51,934 bases of DNA from Desulfobacterales bacterium (GCA_020345745.1 CP070768.1:3347395-3399328); one strand, 5' to 3'. Positions 1 to 51,934 are shown, counted from the first letter of the stretch. Numbers and translations: made by a program. Notes: generated from the sequence alone by a model not told the origin.

Positions 1-371
1 AAATAAGGAGAGCCATAGTGCTTTGATCCTTTGCAATTTATTCAAGATTGTTTTTTACATAATAGCCTTAAACAAAGTATAAGATCGAAATGTTTATGGT
101 CAATAAAATAAGGTAGAGTATAAGGCCAGAACGGTGGAGGTCCTGTTCTTTGGTTTATCAACAAGGGGAGCACGGTCAATTCGTTTGTACCTTGCATAGA
201 GAAAGTTGTGCCGGAAATTGCAAGATTTAAAACCGATACAGCTCTTTTTGAACAGCCTCTGAACCTTCTTTGCAGACTGATACATCGCTGCTATGGGTAA
301 GGTCCAAGTTCACCCGACGCCTTTGGACCGCACCGGAAAAGTGATGAAGTGACACACCTGGTTAGTACTTT

Positions 372-704
372 TCAGTACCTATTCACTCCCGTAATATCAT
401 GCACCTGTAATAGGGTCATACCTGCTAAAAGAATTCTAGCATCAACTTTCGCTAGCTGATCGGGTTCAAGCCGCATTGTTAATCCAACTTGTGGTATTAC
501 TTTCGTGAGTAATTTCCCGAAAATATTTTTTGGTTCCTGTTGTATTTTTTCCGAAAGACTCTCATTGGCTATTATACCGATCAGATGGTCATTGGACACG
601 AGTGCATAACTGTCTGGCAGTGCGGTAAATATCTCACGAAAAAAAGCCTCTTTCCGGCTTGAGGGATCTATGATTCGTCCGATTTCCAGCATATTTTCTC
701 CCAA
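372..704 (-). pseudogene. PAS-like sensory-domain fragment / hypothetical protein
   Basis: Short ORF with a PAS-like pattern (IFTALPD..ALV...IANES..EK..Q.P..I.GK.L..V.P) and no output domain. Confidence 0.35.
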
Positions 705-759
705 TATTTTCCAACGAAACCCTCTCTATAACCTCTGTTGTGTAGCGCTGTCATTGATA

Positions 760-1293
760 TTATATAGCCAACGTGGTTTGCTCTCCTTCATTAAACTCAT
801 CCCGGTATTTTACAATTCCAGACACTGTCTTCATTAATGACTCATCTAAGATGTTTACCATAAAAACGTCATCCGGAACCCCTTCCCATTGGCTTTTTAA
901 ACCATATTTTGATGCTCGTTGAAACCCAAATCGTGGATAATATTTTTCATGACCAAGCACGGTTACAAACGGACATGTTGTATTTTTAATACATCGAAGT
1001 CCTTCTTTTACGAGTTTAGTGCCAATCCCCTGGTTTTGTAATTCTGGTGAGACAGACATTGGGGCAAGGCCCATTCCTTCAATAATGCTGCCCTGCATTT
1101 CTATCGTTACCGGGCTGAACATAATATGCCCTACTATCTGATTATTTGAGACTGCAACAAGCGATAGTATGCCATTACATGATATTCGCAACTTATCGAC
1201 GATGCGCCCCTCTTCGGGTTGACCAAACGCTTTATCGTTTAACACGCGTACGTCATCAATATCTTCAGGTCGCTCAAAACGTATTTCAACCAC
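760..1293 (-). CDS. GNAT N-acetyltransferase (YhbS-like)
   Basis: GHIMFSPV, LAPMSVSPELQNQGIG acetyl-CoA motif, VLGHEKYYPRFGF; GGAGG RBS. Confidence 0.9.
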   Translation of the reverse strand: MVEIRFERPEDIDDVRVLNDKAFGQPEEGRIVDKLRISCNGILSLVAVSNNQIVGHIMFSPVTIEMQGSIIEGMGLAPMSVSPELQNQGIGTKLVKEGLRCIKNTTCPFVTVLGHEKYYPRFGFQRASKYGLKSQWEGVPDDVFMVNILDESLMKTVSGIVKYRDEFNEGEQTTLAI

Positions 1294-1402
1294 TGATCCA
1301 TTCCTCCCCCAGAGTAACCATAGTCATACAAAATTGAATACACTTAATGTTCTTTAAAGTCCTCATTGCTTAATGTCCGAGATAAATTGATTGGACGTTT
1401 CA

Positions 1403-1770
1403 TTCATCCTCCCATTCATCAAATAGAGCATCTGCAACAGATTTCACTTTGTCGATCCGGTCAGACACCTTTTTGCTGCCATCTCACTATCTTCATACTC
1501 TGAATTTAACTTAACATAGGCATGCTTCAGATTGCTGTTTTCAATTTGGACAACTGCGCCAAATTGTTCCAGAGCAGATTTAAACTGCTCTTGGGCTTCT
1601 GTTTGGGCGTCTCGGGCATCCTCCACCCGATCGACAAGAATATCCCGTTTGTGGATACCCACCTTTTCCATAGCGCCATAATATGCCTTGGAGCATCCCC
1701 CGAGAAAGGGAGCCAGCAGAACAGCAATCAGAATCAATTGAACAAGCATCAGGTTTGTGTTTTTGGCCAT
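1403..1770 (-). pseudogene. DUF2959-family lipoprotein, frameshifted and truncated
   Basis: Lipobox LGGC, YYGAMEKVGIHKRDILVDRVE; homology continues in another frame (VSDRIDKVKSVADALFDEWEDE*) after the A-run near 1470, then stops. Confidence 0.75.
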
Positions 1771-1971
1771 GTGTTCCTCTCTATGGTGCCCTTATCTTTG
1801 GTCATCGCTAAAAGAATCACCCTGCGAATTGTGTGAGTTAATTAGAACCTATCTCAAAAAGTATTCTTCTCTAATCCATGACAGCTCTCGCCAATATTGA
1901 CACTATCAATAAAACGACTGCATTACAGATTTCATAAATGACGGCTGTCAAGTCAAACCCGCCTGTCACAA

Positions 1972-2508
1972 TTAAACGGGTTTTGAATAACCGCCGCCTA
2001 AAACCGTAAATAGAATCATAAGAATTATCGCTTGAATGACCCAACCAATTATACAGACGCCGACTGCTCGTAATGTGCTGTGATAATCCAGAGCTTGCCT
2101 TACAGCAATAACCATGGCCACCAACATCCAAACTGAAGCGATCATAAAAATGATTCCGCCTATTCCCGGTATAATAGCCAATATCCTTAGCAAGCCTGGA
2201 GAGCTTGAGAATCCGATGGTTCGTAATAGTTCACCATGGTCGGCTTTGGTCTGAGGTTCAGGAAGGATTTTAGCACCAACAAAATATGTAATATAGGCCC
2301 AAATATACCATGCGATAAGCGCGGTGATTGCACCGAAAATGACTCCCTTTATTCCTATCGCTCCTATGCTGCCGATTCCGGCTGCTACACTAGAGAGCAC
2401 AACAACACCCATGGCCTGGCTCATCGCACCTTTATCAGCCTCTACTTCTTCATATAGGTTAACATCGAGTTTGGCTGCTCGAACGATTCGATCTATATAT
2501 AATTGCAT
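1972..2508 (-). CDS. Yip1-family membrane protein
   Basis: About 5 TM segments, YEEVEAD and AVRQALDY motifs; ATG start preferred over upstream TTG. Confidence 0.8.
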   Translation of the reverse strand: MQLYIDRIVRAAKLDVNLYEEVEADKGAMSQAMGVVVLSSVAAGIGSIGAIGIKGVIFGAITALIAWYIWAYITYFVGAKILPEPQTKADHGELLRTIGFSSSPGLLRILAIIPGIGGIIFMIASVWMLVAMVIAVRQALDYHSTLRAVGVCIIGWVIQAIILMILFTVLGGGYSKPV

Positions 2509-2990
2509 TTTTACCCCCAACATTTATTTAATTCGAAATTGTTTGCTCCGAATGGTTCGTAACCATCATTTCTATTATTTCTGAAAGACGACAAATTATA
2601 AAAGTGAAAATTGCGGCAAATACCGGTTTTTACACCATGGTTTTAAATGAAGTATAAGATCGAAGCATATTTGGTCAACAAAAATGATTGCACCGGACCA
2701 CAGGCATCCAGAACGCAGAGCAGTACAAAAAACAATCCACAGAATGGATCCAAACATGACAGATTCGGTCCAAGCGTTTGCCTATCAAACCATCAAGTAG
2801 AACAACCTTATCATTTGTCTACTTGGTATGAATATTGAGATATAGTCAAGGAAAAACTATTGGGCCAGATCATACAGCAAGGGAAAAACAGGTTAAGGTC
2901 GAAGCAGGGAATGGTGGGATATTGTTCTAGGGCTCACTTGCTGAGTCAAGGTAGATATTGGAGCATCAATCATAGGGGTGCATTATACTA

Positions 2991-3241
2991 TAAAATCGTG
3001 TCACGATTTTATTTAACGCGACGTTGTCGCTGCTAAGGCGAACGGCTAACATTCCTATCCCTGCAGCAAGCTGCAGGGATAGGAATGCCTACCTCACTTT
3101 CGCTAACAATTGTTTTCTGACTACAAAATTATTTATGATGGCTTTAGTGCTCTAAACAAACATTATACTGATATGTTGCTTTAAATAATTCCTTTTCTTT
3201 CATTTGAATATATCCCTCGCTGCCAGCAGCGGGGAATTCAA
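2991..3241. mobile_element. Non-autonomous hairpin-ended element (REP / IS200-IS605-end-like)
   Basis: Palindrome 2991-3011; perfect 18-bp-arm hairpin 3050-3087; second GC hairpin ~3211-3240; 3164-3241 recurs inverted at 51812-51890. Confidence 0.6.
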
Positions 3242-3267
3242 CTTTCAAGAAGCCAATTCTCAAAAGA

Positions 3268-3308
3268 CAAAGGGCACCCGCAAATATATGCCGGGATACC
3301 CTTTTTTT
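3268..3308 (-). terminator. Probable intrinsic terminator of csp gene
   Basis: AAAGGG.ACCCG / CGGGAT.CCCTTTT stem just after the csp stop. Confidence 0.55.
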
Positions 3309-3322
3309 AGAGAAACAGACGT

Positions 3323-3523
3323 TTAGTTTACAGTGACATTGGCTGCAGCTGGACCTTTGGGTCCTTGCTCTATGTCAAAGGAAACTCGGTCGCCTTCATT
3401 GAGGGATTTAAAACCGCTTCCGTTGATGGCTGAATGATGAACAAACACATCCGGACCATCTTCCTGTTCAATAAACCCGAACCCTTTTCGGTCGTTAAAC
3501 CACTTAACAGTTCCATTGGTCAT
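3323..3523 (-). CDS. cspA: Cold-shock protein (CspA family)
   Basis: GTVKWFN..KGFGFI (RNP1), DVFVH (RNP2); GGAGG RBS. Confidence 0.97.
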
Positions 3524-3889
3524 GATAACATCCTCCTTTCAAAAAATTTTCAAAATCTTAAACTGGAGGATGCCACATTAAAAAAATGAACCCTTCCTTC
3601 AGAAAAAAATCGCCCCACCAATTGAGGGCGGGGCCTTGTTGAATAAAGAAATAATAACACGCCTTGTGGCGAAAGCAAGCAAATTATTTATTTTTTTATA
3701 AATATGTACATAATGACCTTAAAAATAACATTTTAGATCGATCAGGGGCGGTTATCATTCTCGCCCTTCCCTTCCTGGGTCAGGCCCTCAGGCCTGACAG
3801 CCAGATTTCGAAATTACGGCGTGAAGCTTCTTGTAGCTTTTGCGCATCGTTTCTTGGCGAAACGAAACGTAAAATTGCAACCGGAAACT

Positions 3890-4056
3890 TCAGTGTAATA
3901 TTTAAAGACGTGGAAATTCCACCCCTTCCTGCTGCCGTAAATAGGCTGGTTGTCGAGATCAACAAGACCGAGCCCGATATAAACAAACTGGTAATGCTGA
4001 TATCATCTACCACAGCAATCGCTGCAAAGGTGATTAAAACGGTTATCCGAGCTTGA
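3890..4056 (+). pseudogene. HDOD-domain N-terminal fragment
   Basis: EIPPLPAAVNRL...PDINKL..LISS..AIAAKVIK.V resembles the start of HDOD; stops after ~50 aa. Confidence 0.6.
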
Positions 4057-4129
4057 GCGCGAGCTTTTTGGTTGGGATCACGCACAGGCGGGTGCTTGGA
4101 TTGTACAGTCTTGGGAGTTCCCAGAGGAA

Positions 4130-4465
4130 ATGGTCTGCTATCTCGGTGCTCACAACCTTTCAATAGACAAAATCCACGAATACGGACTTAATGATACGGC
4201 TGTTGTTCCAATTGCTGCGGCTTCCGCCCTGATCGCAGCAATGGGGTATCTTGAAACTCCCTTTCAGTTTGTTGGGATGATAGGCGCTGTAATACTTCTC
4301 ATCTGCGAAGCTATTCTTTTCAACCGGATTATTGGTGGCCTACCGTATCCAATATGGAAGGCTGATCCAAAAGTTGCTCGAAACTTTGGTATACTGGCTG
4401 GAATTCCCGATACCGAAACGACCTTCTGGCGGCACTTTACCGTTAAGATTTTTCAACGCCGCTAA
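4130..4465 (+). CDS. Hypothetical membrane protein, possibly a fragment
   Basis: Two hydrophobic segments; no family recognised. Confidence 0.35.
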   Translation: MVCYLGAHNLSIDKIHEYGLNDTAVVPIAAASALIAAMGYLETPFQFVGMIGAVILLICEAILFNRIIGGLPYPIWKADPKVARNFGILAGIPDTETTFWRHFTVKIFQRR

Positions 4466-4549
4466 TATGAATATTTTAATCGCACATCAGTGAAAGATAT
4501 GGGAAACGCTCTAGCATAAATGTTCCTTAATAATTCTGAAAAAAAGTTC

Positions 4550-4597
4550 TTGACACGGCGATCGATGTAATGTAGTATTTTAGCTATAACTTAAGTG
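4550..4597 (+). promoter_or_regulatory. Sigma70 promoter of arsR with adjacent ArsR-type operator
   Basis: TTGACA (4550-4555), 17 bp, TAGTAT (4573-4578); TTTAG-N6-CTTAA imperfect inverted repeat directly downstream. Confidence 0.7.
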
Positions 4598-4607
4598 GTT
4601 GGTTGTC

Positions 4608-5015
4608 ATGGAATCCAAAAAAGCCGAATTATTTAAAGTTTTAAGTGTTGAAACCCGCATCAGGATCATCGAGCTGTTGAAGCAGAAAGGCCCACTGGGC
4701 GCGAACGAAATGTCCGAGATGCTGGGAGTCACGCCTTCTGCTGTTTCACAACATCTCAAGATTTTAAAATACGCGGGGTTGGTTCGGAATGAGCGGAAAG
4801 GGTATTGGATACCCTATGAAGTAGACCCGGTTGCGCTTGAAAAATGCGGGGAACTTCTTTCCACAGTTTGCACTTGCGGGTGTGAAGGGACCGGGCAATT
4901 TCGCGAGGCTGAATTGAACGAGGCCGAAGATAAAGTTGCCGTTTTGATGAAATACGAGAAAGAGCTTCAGGAGGAGTTGCAGAGAGTACGAACGAGAATC
5001 GAAGATCTGAAATAG
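4608..5015 (+). CDS. ArsR/SmtB-family regulator with C-terminal Cys cluster and coiled coil
   Basis: LFKVLS..TRIRII.LL, SAVSQHLKIL..AGLV..ERKG; CxxxxxxxCTCGC. Confidence 0.92.
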   Translation: MESKKAELFKVLSVETRIRIIELLKQKGPLGANEMSEMLGVTPSAVSQHLKILKYAGLVRNERKGYWIPYEVDPVALEKCGELLSTVCTCGCEGTGQFREAELNEAEDKVAVLMKYEKELQEELQRVRTRIEDLK

Positions 5016-5048
5016 GCGGTATGGGCCTCTCTTTTTTTACCTTTTTAA

Positions 5049-5064
5049 TTTAGTATCTACTAAA
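5049..5064. promoter_or_regulatory. Second ArsR-type operator upstream of the acyl-CoA dehydrogenase
   Basis: TTTAGT-ATCT-ACTAAA inverted repeat matching the site upstream of arsR. Confidence 0.55.
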
Positions 5065-5103
5065 CAACTTAATAAATATGACCACTGAAAGGGGGAAAAT
5101 GAA

Positions 5104-6255
5104 TTGGAACATAAAACTAGCTTTCTCGGTGATTATCAAGAATCAAGGACGCTCGCACAACAAATCGCCAAAAACCACATTGCACCTGATGCTCCAGAGC
5201 GTGACCTAAACCACACCTTTCCTTCAGAGTGTATTCGCATTTTAGGCGAAACGGGTTTTATGGGACTGATTGTCTCAGAAGACCACGGCGGTTTTGGAGC
5301 CGGAAGGGTTGGTTTCACATCTGTCGTTGAAGAGATATCGAAGGCATGTGCTTCGACTGCCCTTGTCTTGGTCTCCCACGCGATAGTGACTAAGGCGATC
5401 GAGCTCGCTGCTGATAAAACCGTAGCAAAAAGATGGCTTTCGGATATGGTCAAAGGCCATTCTCTTGGTGCATTTGCCGTTCATGAGCCTGATAGCGGCA
5501 GCAACGCCGGAGCCATTACGACTCGAGCTGTTAAGGATGGTGATCTCTATATCGTGAACGGTTCCAAGTTCTTCATCACGTCAGCCGGAGAGGCCGACCT
5601 CTACCTGGTTCTTGTCAGAACTGCATCCGAAAAGAGCCCACAGGGGATGAGTACGATTCTTATTGAAAAGGATAATCCCGGCCTTGCGTTTGGTCGCCTT
5701 GAAAATAAAATGGGCCTTACGAGCACTTCCTCAAGGGAAATGTTCTTTAACGATTGCCGGGTGCCTTCAAAAAACCTCATAGGCAAAGAAAGTGAAGGAT
5801 CACAAGTCATTGGGCAGACGGTTGTTGGATGGGGTTTTTTTGGAGCTGCTGCGATATCAGCGGGCATTGCTAATTTAACCAAGGAACTTTCGATCAAGCA
5901 TGCCAAAGAGCGAATGATAGCCGGACAGCCGATTGGCGTTCATCAGGCAGTTCAATTCATGATATCAGATATGATTCTTGGATACGAAGCATCGGAATCA
6001 TTATTGATGTCTTGCGCAGCTAAGGCAGACGCTTCACCCGACACGGCAGCTATTAACGGATTCAAGGCCAAGCTGTTCGCATCCGAGGTGGCTGTCGACG
6101 CAACCCATAAAGCAATACAAGTTTTAGGAGGCCATGGGTATTGCAGAGACTACGTCGTTGAACGTCTTTTTCGAGATGCTCGTGGTTTGATGCTACATTT
6201 CAAAACATCGGAATGGCTCCGGCAAGACATTGCCAAGGCCGCATTAGGATTGTGA
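5104..6255 (+). CDS. Acyl-CoA dehydrogenase-family flavoprotein
   Basis: EPDSGSN, NGSKFFITS, KMGL, IQVLGGHGY, ERLFRDAR motifs. Confidence 0.92.
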   Translation: MEHKTSFLGDYQESRTLAQQIAKNHIAPDAPERDLNHTFPSECIRILGETGFMGLIVSEDHGGFGAGRVGFTSVVEEISKACASTALVLVSHAIVTKAIELAADKTVAKRWLSDMVKGHSLGAFAVHEPDSGSNAGAITTRAVKDGDLYIVNGSKFFITSAGEADLYLVLVRTASEKSPQGMSTILIEKDNPGLAFGRLENKMGLTSTSSREMFFNDCRVPSKNLIGKESEGSQVIGQTVVGWGFFGAAAISAGIANLTKELSIKHAKERMIAGQPIGVHQAVQFMISDMILGYEASESLLMSCAAKADASPDTAAINGFKAKLFASEVAVDATHKAIQVLGGHGYCRDYVVERLFRDARGLMLHFKTSEWLRQDIAKAALGL

Positions 6256-6342
6256 AGTGATTTACAACCCAGCAAAGTTTAAGTGACAACTCTCAAATGG
6301 TAGAAGAGTGCGTCGATTTTGTTAGGAAAGGAGGTGAAAAAA

Positions 6343-6453
6343 ATGACTGATAAAAAAGATAGCGATTGCGGGTGTGGCTGTCTGCCTAAGGGTAAAAAAG
6401 ACACCGCGACGTCAAGGCCCAAGGTTAAGACTTCTGAAAAACCCAAGCGCTAA
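6343..6453 (+). CDS. 36-aa CGCGC microprotein (MTDKKDSDCGCGCLPKGKK...)
   Basis: AAGGAGGTGA RBS 6 nt upstream of the ATG; followed by a hairpin; below the ORF-track size cut-off. Confidence 0.7.
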   Translation: MTDKKDSDCGCGCLPKGKKDTATSRPKVKTSEKPKR

Positions 6454-6477
6454 TTGATTTCGAAGTATTTCTTTGTT

Positions 6478-6516
6478 AACCGGGGTTGGCGAAGGTAGCT
6501 TCTCCTACCCCGGTTG
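6478..6516 (+). terminator. Hairpin closing the arsR operon
   Basis: AACCGGGGT...ACCCCGGTT stem. Confidence 0.5.
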
Positions 6517-6670
6517 CCCTTCAATCAAATCATCTGATAAATCAATCTTACTAGCGCCTTTTAAATAGCACCTTGCATCGATTAGAACCTGGGAAATGAA
6601 CTGATATCAAATATCTTTGCCCCGCGCCGACGCTGTAATAGAAAGCTGCTGATTTTCGATAAACTATCGA

Positions 6671-6997
6671 TCATTTTTCGCCGTTTCGAGACAACTTGCG
6701 CCTATAGGCGATAAGCAAGGAAATTAAGCTGGCTGCTAAAATGCCATTTAAGCATCGATTCATCCTTGCCTCTGTTCCCTTTACCATACGATTGACATCT
6801 TCGTATGCCACAATGACCTGATTGTGATGAATCAGCTCCCAGATGTAGAACGTTTTACCGCTGATAAGTTCACCCCTGTTTAACTTGTTCCTCTCGGCGA
6901 GGACCTGCACACGATCTTCCGGGCGGATACGCTCCATACCAGGCCAAACCTTTCCGTAATAGGACGAATAATGGAACTCGCTTAGAATAAGTAACAC
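6671..6997 (-). CDS. Hypothetical membrane-anchored protein, probably a 3' fragment
   Basis: C-terminal TM segment plus basic tail; poor start context. Confidence 0.4.
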   Translation of the reverse strand: MLLILSEFHYSSYYGKVWPGMERIRPEDRVQVLAERNKLNRGELISGKTFYIWELIHHNQVIVAYEDVNRMVKGTEARMNRCLNGILAASLISLLIAYRRKLSRNGEK

Positions 6998-7290
6998 TGA
7001 TTCTTTGATGCCACCCGGCTTGTTTCTTAATACCTGAAATCAGAAAGTGATCTTTATGTCCTATAGTCGGATTAGACAGCAGCCTTATCTACTGTCTCTT
7101 TTTCGAATGGATCGAACGACAGCCATCAAGGCAAGAAGTGATCGTTCGCTCGACACTATCGCAATTGCTCAGCACGATCGTCAACAGAGAAAGGGGTACG
7201 ACAAAAAATGAGCGGAACACTGACAAAATTCCACCTCCTACCAGCTGCCAATAATTCAGGTTACAAATATCGCATGGTATCCGCAGCAAA

Positions 7291-7725
7291 TCATAACGGG
7301 TGATCCTTCTCAAGCCGCTTTCCCATACTTACAACGTCATCGATATTGAAACCTAGGCGTTTGTAGAACGCGATGACATCTACATTTGATGCCCTAACTT
7401 GCAGGTTGATCTTGGGGCAGCCAGCAATTCGCAGTAGCCTTTCAGCCTCCTTCATCATACAAGTGGCCAAACCGCGCCTCTGATAAGCAGGGGCAATCGC
7501 AAGATAGTTGATCCAGCCACGATGGCCGTCATAACCTGCCATGCATGTCCCGATGATGCTGCCATCTCCTTCCCCCACCAAGAACCACTCTGGATTCACC
7601 TTCAGTTTTCTTTGGATGTCCTGTTTTGGGTTGTTATGTGGCACGATTAGGTTGCATTCTAACCAGAGATTTATGACATCCCCTTCATCCTCTGGATCAT
7701 ATTGTCGAATAATAAGATCATTCAT
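7291..7725 (-). CDS. GNAT acetyltransferase (YpeA-like)
   Basis: MAGYDGHRGWINYLA, GCPKINLQVR, FYKRLGF...SMGKRL. Confidence 0.92.
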   Translation of the reverse strand: MNDLIIRQYDPEDEGDVINLWLECNLIVPHNNPKQDIQRKLKVNPEWFLVGEGDGSIIGTCMAGYDGHRGWINYLAIAPAYQRRGLATCMMKEAERLLRIAGCPKINLQVRASNVDVIAFYKRLGFNIDDVVSMGKRLEKDHPL

Positions 7726-7839
7726 CTGTTATCACTCTAAGCTTACTATTTTATTAAGAATAATAGATTCTTAATATATATTTCCTAAAGCAGAACCTTA
7801 TCTGATTCCTAACAGTTACATATACCAGAAACAGCAAAA

Positions 7840-7987
7840 GGTAAGCCATCGCAAAAACGCAGATCACGACTTTCAACGAACTGCGAGCCGATGAAAAAGC
7901 GCAGCATAAACCGCAGGGTAAGCATGTTGGAACGGCACGCAACACTGCTGGTATTGGGCGTTAGATTGGTTTGTAAGATGGCTTGTA
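7840..7987. mobile_element. MITE (~148 bp), degenerate copy of the element at 45603-45749
   Basis: TIR AAGCCATC.CAAAAA / AGATGGCTTGTA; shared internal GCCGATGAAA.AGCGCAGCATA and CGCAACAC..ATTGGGCGTTAGAT. Confidence 0.8.
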
Positions 7988-8121
7988 ATAGATCCTGATT
8001 ATCCCATGGAAAACTGAATGAATATAAAAAAGGCTGTATCAGGATCTGATAGGACAGATTTTCTTTGATAGGGAATGCGTTGTGTTGCCCTTTCCTTTGT
8101 CTTAATATCCGCTATGTCAAT

Positions 8122-8451
8122 TTAAGTGCCTCTTAAGGTCATAATTTGGCAATCTCTGTTGAAACGAATCGCCATGCCTTCTGGTGTCGAACGCACCATG
8201 TCTCCTTCAAATTCTATAAAACACCTCGCATCCATCGTCAGCTCACAAACACAGTTACCCGGGATGGTGAGACTTAGAAGAAACCGTGTGTCTTCTGGAA
8301 CAAGGGGCGGCTCCTTGGTATAGATGAATGCGCTTTCGGCAGATAGGTCTTTGGTTTCAACATCAAATAGCTTTTTTCCATCTGACATTATGGCTTCCAT
8401 CGTTGCGGGTAGGGAAGCTGGATACCTTTTAAATTGACGTCGTTCGTTCAT
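8122..8451 (-). CDS. Single-domain PilZ protein
   Basis: ERRQFKR (RxxxR), DLSAES (DxSxxG variant), VRSTPEGMAIRF. Confidence 0.85.
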   Translation of the reverse strand: MNERRQFKRYPASLPATMEAIMSDGKKLFDVETKDLSAESAFIYTKEPPLVPEDTRFLLSLTIPGNCVCELTMDARCFIEFEGDMVRSTPEGMAIRFNRDCQIMTLRGT

Positions 8452-8573
8452 TGTTAACTCCCTTGTTGAATATTTTGGGTTTGGTTATTGCTAATATTTC
8501 TTTAAAATGTCTCTTCGCTTAAATTGAAATAAGATTGATCCGTTATTTAATGCCTTTTTTGATTCAATAATAG

Positions 8574-8588
8574 GCACCTGTCATGCCA
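8574..8588 (-). promoter_or_regulatory. Sigma54 -24/-12 promoter upstream of the PilZ gene
   Basis: TGGCATGACAGGTGC = GG-N10-GC. Confidence 0.6.
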
Positions 8589-8780
8589 AAATGGAGATTA
8601 ATAAGTTAATTAGTGCTGCTAAAAAGTTAGATTCTTACACCTCAAATTCAAATATTAGTGAGCATATGAAAAGTGACATGGTTTTGACCGAGCCCGTCAT
8701 GATTACTTTCCATAGATTAAATATAAAGCAGGCATTAAATCCGTATGGTTGTTATTATTCTTAAGTTTATAATATAATTT

Positions 8781-9153
8781 TGTCAAGCAAAATTATATAT
8801 AATTAATATATAATTTTATTGAATTAGGATATATTGCAGTTTATTAGATTAAATTACTACATTTTGTACGCCAAAACAGCAAAAAAGGGTGTAAAAATCG
8901 AACGATTCTATGACTCTGCTTATTTAGGTACCGCTAAAAAGTAAATCCATGAGAATGAATAATTTACGCCAATTCCATGAATTTTGGGTACAGCTCTCTG
9001 GTGAACCCAACCTGGATTTAGTTGGTGTGGACTTTGATTGAAAAACTAGGAAAGCAAAAAAGGGTAAAAACTGTCAAAAGGAGTTACCCTATTGAAAAAA
9101 TATGATCTCAAATATTTTAAATCCTTAATATTTTTGAGATCATAGAAAGCACA
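8781..9153. repeat. ~370-bp non-coding duplication, copy 1
   Basis: Colinear with 9689-10073; first ~75 bp nearly identical, including an AT-only palindrome; ends in the junction repeat. Confidence 0.85.
9054..9153 (-). repeat. Junction repeat copy A (hairpin + 52-bp site 9102-9153)
   Basis: AGGGTAA...TTACCCT hairpin; TATGATCTCAAA...TTTGAGATCATA inverted repeat. Confidence 0.75.
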
Positions 9154-9336
9154 GGTCATGGATTTAAGATTTCAGGCTTAAACAGCAAGTATTGTATGAT
9201 AGGCTAAATGCAAGCTATAAAGCTTAGACGGCAAGTTACAGCTTGATGCAGAGGTTCGCAGAATAAAAGTTTTACATCATGGGAACCGAATCCAGCTAGA
9301 GTGCCGATTCTAAAAAAGCGTCATCCAGAACCTAAT

Positions 9337-9594
9337 TTACACAACATAGTGGCCGTTAGTGTGTTGTAGTATATGAGGATATTGTACCTTAGGGTTAACC
9401 TTGTAACAATCAACGCACTTAATGAAATACGTATTAGAGAAACACCCCAATAAAGCGCCGCCATTTATGCCAAATCCTCCAGACGTAGATGTTATATTGA
9501 TGATCACATCGCTCCCACAGTCCGAACATTTACTTTTTATTACTTTTGGCTTTTTAGGGTTTATTTTAAATATTGTTTTTAACATTTCTACCAT
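9337..9594 (-). CDS. Small zinc-ribbon-like protein
   Basis: CSDC...CVDC pairs; GGAGG RBS. Confidence 0.65.
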   Translation of the reverse strand: MVEMLKTIFKINPKKPKVIKSKCSDCGSDVIINITSTSGGFGINGGALLGCFSNTYFIKCVDCYKVNPKVQYPHILQHTNGHYVV

Positions 9595-9688
9595 TAGTAG
9601 TTGCCTCCAACGATGTTTATTTATGCAATGACCTGAAAGAGAAAGGAGTCTATTATATTTATTATATCATGTATTTATTATTGGTTAG

Positions 9689-10073
9689 TGTCAAGCAAAA
9701 TTATATATAATTAATATATAATTTTATTGAATTAGAATATATTGTAGTTTATTAAATTAAATTACAATATATTGTGCGGTTGGAAATCAGGAAACTGAAT
9801 AAAATCGAATTTTCTATTACAATGCCTATTTAAGTACCTCTAAACAGTAAAACTTGATGGTTTAAATAATGACCAACAACTTTCTATGGGTTTTAGGTAC
9901 AACCCTTAGGTACAAAGTTCTGATAAACTCTGATAAGATTTATTGGGGATAGGCTCTAAGAGGAAAGTCAGAAAAGCAATAAGGAAAAACCCCCAAAAAG
10001 GATTTGCCCTTATTGAAAAACGATATCACAAATATTTTAGGCCGCTGATATTTACATTTTCATAGCAGTAATC
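9689..10073. repeat. ~385-bp non-coding duplication, copy 2, including junction repeat copy B (9976-10073)
   Basis: Matches 8781-9153; site GATATCACAAATATTTTAGGCC...CATAGCAGTAATC at 10022-10073. Confidence 0.85.
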
Positions 10074-10236
10074 GCCATAGTTACCGTTTTGTGATATTGT
10101 ATTATGGTATCACAAAAAATAAGGCACTTGATACTTGGAGGTCATTGCAAATACCTAAGGTTTGGGATGATAGAAACTGAATACATCACCGACCGCGTGA
10201 TCGGCAGGCCCCGAACGAGGTAGATGATACAACAAC

Positions 10237-11007
10237 ATGGGATCGACACACTCAACAAGCTGGCGCTACGGAATCCTGGTGCTTTTGATGCTCGGATCAC
10301 TCTTAACTGTGATGAGCCTCGAACCCACCCCCCAAAACCTAGCTTACCACGACTTCGCGGATCAGCGTACATTCCTGGGCGTTCCCAATGCCTTGGATAT
10401 TATCTCGAACCTGCCCTTCCTGTTGGTCGGCATTCTCGGCCTGAGGTACTGCATCCGTGCTGACCTTGGTGCAGGCCGCTTGGCATGGATAGTCCTCTTC
10501 GCTGGCGTCAGCCTGGTCAGTGTAGGATCAGCCTACTACCACTGGGCCCCTAGCAATGGGACACTAGTGTGGGACCGACTTCCCATGACCGTGGGATTCA
10601 TGGGTCTCCTCGCAGCGCTGTTAAGCGAATATGTCAACCACCGGCTACCACGCTGGGCACTGACACCTGCCGTGCTCGTCGGTGTAGCCAGCGTGCTCTA
10701 CTGGCACTGGACCGACGATCTGCGGCCTTACGCATGGGTTCAGTTCTTTCCCCTGCTGACCATTCCCGTCGTAATGGTGCTTTTCCGGCCCCGCTACACC
10801 CACGCCTGGCTGCTGCTCGTCTCGTTAGGGTGGTACGTACTTGCCAAGGTCACGGAGTACTTCAACGTACCAATTTTCGAGCTTACCAAACAAGTGGTTA
10901 GCGGGCATTCCATGAAACACGTCCTAGCAGCTGCCGGCTGTTACAGCATTCTGCTGATGCTCCAAAAGCGGCGGCCCACAAGCGTCGCTGCAGCCAACGC
11001 TGGGTAA
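10237..11007 (+). CDS. Ceramidase-like (CREST superfamily) membrane hydrolase
   Basis: YHDFADQR, SNLPF, GSAYYH, WDRLPM, SGHSMKH metal-binding motifs; visibly GC-richer than its flanks. Confidence 0.88.
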   Translation: MGSTHSTSWRYGILVLLMLGSLLTVMSLEPTPQNLAYHDFADQRTFLGVPNALDIISNLPFLLVGILGLRYCIRADLGAGRLAWIVLFAGVSLVSVGSAYYHWAPSNGTLVWDRLPMTVGFMGLLAALLSEYVNHRLPRWALTPAVLVGVASVLYWHWTDDLRPYAWVQFFPLLTIPVVMVLFRPRYTHAWLLLVSLGWYVLAKVTEYFNVPIFELTKQVVSGHSMKHVLAAAGCYSILLMLQKRRPTSVAAANAG

Positions 11008-11087
11008 CACAATTTGAAGTCCGTGGAAATTGGGGTTCTCAAAACATGCGATCTCTTACCATGATCACATGCTTAACCACCCAAATT

Positions 11088-11150
11088 TTCTGTACATAAA
11101 TCTTTTTTCTTACAAAATTGCAAAAAGGATAAATCTCTCTCAGATTCCCC
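11088..11150 (-). repeat. Partial junction repeat copy C
   Basis: TTTCTTACAAAATTGCAAAAAGG identical to the flank of copy H at ~18826-18848; hairpin decayed. Confidence 0.55.
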
Positions 11151-11301
11151 ATAAATAATCCTCACCAAATTTAAAGTCGGATTTGTTAATATGCTCACAT
11201 TTATAAAATATCCATAGTGTCATTGATTCAATTGACCTATTTTCATTAATGAATTAAGATCGTATAAAAATTTCAATCCAATCTATTCATCAAATAATTA
11301 T

Positions 11302-11742
11302 ATGAAGAAAGCCCTGTCATTATCATTGACATTCCTATTTATTTTCATTTTTCAGATTTCTAATGCAAATGATTCACCCTGCCTTCAATTTTACAATGAA
11401 TTGTCTAAATTGCCTCATACAAGATTGATCTTAAATCCCAATGGATTTGTTTCATTATGGGATGGGAAATCGTTAAACGGATGTGAGGTTATATTTAAAA
11501 GCGATGAATCGATTGTGTCAGGTGGAATCGTTTATCTGAAATTTCAATCTTTCAATAATTGGCAGGGTTGGTCAATTAATGAAAATTTGATAGCAGATGG
11601 ACCTGGATCATCAACAGTTGGCATTGAAAATGATCAAAATAAATGTACTATTCATTGGTCACAACACGCATGGATCGATGAAAAATCAAATGAATATAGA
11701 CAAAGTAAACATATCAAATTGATTATCCAATGCACTTCTTAA
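11302..11742 (+). CDS. Hypothetical secreted protein
   Basis: Signal peptide ending SNA, four Cys, ADGPG motif. Confidence 0.75.
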   Translation: MKKALSLSLTFLFIFIFQISNANDSPCLQFYNELSKLPHTRLILNPNGFVSLWDGKSLNGCEVIFKSDESIVSGGIVYLKFQSFNNWQGWSINENLIADGPGSSTVGIENDQNKCTIHWSQHAWIDEKSNEYRQSKHIKLIIQCTS

Positions 11743-11748
11743 TAAAAT

Positions 11749-11845
11749 CAAAAAGGCAAATCCTCTGAAAAGGACTTGCCCTTTTGAAAAAATAATATCA
11801 CAGAGATTTTAGGCCTCTAATATTTGCACTTTTATAGTAGTTATC
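11749..11845 (-). repeat. Junction repeat copy D
   Basis: AAGGCAAATCCT...AGGACTTGCCCTT hairpin plus 52-bp site 11794-11845. Confidence 0.85.
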
Positions 11846-11960
11846 GGTAGTTTCGCTGAACCTGTGTTTAGTTGGAGGTAACACAGGTTTCAGAATGACA
11901 ATAAACCAAGCGTTATATATAAAGCATCAAATCGATAGCATCAGAGATTAGCGACAGCTA

Positions 11961-11990
11961 TCAGCCGCCCGCTGGAGTGACTTGTTAGGT
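11961..11990 (-). repeat. Integron attC 5'-half remnant
   Basis: Minus strand ACCTAAC-AAGTCACTCCAGCGGGCGGCTGA, 11 nt after the globin stop; fits RYYYAAC plus an L''-like box; no closing GTTRRRY seen. Confidence 0.55.
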
Positions 11991-12001
11991 GGATTCTATT
12001 G

Positions 12002-12388
12002 TCAGACGACAATGTCCTCTCGCGTGCTAGCCACAATCGCTTTAAGCTCTTCCTGCTCCCTCTGAGGCACCCTGAACTTGTCCAGTGTCTGCTGGAAATC
12101 ATCTAAAAAAGCTTCCCACTCAGCAGCAGAAATCAGCAGATGTCGGTGCGAATCAAGCATAGAACGACCGGTATACTTTTGTGGCCCACCTGTTGCCTCG
12201 CAGACCATTTCCGTTACGAGGTATTTGAACCCCGGCGGCGATATCCAATGATGAGCTTTGTCCACTCGCGGGTTTGAATTTAAGCGCGGGTCGACCATGA
12301 TCCGGTTGATGAAGTAATCCACGACGGTCGCGATGCTATATACACCCCCCAGCCGCGCATAAAGACTTGGTTGATTCTGGCTATTCAT
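12002..12388 (-). CDS. glbN: Group I truncated hemoglobin
   Basis: SLYARLGG, TGGPQKYTGRSM..SH; AGGAG RBS. Confidence 0.92.
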   Translation of the reverse strand: MNSQNQPSLYARLGGVYSIATVVDYFINRIMVDPRLNSNPRVDKAHHWISPPGFKYLVTEMVCEATGGPQKYTGRSMLDSHRHLLISAAEWEAFLDDFQQTLDKFRVPQREQEELKAIVASTREDIVV

Positions 12389-12707
12389 GACATGGCTCCT
12401 TGATTTTCTCCATTATTGTTTGTTTAAGATGCCATTGGTAGCGAGACAAACCAATTGTTGATCCCAAGCTATAATTAAGCAATTCATGTATTTTAAGATA
12501 GGTCTGTATTCAGAATACGATACAGGATTTGGCAAAAACCTTACTGATGATCAATGATGGAAAAGGTCAAGAGTAAGTAATATGCAATGTAAATTGAAAA
12601 GGAAAAATACGAAACCTATTGGAAAGAAGGTATATATAAAATCACCAAAGTCAATAAAATTGTATCACATTGTGTTAGAATTAATTAGATGACATATATC
12701 ATCAAAA

Positions 12708-12765
12708 TGAAAAGGGCAAACCCTGTAAAAAAGATTCGCCCTTAATGATAGCGGTATCTCATATG
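12708..12765 (-). repeat. Junction repeat copy E (hairpin plus partial site)
   Basis: AAGGGCAAACC...GATTCGCCCTT then GGTATCTCATAT. Confidence 0.7.
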
Positions 12766-12785
12766 TGTCAAAACCGTGATCCGTA

Positions 12786-15440
12786 TTATTCTTTGTCCAA
12801 AATCCCTCTTATCTTTTGTGACAGATCTATCATACTGAAAGGTTTCTGAATAAAACCATCGCAACCACGTTCCAATATTTCGGTTGCTTGGCCATTGATG
12901 CTGTAGCCGCTGGAAAGAAGCACTTTAATTTGAGGATTGATCTCTTTCAGTTTGTCGTATGTTTCTCCACCGCCTATTTCCGGCATAATCATATCCAAAA
13001 TAACCAGGCCTATTTCTTTTTGAGTCTTTTCGTAAATCTCAATCGCTTCTTTTCCACCTCTAGCGATCAGGACCTTGTATTCCATTTTTTCCAACATAGA
13101 CTTCCCAACATCAATCACCATATTTTCATCATCCACCAAAAGAACGGTCTCTTTACCCGTCAACACCTCTTCTGACAATCTCTGCTCATCCATGACCTCT
13201 TTTTCCAAAGCCGGTAGATAAATGTTGAATGTCGACCCTTCACCTTTCTCACTGAAAACGTTTATCATGCCATTATGGTTTTTGATGATTCCATATGCGG
13301 AAGCAAGACCTAAGCCTGTACCTCTGCCCATTTCTCTTGTGGTAAAGAACGGGTCGAATATCCTCTCCTGTATATCTTTATCCATTCCGATGCCGGTATC
13401 AGTAACCGATATTTTTACATATTTTCCTGGCTCTGTGGAATAGGGATTTACATAGTCCGCATCGAGCACAATATTCTCCGTTTCAACGTATAACTCCCCA
13501 CCACCAGGCATTGACTGCCAGGCATTAACAAAAAGATTTAATAGAACCTGTTCAATCTGACTCCGATCCACTTCAGCCGTCCAGATGTCTTTTTGGCTCT
13601 TTCTATGAATTTTAATCTCTTTCTTCGTGCGACCAAACATTTCAGAGCTTTTATTAAGCAGTTGGTTAAGGTCCGTCGGTTTGACCTCATATTTCCCACC
13701 TCTTGCAAAACCGAGAAGCTGCCTTGTAAGACTAGACGCACTTCCCACATAATCCTCTATACCTTTTAGATGTTCATAAAAGGGATGGTAAGAATCGGCA
13801 TCCATCAGCATCAAAGATATCCGCCCTTGGATACCCATGAGCAAGTTATTAAAGTCATGGGCAATCCCTCCGGCCAAGGTGCCAACGGATTCCATCTTTT
13901 GGGCTTGGAGAAGTTGTTCTTCCATCCTCAGCCTTTCGGTAACGTCTAAAGCTATTGCGACGAAAACGGGCGTTAATTCAAATGTCACAAACTGAAGATG
14001 CACCTCGACATGATATAGAGATCCATCTTTCCGCTTATGAACTGTATTAAAAAGGATAACATTTCTTTCACCTGTTCGAAGTGGTTCAATGAAATTTAAA
14101 AATGAATTTAGAGTGAACTCAGTCTTAATATCTAAAGGAGTCAACCTCTGGAGCTCTTCCATTGAGTATCCCAAGTTATTTCTGGCACCCTTGTTCACCT
14201 GTATGAATTTGAGAGTATCAGCGTTAAAAACATAGATTTCGTTCAAAGATCGCTCAAGTATGTGTCCAAAACGTGTCGCTTTCCCTTCGAAACGCTCACG
14301 TTCAGAGACTTCCTTTGCTAATTGTTGGTTGATTCGAGCTTCTTGAATAATTTTTCTTTCAATTTCTGCAGTATACTTCAATCTTTTAAACAGGTAGAAA
14401 GCCAATGTAGCAGTCAATAACAACGATCCAAATAGGATTATCCACGCATACCAGTGTTGGTGAGAACCGGGATAGGATGAAGTTGGCCTTAACAGAATTT
14501 TCCAATGACGCCCCGCGAATTCAAAGTTATTACTCCAGTGAAGATCTCTCTCAATGACCTTTTCCTCCATTGGTTGAGCAGCCATTTTTGACGTATGTGA
14601 TGGGCGAAAGTAAAGGAACCGTTTTTCTTCTTCACCGGATACATCGTAAAGGAATACCTCAATCCCTTCATCAGTGAAACTATCCAGTGCGGTTTCTACG
14701 ACATCGCCAATGCGGATGACTTCCACCACAACTCCTTTGCGGGATTTGTGACGCTCTTCCAAAGTTTTCAAGCTAACGCCTTGGTGATAAATGGGGTGGA
14801 GGATCAAGACGCCGAACTGGTTGCCGGTTTCCTGAACTAATTTGATCCTGCCAGTGACGACCGATTTTCCTGAATTGAAAGCATGTCTAATGGCTTGCAA
14901 TCGTGTTGGGTTTGAAGCAATGTCATAACCCAGGGCTGGTGCGTTCGTCTCCAGGGGATCTATATAATAAACCACAACATATTCTCGACGCTGTGCAGCC
15001 CTGGTAAGCTCCCCTTTTTCAGTCCTTTCCGTGAACTTGAAATTTTTTACCCCTTCCTTTCTAGCCAGTGACTCATAGACGGCACGCTCATTATCCATTA
15101 CAAGAGGATTCCATGAAAACGCCTGGATACCTGGGTAGCGAGACAGGGTACTCTTTGCAAAACTGGAAAACTCCTGACGGGTCACATGCTCGGAATTATT
15201 AAAAAAGTCTCCAAGGAACTCGAGCGCTTCCACATACTGCTGCAAACTGTTTTGCACCGCATTTGCGTAACCCTTTGAGAATGATTCGAATTCTATATGT
15301 TGATTCGTCCGTTCCCAATTATTGACAACGAAAAATAGAATAAAAGATATCACGATCCCTATGCCAGCTGTACAAATAACGGTAAGATAGCTTCGAAGGG
15401 GAATCGTTTTGTGCTTTGCTAAATTATTCTCGCTGTTCAT
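12786..15440 (-). CDS. Hybrid sensor histidine kinase (TM-CHASE-TM-PAS-HisKA-HATPase-REC)
   Basis: PALGYD (CHASE), [11 protein letters not shown]-box, NA/DTG.GM/FDPFFTT/GTGLGL boxes, receiver LLVDDE...LDMIMP...FIQKPF. Confidence 0.95.
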
Positions 15441-15829
15441 TTTGGTCCTATAGTCTTTTCATAAACTCAACTTGGGTATAAGTCTAATTAATGGATGTCG
15501 ACAGTTTTCAAAGATGATTTTGAACAAAAGTGGCTATACAAAATAATATAATCTGCCCTATCATCGATTTTAATAATGATCTCGGCTAATCACCTAAGGC
15601 TACGATTGCGGCACATACACAAATATCTTACCATGACTTGATATCTGTTAAATTTACAGATATCAAATTCGGACTGTAAATATCAATTCCAGATCGTTTT
15701 TCAGATATCTATTCCTTACATCAGGTATGGTGTTATCTATGATATATTGAGAGTATATCTCAAGATAATCGGACCTGTCAAAACCTTTGATTTCTTGCCA
15801 GTATAGCAGATTGAACCAACTCTAACTAT

Positions 15830-15905
15830 TTTGCATATATCTTATTTCTTGCATAAATGCAAAAAGGGCAAACCCCCGAAAAATGGATCTGCCCTTATGA
15901 TATCC
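15830..15905 (-). repeat. Junction repeat copy F (flank + hairpin + TGATATC)
   Basis: TTTGCATATATC..ATTTCTT.CA.AA.TGCAAAAAGGGCAAA shared with copy H. Confidence 0.75.
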
Positions 15906-16050
15906 GAAAAAAAGATGTGCTTAAAATTATATCGAGTTTTGATCAACAGCTATCCGCAAGCGTTGTCGATTCATTATTTAGGCAGTACAGTTCAATTTTG
16001 GTAGTCAGCAGATAATATATTAGACGAAATATTTACCATAATAGTATCTA

Positions 16051-17064
16051 TTAGTTAAATGATACGATAGCATCCACTCTTTTTATTGGTTTTAACTTAA
16101 AATATCTGTAACGGTCGCCAGAGTGGATTATTATTTCACGGATTTGGATCTCTTGGAGAATATTTAGAGGAACTTCAATGCCCGCATTCCCAAGGGCCCA
16201 AACTTTGCGGTAAAAATCAGCGAGTCCTTTCACCGGTTTTCCTTTTACTGTTAAAACGACATCGCCGTTCTTGATGCCAGCTTTTTCAGCAGGGCCGTCG
16301 GGTGTTGTACGGATGACGATAACGCGTCCATGTACTTCCTCTGCATGTAACCCGAGCCAGGGTTCTGACGGCGCACGAGTACGGCCAAAGGTCTTCAGAT
16401 CATTGAGAATCGGTTTTAGGAGATCTATGGGGACAAACATGTTGCAGGGAATTGACCCCATTCCCTGCACAGTTATCTGTGTAAATAGAGACCCAATACC
16501 CAATAACCTTCCATCTGGTCCAATCAGAGCAGCGCCACCGAAGTTGCTAATCGGCGGAACAGTAAATATTGCATTCTCGATAAGGTATTCCCAGTAGCCT
16601 GCAAATGCCCTTTGTGACACGATTCGAGCTGCCTGAATTGCATCCTTTCCACCGTAGCCGACAACAAGTATCGGGGCACCTTCTTTAAGTTCTGATGAAT
16701 TGCCAAGTTGAATAGGTTTAATTCCAACAGGTTTTTGGGCTCGTATCAGACCGAATCCGGTACTATGATCATAGCCCACAACGGTTGCCGAGGTCGATTT
16801 TTCATTCGGTCCAATCATTTCAACGCTTTCAGCTTCTAAAATGAGATAGCCAATTGTAAGGACGTGCCCATCTGAATCAATAACCACACCATGGCCTTCA
16901 CGCTCTTTTCCGAGTATATTGGCAGTACGGGCATCTTCTGGGATAGTTGCCCTAATCTTAACAATTGCCTTTAATATCTCTTCAAAGCCCTGTTGCGCAA
17001 CTGCAGGTAAGGGCAACGTTAACAATACACAACAAAATATTAATTGGGAAAAAAGGATTCTCAT
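16051..17064 (-). CDS. Secreted trypsin-like (S1C/HtrA-like) PDZ protein
   Basis: Signal peptide, G.GVVID.DG.VLT, GRLLGI, C-terminal PDZ (WLGL...GPAEKAGIK.GDVV). Confidence 0.88.
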   Translation of the reverse strand: MRILFSQLIFCCVLLTLPLPAVAQQGFEEILKAIVKIRATIPEDARTANILGKEREGHGVVIDSDGHVLTIGYLILEAESVEMIGPNEKSTSATVVGYDHSTGFGLIRAQKPVGIKPIQLGNSSELKEGAPILVVGYGGKDAIQAARIVSQRAFAGYWEYLIENAIFTVPPISNFGGAALIGPDGRLLGIGSLFTQITVQGMGSIPCNMFVPIDLLKPILNDLKTFGRTRAPSEPWLGLHAEEVHGRVIVIRTTPDGPAEKAGIKNGDVVLTVKGKPVKGLADFYRKVWALGNAGIEVPLNILQEIQIREIIIHSGDRYRYFKLKPIKRVDAIVSFN

Positions 17065-17094
17065 TTAAACCTACCTATACAAATTCTTCCAGAA

Positions 17095-17190
17095 GAAAAG
17101 GGCAAACTCAGGAAAAAAGATTCTCACCATTGAAAAACGATATCACAAATATTTTAGGCCCTTGATATTTTGGCTTTCATAGCAGGTATC
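17095..17190 (-). repeat. Junction repeat copy G
   Basis: 52-bp site 17139-17190 GATATCACAAATATTTTAGGCCCTTGATATTTTGGCTTTCATAGCAGGTATC with a decayed hairpin. Confidence 0.85.
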
Positions 17191-17231
17191 ACAGGTCTTA
17201 AGCTGAAGATTGCAAACCGAAATTGCAACCA

Positions 17232-18182
17232 TTATTCTTGTCTTCCTGAGGCTTCACGAAGAGCCTTGAGAAATCCTGGATGAATCTGATAACCTAAGCT
17301 CATCGCCTTGTGGATATCCACCCAGGCTTTATCATATTCTCCCTTGGAATAATAGGAAGTTCCCCGATTATTATAGGCCCAAGCATACTTCGGGTTTATT
17401 TCTATTGCCCTACTGTAGTCAGAGATGGCTTTGTCATGCTGTCCTTTGAGTCGATAGGCATACCCTCTATAGTTGTAGGCCAAAGCATAATTTTGATTTA
17501 TCTCTATGACTTTGTTGAAATCAGCGATAGACCTTTCAAGCTGGTTTTTGCCAGCATAGATAAGCCCCCGATGGAGGTAGGCATAAACAAACTTTGGGTT
17601 TATCTCTATGGCTTTGCTGTAATCAGAGATAGCTTGGTCGTACTGGCCCTTACCTTTAGCATATGCAAACCCTCTATTGTAGAGGGCCTTAGCATACTTG
17701 GGGTTTATCTCAATTGCCTTGTTGAAATCTGCGATAGCCTTGTCATACTGACCTTGCTTCCCATGGGCATTCCCCCGATTATAGTATGCTTCAGCATATC
17801 TCGGGTTTATTTCTAATTCTTTACTGAACTCAGAGATAGCCTGTTCAAAATTACCTTTGTTGTCATAGGCTATCCCCCGATTGTAATAGGCATTAGTAAG
17901 TTTCGGATCAATACTAATGGCTTTGCTGAAATCAGCTATGGCCTTATCGTACTGGCCTGTGTTGTTGTAGACAAGCCCCCGATTGAAGTAGGCATCAGCA
18001 AGTCTCGGATCAAGACGGATGGCTTGGGTATACTCTTTTATGGCTCGTTGATAGTTGCCTGTTTTATAATAGGAATTTCCTCGATCGAGGTAAGCCTTTT
18101 TTGTTTTTTCAACAGCAATAGTAGCACAGCCAATAATTGTAATCAGAGCCAAAACAAGAATGTATAAAATATATCTTCGCAT
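17232..18182 (-). CDS. TPR-repeat lipoprotein
   Basis: Lipobox IIGC; about 8 repeats of AYYNRG..Y...GQYDKAIADF.KAIEINP. Confidence 0.92.
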   Translation of the reverse strand: MRRYILYILVLALITIIGCATIAVEKTKKAYLDRGNSYYKTGNYQRAIKEYTQAIRLDPRLADAYFNRGLVYNNTGQYDKAIADFSKAISIDPKLTNAYYNRGIAYDNKGNFEQAISEFSKELEINPRYAEAYYNRGNAHGKQGQYDKAIADFNKAIEINPKYAKALYNRGFAYAKGKGQYDQAISDYSKAIEINPKFVYAYLHRGLIYAGKNQLERSIADFNKVIEINQNYALAYNYRGYAYRLKGQHDKAISDYSRAIEINPKYAWAYNNRGTSYYSKGEYDKAWVDIHKAMSLGYQIHPGFLKALREASGRQE

Positions 18183-18243
18183 TATTTCAACTACCTTAAA
18201 AAACTACGTCTTTAAAATTTGAGCATGAGGTCAGAAGATGAAA

Positions 18244-18298
18244 GATATTTCGCTATGGAATTCGCGATAAGATAAAAAGCGAATTTCCATAGAGAATC
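18244..18298. repeat. Symmetric variant of the junction site
   Basis: GATATTTCGCTATGGAATTCGC...GCGAATTTCCATAGAGAATC; both ends resemble the GATATCTGCTATG arm. Confidence 0.45.
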
Positions 18299-18441
18299 AA
18301 TTATAAAGGTCGGTTCTATTAAAATTACTGTAATTTCAATGCTGAATTTCCAAAGCTCAAATGTTGCGATTTATTGCCAAACACACAATGTAAGGCTAAT
18401 TAATGCTAAATACATAACATATAAAGATCACCTTTTGATAC

Positions 18442-18687
18442 TTATAACCTTGGATCGAAATGGCCGGGGCCTCCACATTCTGGGGTATAACAAGTAACGT
18501 TCCGGAAATCGCACTTTTCATTGCATTGTGAGCATGTGTCTGGAGGTATTGAAGCAGTAATGAGGAACCCGCATTTAGAACATTTCCAGAAAGTTTGGTC
18601 GCATTCAGGACAGATATCTTCTTTAAACTTCCCCTCAGCAGTATAACCACAGTGCGCACAGACATATTTTTCTTGCTTATTTTCCAT
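18442..18687 (-). CDS. Tandem rubredoxin-like metal-binding protein (81 aa)
   Basis: YVCAHCGY...CPEC and WKCSKCGF...CSQC plus CYTPECGG tail; GGAGG/AAGGA upstream of MENKQ. Confidence 0.8.
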   Translation of the reverse strand: MENKQEKYVCAHCGYTAEGKFKEDICPECDQTFWKCSKCGFLITASIPPDTCSQCNEKCDFRNVTCYTPECGGPGHFDPRL

Positions 18688-18809
18688 TTTCCTTAACCTC
18701 CTTTTACAATTCACTTTCAATAAATATAAAATTTACAAAATAGCCTTAATCTCTTATGCTCAACCATGTAATACCTTGCCAAAACCACTGGTTTCAGCCA
18801 GTTCTTTTT

Positions 18810-18937
18810 ATTTGCATATATCCCATTTCTTACAAAATTGCAAAAAGGGCAAAACCCTATCGAAGAGCTTGCCCTTTTGAGAAAAATGATATCTCAAATA
18901 ATTTAGCCTCAAAAATCTGTCATCTATAGCAGGATAC
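18810..18937 (-). repeat. Junction repeat copy H
   Basis: CAAAAAGGGCAA...TTGCCCTTTTG hairpin; GATATCTCAAATA...TATAGCAGGATAC. Confidence 0.85.
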
Positions 18938-18940
18938 TTA

Positions 18941-19010
18941 TTGTCTTGTTGAAATAACAATATCAACAAGACAAAGTGTATGTCAACCTTTTTTGTTGAC
19001 TTCAACAAGA
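18941..19010. promoter_or_regulatory. Putative RHH operator array
   Basis: Perfect 12-bp inverted repeat TTGTCTTGTTGA-N10-TCAACAAGACAA, GTCAAC-N7-GTTGAC and a further TCAACAAGA overlapping TTGACT. Confidence 0.65.
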
Positions 19011-19030
19011 ATTCTTTCTAATTATGGAAC

Positions 19031-19186
19031 ATGGATAAAAAAGTTTTCTTCAACACGACGGTTCCCGAAAACCTCATCAAACAGTTCAAAATATTGGCTA
19101 TAGAGCTTGGTAAACGTCAAAATGAATTGTTGGTTGAAGCCATTGAGGACCTTCTGAAAAAGCATAAAAAGAAGGGTAAGAAATAA
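19031..19186 (+). CDS. Ribbon-helix-helix DNA-binding protein (51 aa)
   Basis: MDKKVFFNTTVPENLIKQFKILAIELGKRQNELLVEAIEDLLKKH: alternating beta strand plus two helices; absent from the ORF track. Confidence 0.8.
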   Translation: MDKKVFFNTTVPENLIKQFKILAIELGKRQNELLVEAIEDLLKKHKKKGKK

Positions 19187-19204
19187 CTCTTAACTGAGAT
19201 TGCT

Positions 19205-19648
19205 ATGAAAAAAGTAGATCTATTCATCATTGTTGCATTAACAACCGTTTTTTTGTTTAATGGTGTTGGTCAGACACAACAGTATGAAACTCAAGCAAAC
19301 CGTTTAGAATCCTTTTTGTTCAATTATTGCCAGATATATGAAAGCAAAGATGCAGAAAAACTAGCCAACTTTTTTTCATCCGATGCTACTGAAAATAACA
19401 AGCCATTCAAAGAACTGCAGCCGAAATATCGTAGCAATATGAAAAAATTCAAATCAGTTAACTACCGGATAGATTTAGAGGCATATTCAATAAATACCGA
19501 TACAGGAAATGTTAGGATTAAGGGAAAATATTTCATCCGAATCCTATTGCCTGGTGAACCATGGAAAGAAAATAGAGGCCCTATTTCAATGGAGCTTATT
19601 GAGAGTGGAGACTCTTATTTAATAAAACGACTTAGTTATGGTGAATAA
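19205..19648 (+). CDS. Secreted NTF2/SnoaL-like protein
   Basis: Signal peptide; Y...YESKD...L..FFS.DA.EN pattern; C-terminal LIKRLSY. Confidence 0.7.
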   Translation: MKKVDLFIIVALTTVFLFNGVGQTQQYETQANRLESFLFNYCQIYESKDAEKLANFFSSDATENNKPFKELQPKYRSNMKKFKSVNYRIDLEAYSINTDTGNVRIKGKYFIRILLPGEPWKENRGPISMELIESGDSYLIKRLSYGE

Positions 19649-19724
19649 ACTTCAGTCAAAGAAGGATGATACAAAAGAAAGCCAAAAAATATCCTTCAAC
19701 CAAGAAATCACAATGAACTGATTA

Positions 19725-19760
19725 CAGACCCCACTTTCCGTCATGGAGGTGGGGTTTTGT
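19725..19760 (+). terminator. Intrinsic terminator
   Basis: ACCCCACTTTCC / GGAGGTGGGGT stem plus T tract; followed by a degenerate junction site at 19767-19819. Confidence 0.65.
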
Positions 19761-20213
19761 GTTTATGATATATGCAATAAGTAAGAATAGGCTTCAGCCT
19801 GTGTTAATGGCAAAATATCTTTATGCATGGTATATCTTTTCCATCCCACCAATTCTATCTCGGTGTAGTATAATTTTTTAGATTTGAGCGATCTTATATT
19901 TATGTTTTTTTGTATTGAAATTTCTATGTAATTTTTTTCATAATGTGAATTAAATGTAAGAAATATATTACATTTTTTTCATATTTTCCTGTTTCGATCC
20001 TATTACATTTTAGATAACTGGCTGAAATCTAAGGAAAGGAAATAAATGCTTGATTTCGCACGATTCTTGCATAGAATAGTGGGTGAGTCTTATGTTATAA
20101 TATCAATATTACAGTCGTATTTCATATTTTTCGGCTAGATTGAAAATGGTTCACGGTTAATTTTTTAACTCCACTCGCTTTCCTAAAGTCACCTCCTATT
20201 AATTTCAATTATT

Positions 20214-20537
20214 ATGAGAAAACTGTTATTAATTTTTATTTTTTTGTTATCGTTTCAGATCGATGTTCACGCCACTATGTATAAATATGATTATTATGGC
20301 TCAATTAGCTTTAATGATCTAAATGTAAATAGTACCACCATAATTATCGACACCCCATTATATGTTCCAGGCATTAGAAATATCAATAATGATGGACATT
20401 GGGAATGGGGATACACAGTTTCAGATTCTAATGCTCATCCGATCCCAGAACCTGCAACAATGTTTCTTTTAGGTTCTGGGCTACTTGCCCTTGGTTGGAT
20501 TGGTCGGAAAAAGATAATTAATGGTAATTGGAAATGA
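20214..20537 (+). CDS. Short PEP-CTERM protein
   Basis: Signal peptide (VHA); PIPEPATMFLLGSGLLALGWIGRKK sorting signal. Confidence 0.9.
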   Translation: MRKLLLIFIFLLSFQIDVHATMYKYDYYGSISFNDLNVNSTTIIIDTPLYVPGIRNINNDGHWEWGYTVSDSNAHPIPEPATMFLLGSGLLALGWIGRKKIINGNWK

Positions 20538-20686
20538 ATGGCATTCAATTAAATGATAATGGTGGTAGACGATTAGGAGTTGATAGGAGACAATATTCTT
20601 ATTATTTTCATATTCCTGAACGCAGGTCTGGTAAAGATCGTAGAAGCGGGCTTGATAGAAGACAAGAAATAAGAACAGCTGAGTAA
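20534..20686 (+). CDS. 50-aa DRR-repeat arginine-rich microprotein, paralog 1
   Basis: MNGIQLNDNGGRRLGVDRRQYSYYFHIPERRSGKDRRSGLDRRQEIRTAE; ATGA overlap with the upstream stop; paralog at 22237 differs at many synonymous positions. Confidence 0.85.
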   Translation: MNGIQLNDNGGRRLGVDRRQYSYYFHIPERRSGKDRRSGLDRRQEIRTAE

Positions 20687-20701
20687 TAGAGATATTCAAT
20701 A

Positions 20702-20797
20702 GAGCAGGATCAGCAATGGTCCTGCTTTTTTATTATCCGACTTGCGATATCTGCTATAAATGACACGAATTTCAACCCTATAATTTTTGCAGATATC
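20702..20797 (+). repeat. Terminator plus junction site J (20746-20797)
   Basis: AGCAGGA..TCCTGCT-T tract, TTATCCGAC, GATATCTGC-N34-GCAGATATC (52 bp). Confidence 0.8.
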
Positions 20798-21222
20798 ACA
20801 ATGCCGGATACAATGTTCTATAATCCACATACTGGCAAGATATATGTAATCACCCCCCTTCTTTTCCCTCAATTCATACCATCAATGAATACCACAATGC
20901 AGCATACAGCCCTTTGAACTATGTCACATATTATGAAAAACATTTCACAAAATTTATGTAGTTTATCCCACAATTACCTAGTTTTTGTCCAAACTTGTTA
21001 GAAATTTAATATGCTTAAAAATATCTACAGATCTTCCAACTAATTGATTTTTATAGATATTTATGCGTCTTTGTTGTAACCGACTGAATTTGCATGATTT
21101 TTGCATAGAATATAAAAATTTGGCAAAGATTCTATATAATTAACCTAAACAATTTGAACAAAGGAATTACCCGGCTAGTCGAACTGGCACGGGCCTAAAG
21201 GCCTTAAACGAGATTTTAGCTT

Positions 21223-21810
21223 ATGGAAACTAAAAAGACCAATGTTAAGATCAGTGAACTTGAGGCTCGTTTAATTCAATTAGTATTTGAAATGTCAGAA
21301 TCAGAAGCAATAGAGCTTTTAGGAAAACTGGAAAAAAGAAAAAAATTAATCCATGGTGAGAAAGAGAAAAGAAAGTATCCAAGAAATAGCACTTTTAGTC
21401 ATGTAGAGTGCTCAGGAAGGCATTGTGCATTCACAGATTTTATTCAAAATATAAGTAGTAGTGGACTTTATTCAGAAGTAATAGAACTCTTAGGAAAACT
21501 GGAAAAAAGAGAAAAATTAATCCATGGTGAGAGAGAGAAAAGGAAATATCCAAGAAATAGCACTTTTATTCATGTAGAGTGCTCAGGAGATTATTGTAGT
21601 TTCACAGATTTTATTCAAAATATAAGTGACGGTGGACTTTTTATTGAGACTCAAATTCCTTTATTCACAGGACTTAAGCTTTCTTTAATTTTCTCCCCTA
21701 ATGATTTTGAGGATCCTATTAAAATATCAGGGACAATAGTCAGAATCGATTCAAAAGGTATTGCTATACAATTCGACAAGCCTATATCAACAATTAATCC
21801 ATTCATATAA
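21223..21810 (+). CDS. PilZ protein with an internal 57-aa tandem duplication
   Basis: Two EKRKYPR and two NISxxG motifs; 171-bp DNA repeat period (21301 / 21472). Confidence 0.88.
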   Translation: METKKTNVKISELEARLIQLVFEMSESEAIELLGKLEKRKKLIHGEKEKRKYPRNSTFSHVECSGRHCAFTDFIQNISSSGLYSEVIELLGKLEKREKLIHGEREKRKYPRNSTFIHVECSGDYCSFTDFIQNISDGGLFIETQIPLFTGLKLSLIFSPNDFEDPIKISGTIVRIDSKGIAIQFDKPISTINPFI

Positions 21811-21840
21811 ATGGCTCAGTTTTTCTATTACTCGACCTTT

Positions 21841-21940
21841 GATCTCTGCTATGAAAGCCTGAATGTCAGGCATCTAATATATTTGTGATATTGTTTTTAT
21901 AAGGGCAAATCCATTTCAAGGAGTTTGCTCTTTTCATTTT
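21841..21940 (+). repeat. Junction repeat copy I, inverted relative to copies A-H
   Basis: GATCTCTGCTATGAAAGCC...TATTTGTGATATT (21841-21892) then AAGGGCAAATCC...GGAGTTTGCTCTTTT. Confidence 0.85.
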
Positions 21941-22034
21941 TATGGTATATGTAACTGGTTTCAATTAAGGTAAAAAACAATTTTAGCCGCACTTTATCAT
22001 CTTCACAATTTATAATCTTTCAGAAAGAATAGAA

Positions 22035-22211
22035 ATGATGACTACGAGCGATTTACATCCTGATAATATTGGATATTATGGGAAACCAGTTTCGTCTTTA
22101 AACAAAGGTGAATTAGTAAAAATTGTCTTGGAATTATCAGAAATAATTTACAATTGCCCTGTCAAAGGCAAATGTAGTGAAATTTTAAAACTTATCGACA
22201 ATCAATCTTGA
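22035..22211 (+). CDS. Hypothetical 58-aa protein
   Basis: MMTTSDLHPDNIGYYGKPVSSLNKGELVKIVLEL...; open frame co-oriented with the downstream microprotein. Confidence 0.5.
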   Translation: MMTTSDLHPDNIGYYGKPVSSLNKGELVKIVLELSEIIYNCPVKGKCSEILKLIDNQS

Positions 22212-22236
22212 ATAAATCGAAAAGGATCTAAAAACT

Positions 22237-22389
22237 ATGACTCCGACTATGTTGCCTGATAATGGAGGCAGACGTTTAGGCGCAGATCGACGTCAATTCT
22301 CATACAACCATCATATCCCTGAGCGTAGATCAGGTAAAGATAGGAGGAGTGGACTTGATAGAAGACTAATACTAAGAATGGCAGAATAG
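22237..22389 (+). CDS. 50-aa DRR-repeat arginine-rich microprotein, paralog 2
   Basis: MTPTMLPDNGGRRLGADRRQFSYNHHIPERRSGKDRRSGLDRRLILRMAE; AAGGA RBS. Confidence 0.85.
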   Translation: MTPTMLPDNGGRRLGADRRQFSYNHHIPERRSGKDRRSGLDRRLILRMAE

Positions 22390-22405
22390 CGAAACTAATT
22401 TATAT

Positions 22406-22500
22406 GAGCAGGGCCGGGAATGGCTCTGATTTTTTATTATCCGACCTTTGATATCTGCTATATATGGAATCCACAAGTGCCATTCCGGGGTTGTGATATC
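22406..22500 (+). repeat. Terminator plus junction site K (22450-22500)
   Basis: Homologous to 20702-20797; GATATCTGCTATA...TTGTGATATC. Confidence 0.8.
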
Positions 22501-22521
22501 AACAATACCTAATAAACGAAA

Positions 22522-22755
22522 CTACCATTTTATTTCGGTAAAATGGTTAAAAGTCCTATCTGCCTTGGCGGGGTCACCGTGCCACCGTTCCTTGCGATGA
22601 ACTAGCGAATTTACAAACGACTTTGCGGTTGCTCTCTTTGGTCGAAAAACGGCGATACTTACCACAAAGAAATTCAACGAAAAATGTTTTGCCGTTCCCG
22701 ATTTCTCCAAAATAGCAAGGGACACTGATTCGACGCGCAAATTCGATATGTGCAA
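22522..22755 (-). CDS. Hypothetical protein
   Basis: AAGGAGG RBS before the TTG; upstream sigma54 promoter; no family recognised. Confidence 0.4.
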   Translation of the reverse strand: MHISNLRVESVSLAILEKSGTAKHFSLNFFVVSIAVFRPKRATAKSFVNSLVHRKERWHGDPAKADRTFNHFTEIKW

Positions 22756-22964
22756 TTCCCCTCCTTAATATGTTCTGAATAACGTCACTATTCTAACAAT
22801 CGTAATCTTTAGACTCCCTAAGAGCTTGTGATTATAATTCATATTAAACGTATTGCATTTATAGGCTCGATAGCTATTGATACAAAAATCACGCTATTGG
22901 ATGTGCTAAGATCTTGTGATTATTATTCATCTTTATTTATTACGACGGCTGTTACTGTTTTTCG

Positions 22965-22979
22965 GCAAAAAACATGCCA
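22965..22979 (-). promoter_or_regulatory. Sigma54 -24/-12 promoter
   Basis: TGGCATGTTTTTTGC, near consensus. Confidence 0.7.
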
Positions 22980-23250
22980 CCATATATTTTCCTTTTAATT
23001 TCAGTTATATAAAGGTAAAAATGCTCAACAATATACCAAATTGGGACCTGTTAAAAATAGTCCATTGAGCAACGGAACGGATTGTTTCTCATGTCAAAAA
23101 GATGGCCCAAGAGAATTTGCTTGCGTAAGGATTGGGAAAAAGGCCTAATTTTTTAAAGGGGAGTGTTTTTCCTGTGTCTAGATCTGTGCCTAGTTTTTAG
23201 CCAAAAAGGGTGTTTTTACGTACTTTTTGTGATATAAAGGAAAGGATTAA

Positions 23251-23288
23251 AAAAGGGTTGCAAGTCATTGAAATTCTTGCAACCCTTT
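23251..23288 (-). terminator. Terminator downstream of the tRNA operon
   Basis: AAAGGGTTGCAAG / CTTGCAACCCTTT 13-bp stem plus T tract. Confidence 0.8.
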
Positions 23289-23298
23289 GATATTGTTG

Positions 23299-23373
23299 TG
23301 GAGGCGGCAACCAGATTCGAACTGGTGAATAGCGGTTTTGCAGACCGCTGCCTTACCACTTGGCTATGCCGCC
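23299..23373 (-). tRNA. tRNA-Cys(GCA)
   Basis: GGCGGCATAGCCAAGTGGTAAGG...CTGCAAA...GTTCGAATC...GCCGCCTCCA. Confidence 0.97.
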
Positions 23374-23383
23374 CAAAAAAAAA

Positions 23384-23458
23384 TGGAGCGGGAAACGGGA
23401 TTTGAACCCGCGACTTCGACCTTGGCAAGGTCGCACTCTACCACTGAGTTATTCCCGC
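23384..23458 (-). tRNA. tRNA-Gly(GCC)
   Basis: GCGGGAATAACTCAGTGGTAGAG...TTGCCAA...GTTCAAATC...TCCCGCTCCA. Confidence 0.97.
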
Positions 23459-23510
23459 TCAGCATCATGATTTTCATAAATAGTTATTTCAAATTTGTCA
23501 ATAAAAAAAA

Positions 23511-24077
23511 CTAGGTCTTAAGAAGCGTTTTAAATTTAAAGAAATAATCCGCACCTGACCAGATAGTCAATATCAAAGCAACCCATAGAAATATGGCCCC
23601 GATGGCGTGAAAATCGATGGTAAAGTAGGGAAAATGGATAATAAGAGGAATAATGGCAGCAATTTGAAATCCTGTTTTATATTTCCCAAGGCTGGACGCA
23701 GAAACATCCTTGCCCTTTTGGGCAACAATATTTCTCAAACCGGTGACTGCGATCTCGCGACCGATGATAATGCAAACGATCCAGGATGGTATCCACCCCA
23801 GCGATGCCAACATGATAAACGCAGAAGACACCAGCAGTTTATCTGCAATAGGATCCATCACTTTTCCGAAATTGGATATCAGCCCCTTCTGTCTTGCAAG
23901 AAATCCGTCCAGAAAATCGGTGATGGCAGCGATACTAAAAAACAAGGCAGCCACAAATGTGGAAAGCCGGTTCGGAAACAAAAGAAGAATTACAATAACA
24001 GGTACAGCTGCAACTCGAAACAAGGTCAGGCTATTCGGGTGACTCAAAATCTTTTTTATTGGTCTGTTTGAAGACAT
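23511..24077 (-). CDS. pgsA: Phosphatidylglycerophosphate synthase
   Basis: PN.LT..R, TDFLDGFLAR...FGKVMDPIADK; pgsA-tRNA-Gly-tRNA-Cys synteny; start codon uncertain. Confidence 0.95.
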   Translation of the reverse strand: MSSNRPIKKILSHPNSLTLFRVAAVPVIVILLLFPNRLSTFVAALFFSIAAITDFLDGFLARQKGLISNFGKVMDPIADKLLVSSAFIMLASLGWIPSWIVCIIIGREIAVTGLRNIVAQKGKDVSASSLGKYKTGFQIAAIIPLIIHFPYFTIDFHAIGAIFLWVALILTIWSGADYFFKFKTLLKT

Positions 24078-24133
24078 GGTTCTCGATCCTGTGCGATTCA
24101 AGCATTAGCAATGCCCATAGTTCATCCTGCTGT

Positions 24134-24778
24134 CTACCCTTTTCCCTTGTTCCAGTCATCAAGAAAAGCCTTGAGGCCTTTATCGGTTAGAGGGTGAGCC
24201 GCCAACTTGCCCAGCACAGCAAAGGGGAGCGTGGCAATATCGGCACCGATTACAGCTGCGTCAAGTACATGGACCGGGTTGCGGACGCTCGCTACAATGA
24301 TCTCGGTATCATAAGCGTAATTGCTATAAATTTCAACAAGCTGTTCAACTAAAACAAGACCTTCCTGTGCCAGATCATCCAGGCGCCCAACAAACGGGCT
24401 AACGTACGTAGCCCCGGCTTTAGCCGCCATTAGCGCCTGCAGCGGTGAAAAGATCAGTGTTACGTTGGTTTTAATTCCTTCCTCAGTCAGCGTTCTTGTC
24501 GCCTTCAAACCGTCAACCGTCATGGGAATCTTGACCACGATATTGTTGCGGATCTTTGCCAGGTGGTGGGCCTCTTTGAGCATACCTTCGGTATCCGTAC
24601 TGATAACCTCCGCGTTAACAGGGCCATCAACAATATCACAAATCTCCTTTATAATCTCTTCAAACGCTCCTTCTTCCTTGGCAATCAGACTCGGATTGGT
24701 GGTAACCCCATCCACCATTCCCATGCTGTATGCTTCCTTTATTTCGTCTAGGTTGGCCGTGTCTATAAAAAATTTCAT
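24134..24778 (-). CDS. fsa: Transaldolase / fructose-6-phosphate aldolase
   Basis: [33 protein letters not shown]. Confidence 0.95.
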
Positions 24779-24811
24779 TGAATCACTCCTCCCATGGTTT
24801 CTGTTATTTTT

Positions 24812-25063
24812 TTAATTTCTATTTACAAATTTATCCCGACATGCCTTACTGCAAAAATACAAATCCTTGCCATCTGATCGCAAATGCACACCATCTTTTT
24901 TGGGAAAATATATCTCACAAAAAGGATCTTTTATCATTATATCATCGATCTCTTTGACGTCGTTGCTTGATACCGTTTTCTGATACAACCCGCTTTGGGC
25001 CATCCAAGATTTGAGAGCCCGGTAGCATAGGTATATAAGACCCAATAATATTAATAGGCGCAT
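24812..25063 (-). CDS. YHS/TRASH-domain small membrane protein
   Basis: N-terminal TM; KDPFCEIY...YFCSKACRDKF. Confidence 0.85.
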   Translation of the reverse strand: MRLLILLGLIYLCYRALKSWMAQSGLYQKTVSSNDVKEIDDIMIKDPFCEIYFPKKDGVHLRSDGKDLYFCSKACRDKFVNRN

Positions 25064-25557
25064 CTATATTCTTCAATCCTTTGTTCATCCTCATCCAGCA
25101 TCTCCAACAAGCTTTGCATATTTTTCATTAACACTGGATGAATAATTTTAGCGTCTATATCGCAAATCGGTTGTAATACAAACCGTCTCTTGTGCATTCT
25201 GGGATGTGGAACGACCAATTTGGATGACGTTACCACCAAGTTGTCAACCAACAAGATATCCAGATCGAGAATCCGTGGACCAAATTTTACAGGATCAGCA
25301 ACACGCCCGACATCGCGCTCAATCGACTTGAGTGTGTGTAATAGCTCAAAAGGGTTTTTGGCGGTCTCGATTTTTGCCACACAATTGATAAACCAGTCCT
25401 GTGCTTGGTAGTCGACAGGTTCTGTTTTGTAAAAGCGTGACTGATCCTTTAAAACCGTGCCGCCGGATTTTATCAGTGATTCTATTCCGTTTTGGCAGTT
25501 GGCAAGTTTGTTTCCGATATTAGACCCAGCACCGATGTATACCGTGTAATTCCCCAC
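25051..25557 (-). CDS. folK: HPPK (dihydropteridine pyrophosphokinase)
   Basis: YIGAGSNIG, GPRILDLDIL, PHPRMHKRRFVLQP; GTG start just after the dapF stop. Confidence 0.95.
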   Translation of the reverse strand: MGNYTVYIGAGSNIGNKLANCQNGIESLIKSGGTVLKDQSRFYKTEPVDYQAQDWFINCVAKIETAKNPFELLHTLKSIERDVGRVADPVKFGPRILDLDILLVDNLVVTSSKLVVPHPRMHKRRFVLQPICDIDAKIIHPVLMKNMQSLLEMLDEDEQRIEEYRCAY

Positions 25558-25561
25558 GCTT

Positions 25562-26386
25562 CTATTTCCAGGCATCTTCACAAAGCCGTGCCTTGTATAT
25601 GATGCGGGCATCCCCTTCAAGGTAGATATCAGAATAAATACCTTTTTCTACGGTATAATAAATACTGAGCCGCTCACCGCTGCGAGTCAGGATGCTGACC
25701 GGCGATGTTACATTCAATTTATCGGCCATGACAATGGCGCTGGCCACAGCTCCCGTACCACAAGCAAGCGTTTCATCTTCCACGCCCCTTTCATATGTCC
25801 TCATGGCAACGACATTGTCTGCCATGGGACATATGAAATTTACGTTGGTACCTGCAGGGGCAAATGTTTCATGGAACCGAATCTTTCGACCCAACTCAAC
25901 CACCGATGCTTCCTCAATATCGTCTACAACGATGACCACATGGGGAACCCCTGTATGAATGCTGGCGATAGGAAGGGCACCCTCTTCTAGATGGAGCTCA
26001 TCGTCTTTTTTAAAATCGGTTGGATCGGGCATTTTTATTTTGACCCTGTCATCGATGATCTGGGCATGGATAACACCGGCTTCGGTTTTAAAGGACATCC
26101 GGGGCCCGGCGATGTTGTTTTCATACGCAAATCGCGCTGCACAACGGGCGCCGTTCCCGCACATTTCCGCAACGCTTCCATCAGAATTATAAAATCGCCA
26201 CTCGAAATCAACGTCGTCCGAGTTCTCCACAAGGATAAAGCCGTCAGCACCGACAGACATTTTTCTTCTGCATACGCTTGCGATAAATTTGACCAAATCA
26301 GCGTCATTAACGACCTTTTTTCTATTGTCGATAATGATAAAATCATTACCGCTGCCGCTCATTTTGTAAAAATTCAAAGGCTGCAT
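25562..26386 (-). CDS. dapF: Diaminopimelate epimerase
   Basis: GSGNDF, EMCGNGARC, ERGVEDETLACGTG. Confidence 0.97.
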   Translation of the reverse strand: MQPLNFYKMSGSGNDFIIIDNRKKVVNDADLVKFIASVCRRKMSVGADGFILVENSDDVDFEWRFYNSDGSVAEMCGNGARCAARFAYENNIAGPRMSFKTEAGVIHAQIIDDRVKIKMPDPTDFKKDDELHLEEGALPIASIHTGVPHVVIVVDDIEEASVVELGRKIRFHETFAPAGTNVNFICPMADNVVAMRTYERGVEDETLACGTGAVASAIVMADKLNVTSPVSILTRSGERLSIYYTVEKGIYSDIYLEGDARIIYKARLCEDAWK

Positions 26387-26482
26387 ATCTTATTATTCAT
26401 ACCACAAGTTTAGAAGTTCAATATTTTTTCCCATAAAAAACCGTAAAGCCCTTTTGTCCGAAGCTTTTGATATCTTATGTTT

Positions 26483-27742
26483 TCACGAATTGAGAAATGT
26501 CGGAATCGATTCACCGGCAACCAGATCCTCATATTCCTGACGCTTTTTTATAATATAAAACTGGTCGTCGTTGACCATCACTTCAGCCACCTTGGGCCGG
26601 GAACAATAATTGGATGACATCACAAATCCATAGGCGCCTGCACTCATCACTGCAAGAAGATCCCCTTGTTTGACATCAGGGATATTTCGATCTATTGCTA
26701 GAAAATCGCTCGTTTCGCAAATTGGCCCGACAATATCGGCAGTAATCATCCGGTCATTTCCTGCCGATACGGCCTTAATCGCGTGAAAAGCATTGTACAA
26801 AGTGGGACGCATAAGATCGTTCATCCCGGCGTCAGCAATAACAAATTCTTTTGTTGGACCCGACTTTCTGAAAAGAACCCGGGTTACAAGTATTCCGGCA
26901 TTCCCCACAATAACCCTACCGGGTTCCAAAATAAGGTGTAGATCTGTCCCTTTTAGGGATTCGACGATAGCTTTAGCATATTCGCGAGGATGGGGAGGTG
27001 ACTCATCGTCATACGTTATGCCAAGGCCGCCACCCATGTCAAGATACCGTATGTCGATTCCCATCTTTTTTATTTCATTCAAAAGGCTTTTTAGGCTTGC
27101 CAGAGCCTCTTGAAAAGGTTTTGCATCGGTAATTTGCGATCCGATGTGGCAGTCAATACCGATAATTTCAACATTTTCAAGCTCATTTGCCATCTGGTAC
27201 CCTTTAAGCGCTGACGCTGTATCGATACCGAATTTATTCTTTTTCAGACCGGTAGAGATATACGGATGCGTTTTGGGATCAACATCGGGATTGACTCGAA
27301 CGGCAACAGGTGCCTTCTTTTTTAAAAGACCTGCTCTTTTATCGATCAGTTTGAGTTCTTCGAGAGACTCGACGTTAAACATCAATATGCCGGTGTTAAG
27401 GGCATAATCTATTTCGTCAACTCTCTTGCCAACACCGGAATAAACAATTGTTTTAGGTAAAAAACCAGCCTTTAATCCACGGTATAACTCTCCGCCCGAT
27501 ACGATATCAAGGCCCCCACCCAGATTGACAAATAATTTCAAAATAGCCAGATTTGAATTGGCTTTTGCTGAAAAACAGACCAGTCTTTTTAATCCTTCAA
27601 ACGCTTTGTCAAAGATGAGGAAATGTCGTTTTAAGGTCGCATGACTGTACAAAAAGAAAGGGGTCCCGACCTTTTCAGCAATGGTCCTAACCGGAATATT
27701 TTCACAATACAACTCATGGTCTCGATATTCAAAGTGATGCAT
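26483..27742 (-). CDS. lysA: Diaminopimelate decarboxylase
   Basis: KANSN, HIGSQI, EPGR, GPICET.D, GAYG. Confidence 0.97.
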   Translation of the reverse strand: MHHFEYRDHELYCENIPVRTIAEKVGTPFFLYSHATLKRHFLIFDKAFEGLKRLVCFSAKANSNLAILKLFVNLGGGLDIVSGGELYRGLKAGFLPKTIVYSGVGKRVDEIDYALNTGILMFNVESLEELKLIDKRAGLLKKKAPVAVRVNPDVDPKTHPYISTGLKKNKFGIDTASALKGYQMANELENVEIIGIDCHIGSQITDAKPFQEALASLKSLLNEIKKMGIDIRYLDMGGGLGITYDDESPPHPREYAKAIVESLKGTDLHLILEPGRVIVGNAGILVTRVLFRKSGPTKEFVIADAGMNDLMRPTLYNAFHAIKAVSAGNDRMITADIVGPICETSDFLAIDRNIPDVKQGDLLAVMSAGAYGFVMSSNYCSRPKVAEVMVNDDQFYIIKKRQEYEDLVAGESIPTFLNS

Positions 27743-27749
27743 AACTTAC

Positions 27750-27908
27750 CTATTCAAATAAAAATGGACTTAGACTGTTGACTGCCGATGGTTTTCCTTT
27801 GTCCGGTGGTTTTGGCGGCGCCTTTTTCCCACATCCAGAGAATAAAAAGCATAGCAAAATCATCGTCAATAATTTCAATAGTACCGAATTTTTAAGCGTT
27901 ATCATCAT
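27750..27908 (-). CDS. Small lipoprotein (LptM/LppL-like N-terminus, 52 aa)
   Basis: MMITLKNSVLLKLLTMILLCFLFSGCGKKAPPKPP...; lipobox plus CGxKxP; argH-lysA position. Confidence 0.75.
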   Translation of the reverse strand: MMITLKNSVLLKLLTMILLCFLFSGCGKKAPPKPPDKGKPSAVNSLSPFLFE

Positions 27909-27915
27909 ATCTAAA

Positions 27916-29307
27916 TCATTCCTGTATCTCTTTTTCTAGACGCTTTTTGGCCGCTTCAATGGCAGCGTTTACACTTTCTGTTGCAGTACCGCCAATCGAT
28001 TTTCTTCTAGCTATCATCTGATCTGTAGACAATATATCAAAAATGTCCGCTTCGATGATTGCTGAAAAGGATTTTAATTCTTCCAAATTAAGTTCGTGCA
28101 GCTCCTTATTCTTGCTTAAGGCGTACAAAACTGCATTGCCGACACAATCATGAGCTTTACGAAAAGGCATGCCCTTGATTACCAGGTAATCGGCCATGTC
28201 AGTCGCATTTAAAAAACCCTTGGACGTCGCCTGCAACATGGCTTCTTTATGTATCTTTACTTTAGGGAGCATGGCAATATAAATGCCAATACATTCGGTT
28301 AAAACGTCTACCGTATTGAACAATGCTGCTTTATCCTCCTGCATGTCACGGTTATAAGATAACGGCAACGATTTCATCATAGTCAAAATCGACACCAGGT
28401 CCCCAAAAACTCGACCGGTTTTTCCACGGACCAGCTCAGGTACGTCAGGATTCTTTTTTTGCGGCATAATGCTGCTGCCGGTAGCAAAAGAATCCGGAAG
28501 TTCTATGAATCCAAACTCTGCTGATGACCAAATAATCAGCTCTTCTGATATCCGGCTGAGATGAACCATGCAGAGGCCCGCAGCTGATATAAATTCAACG
28601 ATAAAATCGCGATCTGACACCGCATCAATGCTGTTTGCCGACACCCTGGGGAATTCAAGGAGTTGTGCGGTATATTCTCTGTCAATGGGGTATGTTGTCC
28701 CCGCAAGGGCTGCACTGCCCAGCGGCATGACATTGATTCGATTTAAACCCTCCTCGAATCTTTCCGTGTCCCTTGAAAACATCTCATAGTAAGCCATGAG
28801 ATGGTGAGATAAAAGGACGGGTTGCGCCCGTTGTAGATGGGTGTAACCGGGTAAAACAACATCGATGTTGGCCTTTGCCATGTCTAAGATGACTTGTCTA
28901 AGACTTACCAGCGATCCAATGATGCCTCTAGCCTCATCTCTTAGATACATTCTCACATCCAGAGCGACCTGATCGTTTCGGCTCCTGGCGGTGTGGAGTT
29001 TTTGCGCGATTTTTCCGACTTTCTCCACGAGCCGGGCTTCAATGTGCATATGAATATCTTCCAAACCATGATCAAACTGGAAATTGCCCCGCTCTATCTC
29101 ATTTTTTATCTTTTTAAGTCCCCCAACCAATACATCTGCATCTTCTTCTGATATAATGCCCCCTTTTACGAGGGTTCGACAATGGGCAATGCTGCCGTCA
29201 ATATCATAAGCGTAAAGCCGCTTATCGATATCAATTGAAGATGTAAAGTCTTCAACGATCCTCTCTGTCTTCTCAGAAAATCTACCGCTCCATGGCTTTT
29301 CAGGCAT
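27916..29307 (-). CDS. argH: Argininosuccinate lyase
   Basis: W.GRF, RSRNDQV, GYTHLQRAQP, GSSIMPQKKNPD. Confidence 0.97.
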   Translation of the reverse strand: MPEKPWSGRFSEKTERIVEDFTSSIDIDKRLYAYDIDGSIAHCRTLVKGGIISEEDADVLVGGLKKIKNEIERGNFQFDHGLEDIHMHIEARLVEKVGKIAQKLHTARSRNDQVALDVRMYLRDEARGIIGSLVSLRQVILDMAKANIDVVLPGYTHLQRAQPVLLSHHLMAYYEMFSRDTERFEEGLNRINVMPLGSAALAGTTYPIDREYTAQLLEFPRVSANSIDAVSDRDFIVEFISAAGLCMVHLSRISEELIIWSSAEFGFIELPDSFATGSSIMPQKKNPDVPELVRGKTGRVFGDLVSILTMMKSLPLSYNRDMQEDKAALFNTVDVLTECIGIYIAMLPKVKIHKEAMLQATSKGFLNATDMADYLVIKGMPFRKAHDCVGNAVLYALSKNKELHELNLEELKSFSAIIEADIFDILSTDQMIARRKSIGGTATESVNAAIEAAKKRLEKEIQE

Positions 29308-29327
29308 TTACAACCCCTTACTTTATT

Positions 29328-30533
29328 CTACTGCTTCATCAAGTTCTGGATACGCAGCCTCAGCGCATTCAGACGTATAAATCCTTCGGCATCTTGCTGA
29401 CGATATACGCTGTCATCTTCAAATGTCGCAAAATCCTCACGGTAAATGGATGTTTCAGATTTGCGCCCTAAAACACGACAGTTCCCTTTATACAGCTCGA
29501 GCCGCACAACTCCAGAGATGTTTTTCTGGGTTTGGTCAATCAAGCTCTGCAGCAGTTTCATTTCAGGCGAATACCAGAAACCATAATATACCAGCTCAGA
29601 ATACTTGGGAATCAGTGAATCCCTGATATGCATAACCTCTCTGTCCATGGTAATCGATTCGATGGCAATATGTGCAATCCGCCATATGGTTCCACCCGGT
29701 GTTTCATAAACGCCGCGGGACTTCATACCGACGAAACGATTTTCCACGATATCCGTTCTGCCGATGCCGTGACGACTACCCAGGGTATTGAGCGCCGTCA
29801 ATAGGGTTGCCGGAGACATGGTTTCACCATTGATGGCCACCGGGTCTCCCTGATCAAATGTAATCTCAATCACCTCCGGCCGGTCCGGAGCCTCTTGTGG
29901 AGACACTGTCAAGGTATACATATCATCAGGTGGTTGTTGCCATGGATCTTCAAGCTGGCCACCCTCGAAGCTGATATGAAGGAGATTTCGATCGGTGCTG
30001 TAAGGCTTTTTACGCGTTGTCGGCACTTTTATTCCATGCTGCTTGGCAAATGTCATAAGATCGCTCCGAGAGTTTAGATTCCACTCACGCCACGGGGCAA
30101 TGATCTTAATGTGAGGGTCCATAGCAAAATAACTCAGTTCAAACCTGACTTGATCGTTCCCTTTCCCTGTTGCACCGTGACTGACTGCATCAGCGTTCTC
30201 AATCTTTGCGATTTCCATCTGGCGCTTGGCTATCAACGGTCTTGCCAAAGACGTGCCCAATAGATATTGGCTTTCGTAAATGGCGTTGGCTCGAAATGCC
30301 GGGAAAACATAATCTTTTACAAAGGTTTCTTTCAGGTCATCGATGTATACTTTTAAAGCTCCCGTATTTAAAGCGTTCTCTTCTACTTGTTTCAATTCAT
30401 CGCCCTGTCCAATATCAGCTGAAAATGCGATGACATCACACTGATATGTTTCGATGAGCCATTTTAAAATGACCGAAGTATCTAGCCCACCGGAATAGGC
30501 CAGAACCACTTTATTCACATGATCAGACACCAT
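29328..30533 (-). CDS. argG: Argininosuccinate synthase
   Basis: [24 protein letters not shown]; AAGGAG RBS before MVSDH. Confidence 0.97.
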
Positions 30534-30699
30534 TATTCTCCTTAAGGTTATTACCAAACATAAGACCCAGTGTTTTGCCTTGCAGCGGTCTGTTGAGAAG
30601 CCCGCTTTTATGCATATTTTTTAGTTCGGAGGCCCGTTGCAAGAGGATCTCAAAATCCTTTTTGCTAAGATCCAAAAGTGTACGTATGTCTTTTTTCAA
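30523..30699 (-). pseudogene. argF: Ornithine carbamoyltransferase N-terminal remnant (58 codons)
   Basis: [27 protein letters not shown]...[12 protein letters not shown]; ends just before the STRT motif; lies between argD and argG. Confidence 0.85.
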
Positions 30700-31877
30700 T
30701 CCAATACCTCATCTAAGCATTTCACAAGTGCATCAATCTCTTCTCTTTCGATGGTAAGGGGAGGGATAAAACGTAATATGTTCCCCTGGATGCAATTGAT
30801 CAAAAATCCTCTTTCCATACACGAAATGACGACATCATCACCATCGGTTTTCAGTTTCATTCCCAAAAGCAATCCAATACCTCGAACATCCTCAACTGAT
30901 GAATGTCGATCTTTTAGCCAAAAAAGCTTATCTTTAAAATAGGCTCCGATTTTCATACAATGGTCTAAAATATTCTCTTCAAAAAGGACGTTAACAACTT
31001 CGAGTGAAGCTGCGGTTACCAATGGTGTACCTCCGAATGTAGATGCGTGAGATCCCGGACCAAAAGCTTCTGCTACATTCTCTTTTGCCAACATCGCCCC
31101 AATGGGCAACCCATTGCCAAGGGCTTTCGCCAAGGTCATGATGTCAGGCTCGATGCCAAAATGCTCGTAGGCAAAAAGTTTTCCTGTACGGCCGATTCCG
31201 GTCTGTATCTCATCAAAAATCAAGAGAACGCCGGCCTCGTTACACATTCGTCTCACCGTGGCAAAATATTCTGATGCAGGGCATCGAATGCCACCTTCAC
31301 CCTGAATCGGCTCTACCAGCACCGCGCACGTAGTGACATCTATCCTGCGCTGCAATGCATCGAGGTCATTAAACGGTACATAATCGAAACCCTCTAATTC
31401 AGGCTCGAATCCTTTTCTTATTTTTTCTTGCCCTGTTGCTGAAAGTGTGGCCATGGTTCGTCCGTGAAAAGATTTTTCCATGGAGACGATTCTGAATCGA
31501 TTGTTTTCTCCTTTTTCTTTAAAGTATTTTCTGGCGAGTTTTATCGCAGCTTCATTCGCTTCAGCGCCGCTGTTGCAGAAAAATACCCGATCGGCGAAGC
31601 TGTTCTCCGTGAGCCATGTTGCCAGTTTTATTTGAGGTACCGTATAATATAGGTTCGATGTATGAAAAAGAATGCCGGCCTGTTCTGATATTGCTTTGGC
31701 AACTCTCGGATGCGCATGCCCTAAGTTACAAACAGCAATTCCCGCAACAAAATCGACATAACTCTTGCCGTCCTTATCCCAAAGCCTGCATCCCTCCCCT
31801 TTCGTTAGCACAACGGGAAATCGTTTATAGGTTTTGGCAATGACATGATCTGCTTTTTGGATGACTTCGTTTTTCAT
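30696..31877 (-). CDS. argD: Acetylornithine aminotransferase
   Basis: NSGAEANE, FHGRT, EPIQGEGG, FDEIQTG.GRTG, LAKALG. Confidence 0.95.
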   Translation of the reverse strand: MKNEVIQKADHVIAKTYKRFPVVLTKGEGCRLWDKDGKSYVDFVAGIAVCNLGHAHPRVAKAISEQAGILFHTSNLYYTVPQIKLATWLTENSFADRVFFCNSGAEANEAAIKLARKYFKEKGENNRFRIVSMEKSFHGRTMATLSATGQEKIRKGFEPELEGFDYVPFNDLDALQRRIDVTTCAVLVEPIQGEGGIRCPASEYFATVRRMCNEAGVLLIFDEIQTGIGRTGKLFAYEHFGIEPDIMTLAKALGNGLPIGAMLAKENVAEAFGPGSHASTFGGTPLVTAASLEVVNVLFEENILDHCMKIGAYFKDKLFWLKDRHSSVEDVRGIGLLLGMKLKTDGDDVVISCMERGFLINCIQGNILRFIPPLTIEREEIDALVKCLDEVLD

Positions 31878-32764
31878 TATTGAACCTTTTCAAAGATAAC
31901 TTCCGTACCTATGCCTCTGTCGGTAAAAAACTCCAGGAGTAAAGCATGACGCCTGCTTCCATTGATAATGTGGACCTTTTCAATACCGCTCTTCAGAGCG
32001 TCTAAAGCGCATTCAATCTTTGGAATCATGCCACCGGATACGGTTTTTTCTTTAACCATCCGATGGATACTTTCCGCATCTATTGAAGAAATAAGCTCTC
32101 CTGAGGCATTCAGCACCCCATCAACATCCGTAAGAAAGACCAGACGGCCGGCTGAAAGCGCCATGGCAACGCTGTTCGCAACAAGATCGGCATTGATGTT
32201 ATAGGTTTCACCTGAATCTCCGATACCAATCGGAGCGATAACAGGAATAAAATCTTTGTTTATCAGCGTGTGAATGATGCCAGGGTCAATATGAGTGACA
32301 TCTCCAACCAAACCTGGATCAATAATCTCAGGTGTGTCTGTTGTTTCATTTTGATGAACAATTTGGAGCTTTTTTGCACGAATCAGACCCGCATCCTTGC
32401 CGCTCAAACCGACCGCCTTCCCTCCCTGTTGATTAATTTGAGCAACGATCCTTTTATTCACTTTGCCGCCCAGCACCATTTCTACAACGTCCATTGTCGG
32501 TTCGTCGGTCAGGCGCATCCCTCGTACAAATTTGGAATGTATGCCCATGCGATCTAAAACCCGGTTAATTTGAGGGCCACCTCCGTGAACGACAACAGGA
32601 TTTAACCCGATAAATTTCAATAAGGTAATGTCACGCGCAAAGTCCTCCTTGAGCTGGCTGTCGACCATGGCGTGCCCGCCGTATTTAATGACCACAGTCA
32701 TGCCATAGAAACGTCGTATATAAGGGAGCGCTTCGATAAGTATGTCGGCAACATTTATATCCAT
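31877..32764 (-). CDS. argB: Acetylglutamate kinase
   Basis: [26 protein letters not shown]. Confidence 0.97.
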
Positions 32765-32887
32765 GTTTTTTATTCTTTTTATAAAGTGCTTGGTTAATAT
32801 ACTAGCAAACCCGAACTTGCACGAGGATGTTACATAAAACTGTTTTTGTTAAAAATTATAAAGATTCTTATCAATTTTCATACAAGG

Positions 32888-34261
32888 TTATAAAATAAAC
32901 CGGCTCAAGTCTTCGTCGTCTTTAATTTCTTCTAATTGGTCTACGACATACTTTCTATCAATAACGATTCTTTTTTCTACCAGGTCCGGCGCATCGAAAA
33001 GAATGTCTTCAAGAAGACACTCCATCAGCGTATACAGCCTTCGAGCACCGATGTTCTCGGTCTGATTGTTCACATCTTCAGCAATTTTTGCTATTTCTTC
33101 AACCGCCTCATCCTCAAAAACCACATCAACGCCTTCGGTCTTTAGGATAGCGAGGTATTGCAGAATTAAAGCATTTTTGGGTTCGACAAGTATCCTTGCA
33201 AATTCTTTTTGTCCCAAAGCATCAAGTTCTACCCGTATGGGGAATCTCCCTTGCAGTTCAGGAATCAAATCAGACGGTTTAACCGTGTGAAAAGCGCCTG
33301 AAGCAATGAACAGAATATTGTCTGTTTTAACCGGCCCATATTTGGTTGTAACCGTACTCCCTTCTACAATTGGAAGAAGATCCCTTTGCACACCTTCTCT
33401 TGACACATCCGGACCCTGGACACCATTTTTGCCCGCGATCTTGTCAATTTCATCGAGAAATATAATCCCCGACTGCTCGACCTTTTGAATGGCTTTTTTC
33501 ACAACCTTGTCCATATCGACCAAGTTCTGGGCCTCTTCCGCTGCAAGCACCTCCATCGCCTCGGGCACTTTTATTTTCCTTCGCTTGGTACTTTTGGGCA
33601 GAAAACCACCGATCATATCTTTGAAATTAATGCCCAACTCCTCCATGCCAACATTAGAAAAGATCTCCACCATCGGCATGGCTCGCTCTGAAACATCAAG
33701 GTCAACGTAACGGTTATCAAGCTTACCTTCCCGAAGCATGCGACGCAGCTTTTCTCTTGTGGAAAAAGATTCATCGCCATCGTGCGTGATCAGCTCAAAG
33801 GGCGTCTCTTTTGTATCTTCCGGTTTCGGCGCCTGGTCGGCCCCTGATTTCGGAAGTAATATATCGAGCATCCTCTCTTCAGCAATCTGACGCCCCCTTT
33901 CCCTAACACGCTCTTGTTCCGTCGATCTAACCTCATTAACCGTGAGTTCGAGCAAATCCCTTACCATGGACTCAACATCACGCCCCACATAGCCAACTTC
34001 GGTAAACTTAGATGCCTCAACCTTGCTAAATGGCGAATCGGTCAGATTGGAAAGCCTTCTAGCGATCTCTGTTTTTCCCACCCCCGTAGGGCCGATAAGT
34101 ATGATATTTTTGGGTGTAATTTCGTCCCTGAGATCTCCCGGTACCTGCTGCCTTCGCCATCGGTTCCTTAGGGCAATGGCTACTGAGCGCTTCGCCTTAT
34201 CCTGCCCAATGATATATTTATCCAGTTCTTTTACAATTTCGTGTGGTTTTAAATCGTTCAT
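32888..34261 (-). CDS. hslU: HslUV protease ATPase subunit
   Basis: [37 protein letters not shown]. Confidence 0.97.
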
Positions 34262-34266
34262 CTCTT

Positions 34267-34797
34267 TTACAACTCTTCAATGGTGATATCATTATTGGTA
34301 AAAACACAAATTGAACCGATGATTTCCATGGCTTGCCTTACAATGCTAACAGCATCCAAGTCCGTATGCTTGATCAGGGCTATCGCCGCCGCCTGCGCGC
34401 TGGCCCCTCCCGCACCAATTCCCATAACACCTTCGTCCGGTTCAATGACATCACCGTTGCCTGAAATAACAAACATGTTTTTCTCATCGGTCGCGATCAT
34501 GATCGCCTCAAGACGTCTCAAGTATTTGTCGGTCCGCCAGTCTCTCGCCAGTTCAACGGCGCTACGCGTCAAATTGCCGTTGTATCGCTCAAGCTTTGCC
34601 TCCAGGCGTTCGGACAGATTCAAGGCATCGGCCGTTGCACCTGCAAATCCCACAATAATCTTATCGTTGTAAATCCTTCTGACTTTTTTGGCCTTATGCT
34701 TTATAATCGTATTTCCTAGTGTAACCTGTCCGTCACCAGCAATCGCCACTTTGCCCTTACGTCTGACTGCAAGTATTGTTGTGCCATGTGGATTCAT
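34267..34797 (-). CDS. hslV: HslUV protease peptidase subunit
   Basis: [35 protein letters not shown]. Confidence 0.96.
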
Positions 34798-34809
34798 AAC
34801 TGTCCTAAC

Positions 34810-35745
34810 TTATCGTCGTGGATGGGTCTTATCATAAGTTTCCATTAATTTGTCTATACTTATATGGGTATATTTCTGTGTCGTTGAAAGGCTTTTATGG
34901 CCCAAAAGCTCTTGTACTACCCGCAAATCCGCTCCTGCATCAAGCATGTGCGTAGCAAACGTATGGCGAAGGGCATGCGGTGAAACCGGTATTAACAGGC
35001 CGCATGCCTTCGCTGTCTTTTCAAGAATACGACCAATCGATCGGGTCGTCAGTCGCCCGCCGTTCTTGTTTAAAAAAAGTGGTGTATTTTCCTCCGATGG
35101 TATTCCGGCTTCTATGGCTAATCTATCTCTATAGTTCTTAATGGCAGCCTTTGCCTTTTCCCCGATGGGCACCACCCGTTCTTTGTTTCCTTTTCCTAGA
35201 ACGCGAATGATGCATCGATTAAAATCGACATCAAAGGTATTCATTCCGGATAGCTCAGAAACGCGTATTCCGCTCGAATAAAGGGTTTCAAAAATGGCAC
35301 GGTTCCTTAAATCAAGAAGTGTGTCGTTACCTATCGAATCGAGCAGCCTGAACATATCATCAACGGTCAGATAAGATGGAATGGTCTTCTCCTGTTTGGG
35401 TGAAAGTATCACGTCCAAAGGATTGTCCAAAATAATGCCATGTTTGACAAGGTATCGAAAAAAAGAGCGAATGGCAGAAAGCTTGCGCGCTATGGTCGCT
35501 TTTTTATTCTTTTTATTTAGAAACCCAAGATAGCCTCTGATCATCAGGCTGTCGATCTGATCAGCTCCAAAACGATCCCATCTGCTTTGGTCCTTTTTGC
35601 CGGAAAAAAAAATATCATTAATAAAAGATACCCATTCTTCTAAATCGTGTAAGTAAGCACGGCATGTGTTTGCGGCGTAGCCTTTTTCCGACAACAGTGA
35701 TTCAATAAAGGATGCTATCTGATGTTTTAAGGAAGTTGACATCAT
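34810..35745 (-). CDS. xerC: Tyrosine recombinase XerC
   Basis: G.RVSEL, GKGNKER, HALRHTFATH, LLGH.SLSTTQKYTH; upstream of hslVU. Confidence 0.93.
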   Translation of the reverse strand: MMSTSLKHQIASFIESLLSEKGYAANTCRAYLHDLEEWVSFINDIFFSGKKDQSRWDRFGADQIDSLMIRGYLGFLNKKNKKATIARKLSAIRSFFRYLVKHGIILDNPLDVILSPKQEKTIPSYLTVDDMFRLLDSIGNDTLLDLRNRAIFETLYSSGIRVSELSGMNTFDVDFNRCIIRVLGKGNKERVVPIGEKAKAAIKNYRDRLAIEAGIPSEENTPLFLNKNGGRLTTRSIGRILEKTAKACGLLIPVSPHALRHTFATHMLDAGADLRVVQELLGHKSLSTTQKYTHISIDKLMETYDKTHPRR

Positions 35746-36332
35746 TAAAAATTAATCAACGATTCAAGTTCACTCCAGGTGCCTACCTCAATAAACGGAT
35801 GATTTCTCCTGTTCCAAGGCTGTTTGAAAAGAACAGGTGTAATGCCGGCTGCTTTAAGGGGAAAACATGTTTCAAGCCTGTCTTCAACAAAATATAAAAC
35901 ATTTCTTTCCGAAAGCACCTCTGTCTTGGCTTCAAAGGATCCTGTTGCAATCACTGTTATTGAATCTGCACTTAAAGGGAGTACGCTTTGTATCCAGTCA
36001 GAAATTGGGCCATCATACAATCGAGCCGTCACAAAAAGAATGGGACCGTACCTTTGACCAAGCCGGGTTAGGACATTTGTCGCCCCACTGATAGGCTTTA
36101 ACGGAGCGTTATGGTTTCCATCCATTATTTTAGTGATAATTTTCTCAATAATTTCACTTTCAATATCGACACAATCCTCCAGAGCATAGCAGGTTATATC
36201 TTCGTATTTTATCCCGTCTATTTCATACTCTTCACGTGCGATATCAAGGAATAATGTCATGGTGTCAGCAAAAACACCGTCAATATCGAATGCGACTGAG
36301 GCCGGATCAATCATAAATTTTTCCAAAGTCAT
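35745..36332 (-). CDS. HAD-superfamily 5'-nucleotidase-like (NT5C) protein
   Basis: FDIDGV, VTAR, FVED, PWN; the ORF-track N-terminus overlaps the next gene. Confidence 0.85.
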   Translation of the reverse strand: MTLEKFMIDPASVAFDIDGVFADTMTLFLDIAREEYEIDGIKYEDITCYALEDCVDIESEIIEKIITKIMDGNHNAPLKPISGATNVLTRLGQRYGPILFVTARLYDGPISDWIQSVLPLSADSITVIATGSFEAKTEVLSERNVLYFVEDRLETCFPLKAAGITPVLFKQPWNRRNHPFIEVGTWSELESLINF

Positions 36333-36360
36333 ACGTTGAGAACCATTCGTCAACCGGCGA

Positions 36361-36687
36361 TTATGCCGCTCTTCGTGTCTTTTTTTTGAGCCTGGATATC
36401 CGGCGTCTGTAGATTTTCGCCATTTTCTCATCTTTGTTGTTAATGGCGATTTCACGTTCGGCCTTCAGCGCTTTGATCTTTTTTTTAATTTCGCGGACCG
36501 AGGTATCCGTCTTTTTCTCTACACCTTCCTCTATACCTCTTGCTTTTTTAATAGCGCTAATGAGTTCCGCTTTGTTCATCCCATAAACACCTGTGATTTC
36601 AGGCAGCTGTTTTCCGACCTCCCGCAATTCTTTAGCCGTCATTTTCTCTAGAGGTTTTTCCTTGACTTCTTTCTTCTTTACACCCAT
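36361..36687 (-). CDS. Rho N-terminal (HeH) domain protein
   Basis: LEKMTAKELRE...ITGVYGMNKAELISAI; AAGGAG RBS. Confidence 0.8.
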   Translation of the reverse strand: MGVKKKEVKEKPLEKMTAKELREVGKQLPEITGVYGMNKAELISAIKKARGIEEGVEKKTDTSVREIKKKIKALKAEREIAINNKDEKMAKIYRRRISRLKKKTRRAA

Positions 36688-36899
36688 GTTCGGTATGTCT
36701 CCTTCTGTTTAAAAAAAAGCACAAGCGGAGGTTGCAAAACCCCCGCCAATGAGTGGTTATTATTACCCAAAACCGAATGCTGAATTACATCTAATCCATG
36801 TTATGAATATTTATAAAACATATTAAAACCAGCATAATATACAGTATTTTAATGTAATGTCAACATTGGTTTCACAAATTGAACACTATGAATTATTGC

Positions 36900-37625
36900 T
36901 TAATCGATTCCCAAAGCCTTCATCAATTTTTTCATATCTTCCCAAACACTTCGCTTTTTATCAGGGTTTCTCAACAAGAATGCTGGATGATAGGTGGGCA
37001 TTACTTTGATTCCCATATAGTCGTAAAAAATCCCTCTTAATTTTGAAATCGGTTCTTTGGTCTCGAGCAGGGTCTGGGCAGCAAAACTTCCGAGAGTACA
37101 TATGAAATCCGGATGTATGGCAGCAATTTGTCGCCTTAAAAAAGGTGAACAGGCCGCTATCTCATCGGGCATGGGATTCCTGTTTCCGGGGGGTCGGCAC
37201 TTAACAATATTGCAGATATAAACCTGGTTACGTGTTAATTTGATAGCTTCGATAATCTTTGTCAGAAGCTGACCAGCAGCCCCAACAAAGGGTTGTCCTT
37301 GTCTGTCCTCTTCATATCCCGGTCCTTCGCCGATAAATATCAGTTTCGCATGAGCGGTTCCACAGCCGAATACGATATTTGTCCGGCCTTCTGAAAGCCG
37401 GCAACGTTGACAGTCACCCAAATCGGTACGAATATCCTCTAAAGTCTCAACAGAAAAAACATCCTTTCGCCCCCAGGCTGCAAGTGTATTAAGAACCTCT
37501 GAGGAGGCATCAAAACCTTTGCACCCCATCTGTTCAAGAAAACGAAGGGTGTTGCGGACGTCTTCAACAGTTGCTGCAAAATTGCCTTTATTCATTTGGT
37601 TTTTTCTATCCAAACGTTGGGGCAT
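36900..37625 (-). CDS. Family-4 (Fe-S) uracil-DNA glycosylase
   Basis: CQRC.L, GEGPG, KCRPP.NR, YHPA; start placed after a GGAG RBS outside the MITE. Confidence 0.93.
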   Translation of the reverse strand: MPQRLDRKNQMNKGNFAATVEDVRNTLRFLEQMGCKGFDASSEVLNTLAAWGRKDVFSVETLEDIRTDLGDCQRCRLSEGRTNIVFGCGTAHAKLIFIGEGPGYEEDRQGQPFVGAAGQLLTKIIEAIKLTRNQVYICNIVKCRPPGNRNPMPDEIAACSPFLRRQIAAIHPDFICTLGSFAAQTLLETKEPISKLRGIFYDYMGIKVMPTYHPAFLLRNPDKKRSVWEDMKKLMKALGID

Positions 37626-37645
37626 TTGCTCTCCATTCAGATCGC

Positions 37646-37887
37646 GAGGTCTTTGAAAAACCCCCTTTTTATTCAATCTCTGTGTCAGACTCAAATTTTA
37701 ATCCGCCAAAGTTTGGTGGCGGATTAATTCGCGAAATACTCGATGTATGTCTGCGGTTAAAATTTTCGCATTGACTCGGGGCGTCCATGCCCCTCGCCCT
37801 AAAGGGCAGTTTGGTAGCTGTCCAATTCCGCTATCCTGCAGAATTGTCCTTGACTTTAGATAAAACTGAGCATTTTTCAAAGGCCTC
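37646..37887. mobile_element. MITE (242 bp) with internal hairpins
   Basis: TIR GAGGTCTTTGAAAAA / TTTTTCAAAGGCCTC (14/15); internal TTAATCCGCCA...TGGCGGATTAA hairpin. Confidence 0.8.
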
Positions 37888-37928
37888 AGGCCTTCTTTAA
37901 GCATAACAAAACATGCCCAACTCAATCC

Positions 37929-39122
37929 TTACATTTTTATTATTCGATCTAAAAGAACATGGGCGACATCATCTTTATGCATCGTCGGAAGAGATTCTTT
38001 TGTTCCATCTTTAAAAAAGAGCGTAACCGTGTTCGTGTCCGTGCCGAAACCCGAAGCGGGTTCGCCGATCAGGTTTCCGACGATTAAATCGAGACGTTTT
38101 TCAGCCAGTTTATTTGCTGCGTTTTCTGCAAGATTTTCTGTTTCCGCAGCAAAGCCCACGAGAATCTGCTGTTTTTTTCTTTTGCCGATCTCTTTGAGGA
38201 TATCCAGATTTTTTTCAAGAAGCATAGCATGCTCTTTTTCGTCTTTTTTAACCTTATATTCCACTTGATCTTTGGGTTTATAATCAGAAACCGCTGCCGT
38301 TTTTACAATGATGTCTGCGGTATCCATTCTCTCAAATACCTCATCTGCCATCTCTTGTGCCGTTCGCACCCGGATCACCGATACCCGGTTTGGATCGGCA
38401 AGATTCGTCGGCCCTGTTACTAAACTGACCGTGCCACCCCTGTGCTCTGCCGCCTTTGCAACGGCGAATCCCATTTTTCCGGAAGAAGGGTTGCTGATGA
38501 AACGGACCGGATCGAAATGTTCACAGGTAGGACCCGCTGTCACGAGGATGCGCTTACCGGTCAAGTCGTTGGGATAAAGCGCATACATCAGCCTGTCCAA
38601 TATATCCTCCGGTTCGGGAAGACGACCGGGCCCTATTGTGCCGCAGGCCAGTTCTCCGGATTCGGGGTCGATTATAAAATACCCGTCCGTCTTGAGTTGA
38701 TCAAGGTTCCTTTGAACAGATCTGCTTTCAAACATGTGGGTGTTCATCGACGGACATACGAGCACCGGACATGTTACCGCCAGAATAAACGTACTCAGGG
38801 CATCATCTGCAATCCCATGGGCGAACTTACCGATAATGTTAGCTGTTGCAGGAGCAATAACCACCGCATCCGCTTCACCCGCCCAATCGATATGCTTAAT
38901 GGACGCATCCCCTTCTTCTTCAAAAAGGCTTGTACACACCTTTTGGCCCGACAAGGCTTCAAACGTCACAGGACCGACAAACCATTTGGCATTTTGGGTC
39001 ATTATGACCCTTGCATTTGCGCCATTTGTTACGAGAAGCCTTAGAAATTCCGCGCTCTTATAAGCAGCAATACCTCCAGACACCCCCAGTACAATATTTT
39101 TTTTATCAATGATTTTTTTCAT
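37929..39122 (-). CDS. coaBC: Bifunctional PPC decarboxylase/synthetase
   Basis: GGIAAYK, PATAN, PSMNT.M, LACG..G.GR, DPVRFISN.SSGKMG. Confidence 0.97.
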   Translation of the reverse strand: MKKIIDKKNIVLGVSGGIAAYKSAEFLRLLVTNGANARVIMTQNAKWFVGPVTFEALSGQKVCTSLFEEEGDASIKHIDWAGEADAVVIAPATANIIGKFAHGIADDALSTFILAVTCPVLVCPSMNTHMFESRSVQRNLDQLKTDGYFIIDPESGELACGTIGPGRLPEPEDILDRLMYALYPNDLTGKRILVTAGPTCEHFDPVRFISNPSSGKMGFAVAKAAEHRGGTVSLVTGPTNLADPNRVSVIRVRTAQEMADEVFERMDTADIIVKTAAVSDYKPKDQVEYKVKKDEKEHAMLLEKNLDILKEIGKRKKQQILVGFAAETENLAENAANKLAEKRLDLIVGNLIGEPASGFGTDTNTVTLFFKDGTKESLPTMHKDDVAHVLLDRIIKM

Positions 39123-39221
39123 TGCGAAAATGCCTTATTTCAATTTTGCCTTTTAAAAAATATTATCCAGCCACTTTGACTTAAGGATTGCGATCAAAAT
39201 TAGGCTGCGAAACTTGATTCA

Positions 39222-39713
39222 TTATTTAAGCAGCCCGGATTCGGCGTCATCTAGATTGGGCGCAACACCTATTTCGACGTAGGTATAAAACTCTTTCTCG
39301 TTAATGTTAATCACGCACCACCGATTCTCCTTTTGAAATAACAATATCGTACTTGTACGCGGAGATTTAAATGACCCCATCGATCTCCAGTTATCTTTCT
39401 CCATATTGTTCTTAAAAAAAACGATCAATGAATTTCTATCGACCCTGCCCTTTAATGCAAGAACCCCTGTGAGAAATCCCGGGGCCTGGACCACATAGGT
39501 CGATCGATTATCGATCTTTAGTTCCTTGGGGAGAAGAATATCTTCGAATTCGTGATAATACGTCGCCGTGTCCTGTTTTTCCTTTACTGACTCGATAGCG
39601 GATTCACTTGGTTTTGACCTAACACCACCACAACCGACAAGCAAAAGAAAAAATACAACCATAACGCCAACATTTAATAGTAGCGTTCTCTTATGTTTGG
39701 TTTTTATCAGCAT
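39222..39713 (-). CDS. Conserved hypothetical lipoprotein
   Basis: Lipobox LVGC; Y.EFEDILLP.EL; start uncertain. Confidence 0.8.
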   Translation of the reverse strand: MLIKTKHKRTLLLNVGVMVVFFLLLVGCGGVRSKPSESAIESVKEKQDTATYYHEFEDILLPKELKIDNRSTYVVQAPGFLTGVLALKGRVDRNSLIVFFKNNMEKDNWRSMGSFKSPRTSTILLFQKENRWCVININEKEFYTYVEIGVAPNLDDAESGLLK

Positions 39714-39755
39714 AGAACCTCCGCTTTTGGATCTATCCATAATGTCAAAAAAAAA

Positions 39756-40034
39756 TTATTGTCTATCATTGAGGTGGCTTTGTAATTTCTTTAGCTTTTT
39801 CAATTCGTTCGATGTAATTAACAGATCAATCCATTGAATAAATAATTGGATAAGTCTTTCTAAGTTACTGCCAAAACGTTTCTTTTCCAACTCGGAAATG
39901 GCATTCAAAAGATCCTGTCGATCCGGTTCGCGTCTTAGAAGGTATTGGTAGATCCTGGCTGCTTTTTCATATTTACCCTGGTCATCAAAGATCTTTGCCA
40001 TGGTTTCTGTGTAGAAAACGTCATCTTCAATCAA
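39756..40034 (-). CDS. Short TPR-like protein
   Basis: TETMAKIF.DQG.YEKA..IY..LL..EP. Confidence 0.8.
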   Translation of the reverse strand: MIEDDVFYTETMAKIFDDQGKYEKAARIYQYLLRREPDRQDLLNAISELEKKRFGSNLERLIQLFIQWIDLLITSNELKKLKKLQSHLNDRQ

Positions 40035-40329
40035 TTTGCGGCTTCCTGTTATTTGGCGGTTTTAAAATAACTTCATCTTTGCCGACAACACCCAGCTCCT
40101 GCCGTGCTACATTTTCAACATACTCGGGATCATTTTTCAATCTCTCTATTTCTCGGTATAAAGAGAGGTTCTCCTGTTTTAGCGATTCGTTCTTTTGCAA
40201 CAAATCGTCCCTTTCCGTTTTCAGTCTATTTAGATCGATCAGGCCATTGTCGCCGAACACAATAAACAAAAGCAATGACGATAGTAAAAGTATGCTCAAA
40301 GCGATAAGAATCGCTTGTCGTGATTTCAC
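40027..40329 (-). CDS. ftsB: Septum formation initiator (FtsB/DivIC family)
   Basis: TM, FGDNGL, coiled coil, E..AR.ELG. Confidence 0.88.
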   Translation of the reverse strand: MKSRQAILIALSILLLSSLLLFIVFGDNGLIDLNRLKTERDDLLQKNESLKQENLSLYREIERLKNDPEYVENVARQELGVVGKDEVILKPPNNRKPQID

Positions 40330-41918
40330 TTATTTCCCATTCCCTTCTTCGCTATTGTCAACACATGGTTAAGCTCCTGACTCTTTAACAATAATGAAAA
40401 GATACCGTAGAGAATCATACCGATAACAATACTTCCCATGATCCCGATAAAAAGAGACCCAAGTGTTCCGTTTTCAAGCGGGATAATCAGCTGCGCAACT
40501 GCCCAGACAATCATCCCCATAACTGTTGAGCAGATCATTGTCTTGCAGACAGACCGGGTAATACTTAGCAAATCCAACGTCCCTATCTTCATCTTTAAGG
40601 CTTTTACAAGTATGGCAAGGTTCACCATTGAGGCCAAAGAGGTTGCGAGTGCTAGTCCCCCATGTTTTAATGGCCCCATAAGGATAACACCAAGCAGGAT
40701 ATTAACGCCAACCGATATAACGGCGGCACGGACCGGGGTCCAGGTATCCTGCAACGAGTAAAACGTGGAAACCACGATTCGTACAGCAGAAAACGCCCAC
40801 AGACCTATAGTATAATACAAAAGCGCGTATGCAGTCAAACGCGTCGTTTCAGCATCAAATGCGCCCCTTTTAAACAATAGTGCAACAATTGGCTCTCTTA
40901 AAACGATCAGCCCGACCATGGATGGAATGGTAATAAAAAAAACCAGTCTCATGGCATATGAAAACGTATCTCTGACTGCCGGCAGGTCCTTTTTCGCAGC
41001 CTGTCTCGAAAGACTTGGCAGAACAGCGGTTGCCGTGGCTATGGCAAATATACCCAGCGGGAATTGCACCAGACGATCCGCATAATAAAGATACGAAACG
41101 CTCCCCTCGGCAAGCAATGACGCAAGCAGGGTGCCCACCAGAATATTCACTTGATAGACCGCCGAACCAAATATCATAGGGAGCATCAGCAAGCCGATTT
41201 TTTTGAGACCCGGATGATAAACTTTCGCTTTCTCCCAGAAAAAAAACCCTTTTTTAACCAGAAACGGAACCTGTAATACGAGCTGTAAGCAGCCGCCGAT
41301 CAAAACACCAATGGCCAGTCCGACAACAGGATCAGACAAGTTAGGTGAAATTATAAATGCTGCACCGATTATGGAAATATTTAATAAAACCGGCGCCAGT
41401 GCCGGAGCAGCAAAGTGACCGAGCACATTGAGAATACCCATAGAGAGTGCAACCATACCAATAAAGAATATGTATGGGAACATGATGCGCGTCATAAAGA
41501 TGGTAACCGAAAGCTTTTCCGGTGACCCGGCAAAACCGGGAGCAATGACCCGAATGATGATGGGCGACAAGAATATACCGGCAATGGTTAGGGCAACCAG
41601 CAATATTGAAAGCAGCCTTATGGCGGATCTAGCCAATTCAAAAGCATCACCTTTGCCTTGGTTTGCTAGGTATTCGGTAAAGACAGGTATAAATGATACA
41701 CTGAGTGAGCCCTCTGCAAAAAGTCTTCGCATCAGGTTGGGAATTCGGAAAGCGACAAAAAAAGCATCGGAGCTCAACCCCGCACCAAAAAAACCGGCGA
41801 TAACAACATCTCTAACAAAGCCGAAAATACGGCTCAACAATGTCGCTGAGCCGACGACACCGGCAGCCTTTGTCACATGATCATTTTCTGTGGTGGATTG
41901 AGTGGTTGATGGGCTCAT
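40326..41918 (-). CDS. murJ: Lipid II flippase
   Basis: SRIFGFVRD, AFRIPN..RRLFAEG, LYYADRL.QFPLG. Confidence 0.96.
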   Translation of the reverse strand: MSPSTTQSTTENDHVTKAAGVVGSATLLSRIFGFVRDVVIAGFFGAGLSSDAFFVAFRIPNLMRRLFAEGSLSVSFIPVFTEYLANQGKGDAFELARSAIRLLSILLVALTIAGIFLSPIIIRVIAPGFAGSPEKLSVTIFMTRIMFPYIFFIGMVALSMGILNVLGHFAAPALAPVLLNISIIGAAFIISPNLSDPVVGLAIGVLIGGCLQLVLQVPFLVKKGFFFWEKAKVYHPGLKKIGLLMLPMIFGSAVYQVNILVGTLLASLLAEGSVSYLYYADRLVQFPLGIFAIATATAVLPSLSRQAAKKDLPAVRDTFSYAMRLVFFITIPSMVGLIVLREPIVALLFKRGAFDAETTRLTAYALLYYTIGLWAFSAVRIVVSTFYSLQDTWTPVRAAVISVGVNILLGVILMGPLKHGGLALATSLASMVNLAILVKALKMKIGTLDLLSITRSVCKTMICSTVMGMIVWAVAQLIIPLENGTLGSLFIGIMGSIVIGMILYGIFSLLLKSQELNHVLTIAKKGMGNK

Positions 41919-42006
41919 TTAAGGAATTTAGTGCTTGACACGAATTAATTTAATTTGTAAAAGTGTTTTTTTTATCTATAAAACATTTTGAAAGGGATGA
42001 ATAACG

Positions 42007-42273
42007 TTGGCAACTCATAAATCAGCAATAAAACGTGCGCGCCAGAACGAAAAGAGGCGTCTGAGAAACAAGTCAGTAAAGACAAGGGTAAAAAATACCG
42101 TCAAAAATGTACGGCTTGCCATAAACGAAAAATCGAAAGAAGAAGCATTGAAAGAACTTAACAACGCCAAGTCCATTATTGATAAGGCAGCTAAAAAAGG
42201 CGTCATCCACAAAAAAACCGCAGCTCGAAAAATTTCCCGTTTGTCGAAACAGGTGAATACCGTCTCCGCATAA
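42007..42273 (+). CDS. rpsT: 30S ribosomal protein S20
   Basis: KSAIKRARQ, KGVIHK..AARK.SRL. Confidence 0.97.
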   Translation: MATHKSAIKRARQNEKRRLRNKSVKTRVKNTVKNVRLAINEKSKEEALKELNNAKSIIDKAAKKGVIHKKTAARKISRLSKQVNTVSA

Positions 42274-42350
42274 TCGATCGAATCCGCAAAAGACGAACCA
42301 TCCTCTGCATGAATTTCTCACATGGTCCGGGCAATGCGATTGCCGTCTTA

Positions 42351-42866
42351 TTAAAAGTCTTCGGTTAATCGATTAAAAATTTTTTCGGCCAGCCGCTCGG
42401 AAACCCTATTTAGCGCATCCTGTTTCCTTTGCTCGCTGGCCTGTTTATCCGACACAACATCGAAAGCTTCACTTTCTGTGATGTCGTCTTCAGACCAAAC
42501 AACGATGCCATTTCTGTCGGTGAGTTTAGCGTTGAGTGAAACGACCACCCGTCGGGTAAGAGACGTGCTCTCTCCTTTGTGCGCAATGGTGTCGGTACGG
42601 ACAGACGCAACAAGACCGGTAAGGATGCCATCAGCCTGGTCACTTTTTGCTACTGCATCCTTCTTTTTGCGGGTAAATTCATATATAATATCATTGGTAA
42701 TGACATTTTCAAATCCCGTCTCAGCTGACCTGTTGGCAAACACATTGACGTGAATCGATCGAATGCCAGGCGGCAGATTTCCACTTCCGGCAAACCGATA
42801 CCCACAAGCCGAAAAACTCAACAACAAGAAAAGGAGCGCCCAGGCATATTTTTTTTCTAAAACCAT
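42351..42866 (-). CDS. lptE: LptE-family lipoprotein
   Basis: Lipobox FSACGY; downstream of leuS. Confidence 0.85.
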   Translation of the reverse strand: MVLEKKYAWALLFLLLSFSACGYRFAGSGNLPPGIRSIHVNVFANRSAETGFENVITNDIIYEFTRKKKDAVAKSDQADGILTGLVASVRTDTIAHKGESTSLTRRVVVSLNAKLTDRNGIVVWSEDDITESEAFDVVSDKQASEQRKQDALNRVSERLAEKIFNRLTEDF

Positions 42867-42958
42867 TTCTCAATGCCTCATTTAAGTCATAAAAACCCAA
42901 CCTCAATTGAACATAAACAAAATGGCAAAACCTATATTATGGCGATTAAAGCCCATAT

Positions 42959-45550
42959 TTAAACAACAATATTCACTAATTTATTTTTAACAACAATCAC
43001 GTTTTTAACCGGTTTATCCTTTATCATTTTCTGAATTCGTTCATCGTCAAGGGCCAATGCCTTGAGGGTTGTTTCATCCGTATCGATTTCAATGTTAAAC
43101 TTGCTTCTGAGTTTGCCGTTTATTTGCACGACGATCACCAGTTCATCTTTGACCAGAGCATCCTCCCGAAAAGAAGGCCACTTCGCAAGCATGATACTCT
43201 CCTTAATCCCCATAGTTTCACGAAGCTCCTCTGCAAAATGAGGAACAAAAGGCGACAAGAGAAGTGCGACAGATTCCATGGCTAATCTCATGACCGAATT
43301 CACGTGCGGACTCTTGTTCACAGGGTCGATTCCGTACATCATGTTAACCAGCTCCATCACAGCACTGATCGCTGTATTGAAATGAAATCGATCCTCGATA
43401 TCCTTGGTAACTTTATATACCGTTGCGTGGGTTTTCTGGAATAGCTCACGCAGTTTACCTCCGAGCTGGTCAATATCTCCATCAAAAGGTGATGTGGTTT
43501 TAATCGCGTCGATCCATTTCGATGCAAGACGCCAAACGCGGTTCAGAAACCGATAACCGCCTTCGACACCCTGCTCGCTCCACTCCAAATCTCTTTCCGG
43601 TGGTGCGGCAAAAAGGCAAAAGAGTCTGGTGGTATCTGCGCCATATTTTTCCAAGAGAATATGTGGATCGACAACATTCTTTTTCGATTTGGACATCTTT
43701 TCAACGCGACCGACGATAATGGCCTGACGACACTTTTTGCAGCGCCGCTCTTCACTGCTCCCATCCACTTCATCAGGAAGAAGAAAGCCATGCTCTGGGC
43801 ATGATACTGTCTCTTTGCAAACCATCCCTTGGGTCAGCAGGCGCGTGAACGGTTCTTTGCAATGAATAAGCCCGAATTCATTTAATACACGGGTATAATA
43901 CCGGGAATACAAAAGATGTAAAATGGCGTGTTCAACACCGCCGATATATTGGTCCACTGGCATCCAGTAATCTACGGCTTTTTTGTCAAACATGCCTTGA
44001 TGATAATTCGGGCTACAGTATCTTTCATAATACCACGACGATTCCACAAAAGTGTCCATGGTGTCTGTTTCTCTTTTGGCATCCGGTCTGCCGCAATCCG
44101 GACATGACACCTTTAAAAAATAATCGAGGGTCGGAAGCGGCGACCTTCCACCTTCCAAAAGATCTACATCTTCCGGGAGGAGGATCGGAAGGTCCTCTTC
44201 CGGAACAGGGACGACACCGCATGTGTTACAGTAAATAATAGGTATAGGCGCACCCCAATACCTTTGCCTTGAAATACCCCAGTCTCTCAACCTGAAACTG
44301 ACCGCTTTCTTCCCCATATCATTTTCCTCGAGAAAAGAAGCGATGGCGTCAAGGGCATTTACACTGTCCATACCGTTAAATTGGCCTGAATTAATCATAA
44401 TCCCTTCACCCGTAAACGCTTCAGTCATTGTGGCCTCATCGAGATCCGCATCATACGGTTTTACGACTACGATTATTTCCAAGCCGTACTTTTTGGCAAA
44501 GTCGAAATCTCTCTGATCATGCGCAGGCACTGACATGACAGCGCCGGTACCATACTCCATTAGGGCAAAGTTGGCCGTATAGACAGGCATTCTTTTACCG
44601 GTCAAAGGATTGATGCAATAGGCGCCGGTAAAAACGCCCTCTTTTTCAAAACTGTCGATAACCCGGGCCGATCGGTCCTGTAGGGATATGCGCTCAATAA
44701 ATTGGCCCACCTCGACAGCCTGTTGCTTTCCCTCTGACAGCTTCAGCACGAGAGGATGTTCAGGGGCCAGGCACATAAAGGTTGCTCCGCACACGGTATC
44801 TTGCCTCGTGGTGAAAACGGATATGGCCTCATCTGTATCCTCAATTGGAAATCGAATCTCCGCGCCAAAGCTCTTGCCAATCCAATTTTTCTGCATGGTG
44901 ATGACCTTTTCCGGCCATCCGGGCAGCTTATCACAATATGTCAAAAGATCTTCAGCGTAGTCGGTTATGCGAAAGAACCATTGCCAGAGTTCCTTTTGTC
45001 GAACCGGTTGGCTGCACCGCCAGCATGCTCCTGCCTCTACTTGTTCATTTGCCAGTACCGTCTGGCAGGGATCACACCAATTCACATAAGATTCTTTGCG
45101 ATAGGCCATCCCCTTTTGATACATCTTGAGAAAAAGCCATTGTTCCCACCGGTAATATTCAGGGCTGCAAGTAGCGATTTCCCGGTCCCAATCATATGAA
45201 AAACCGAGCCGTTTTAACTGGGACCGCATGCTGTCAATATTTGTATAGGTCCATTTGGCCGGGTGGCTATTATGGGCGATGGCCGCATTTTCGGCAGGCA
45301 TGCCAAAGGCATCCCATCCCATAGGGTGAAGGACGTTGAAGCCTCGCATTCTTTTGTATCGTGCGACCACATCTCCGATCGTATAGTTTCGCACGTGACC
45401 CATATGTATATTGCCGGACGGGTATGGGAACATCTCGAGCAAATAATATTTCTCCTTTTCAGGATCATCTTCTACCTTAAAAAGCTGAGAGGCTTCCCAA
45501 AATTTTTGCCATTTAGGCTCTATTGCTTTAGGATCGTATCTTTCATCCAT
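42959..45550 (-). CDS. leuS: Leucine--tRNA ligase
   Basis: MFPYPSG.HMGH, KMSKS, DTMDTF. Confidence 0.98.
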
Positions 45551-45602
45551 TGTCGGTCATTTACCTCAATACAATTTTTAAATAGGGTTAAAATTGATCA
45601 AA

Positions 45603-45749
45603 TACAAGCCATCTGAAAAATATAGATTACGCTCAAGGACAAGGCGCGGGCCGATGAAATAGCGCAGCATACATGGGGGTATGTGAGCATTTTGAAGAGG
45701 CTCGCAACACCGTAATTGGGCGTTAGATGTATTTTTGAGATGGCTTGTA
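45603..45749. mobile_element. MITE (147 bp)
   Basis: 22-bp TIR with 20/22 match (TACAAGCCATCTGAAAAATATA / TGTATTTTTGAGATGGCTTGTA); TA at both ends; second copy at 7840-7987. Confidence 0.85.
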
Positions 45750-45888
45750 GTGACTTTTCATGCCATAACATGTTATAAATAGCAAGATCAGAAATCGTTT
45801 GACTTGTTTATAACAATTTCATACTCATTCCCAGTATGAATTTGTTAAACCCCTTTCACCTAGACGGAGAATAAGGATACGTATCTAA

Positions 45889-47349
45889 ATGAACATAAAG
45901 ATCCTTATCAATGCCATAGATCACGAAGAATGCCGGATTGCAAAAGTCAAAGACCTTAAGCTAGAAGAATTCCATATCGAAAGCGCTGCAAAGGAAATTA
46001 CCCAGGGTAACATTTACAAGGCGGTTATTACCCGTGTTGAACCCAGCTTACAGGCGGTATTTGTCGATTATGGCGCCGAAAAGAACGGATTTTTGCAAAA
46101 ACATGAAATACATCGTGACTATTTTTTAGACAGCCTTTCAGGAGACCATTCCATAAAAAAAATCGTCCGGCGAGGACAAGAACTCATGGTACAGGTCACC
46201 AAAGACCCACTGATGCATAAAGGAGCGATGCTGACCACCTACATATCACTTCCCGGAAGATATGTCGTGCTTATGCCTGGCAGCGACCACCGGGGTATTT
46301 CTAGAAAAATAGAAGATGAAAATGAACGCAATCGGCTTAAGGGAATCGTCAATAAACTTAAGCTTCCGGAAGGATTCGGTATCATCGTACGCACTGCCGG
46401 GACCAACTGCACCAAAACCAAGATGTCCAAGGATGTCAATTATCTTTTACGGCTCTGGAAAAACATTAAAAAAAATATAATGAAGCTGCCAACGCCAACC
46501 CTCCTTTATAAAGAACAAACGCTTGCCTTACGATCGATCCGAGACTATTTTACGCCGGATGTGGAAGAAATCCTCATAGACGATGCCGCCGTTTACCAGG
46601 AAGTAAAAGATTTTGTTAAAATTATATCCCGAAAGCACACCAAAATCGTTAAACACTATAAAGGGGACAAACCGATATTCACGAAATATCAGCTGGAGAA
46701 CCAGATAGCATCCATATATGAAAGCCGGGTCAAATTGAAATCCGGTGGCACCATCGTCATCGCTCAGACGGAAGCGTTGGTTGCCGTTGATGTCAATTCA
46801 GGTAAAGCAACACGAAAAAAAACCATTGAACAGACCGCGCTGCAAACCAACATTGAAGCAGCCGAAGAGATTGCCCGCCAGTTGCGACTCAGGGATCTGG
46901 GCGGCCTCATTGTTATCGATTTTATCGACATGAAAGACAAAAAGCATAAATCGGAAGTTGAGAGGGCCTTTAGAAGTCATATGAAACTGGACAAGGCCAG
47001 ATCAAAAATAAGCAGAATATCCAAGTTTGGTCTTTTGGAAATGTCAAGGCAACGAATTCGACCCTCCATTGAATTCGGGAGTTTCGAAAACTGCGGCCAT
47101 TGTAAAGGAAAGGGTCTGATTCCGTCCACCGAAATGCTCTCTCTTGACTTTCTCCGCAAGCTCCGCCTTGAAACGCTAAAAAATGATATTACCCGGGTAA
47201 AGGGATTGGTTCCGTTTGAAGTCGCCGACTATTTATTGAACAGGAAACGCAAAGACATTCTCGATCTGGAAATTAGAAGAGATCTTTCCATTTCCATAGA
47301 GGGCGATAGTTCCATCATACCGGGCAACAGCAAAATTATATGTAAATAA
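45889..47349 (+). CDS. rng: Ribonuclease E/G family (catalytic domain only)
   Basis: GNIYK..ITRVEPSLQA.FVDYG, DVNSG, LRDLGGLIVIDFIDM, CxxC.G.G. Confidence 0.92.
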   Translation: MNIKILINAIDHEECRIAKVKDLKLEEFHIESAAKEITQGNIYKAVITRVEPSLQAVFVDYGAEKNGFLQKHEIHRDYFLDSLSGDHSIKKIVRRGQELMVQVTKDPLMHKGAMLTTYISLPGRYVVLMPGSDHRGISRKIEDENERNRLKGIVNKLKLPEGFGIIVRTAGTNCTKTKMSKDVNYLLRLWKNIKKNIMKLPTPTLLYKEQTLALRSIRDYFTPDVEEILIDDAAVYQEVKDFVKIISRKHTKIVKHYKGDKPIFTKYQLENQIASIYESRVKLKSGGTIVIAQTEALVAVDVNSGKATRKKTIEQTALQTNIEAAEEIARQLRLRDLGGLIVIDFIDMKDKKHKSEVERAFRSHMKLDKARSKISRISKFGLLEMSRQRIRPSIEFGSFENCGHCKGKGLIPSTEMLSLDFLRKLRLETLKNDITRVKGLVPFEVADYLLNRKRKDILDLEIRRDLSISIEGDSSIIPGNSKIICK

Positions 47350-47547
47350 TAACTTGCACGAAAATTGATGAAAATCTTTTACTTACTTAGCTGAATTGGA
47401 ATTATACCAGATCGTACCATTATATACTTGTCCCAAAAAGAAATAATTGACCTAAACAATCATTTGAAGTATATGAGCGCCACTTTTATCATAACAACAT
47501 CCTCAATAGAGGGAAACTGTTAACATATACACCAAGGAGGTTATGCT

Positions 47548-47916
47548 TTGATAGACATCGCCTATGCAATGGGCCAAGGCGGAGCAGCCGGGGGACAAGG
47601 AGCCGGTGGATTTTCAGGCTTCATACCCCTGATTTTAATGTTCGTAATATTCTATTTTCTGCTTATTCGGCCCCAACAAAAGAAAACGAAAGAACATCGT
47701 GAAATGATTAGTCGACTAAAAAAGGGAGACCGCATCATCACAAGTGGTGGTCTTCACGGTCGAATTACGGGTGTAAGTGACACAACAGCAACGGTGGAAA
47801 TAGCCGACAAGGTCCGCGTGAAAATTGCACGCGGCAATGTCTCCCAGGTCATCCAATCTTCTTCACCGACAAAGTCGACAAAAGAAAGTAAGTCTGAATC
47901 AGGAAAAACAAAATAA
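47548..47916 (+). CDS. yajC: Preprotein translocase subunit YajC
   Basis: FYFLLIRPQQK, L.KGD.I.T.GG..G. Confidence 0.96.
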   Translation: MIDIAYAMGQGGAAGGQGAGGFSGFIPLILMFVIFYFLLIRPQQKKTKEHREMISRLKKGDRIITSGGLHGRITGVSDTTATVEIADKVRVKIARGNVSQVIQSSSPTKSTKESKSESGKTK

Positions 47917-48004
47917 ATAGTATCGCATTATATATCGTTTTTAATCCCGAGCCATCTCAATTCGTCAGATTTTGAGGTGGCTTCTGGTAGAAAGGAAAAG
48001 ATCA

Positions 48005-49582
48005 TTGGCAAACCTTTCATGGCGGTTGGTTACAGTTCTCGTGGTGGTCATCACTGCGATAATCTATGTACTACCCTCAATACAACCGACCTTATGGCCG
48101 TATAAAAAAATAAACTTGGGTCTCGATCTTCAAGGCGGTATGCATCTCGTCCTTGAAGTAGACACCGATAAAGCCGTTGAAAGCACCATAGAGAGAATAA
48201 GCCACGAACTTCGCAGGTTTTTCAAAAAAGAACACATCCGCCACAGGGGTGTCAGCATCATAGAAAGCACCCGAATATCGGTTAACATCAAGGGACAAAA
48301 AAATATCGATGCATTTGAGATGCTTTTGGATAAAGAATTCCAAGATTTACGTATACTTTCGAGATCAATGGAGAATGAAACACTTAGCGTAATCGTCGAT
48401 CTCCCGGATAAAGAAGCCGATCATATCAAAAAGCTGGCAGCCGAACAGGCCCTTGAAACCATCAGAAACAGAATCGATCAATTTGGCGTTAGTGAACCGG
48501 ATATTCGCCAACAGGGAGATAGGCGGATACTCGTACAGCTTCCTGGAATCAAAGATACCCAGAGAGCCAAAGACCTCATCGGAAAGACAGCGCTTTTGGA
48601 ATTCAAATTGCTTGACGAAGTCCATGACTTAGAAGCTGCTCTGCAAGGAAATGTTCCTCCTGGAAGCGAAATCCTCTACGAAGCAAAAGAAAATCCCGAA
48701 ACACGTCGTATAACAAAGATACCTTATCTAATAAAAAAAAGGACGCTGCTGACAGGTGCCAACCTGACCGATGCAAGGGTTCAAATAGATTCCCAATATA
48801 ACGAGCCGTATGTTTCGATCAATTTTGACAAAAAAGGGGGTAGAGACTTTGAAAGAATAACCGCGGCGAATGTAAAAAAACGTCTTGCCATCGTCTTAGA
48901 TAAACGGGTGTATTCAGCGCCGGTTATTCAGGAAAAAATTTCCGGCGGACAGGCGCGTATTACCGGCAATTTTACCACTGAAGAGGCGCACGATCTTGCC
49001 ATCGTACTCCGAGCGGGTGCGCTACCCGCCCCAGTCCATATCCTCGAAGAACGGACGGTCGGCCCTTCCCTTGGTTCTGACTCAATTCACAAGGGTATTG
49101 TTTCAATGATCGTGGGCGGCATCCTCGTCATCCTATTTATGATTATCTATTATAGAGGCGCAGGGCTTATCGCTGATTTTGCGCTAACTCTCAACATTAT
49201 TCTCATTGCTGCAGGATTGGCAGGTTTTCAGGCCACGTTAACGCTTCCGGGGATCGCAGGAATCATACTTACCATCGGCATGGCTGTTGACGCCAATGTT
49301 CTCATTTTTGAGCGGATACGGGAAGAAATGAACCTTGGGAAAACGCCCCGAGCCTCGGTGGATGCCGGCTACGACCGAGCCACCATAACGATCCTGGATG
49401 CCAACGTAACCACCCTTATAGCAGCTCTTGTCTTGTTCCAGTTTGGAACCGGCCCGGTTAAAGGATTTGCCGTAACGCTCAGTTTAGGTGTTCTCTCTAG
49501 CCTGTTTACAGCCCTTATATTAACACGTTTGATATTCGATTACTATTTAACCAAACGAAAAGTCAAAACACTCAGCATTTAG
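48005..49582 (+). CDS. secD: Protein translocase subunit SecD
   Basis: LGLDLQGG, RIDQFGVSEP, GMAVDANVLIFERIREE; TTG start after AAGGA. Confidence 0.97.
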   Translation: MANLSWRLVTVLVVVITAIIYVLPSIQPTLWPYKKINLGLDLQGGMHLVLEVDTDKAVESTIERISHELRRFFKKEHIRHRGVSIIESTRISVNIKGQKNIDAFEMLLDKEFQDLRILSRSMENETLSVIVDLPDKEADHIKKLAAEQALETIRNRIDQFGVSEPDIRQQGDRRILVQLPGIKDTQRAKDLIGKTALLEFKLLDEVHDLEAALQGNVPPGSEILYEAKENPETRRITKIPYLIKKRTLLTGANLTDARVQIDSQYNEPYVSINFDKKGGRDFERITAANVKKRLAIVLDKRVYSAPVIQEKISGGQARITGNFTTEEAHDLAIVLRAGALPAPVHILEERTVGPSLGSDSIHKGIVSMIVGGILVILFMIIYYRGAGLIADFALTLNIILIAAGLAGFQATLTLPGIAGIILTIGMAVDANVLIFERIREEMNLGKTPRASVDAGYDRATITILDANVTTLIAALVLFQFGTGPVKGFAVTLSLGVLSSLFTALILTRLIFDYYLTKRKVKTLSI

Positions 49583-49612
49583 ATAGCGCGCTATATGACA
49601 AGGATTTAACTC

Positions 49613-50650
49613 ATGCAATTGATTAAACCGGACATCAATATCAATTTTATCGGCAAAAGTAAAATCGCTTTCTTCATATCTGTGTTAATGATTCTTGTAA
49701 GTATCGCTTCACTCTTAATCCATAAAGGCCCCAGGTACGGCATCGATTTTGCCGGCGGGACATTGATACAGATCAAATTTGCCGATCCGGTAAATATCGA
49801 TGATATAAAGTCAGGACTCGCCACAATAGATATCGGGAAATCATCTGTACAGCAGTTTGGAGATCAAACAGATAACGAATACCTTGTTCGAACTGAAATG
49901 GCCGGTATTACTGAACAGGGTTTTTCGACCAACCTCCAAAAGACATTGGCGTCCGCAACCGGAAGTGGCGTGGAAGTCCGCCGCGTGGAAATGGTCGGTC
50001 CCCAGGTGGGAAAAGACTTACGGGAAAAAGCCTTGTTCGCTATGTTTTATGCCCTGCTCTTTATTACGATTTATATTTCTTGGCGTTTTGAACTCAAGCT
50101 GATGACCAGTGGCATTATGGCAGGAACACTCATGGGTGCTGTCTATTCCCTATCCTATTTTGACGTGAGCATCCCTTTTCTTATCGCAGCCGCGCTCATT
50201 GTTACCATCTTGCTTTTTTGGTTTTTAGAACTCAAATATGCCATGGGGGCCATTGTTGCGCTGATCCATGATGTTACGATTACCGTGGGCCTTTTCTCTA
50301 TTTTCGATAAGGAGTTTACCCTACCGATTATTGCGGCCCTTCTGACCATCATAGGGTATTCTCTCAATGACACCATTATTGTTTTTGACAGAATCCGGGA
50401 AAACCTGAAAAAATACCATAAAAATCCATTAGATTTTGTTATTAACAGAAGCGTAAATGAGACCCTCAGCCGTACCATACTCACTTCGGTTACCACACTA
50501 GTTGTGGTGGTGTCCCTGTTCGTTCTTGGGGGCGGCATTATCCATGATTTTGCATTTGCGATGATTGTCGGCATTCTCATCGGAACATACTCTTCAATTT
50601 ATGTTGCCAGTCCCATACTTCTCTCATGGCAGGGACGCAGAAAAAAATAA
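49613..50650 (+). CDS. secF: Protein translocase subunit SecF
   Basis: GIDFAGG, VGPQVG, GYSLNDTIIVFDRIRE. Confidence 0.97.
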   Translation: MQLIKPDININFIGKSKIAFFISVLMILVSIASLLIHKGPRYGIDFAGGTLIQIKFADPVNIDDIKSGLATIDIGKSSVQQFGDQTDNEYLVRTEMAGITEQGFSTNLQKTLASATGSGVEVRRVEMVGPQVGKDLREKALFAMFYALLFITIYISWRFELKLMTSGIMAGTLMGAVYSLSYFDVSIPFLIAAALIVTILLFWFLELKYAMGAIVALIHDVTITVGLFSIFDKEFTLPIIAALLTIIGYSLNDTIIVFDRIRENLKKYHKNPLDFVINRSVNETLSRTILTSVTTLVVVVSLFVLGGGIIHDFAFAMIVGILIGTYSSIYVASPILLSWQGRRKK

Positions 50651-51757
50651 GTGGAAAAAATCTTACCATGGTTTGTCTTGAAAAGTGTTCCCGGTATCGG
50701 GAACCACCTGTTCAAGCGCCTCATCGACCGTTTTCATTCACCGGAACTTGCCTTAAAGGCCTCAGGTAAGGATCTTTCCGAAATCGAAGGCATGACCCCT
50801 CGCCTGGTTACAGCAATTAAACAACACCGGTTGCCTGACCGTGTCAAAAAGGATATCGATCTTGTCATGCATAACGGATACAAGATTGTTACCATGTCGG
50901 ATATTGACTACCCTCCCCTGCTGCTCCAGATACCGGACCCCCCACCCTTTTTATATGTGCTTGGGCACCTCATAAGCCCGCTAAACAACATCGCTGTCGT
51001 GGGCTCCAGAAATGCCACGCGATATGGGATCTCTTCCACCCAGCAGCTGTGTAAAGAATTAGCATCATTTGAAATAACCATTGTCAGCGGCATGGCACTG
51101 GGAATCGATTCGGCGGCACACGAGGGCGCCTTGCTCGGAAAAGGTCATACTATCGCCGTTTTGGGGAGCGGCCTAGAGGTCATCTACCCGAAAGAGAACC
51201 GCAAGCTCTTTTATGAAATCGCAGAAAAAGGCGCGGTTATCTCCGAATTTCCTTTAAGGGCAGAGCCTGAACCAAAAAACTTTCCCATACGAAACAGGAT
51301 TATAAGCGGCATTTGTTTAGGAACCGTTGTTGTGGAAGCAACCAATAAAAGTGGATCATTGATAACCGCTCGCCTTGCAGCAGAACAGGGTAGAGACGTA
51401 TTTGCCGTTCCCGGAAGCATACATTCATTTAAAAGCATCGGAACCCATACCCTTATCAAACAAGGGGCGAAACTTGTCGAACATGCCCAGGATATCATGG
51501 AAGAGTTTTTATATGTGATGGATGTCCCGGATAGAAAAGAAACCCTCAACCAAGACCGAATTGGGCCCACCCTTGCGTCGCTGTCATCGGATGAGTCCCT
51601 GGTGTATGACGCTCTTGAATCGTATCCTATCCACATTGATGATCTGGTACAAAAGCTCTCCATGGGACCCGGAAAGTTGTCGAGTATTTTGCTGCAGCTT
51701 GAACTCAAAGGTATGGTTAAACAGTCTCCAGGAAAATTCTTTTCTCTGACAGATTAA
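50651..51757 (+). CDS. dprA: DNA-processing protein DprA
   Basis: AVVGSR, SGMALGID..AH, FPIRNRIISG, SGSLITA. Confidence 0.97.
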   Translation: MEKILPWFVLKSVPGIGNHLFKRLIDRFHSPELALKASGKDLSEIEGMTPRLVTAIKQHRLPDRVKKDIDLVMHNGYKIVTMSDIDYPPLLLQIPDPPPFLYVLGHLISPLNNIAVVGSRNATRYGISSTQQLCKELASFEITIVSGMALGIDSAAHEGALLGKGHTIAVLGSGLEVIYPKENRKLFYEIAEKGAVISEFPLRAEPEPKNFPIRNRIISGICLGTVVVEATNKSGSLITARLAAEQGRDVFAVPGSIHSFKSIGTHTLIKQGAKLVEHAQDIMEEFLYVMDVPDRKETLNQDRIGPTLASLSSDESLVYDALESYPIHIDDLVQKLSMGPGKLSSILLQLELKGMVKQSPGKFFSLTD

Positions 51758-51811
51758 TTTTAAGTTTGACTCTGCGATGTTTCTTTATTACTCAAGATTC
51801 GCACTTTAAAT

Positions 51812-51890
51812 TTGAATTCCCCGCTGCTTGCAGCGCGGGATGAATTCAAATGAAGGAGAAAGGAATTATTTAAAACAAAATATCAGTATA
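51812..51890. repeat. End of a hairpin element homologous to 3164-3241
   Basis: TTGAATTCCCCGCTGCT.GCAGCG.GGGAT..ATTCAAATGAA.GA.AAGGAATTATTTAAA.CAA.ATATCAGTATA. Confidence 0.8.
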
Positions 51891-51934
51891 CTATCAGGTC
51901 ATATCATTAAAGGTTGAAAAAGATCGCTTTTATC

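Follow-up and report, generated by a model that had tools for sequence, protein, structure and literature searches.

Between 9 and 22 kb of the window (by which we mean the whole stretch of DNA analysed, 51,934 nucleotides from a Desulfobacterales bacterium), a short site ending in GATATC recurs beside a hairpin at one gene junction after another, which raises the question of what kind of element this is and what it does there. The first-pass annotation had proposed an integron-like gene capture system. The repeated site itself is real and chance is excluded: GATATCACAAATA, allowing up to two mismatches, has 11 matches in the window, against 2.61 ± 1.5 in shuffled sequences, none of 100 of which reaches 11, and a direct-repeat search of the window yields families of 103 nt and 43 nt. 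The site is, however, only one module of a wider, genome-wide intergenic repeat. A covariance model of site plus hairpin (R1; filters off, cut-off E<0.001) has eight matches in the window, all within 9-22 kb, seven on the minus strand and the last (21837-21938) on the plus strand. Beyond 22 kb, in the remaining 30 kb, R1 has no match, which agrees with the earlier remark that the core half is free of copies.

Six of the eight copies originally taken as full (at 9102, 10022, 11794, 17139, 18888 and 21841) belong to the family, whereas those at 20746-20797 and 22450-22500 resemble the site and are related to it but lack the family hairpin. The copies taken as partial divide differently: 12710 and 15860 are members with hairpin, 18244-18298 has no R1 match, the one near 11100 is a linker with a decayed hairpin (direct-repeat family D8), and 19767-19819 is module A, another module of the same system. 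The features are listed here, with B' for the site module and H for the family hairpin.

9054-9157, minus strand: B' and hairpin H, degenerate, ending in GATCTC instead of GATATC (R1 64.1 bits, E 5.5e-10).
9974-10077, minus strand: B' (class 1 centre) and hairpin H (R1 97.7 bits).
11086-11141, no strand assigned: long-linker remnant and decayed hairpin (family D8, other copies at 15825 and 18806).
11746-11849, minus strand: B' and hairpin H (R1 97.2 bits; terminator-like site 11787-11748 on the minus strand).
12706-12808, minus strand: hairpin H intact (12712-12743), B' decayed (R1 47.9 bits; terminator-like site 12743-12712 on the minus strand).
15789-15958, minus strand: weak module A (15789-15841; nhmmer E 0.0018), then a long linker, hairpin H and a shorter module bounded by GATATC (R1 33.4 bits for 15858-15958; family D8).
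17092-17194, minus strand: B' (class 1) and mutated hairpin (R1 80.9 bits; stem broken in the alignment row).
18771-18941, minus strand: the fullest composite of the window, made up of module A (18771-18822; nhmmer E 2.2e-9), a long linker, hairpin H and a B of class 3 (R1 67.4 bits for 18839-18941; RNA fold z -2.85).
19767-19819, plus strand: module A' alone (nhmmer for A, E 9.9e-13), with an unrelated terminator (19726-19757; terminator-like site) immediately 5' of it.
20742-20850, plus strand: two GATATC-joined modules of 47 nt (lengths counted by hand), a sister family without hairpin H (R1 at only E 0.31), in a context found seven times in the genome.
21837-21938, plus strand: B' and hairpin H, in sense with the plus-strand genes and downstream of the PilZ gene (R1 88.1 bits).
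22450-22503, plus strand: B'-like module (CTGCTAT ... TGTGATATC) that belongs to another small family and lacks hairpin H (no R1 match).
23299-23458, minus strand: tRNA-Cys and tRNA-Gly (ARAGORN, Rfam).

The tRNA pair marks the border between the repeat-rich half of the window and the operon-packed half. Within the window, these two tRNAs alone reach the gathering score of an Rfam 15 model, and nothing matches over the elements at E<=1.

The elements have a clear polarity. Reading with transcription, one meets first the stop codon and then the site (CTGCTAT, variable centre, TGTGATATC), the hairpin, the U-tract and finally the next gene; the functional strand is thus the reverse of the one chosen earlier. 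The gene on the site side points toward the element at 36 of 52 loci here and at 84 of 102 in other genomes, and the gene on the hairpin side points away at 38 of 52 and 83 of 106, respectively (binomial p from 0.008 to 2e-11). Element orientation switches with the strand of the adjoining genes, and the copy at 11746-11849 lies between the convergent genes 11302-11742 (plus) and 12002-12388 (minus). The hairpin keeps to one fixed side, as had been noticed, in 48 of the 52 site-bearing copies of the genome.

An RNAalifold prediction from 101 copies returns the hairpin as the sole structure. On the sense strand its ten pairs contain 208 G·U or U·G cells versus 24 A·C or C·A (p 9e-38), and these G·U pairs would become mismatches on the opposite strand. 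Because G·U so far exceeds A·C on this strand, the hairpin is selected as RNA, as a predicted intrinsic terminator. In the consensus of the 101 copies, T reaches 90% or more at the positions after the stem, and a consensus scan finds the family hairpins terminator-like on the sense strand. With its stem, its U-tract and its place downstream of and co-oriented with a gene, hairpin H has the features of a predicted intrinsic (Rho-independent) terminator, and the proposal that it insulates units stands in this form, as a predicted terminator under selection at the RNA level. The mutated hairpin at 17092-17194 belongs to a copy only 32 nt upstream of the trypsin-PDZ start codon at 17064, which we note as decay where read-through is needed; at the matching place in the related genome G002 just a remnant of one arm is kept.

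The site module is less readily explained. Its fixed length was correctly recognized (among 125 copies defined by regex, 99 measure 47 or 48 nt from GATATC to ATAGCAG), and its centres fall into four classes plus recombinant forms. The ends, once described as inverted, contain no useful inverted repeat, since GATATC is its own palindrome. No conserved fold is seen in B' (z -0.3 to -1.0; RNAalifold of 101 copies), it lacks a -35 box, and the last base of its -10-like hexamer is usually A rather than T. CTGCTAT and TGTGATATCGTTTTT are strongly conserved, often above the stem positions. Neither this conservation nor the fixed 47-nt length is needed by a plain terminator, and both count against the reading that we prefer below. 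Moreover, the modules at 20742-20850 and 22450-22503 lie 3' of another terminator (20701-20728) or terminator-like site (22409-22428), and such B'-like modules therefore cannot simply be 3' UTR.

A whole-genome nhmmer search gave 75 matches, 52 of them with the site part; 50 of these 52 are free of overlap with ORF calls that come from a crude longest-ORF heuristic. The genome total is about 52-58 copies, nearly all intergenic, and the 52 site-bearing loci are spread over 3.42 Mb, with only 19 of 51 successive gaps below 10 kb. Of 41 genomes sampled from this family (sulfate-reducer-like bacteria), 39 have R1 matches, against only 4 of 118 from other families of the order, the comparison genomes being mostly fragmented MAGs; the better assemblies G000, G006 and G017 carry 58, 52 and 73 copies. 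Identity to the nearest neighbour is 0.81 within the genome and likewise 0.81 to other genera, and judged by these values the copies are old. Module A adjoins 17 of the 52 copies, recurrent "next" modules follow A', among them TTGACA-N18-TAATCT, and the best partner is the same for the hairpin half and the site half in only 2 of 44 copies. These are intergenic, multi-copy elements in which discrete modules are variably combined around a palindrome, as in a mosaic repeat.

The array in the window is a real and statistically exceptional cluster, the densest of the genome: it has 6 copies per 15 kb, against 3 in the next-best region, a density matched by none of 1000 simulations. Genome-wide, 13 gaps between neighbours are shorter than 3 kb where 2.0 are expected. 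Gene content agrees with the first-pass annotation (ceramidase, globin, CHASE-PAS hybrid kinase, trypsin-PDZ, TPR, RHH, PEP-CTERM and PilZ), as does the differing GC content (0.53 at 10-11 kb versus 0.33 on either side). Genes that flank copies are shorter (median 525 versus 738 nt) and lower in GC, and most element-adjacent genes of G006 are without a homologue in G000.

We consider it probable that site and hairpin are the central part of a mosaic intergenic repeat specific to this family, comparable to BIME or BOX elements, which punctuates independently transcribed accessory genes. This is close to an alternative raised at the outset, a repeated regulatory module. Each element would begin with the 47-nt B' (ends CTGCTAT and TGTGATATC) and a short U/A-rich stretch, followed by a hairpin of 10-12 bp with U-tract that would act as intrinsic terminator in the RNA, and often by another module of 47 nt (A') plus additional stock modules, some of which resemble promoters; GATATC-like hexamers would join all parts. 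Termination and insulation are the likely selected function, B' would be borne in the 3' UTR of the upstream gene, and the elements may have spread through duplication and inter-module recombination, slowly and without a dedicated recombinase.

Known repeats offer likenesses of kind, with no claim of homology. The BIMEs (REP units) of enterobacteria are intergenic, multi-copy and built of modules round a palindrome, often at gene 3' ends. They resemble the present elements in combining a few discrete modules variably, in their frequent position at gene 3' ends and in effects on termination and mRNA ends, which for ours are predicted. In contrast, our elements show no sequence relation to them and no GTAG or CGTC tag, their palindrome is a full terminator with U-tract, their flanking modules have a fixed 47 nt with GATATC joints, and copies number tens, not hundreds. 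No association of the repeat with RAYT was found in the genome. A REP/REPIN with RAYT was rejected as a candidate: the consensus has neither tag, and the Y1-transposase-like gene at G000:1452411-1453436 is flanked by a different inverted repeat. The BOX elements of Streptococcus pneumoniae consist of boxA, boxB and boxC modules. They share modular units of about 45-60 nt, variable in number and order, that lie between genes and can influence their neighbours; they belong to another phylum and differ in sequence, whereas our elements have a terminator centre selected as RNA, occur in many genera and comprise old copies. Nijveen et al. (2012; PMC3575422) describe putative mobile promoters, in which highly similar intergenic regulatory sequence stands beside unrelated genes. 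Reuse within a genome and across related genomes, as presented there, is a shared feature; compared with that account, the core here is a terminator with flanking spacer modules, and promoter-like modules are only occasional partners.

Two other readings of the repeat must be weighed against this mosaic. A non-autonomous MITE- or REP-like transposable element, moved in trans by a transposase and with incidental terminator activity, would fit the dispersed, intergenic, multi-copy distribution, the differing element positions in G000 and G006, and the outer ends of A-H-B composites, which by eye share GATATCT(T)GC in inverted form over about 9-10 nt. It would also fit the copy at 9974-10077, which sits in a block of about 415 bp (9654-10068) that recurs elsewhere in the genome: a 99%-identical copy 1.5 Mb away, at G000:1842260-1842490, stops exactly after ATAGCAG. 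Yet for the unit of B' and hairpin, the 5' end of B' gives no inverted-repeat signal with the flanking sequence beyond the hairpin (score 6.0 versus 5.65 in shuffled sequences, and 9 or more in only 7 of 150 copies), no target-site duplication is seen in the flanks of 36 composites, and the candidate parents compared, the IS200-like element and the RAYT-like gene, carry different end hairpins. Active MITE families usually contain many near-identical copies, whereas here a full-length partner with at least 90% identity exists for only 4 of 44 copies, and the strong orientation bias and the G·U asymmetry suggest selection at the level of the host. We regard such an element as unlikely. Distinctly unlikely, in our judgement, is that B' and hairpin constitute an sRNA or a common 3'-UTR module, composed of a "seed" that varies, a U/A-rich stretch that stays constant and a terminator. 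The sense-strand layout of variable region, UGUGAUAUCGUUUUUCAAUA, hairpin and U-tract is reminiscent of the 3' modules of Hfq-type sRNAs, the sequence immediately 5' of the hairpin is more conserved than a stem requires, polarity agrees with transcription and the centres fall into discrete classes; however, there is no -35, the -10-like TAT(A/G)(A/T)A lacks its final T, B' shows neither conserved structure nor covariation, and Rfam gives no match at E<=1.

The integron-like capture system fails because copies are scattered over the whole chromosome, an outcome named beforehand as refuting it; a single co-oriented array of promoterless cassettes is ruled out by the 52 dispersed loci and by orientation that follows gene strand. 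Integron attC sites and the integrase-less clusters known as CALIN have conserved ends, a variable centre and constrained length 3' of gene units, and the present sites likewise lie 3' of units, co-oriented with genes and clustered in an array. Here, in contrast, there is no IntI, the attC boxes RYYYAAC and GTTRRRY are absent from the 101-copy consensus (ends CTGCTAT and TGTGATATC), copies are mostly dispersed, units have their own terminators, and selection acts on the RNA strand and not on a folded DNA strand. The integrase search (TIGR02249) gave a best score of 85 bits against a cut-off of 265, at the level of integron-free control genomes, an absence that is not absolute because the assembly is 91.8% complete. 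The only tyrosine recombinase ORF of the window (34810-35745) is 12 kb off, in the operon-rich half. A broader version, in which GATATC-ended sites are recombinase targets and gene units or 47-nt regulatory modules are captured or shuffled by an enzyme encoded elsewhere, draws on the dense array of unrelated one- or two-gene units, on the fixed length, conserved ends and variable centres of the sites, on the two abutting tRNA genes and on GATATCACA, a joint common to several other intergenic repeat families. One breakpoint prediction of the cassette idea was indeed borne out: contig pairs of 92-99.8% identity lose their homology precisely at GATATC joints or at the borders of modules and do not regain it, and in G002 the rubredoxin-like gene unit (18370-18782) shows 89% conservation but adjoins a different module. 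Joint-specific recombination would yield such breaks, but the same picture is expected from mosaic repeats that recombine by homology or from chimeric joins in MAGs. Dispersal, orientation that tracks gene strand, units that bring terminators and promoter-like modules of their own, the old age of the copies, a hairpin selected as RNA rather than as folded DNA, and the lack of any empty TGTGATATCACA site (0 in the genome) make this broader version highly improbable.

Under the mosaic-repeat reading, this half of the window would consist of short, mostly single-gene, poorly conserved transcription units punctuated by modules, each closed by a stock terminator and insulated from its neighbour, while the tightly packed operons of the other half would leave no room for such modules. 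If B' and hairpin were instead an RNA module, one shared RNA-binding factor or RNase would control some 50 mRNAs per genome, or sRNAs would be derived from their 3' UTRs. It is also conceivable, though very unlikely, that GATATC(ACA) joints serve for crossover or insertion in an undescribed system, specific to the family, that builds intergenic regions and moves or re-wires accessory units, with fixed-length 47-nt modules, terminators and promoter modules as, equally improbably, parts of a "regulatory cassette" rather than passive repeats. Such a system, if real, would explain the constant module length, the palindromic joints that several repeat families have in common, the homology breaks exactly at joints and the concentration of elements in flexible regions.

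The repeat that punctuates the gene array exists beyond chance: the 13-mer picked out by the first-pass annotation has 11 matches at up to two mismatches, against 2.6 ± 1.5 in shuffled sequence, and at the places reported there a repeat search recovered two families, one of 103 nt and one, the hairpin, of 43 nt. A covariance model of site plus hairpin (R1), built from 101 copies and scanned over the window with filters off, gave eight matches at E<0.001 and none past 22 kb.

Matches of the R1 covariance model in the window
9054-9157, minus strand, R1 match, E<0.001
9974-10077, minus strand, R1 match, E<0.001
11746-11849, minus strand, R1 match, E<0.001
12706-12808, minus strand, R1 match, E<0.001
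15858-15958, minus strand, R1 match, E<0.001
17092-17194, minus strand, R1 match, E<0.001
18839-18941, minus strand, R1 match, E<0.001
21837-21938, plus strand, R1 match, E<0.001

At 20746-20797 and 22450-22500, where inverted copies had been supposed, the window has site-like modules that belong to sister families; these come after different terminators and do not carry the family hairpin. The partial copy proposed at 19767-19819 is a different 47-nt module, A, and that at 18244-18298 has no R1 match. By our own count, 13 gene junctions lie at 8.4-22.6 kb; eight carry an R1 match, four of the other five still hold some related stock module, and the sole content of junction 18182/18396 is the unmatched 18244-18298 stretch. 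The unrelated functions of the array genes and the jumps in GC content along the array were confirmed by Pfam and by composition, respectively.

The assembly holding the window (G000) is a single contig of 3.42 Mb, in which an iterated nhmmer profile found 75 matches, 52 of them with the site part; the hairpin lies on one fixed side of the site in 48 of these 52, as had been proposed. The repeat is not an island feature: the 52 site-bearing copies are dispersed over the entire chromosome, 50 of them without overlap with crude ORF calls. They are nevertheless clustered, with 13 neighbour gaps below 3 kb versus 2.0 expected under random placement in intergenic gaps, and the densest cluster is the window itself (6 copies in 15 kb; at most three in every other region); these values were reached in none of 1000 simulations. 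The window holds the element's densest array, punctuating what are predicted to be independently transcribed, poorly conserved genes beside two tRNA genes.

An exact-pattern scan with one genome per species returned at least 112 loci (L001-L112), and among the matches listed nearly all lie in MAGs titled Desulfobacterales, Desulfobacteraceae or similar. Within the window's own family, R1 matches 39 of 41 sampled genomes and 10 of 11 genera, with tens of copies in the better assemblies; G004 and G005 have no match, and the genera g5 and g6 have 0-3 matches, versus 10-70 in the others. In other families of the order, 4 of 118 sampled genomes have 1-5 matches each, and three of these four are fragmented MAGs. 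A lone copy in the single-contig genome of a different family of the same order (G102:C1:1039157-1039261, E 3.7e-10) could be a transfer or a relic. Nothing in Rfam matches the elements, even at E<=1, plasmid and phage collections gave no match to the one copy used as query, and a literature search at the level of titles and abstract openings found no description of this element.

Using a longest-ORF heuristic for gene direction, the gene on the site side is directed at the element for 36 of 52 copies in G000 and 84 of 102 in other genomes, and the gene on the hairpin side is directed away from it for 38 of 52 and 83 of 106, respectively (binomial p from 0.008 to 2e-11). By this polarity relative to transcription, the site had been read on the strand opposite to the meaningful one. 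The polarity of the flanking genes therefore gives the order of parts along the transcript: stop codon, optional further modules, the site module B' (CTGCTAT, ~33 variable nt, TGTGATATC), GTTTTTCAAT, the hairpin, TTTT(C)ATTTT, often A', and then the next gene.

The hairpin is the sole structure that RNAalifold predicts from 101 sense-strand copies, and its ten pairs contain 208 G·U or U·G cells versus 24 A·C or C·A. Given that G·U pairs are mismatches on the opposite strand, selection acts on the hairpin as RNA, in the sense-strand transcript, and not on DNA folded as a single strand or extruded as a cruciform. In the copy alignment, T's follow the stem on its 3' side at 90% or more, and a consensus scan rated the window hairpins terminator-like on the sense strand. 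The stem of copy 17092-17194, the only one located just 32 nt before a start codon, is broken, as expected where read-through is required; the corresponding position in a related genome (G002) has a one-arm remnant only. Folding the whole A-hairpin-B composite as one long hairpin was tried on two composites and rejected (z -2.85 and -1.33). Judged from sequence, this is a mosaic intergenic repeat specific to one bacterial family, apparently not described before, with a predicted intrinsic terminator as its core.

Its mosaic make-up is evident from the flanking parts. Module A adjoins only 17 of 52 copies, and A' is followed by a handful of recurrent modules, one with TTGACA-N18-TAAT(C/A)T; at loci L001-L112, a recurrent module downstream of A' in several genomes, ACAGGTTTTGACAAGTCC ... 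TAATCT, combines a perfect -35 hexamer with an 18-nt spacer. The same copy is the best partner for both hairpin half and site half in only 2 of 44 cases. Nearest-neighbour identity is 0.81 both within the genome and to other genomes, with the nearest copy in the own genome for 18 of 44 and in a foreign one for 19 of 44; the copies are old. The single 99% pair ends sharply after ATAGCAG, with an assembly gap beside one member. G000 and the well-assembled G006 do not have their elements at conserved positions, the G006 genes adjoining elements mostly lack a homologue in G000, and the G000 genes flanking elements fall below the average in length and GC content.

The length of the site is held, as had been noted: GATATC..ATAGCAG measures 47 or 48 nt in 99 of 125 copies. 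The centres of B' fall into four classes plus recombinant forms, and its two invariant parts, one at each end, are CTGC-AT and TGTGATATCG-TTTTT. A conserved RNA fold in B' was rejected (per-class z -0.26 to -1.05; RNAalifold pairs the hairpin alone), as was a promoter, given that the logo upstream of CTGCTAT lacks a -35 and that in 82% of copies the last base of the poor -10-like hexamer is A. A consensus promoter scan of the region found mild enrichment (72 sites versus 49 ± 9.6), and sigma-54 and CRP/FNR-like sites were dropped after inspection by eye. By hand count, A' likewise spans 47 nt between GATAT boxes, as do two of the window's sister modules, and GATATC-to-GATATC spacings in the genome peak at 45-47 and 126-130 nt. 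Several other families of intergenic repeats are also joined at GATATCACA; the genome has 79 occurrences of it, 55 of which are intergenic, compared with 8-66 (0-15 intergenic) for shuffled 9-mers. GATATC occurs 2087 times in G000, versus ~967 expected from base composition (2.2-fold excess); only 527 of the 2087 are intergenic, the hexamer being in excess within genes too. An EcoRV-type restriction-ligation origin was dropped by eye; GATATC is over-represented and not avoided.

The first-pass annotation had proposed an integron-like system in which the GATATC-ended sites are recombination targets for gene units. In its favour, contig pairs of 92-99.8% identity cease to be homologous precisely at a GATATC joint or module border, without recovering further on, and the rubredoxin-like gene unit, which is kept in G002, has a different neighbouring module there. 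The copies, however, are old and dispersed in the genome, their orientation tracks the gene strand, the hairpin is under RNA-level selection, and the gene units bring their own terminators; no integron integrase scored over the cut-off, and the empty palindromic target TGTGATATCACA occurs nowhere in the genome. Recombination between mosaic repeats, or chimeric MAG joins, would end identity where the parental composites differ, which is the simpler explanation of the breakpoints. We therefore consider such a cassette system very improbable, while the fixed-length modules and palindromic joints keep a real joint-specific assembly mechanism alive at a small probability. None of the 30 relatives searched is of the same genus, and a metagenome scan with the trypsin-PDZ protein reached 67% identity at best, with no elements in 518 kb of 80 loci. 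Two adjacent tyrosine-recombinase genes lie at G000:932505-934155, 1.5-2 kb from elements at 935619 and 936307.

A non-autonomous MITE or REP-like element, mobilised in trans and with incidental terminator activity, is somewhat less improbable but still unlikely: the B'-hairpin unit gives no signal of terminal inverted repeats, no target duplication is visible in 36 composites, and the three Y1_Tnp matches that might represent a parent transposase are unlinked to the element and differ in end structures. At G000:1452411-1453436, a 341-aa Y1-transposase-like (RAYT-like) gene has its own flanking inverted repeat, GGGACGGTCATGA, unrelated to the element. The terminator-centred mosaic repeat would work like BIME- and BOX-type elements, and it does not belong with the integrons, with REP/RAYT or with the classical MITEs.

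Other features of the array deserve mention. An AT-rich block at 9654-9850, upstream of an 85-aa ORF (9337-9594), contains a promoter-like site (TTGACA-17-CATGAT, minus strand) and recurs in part at 8766-8870, upstream of a PilZ ORF (8122-8451); it is also found at G000:996647-997016 and G000:1842260-1842490 and, at 81-91% identity, several times per genome in many family genomes. It resembles a promoter or operator module that is being reused. Two ORFs of 50 aa with many (D/E)RR repeats (20534-20686 and 22237-22389; 73% DNA identity, no Pfam match) are each preceded by a small ORF and followed by a similar terminator and site-like module, and 22023-22464 matches G000:3329579-3330020 at 92% identity. 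Within the PilZ-domain gene 21223-21810 lies a tandem duplication (21301-21640, 169-171 nt, 89% identity). The GC content of the ceramidase-family ORF at 10237-11007 (~0.53 versus ~0.33 in its flanks) suggests a recent foreign origin. A 77-aa ORF at 22522-22755, which adjoins tRNA-Cys/tRNA-Gly and has no Pfam match and, by eye, a P-loop-like motif, may be what is left of an integrated element's ATPase gene. A 51-aa ribbon-helix-helix antitoxin-like ORF (19031-19186; Antitox_RHH, E 2.6e-6) and the 147-aa ORF directly downstream (19205-19648, no Pfam match) may form a toxin-antitoxin pair.

If our reading is right, a small stock of parts supplies a whole bacterial family with much of the punctuation between its accessory genes. 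The element would then be a family-specific marker and provide a ready-made annotation of predicted terminators at tens of sites per genome, as well as a warning that, in this group, these repeats will cause breaks or false joins in short-read MAG assemblies. With ends that do not vary, several interchangeable centres, and neither a fold nor a promoter in evidence, the 47-nt module has nonetheless been retained throughout the family's existence. Identifying its reader, whether protein, RNase or recombinase, could uncover a novel level of control, at 3' ends or between genes, in sulfate-reducer-like bacteria.
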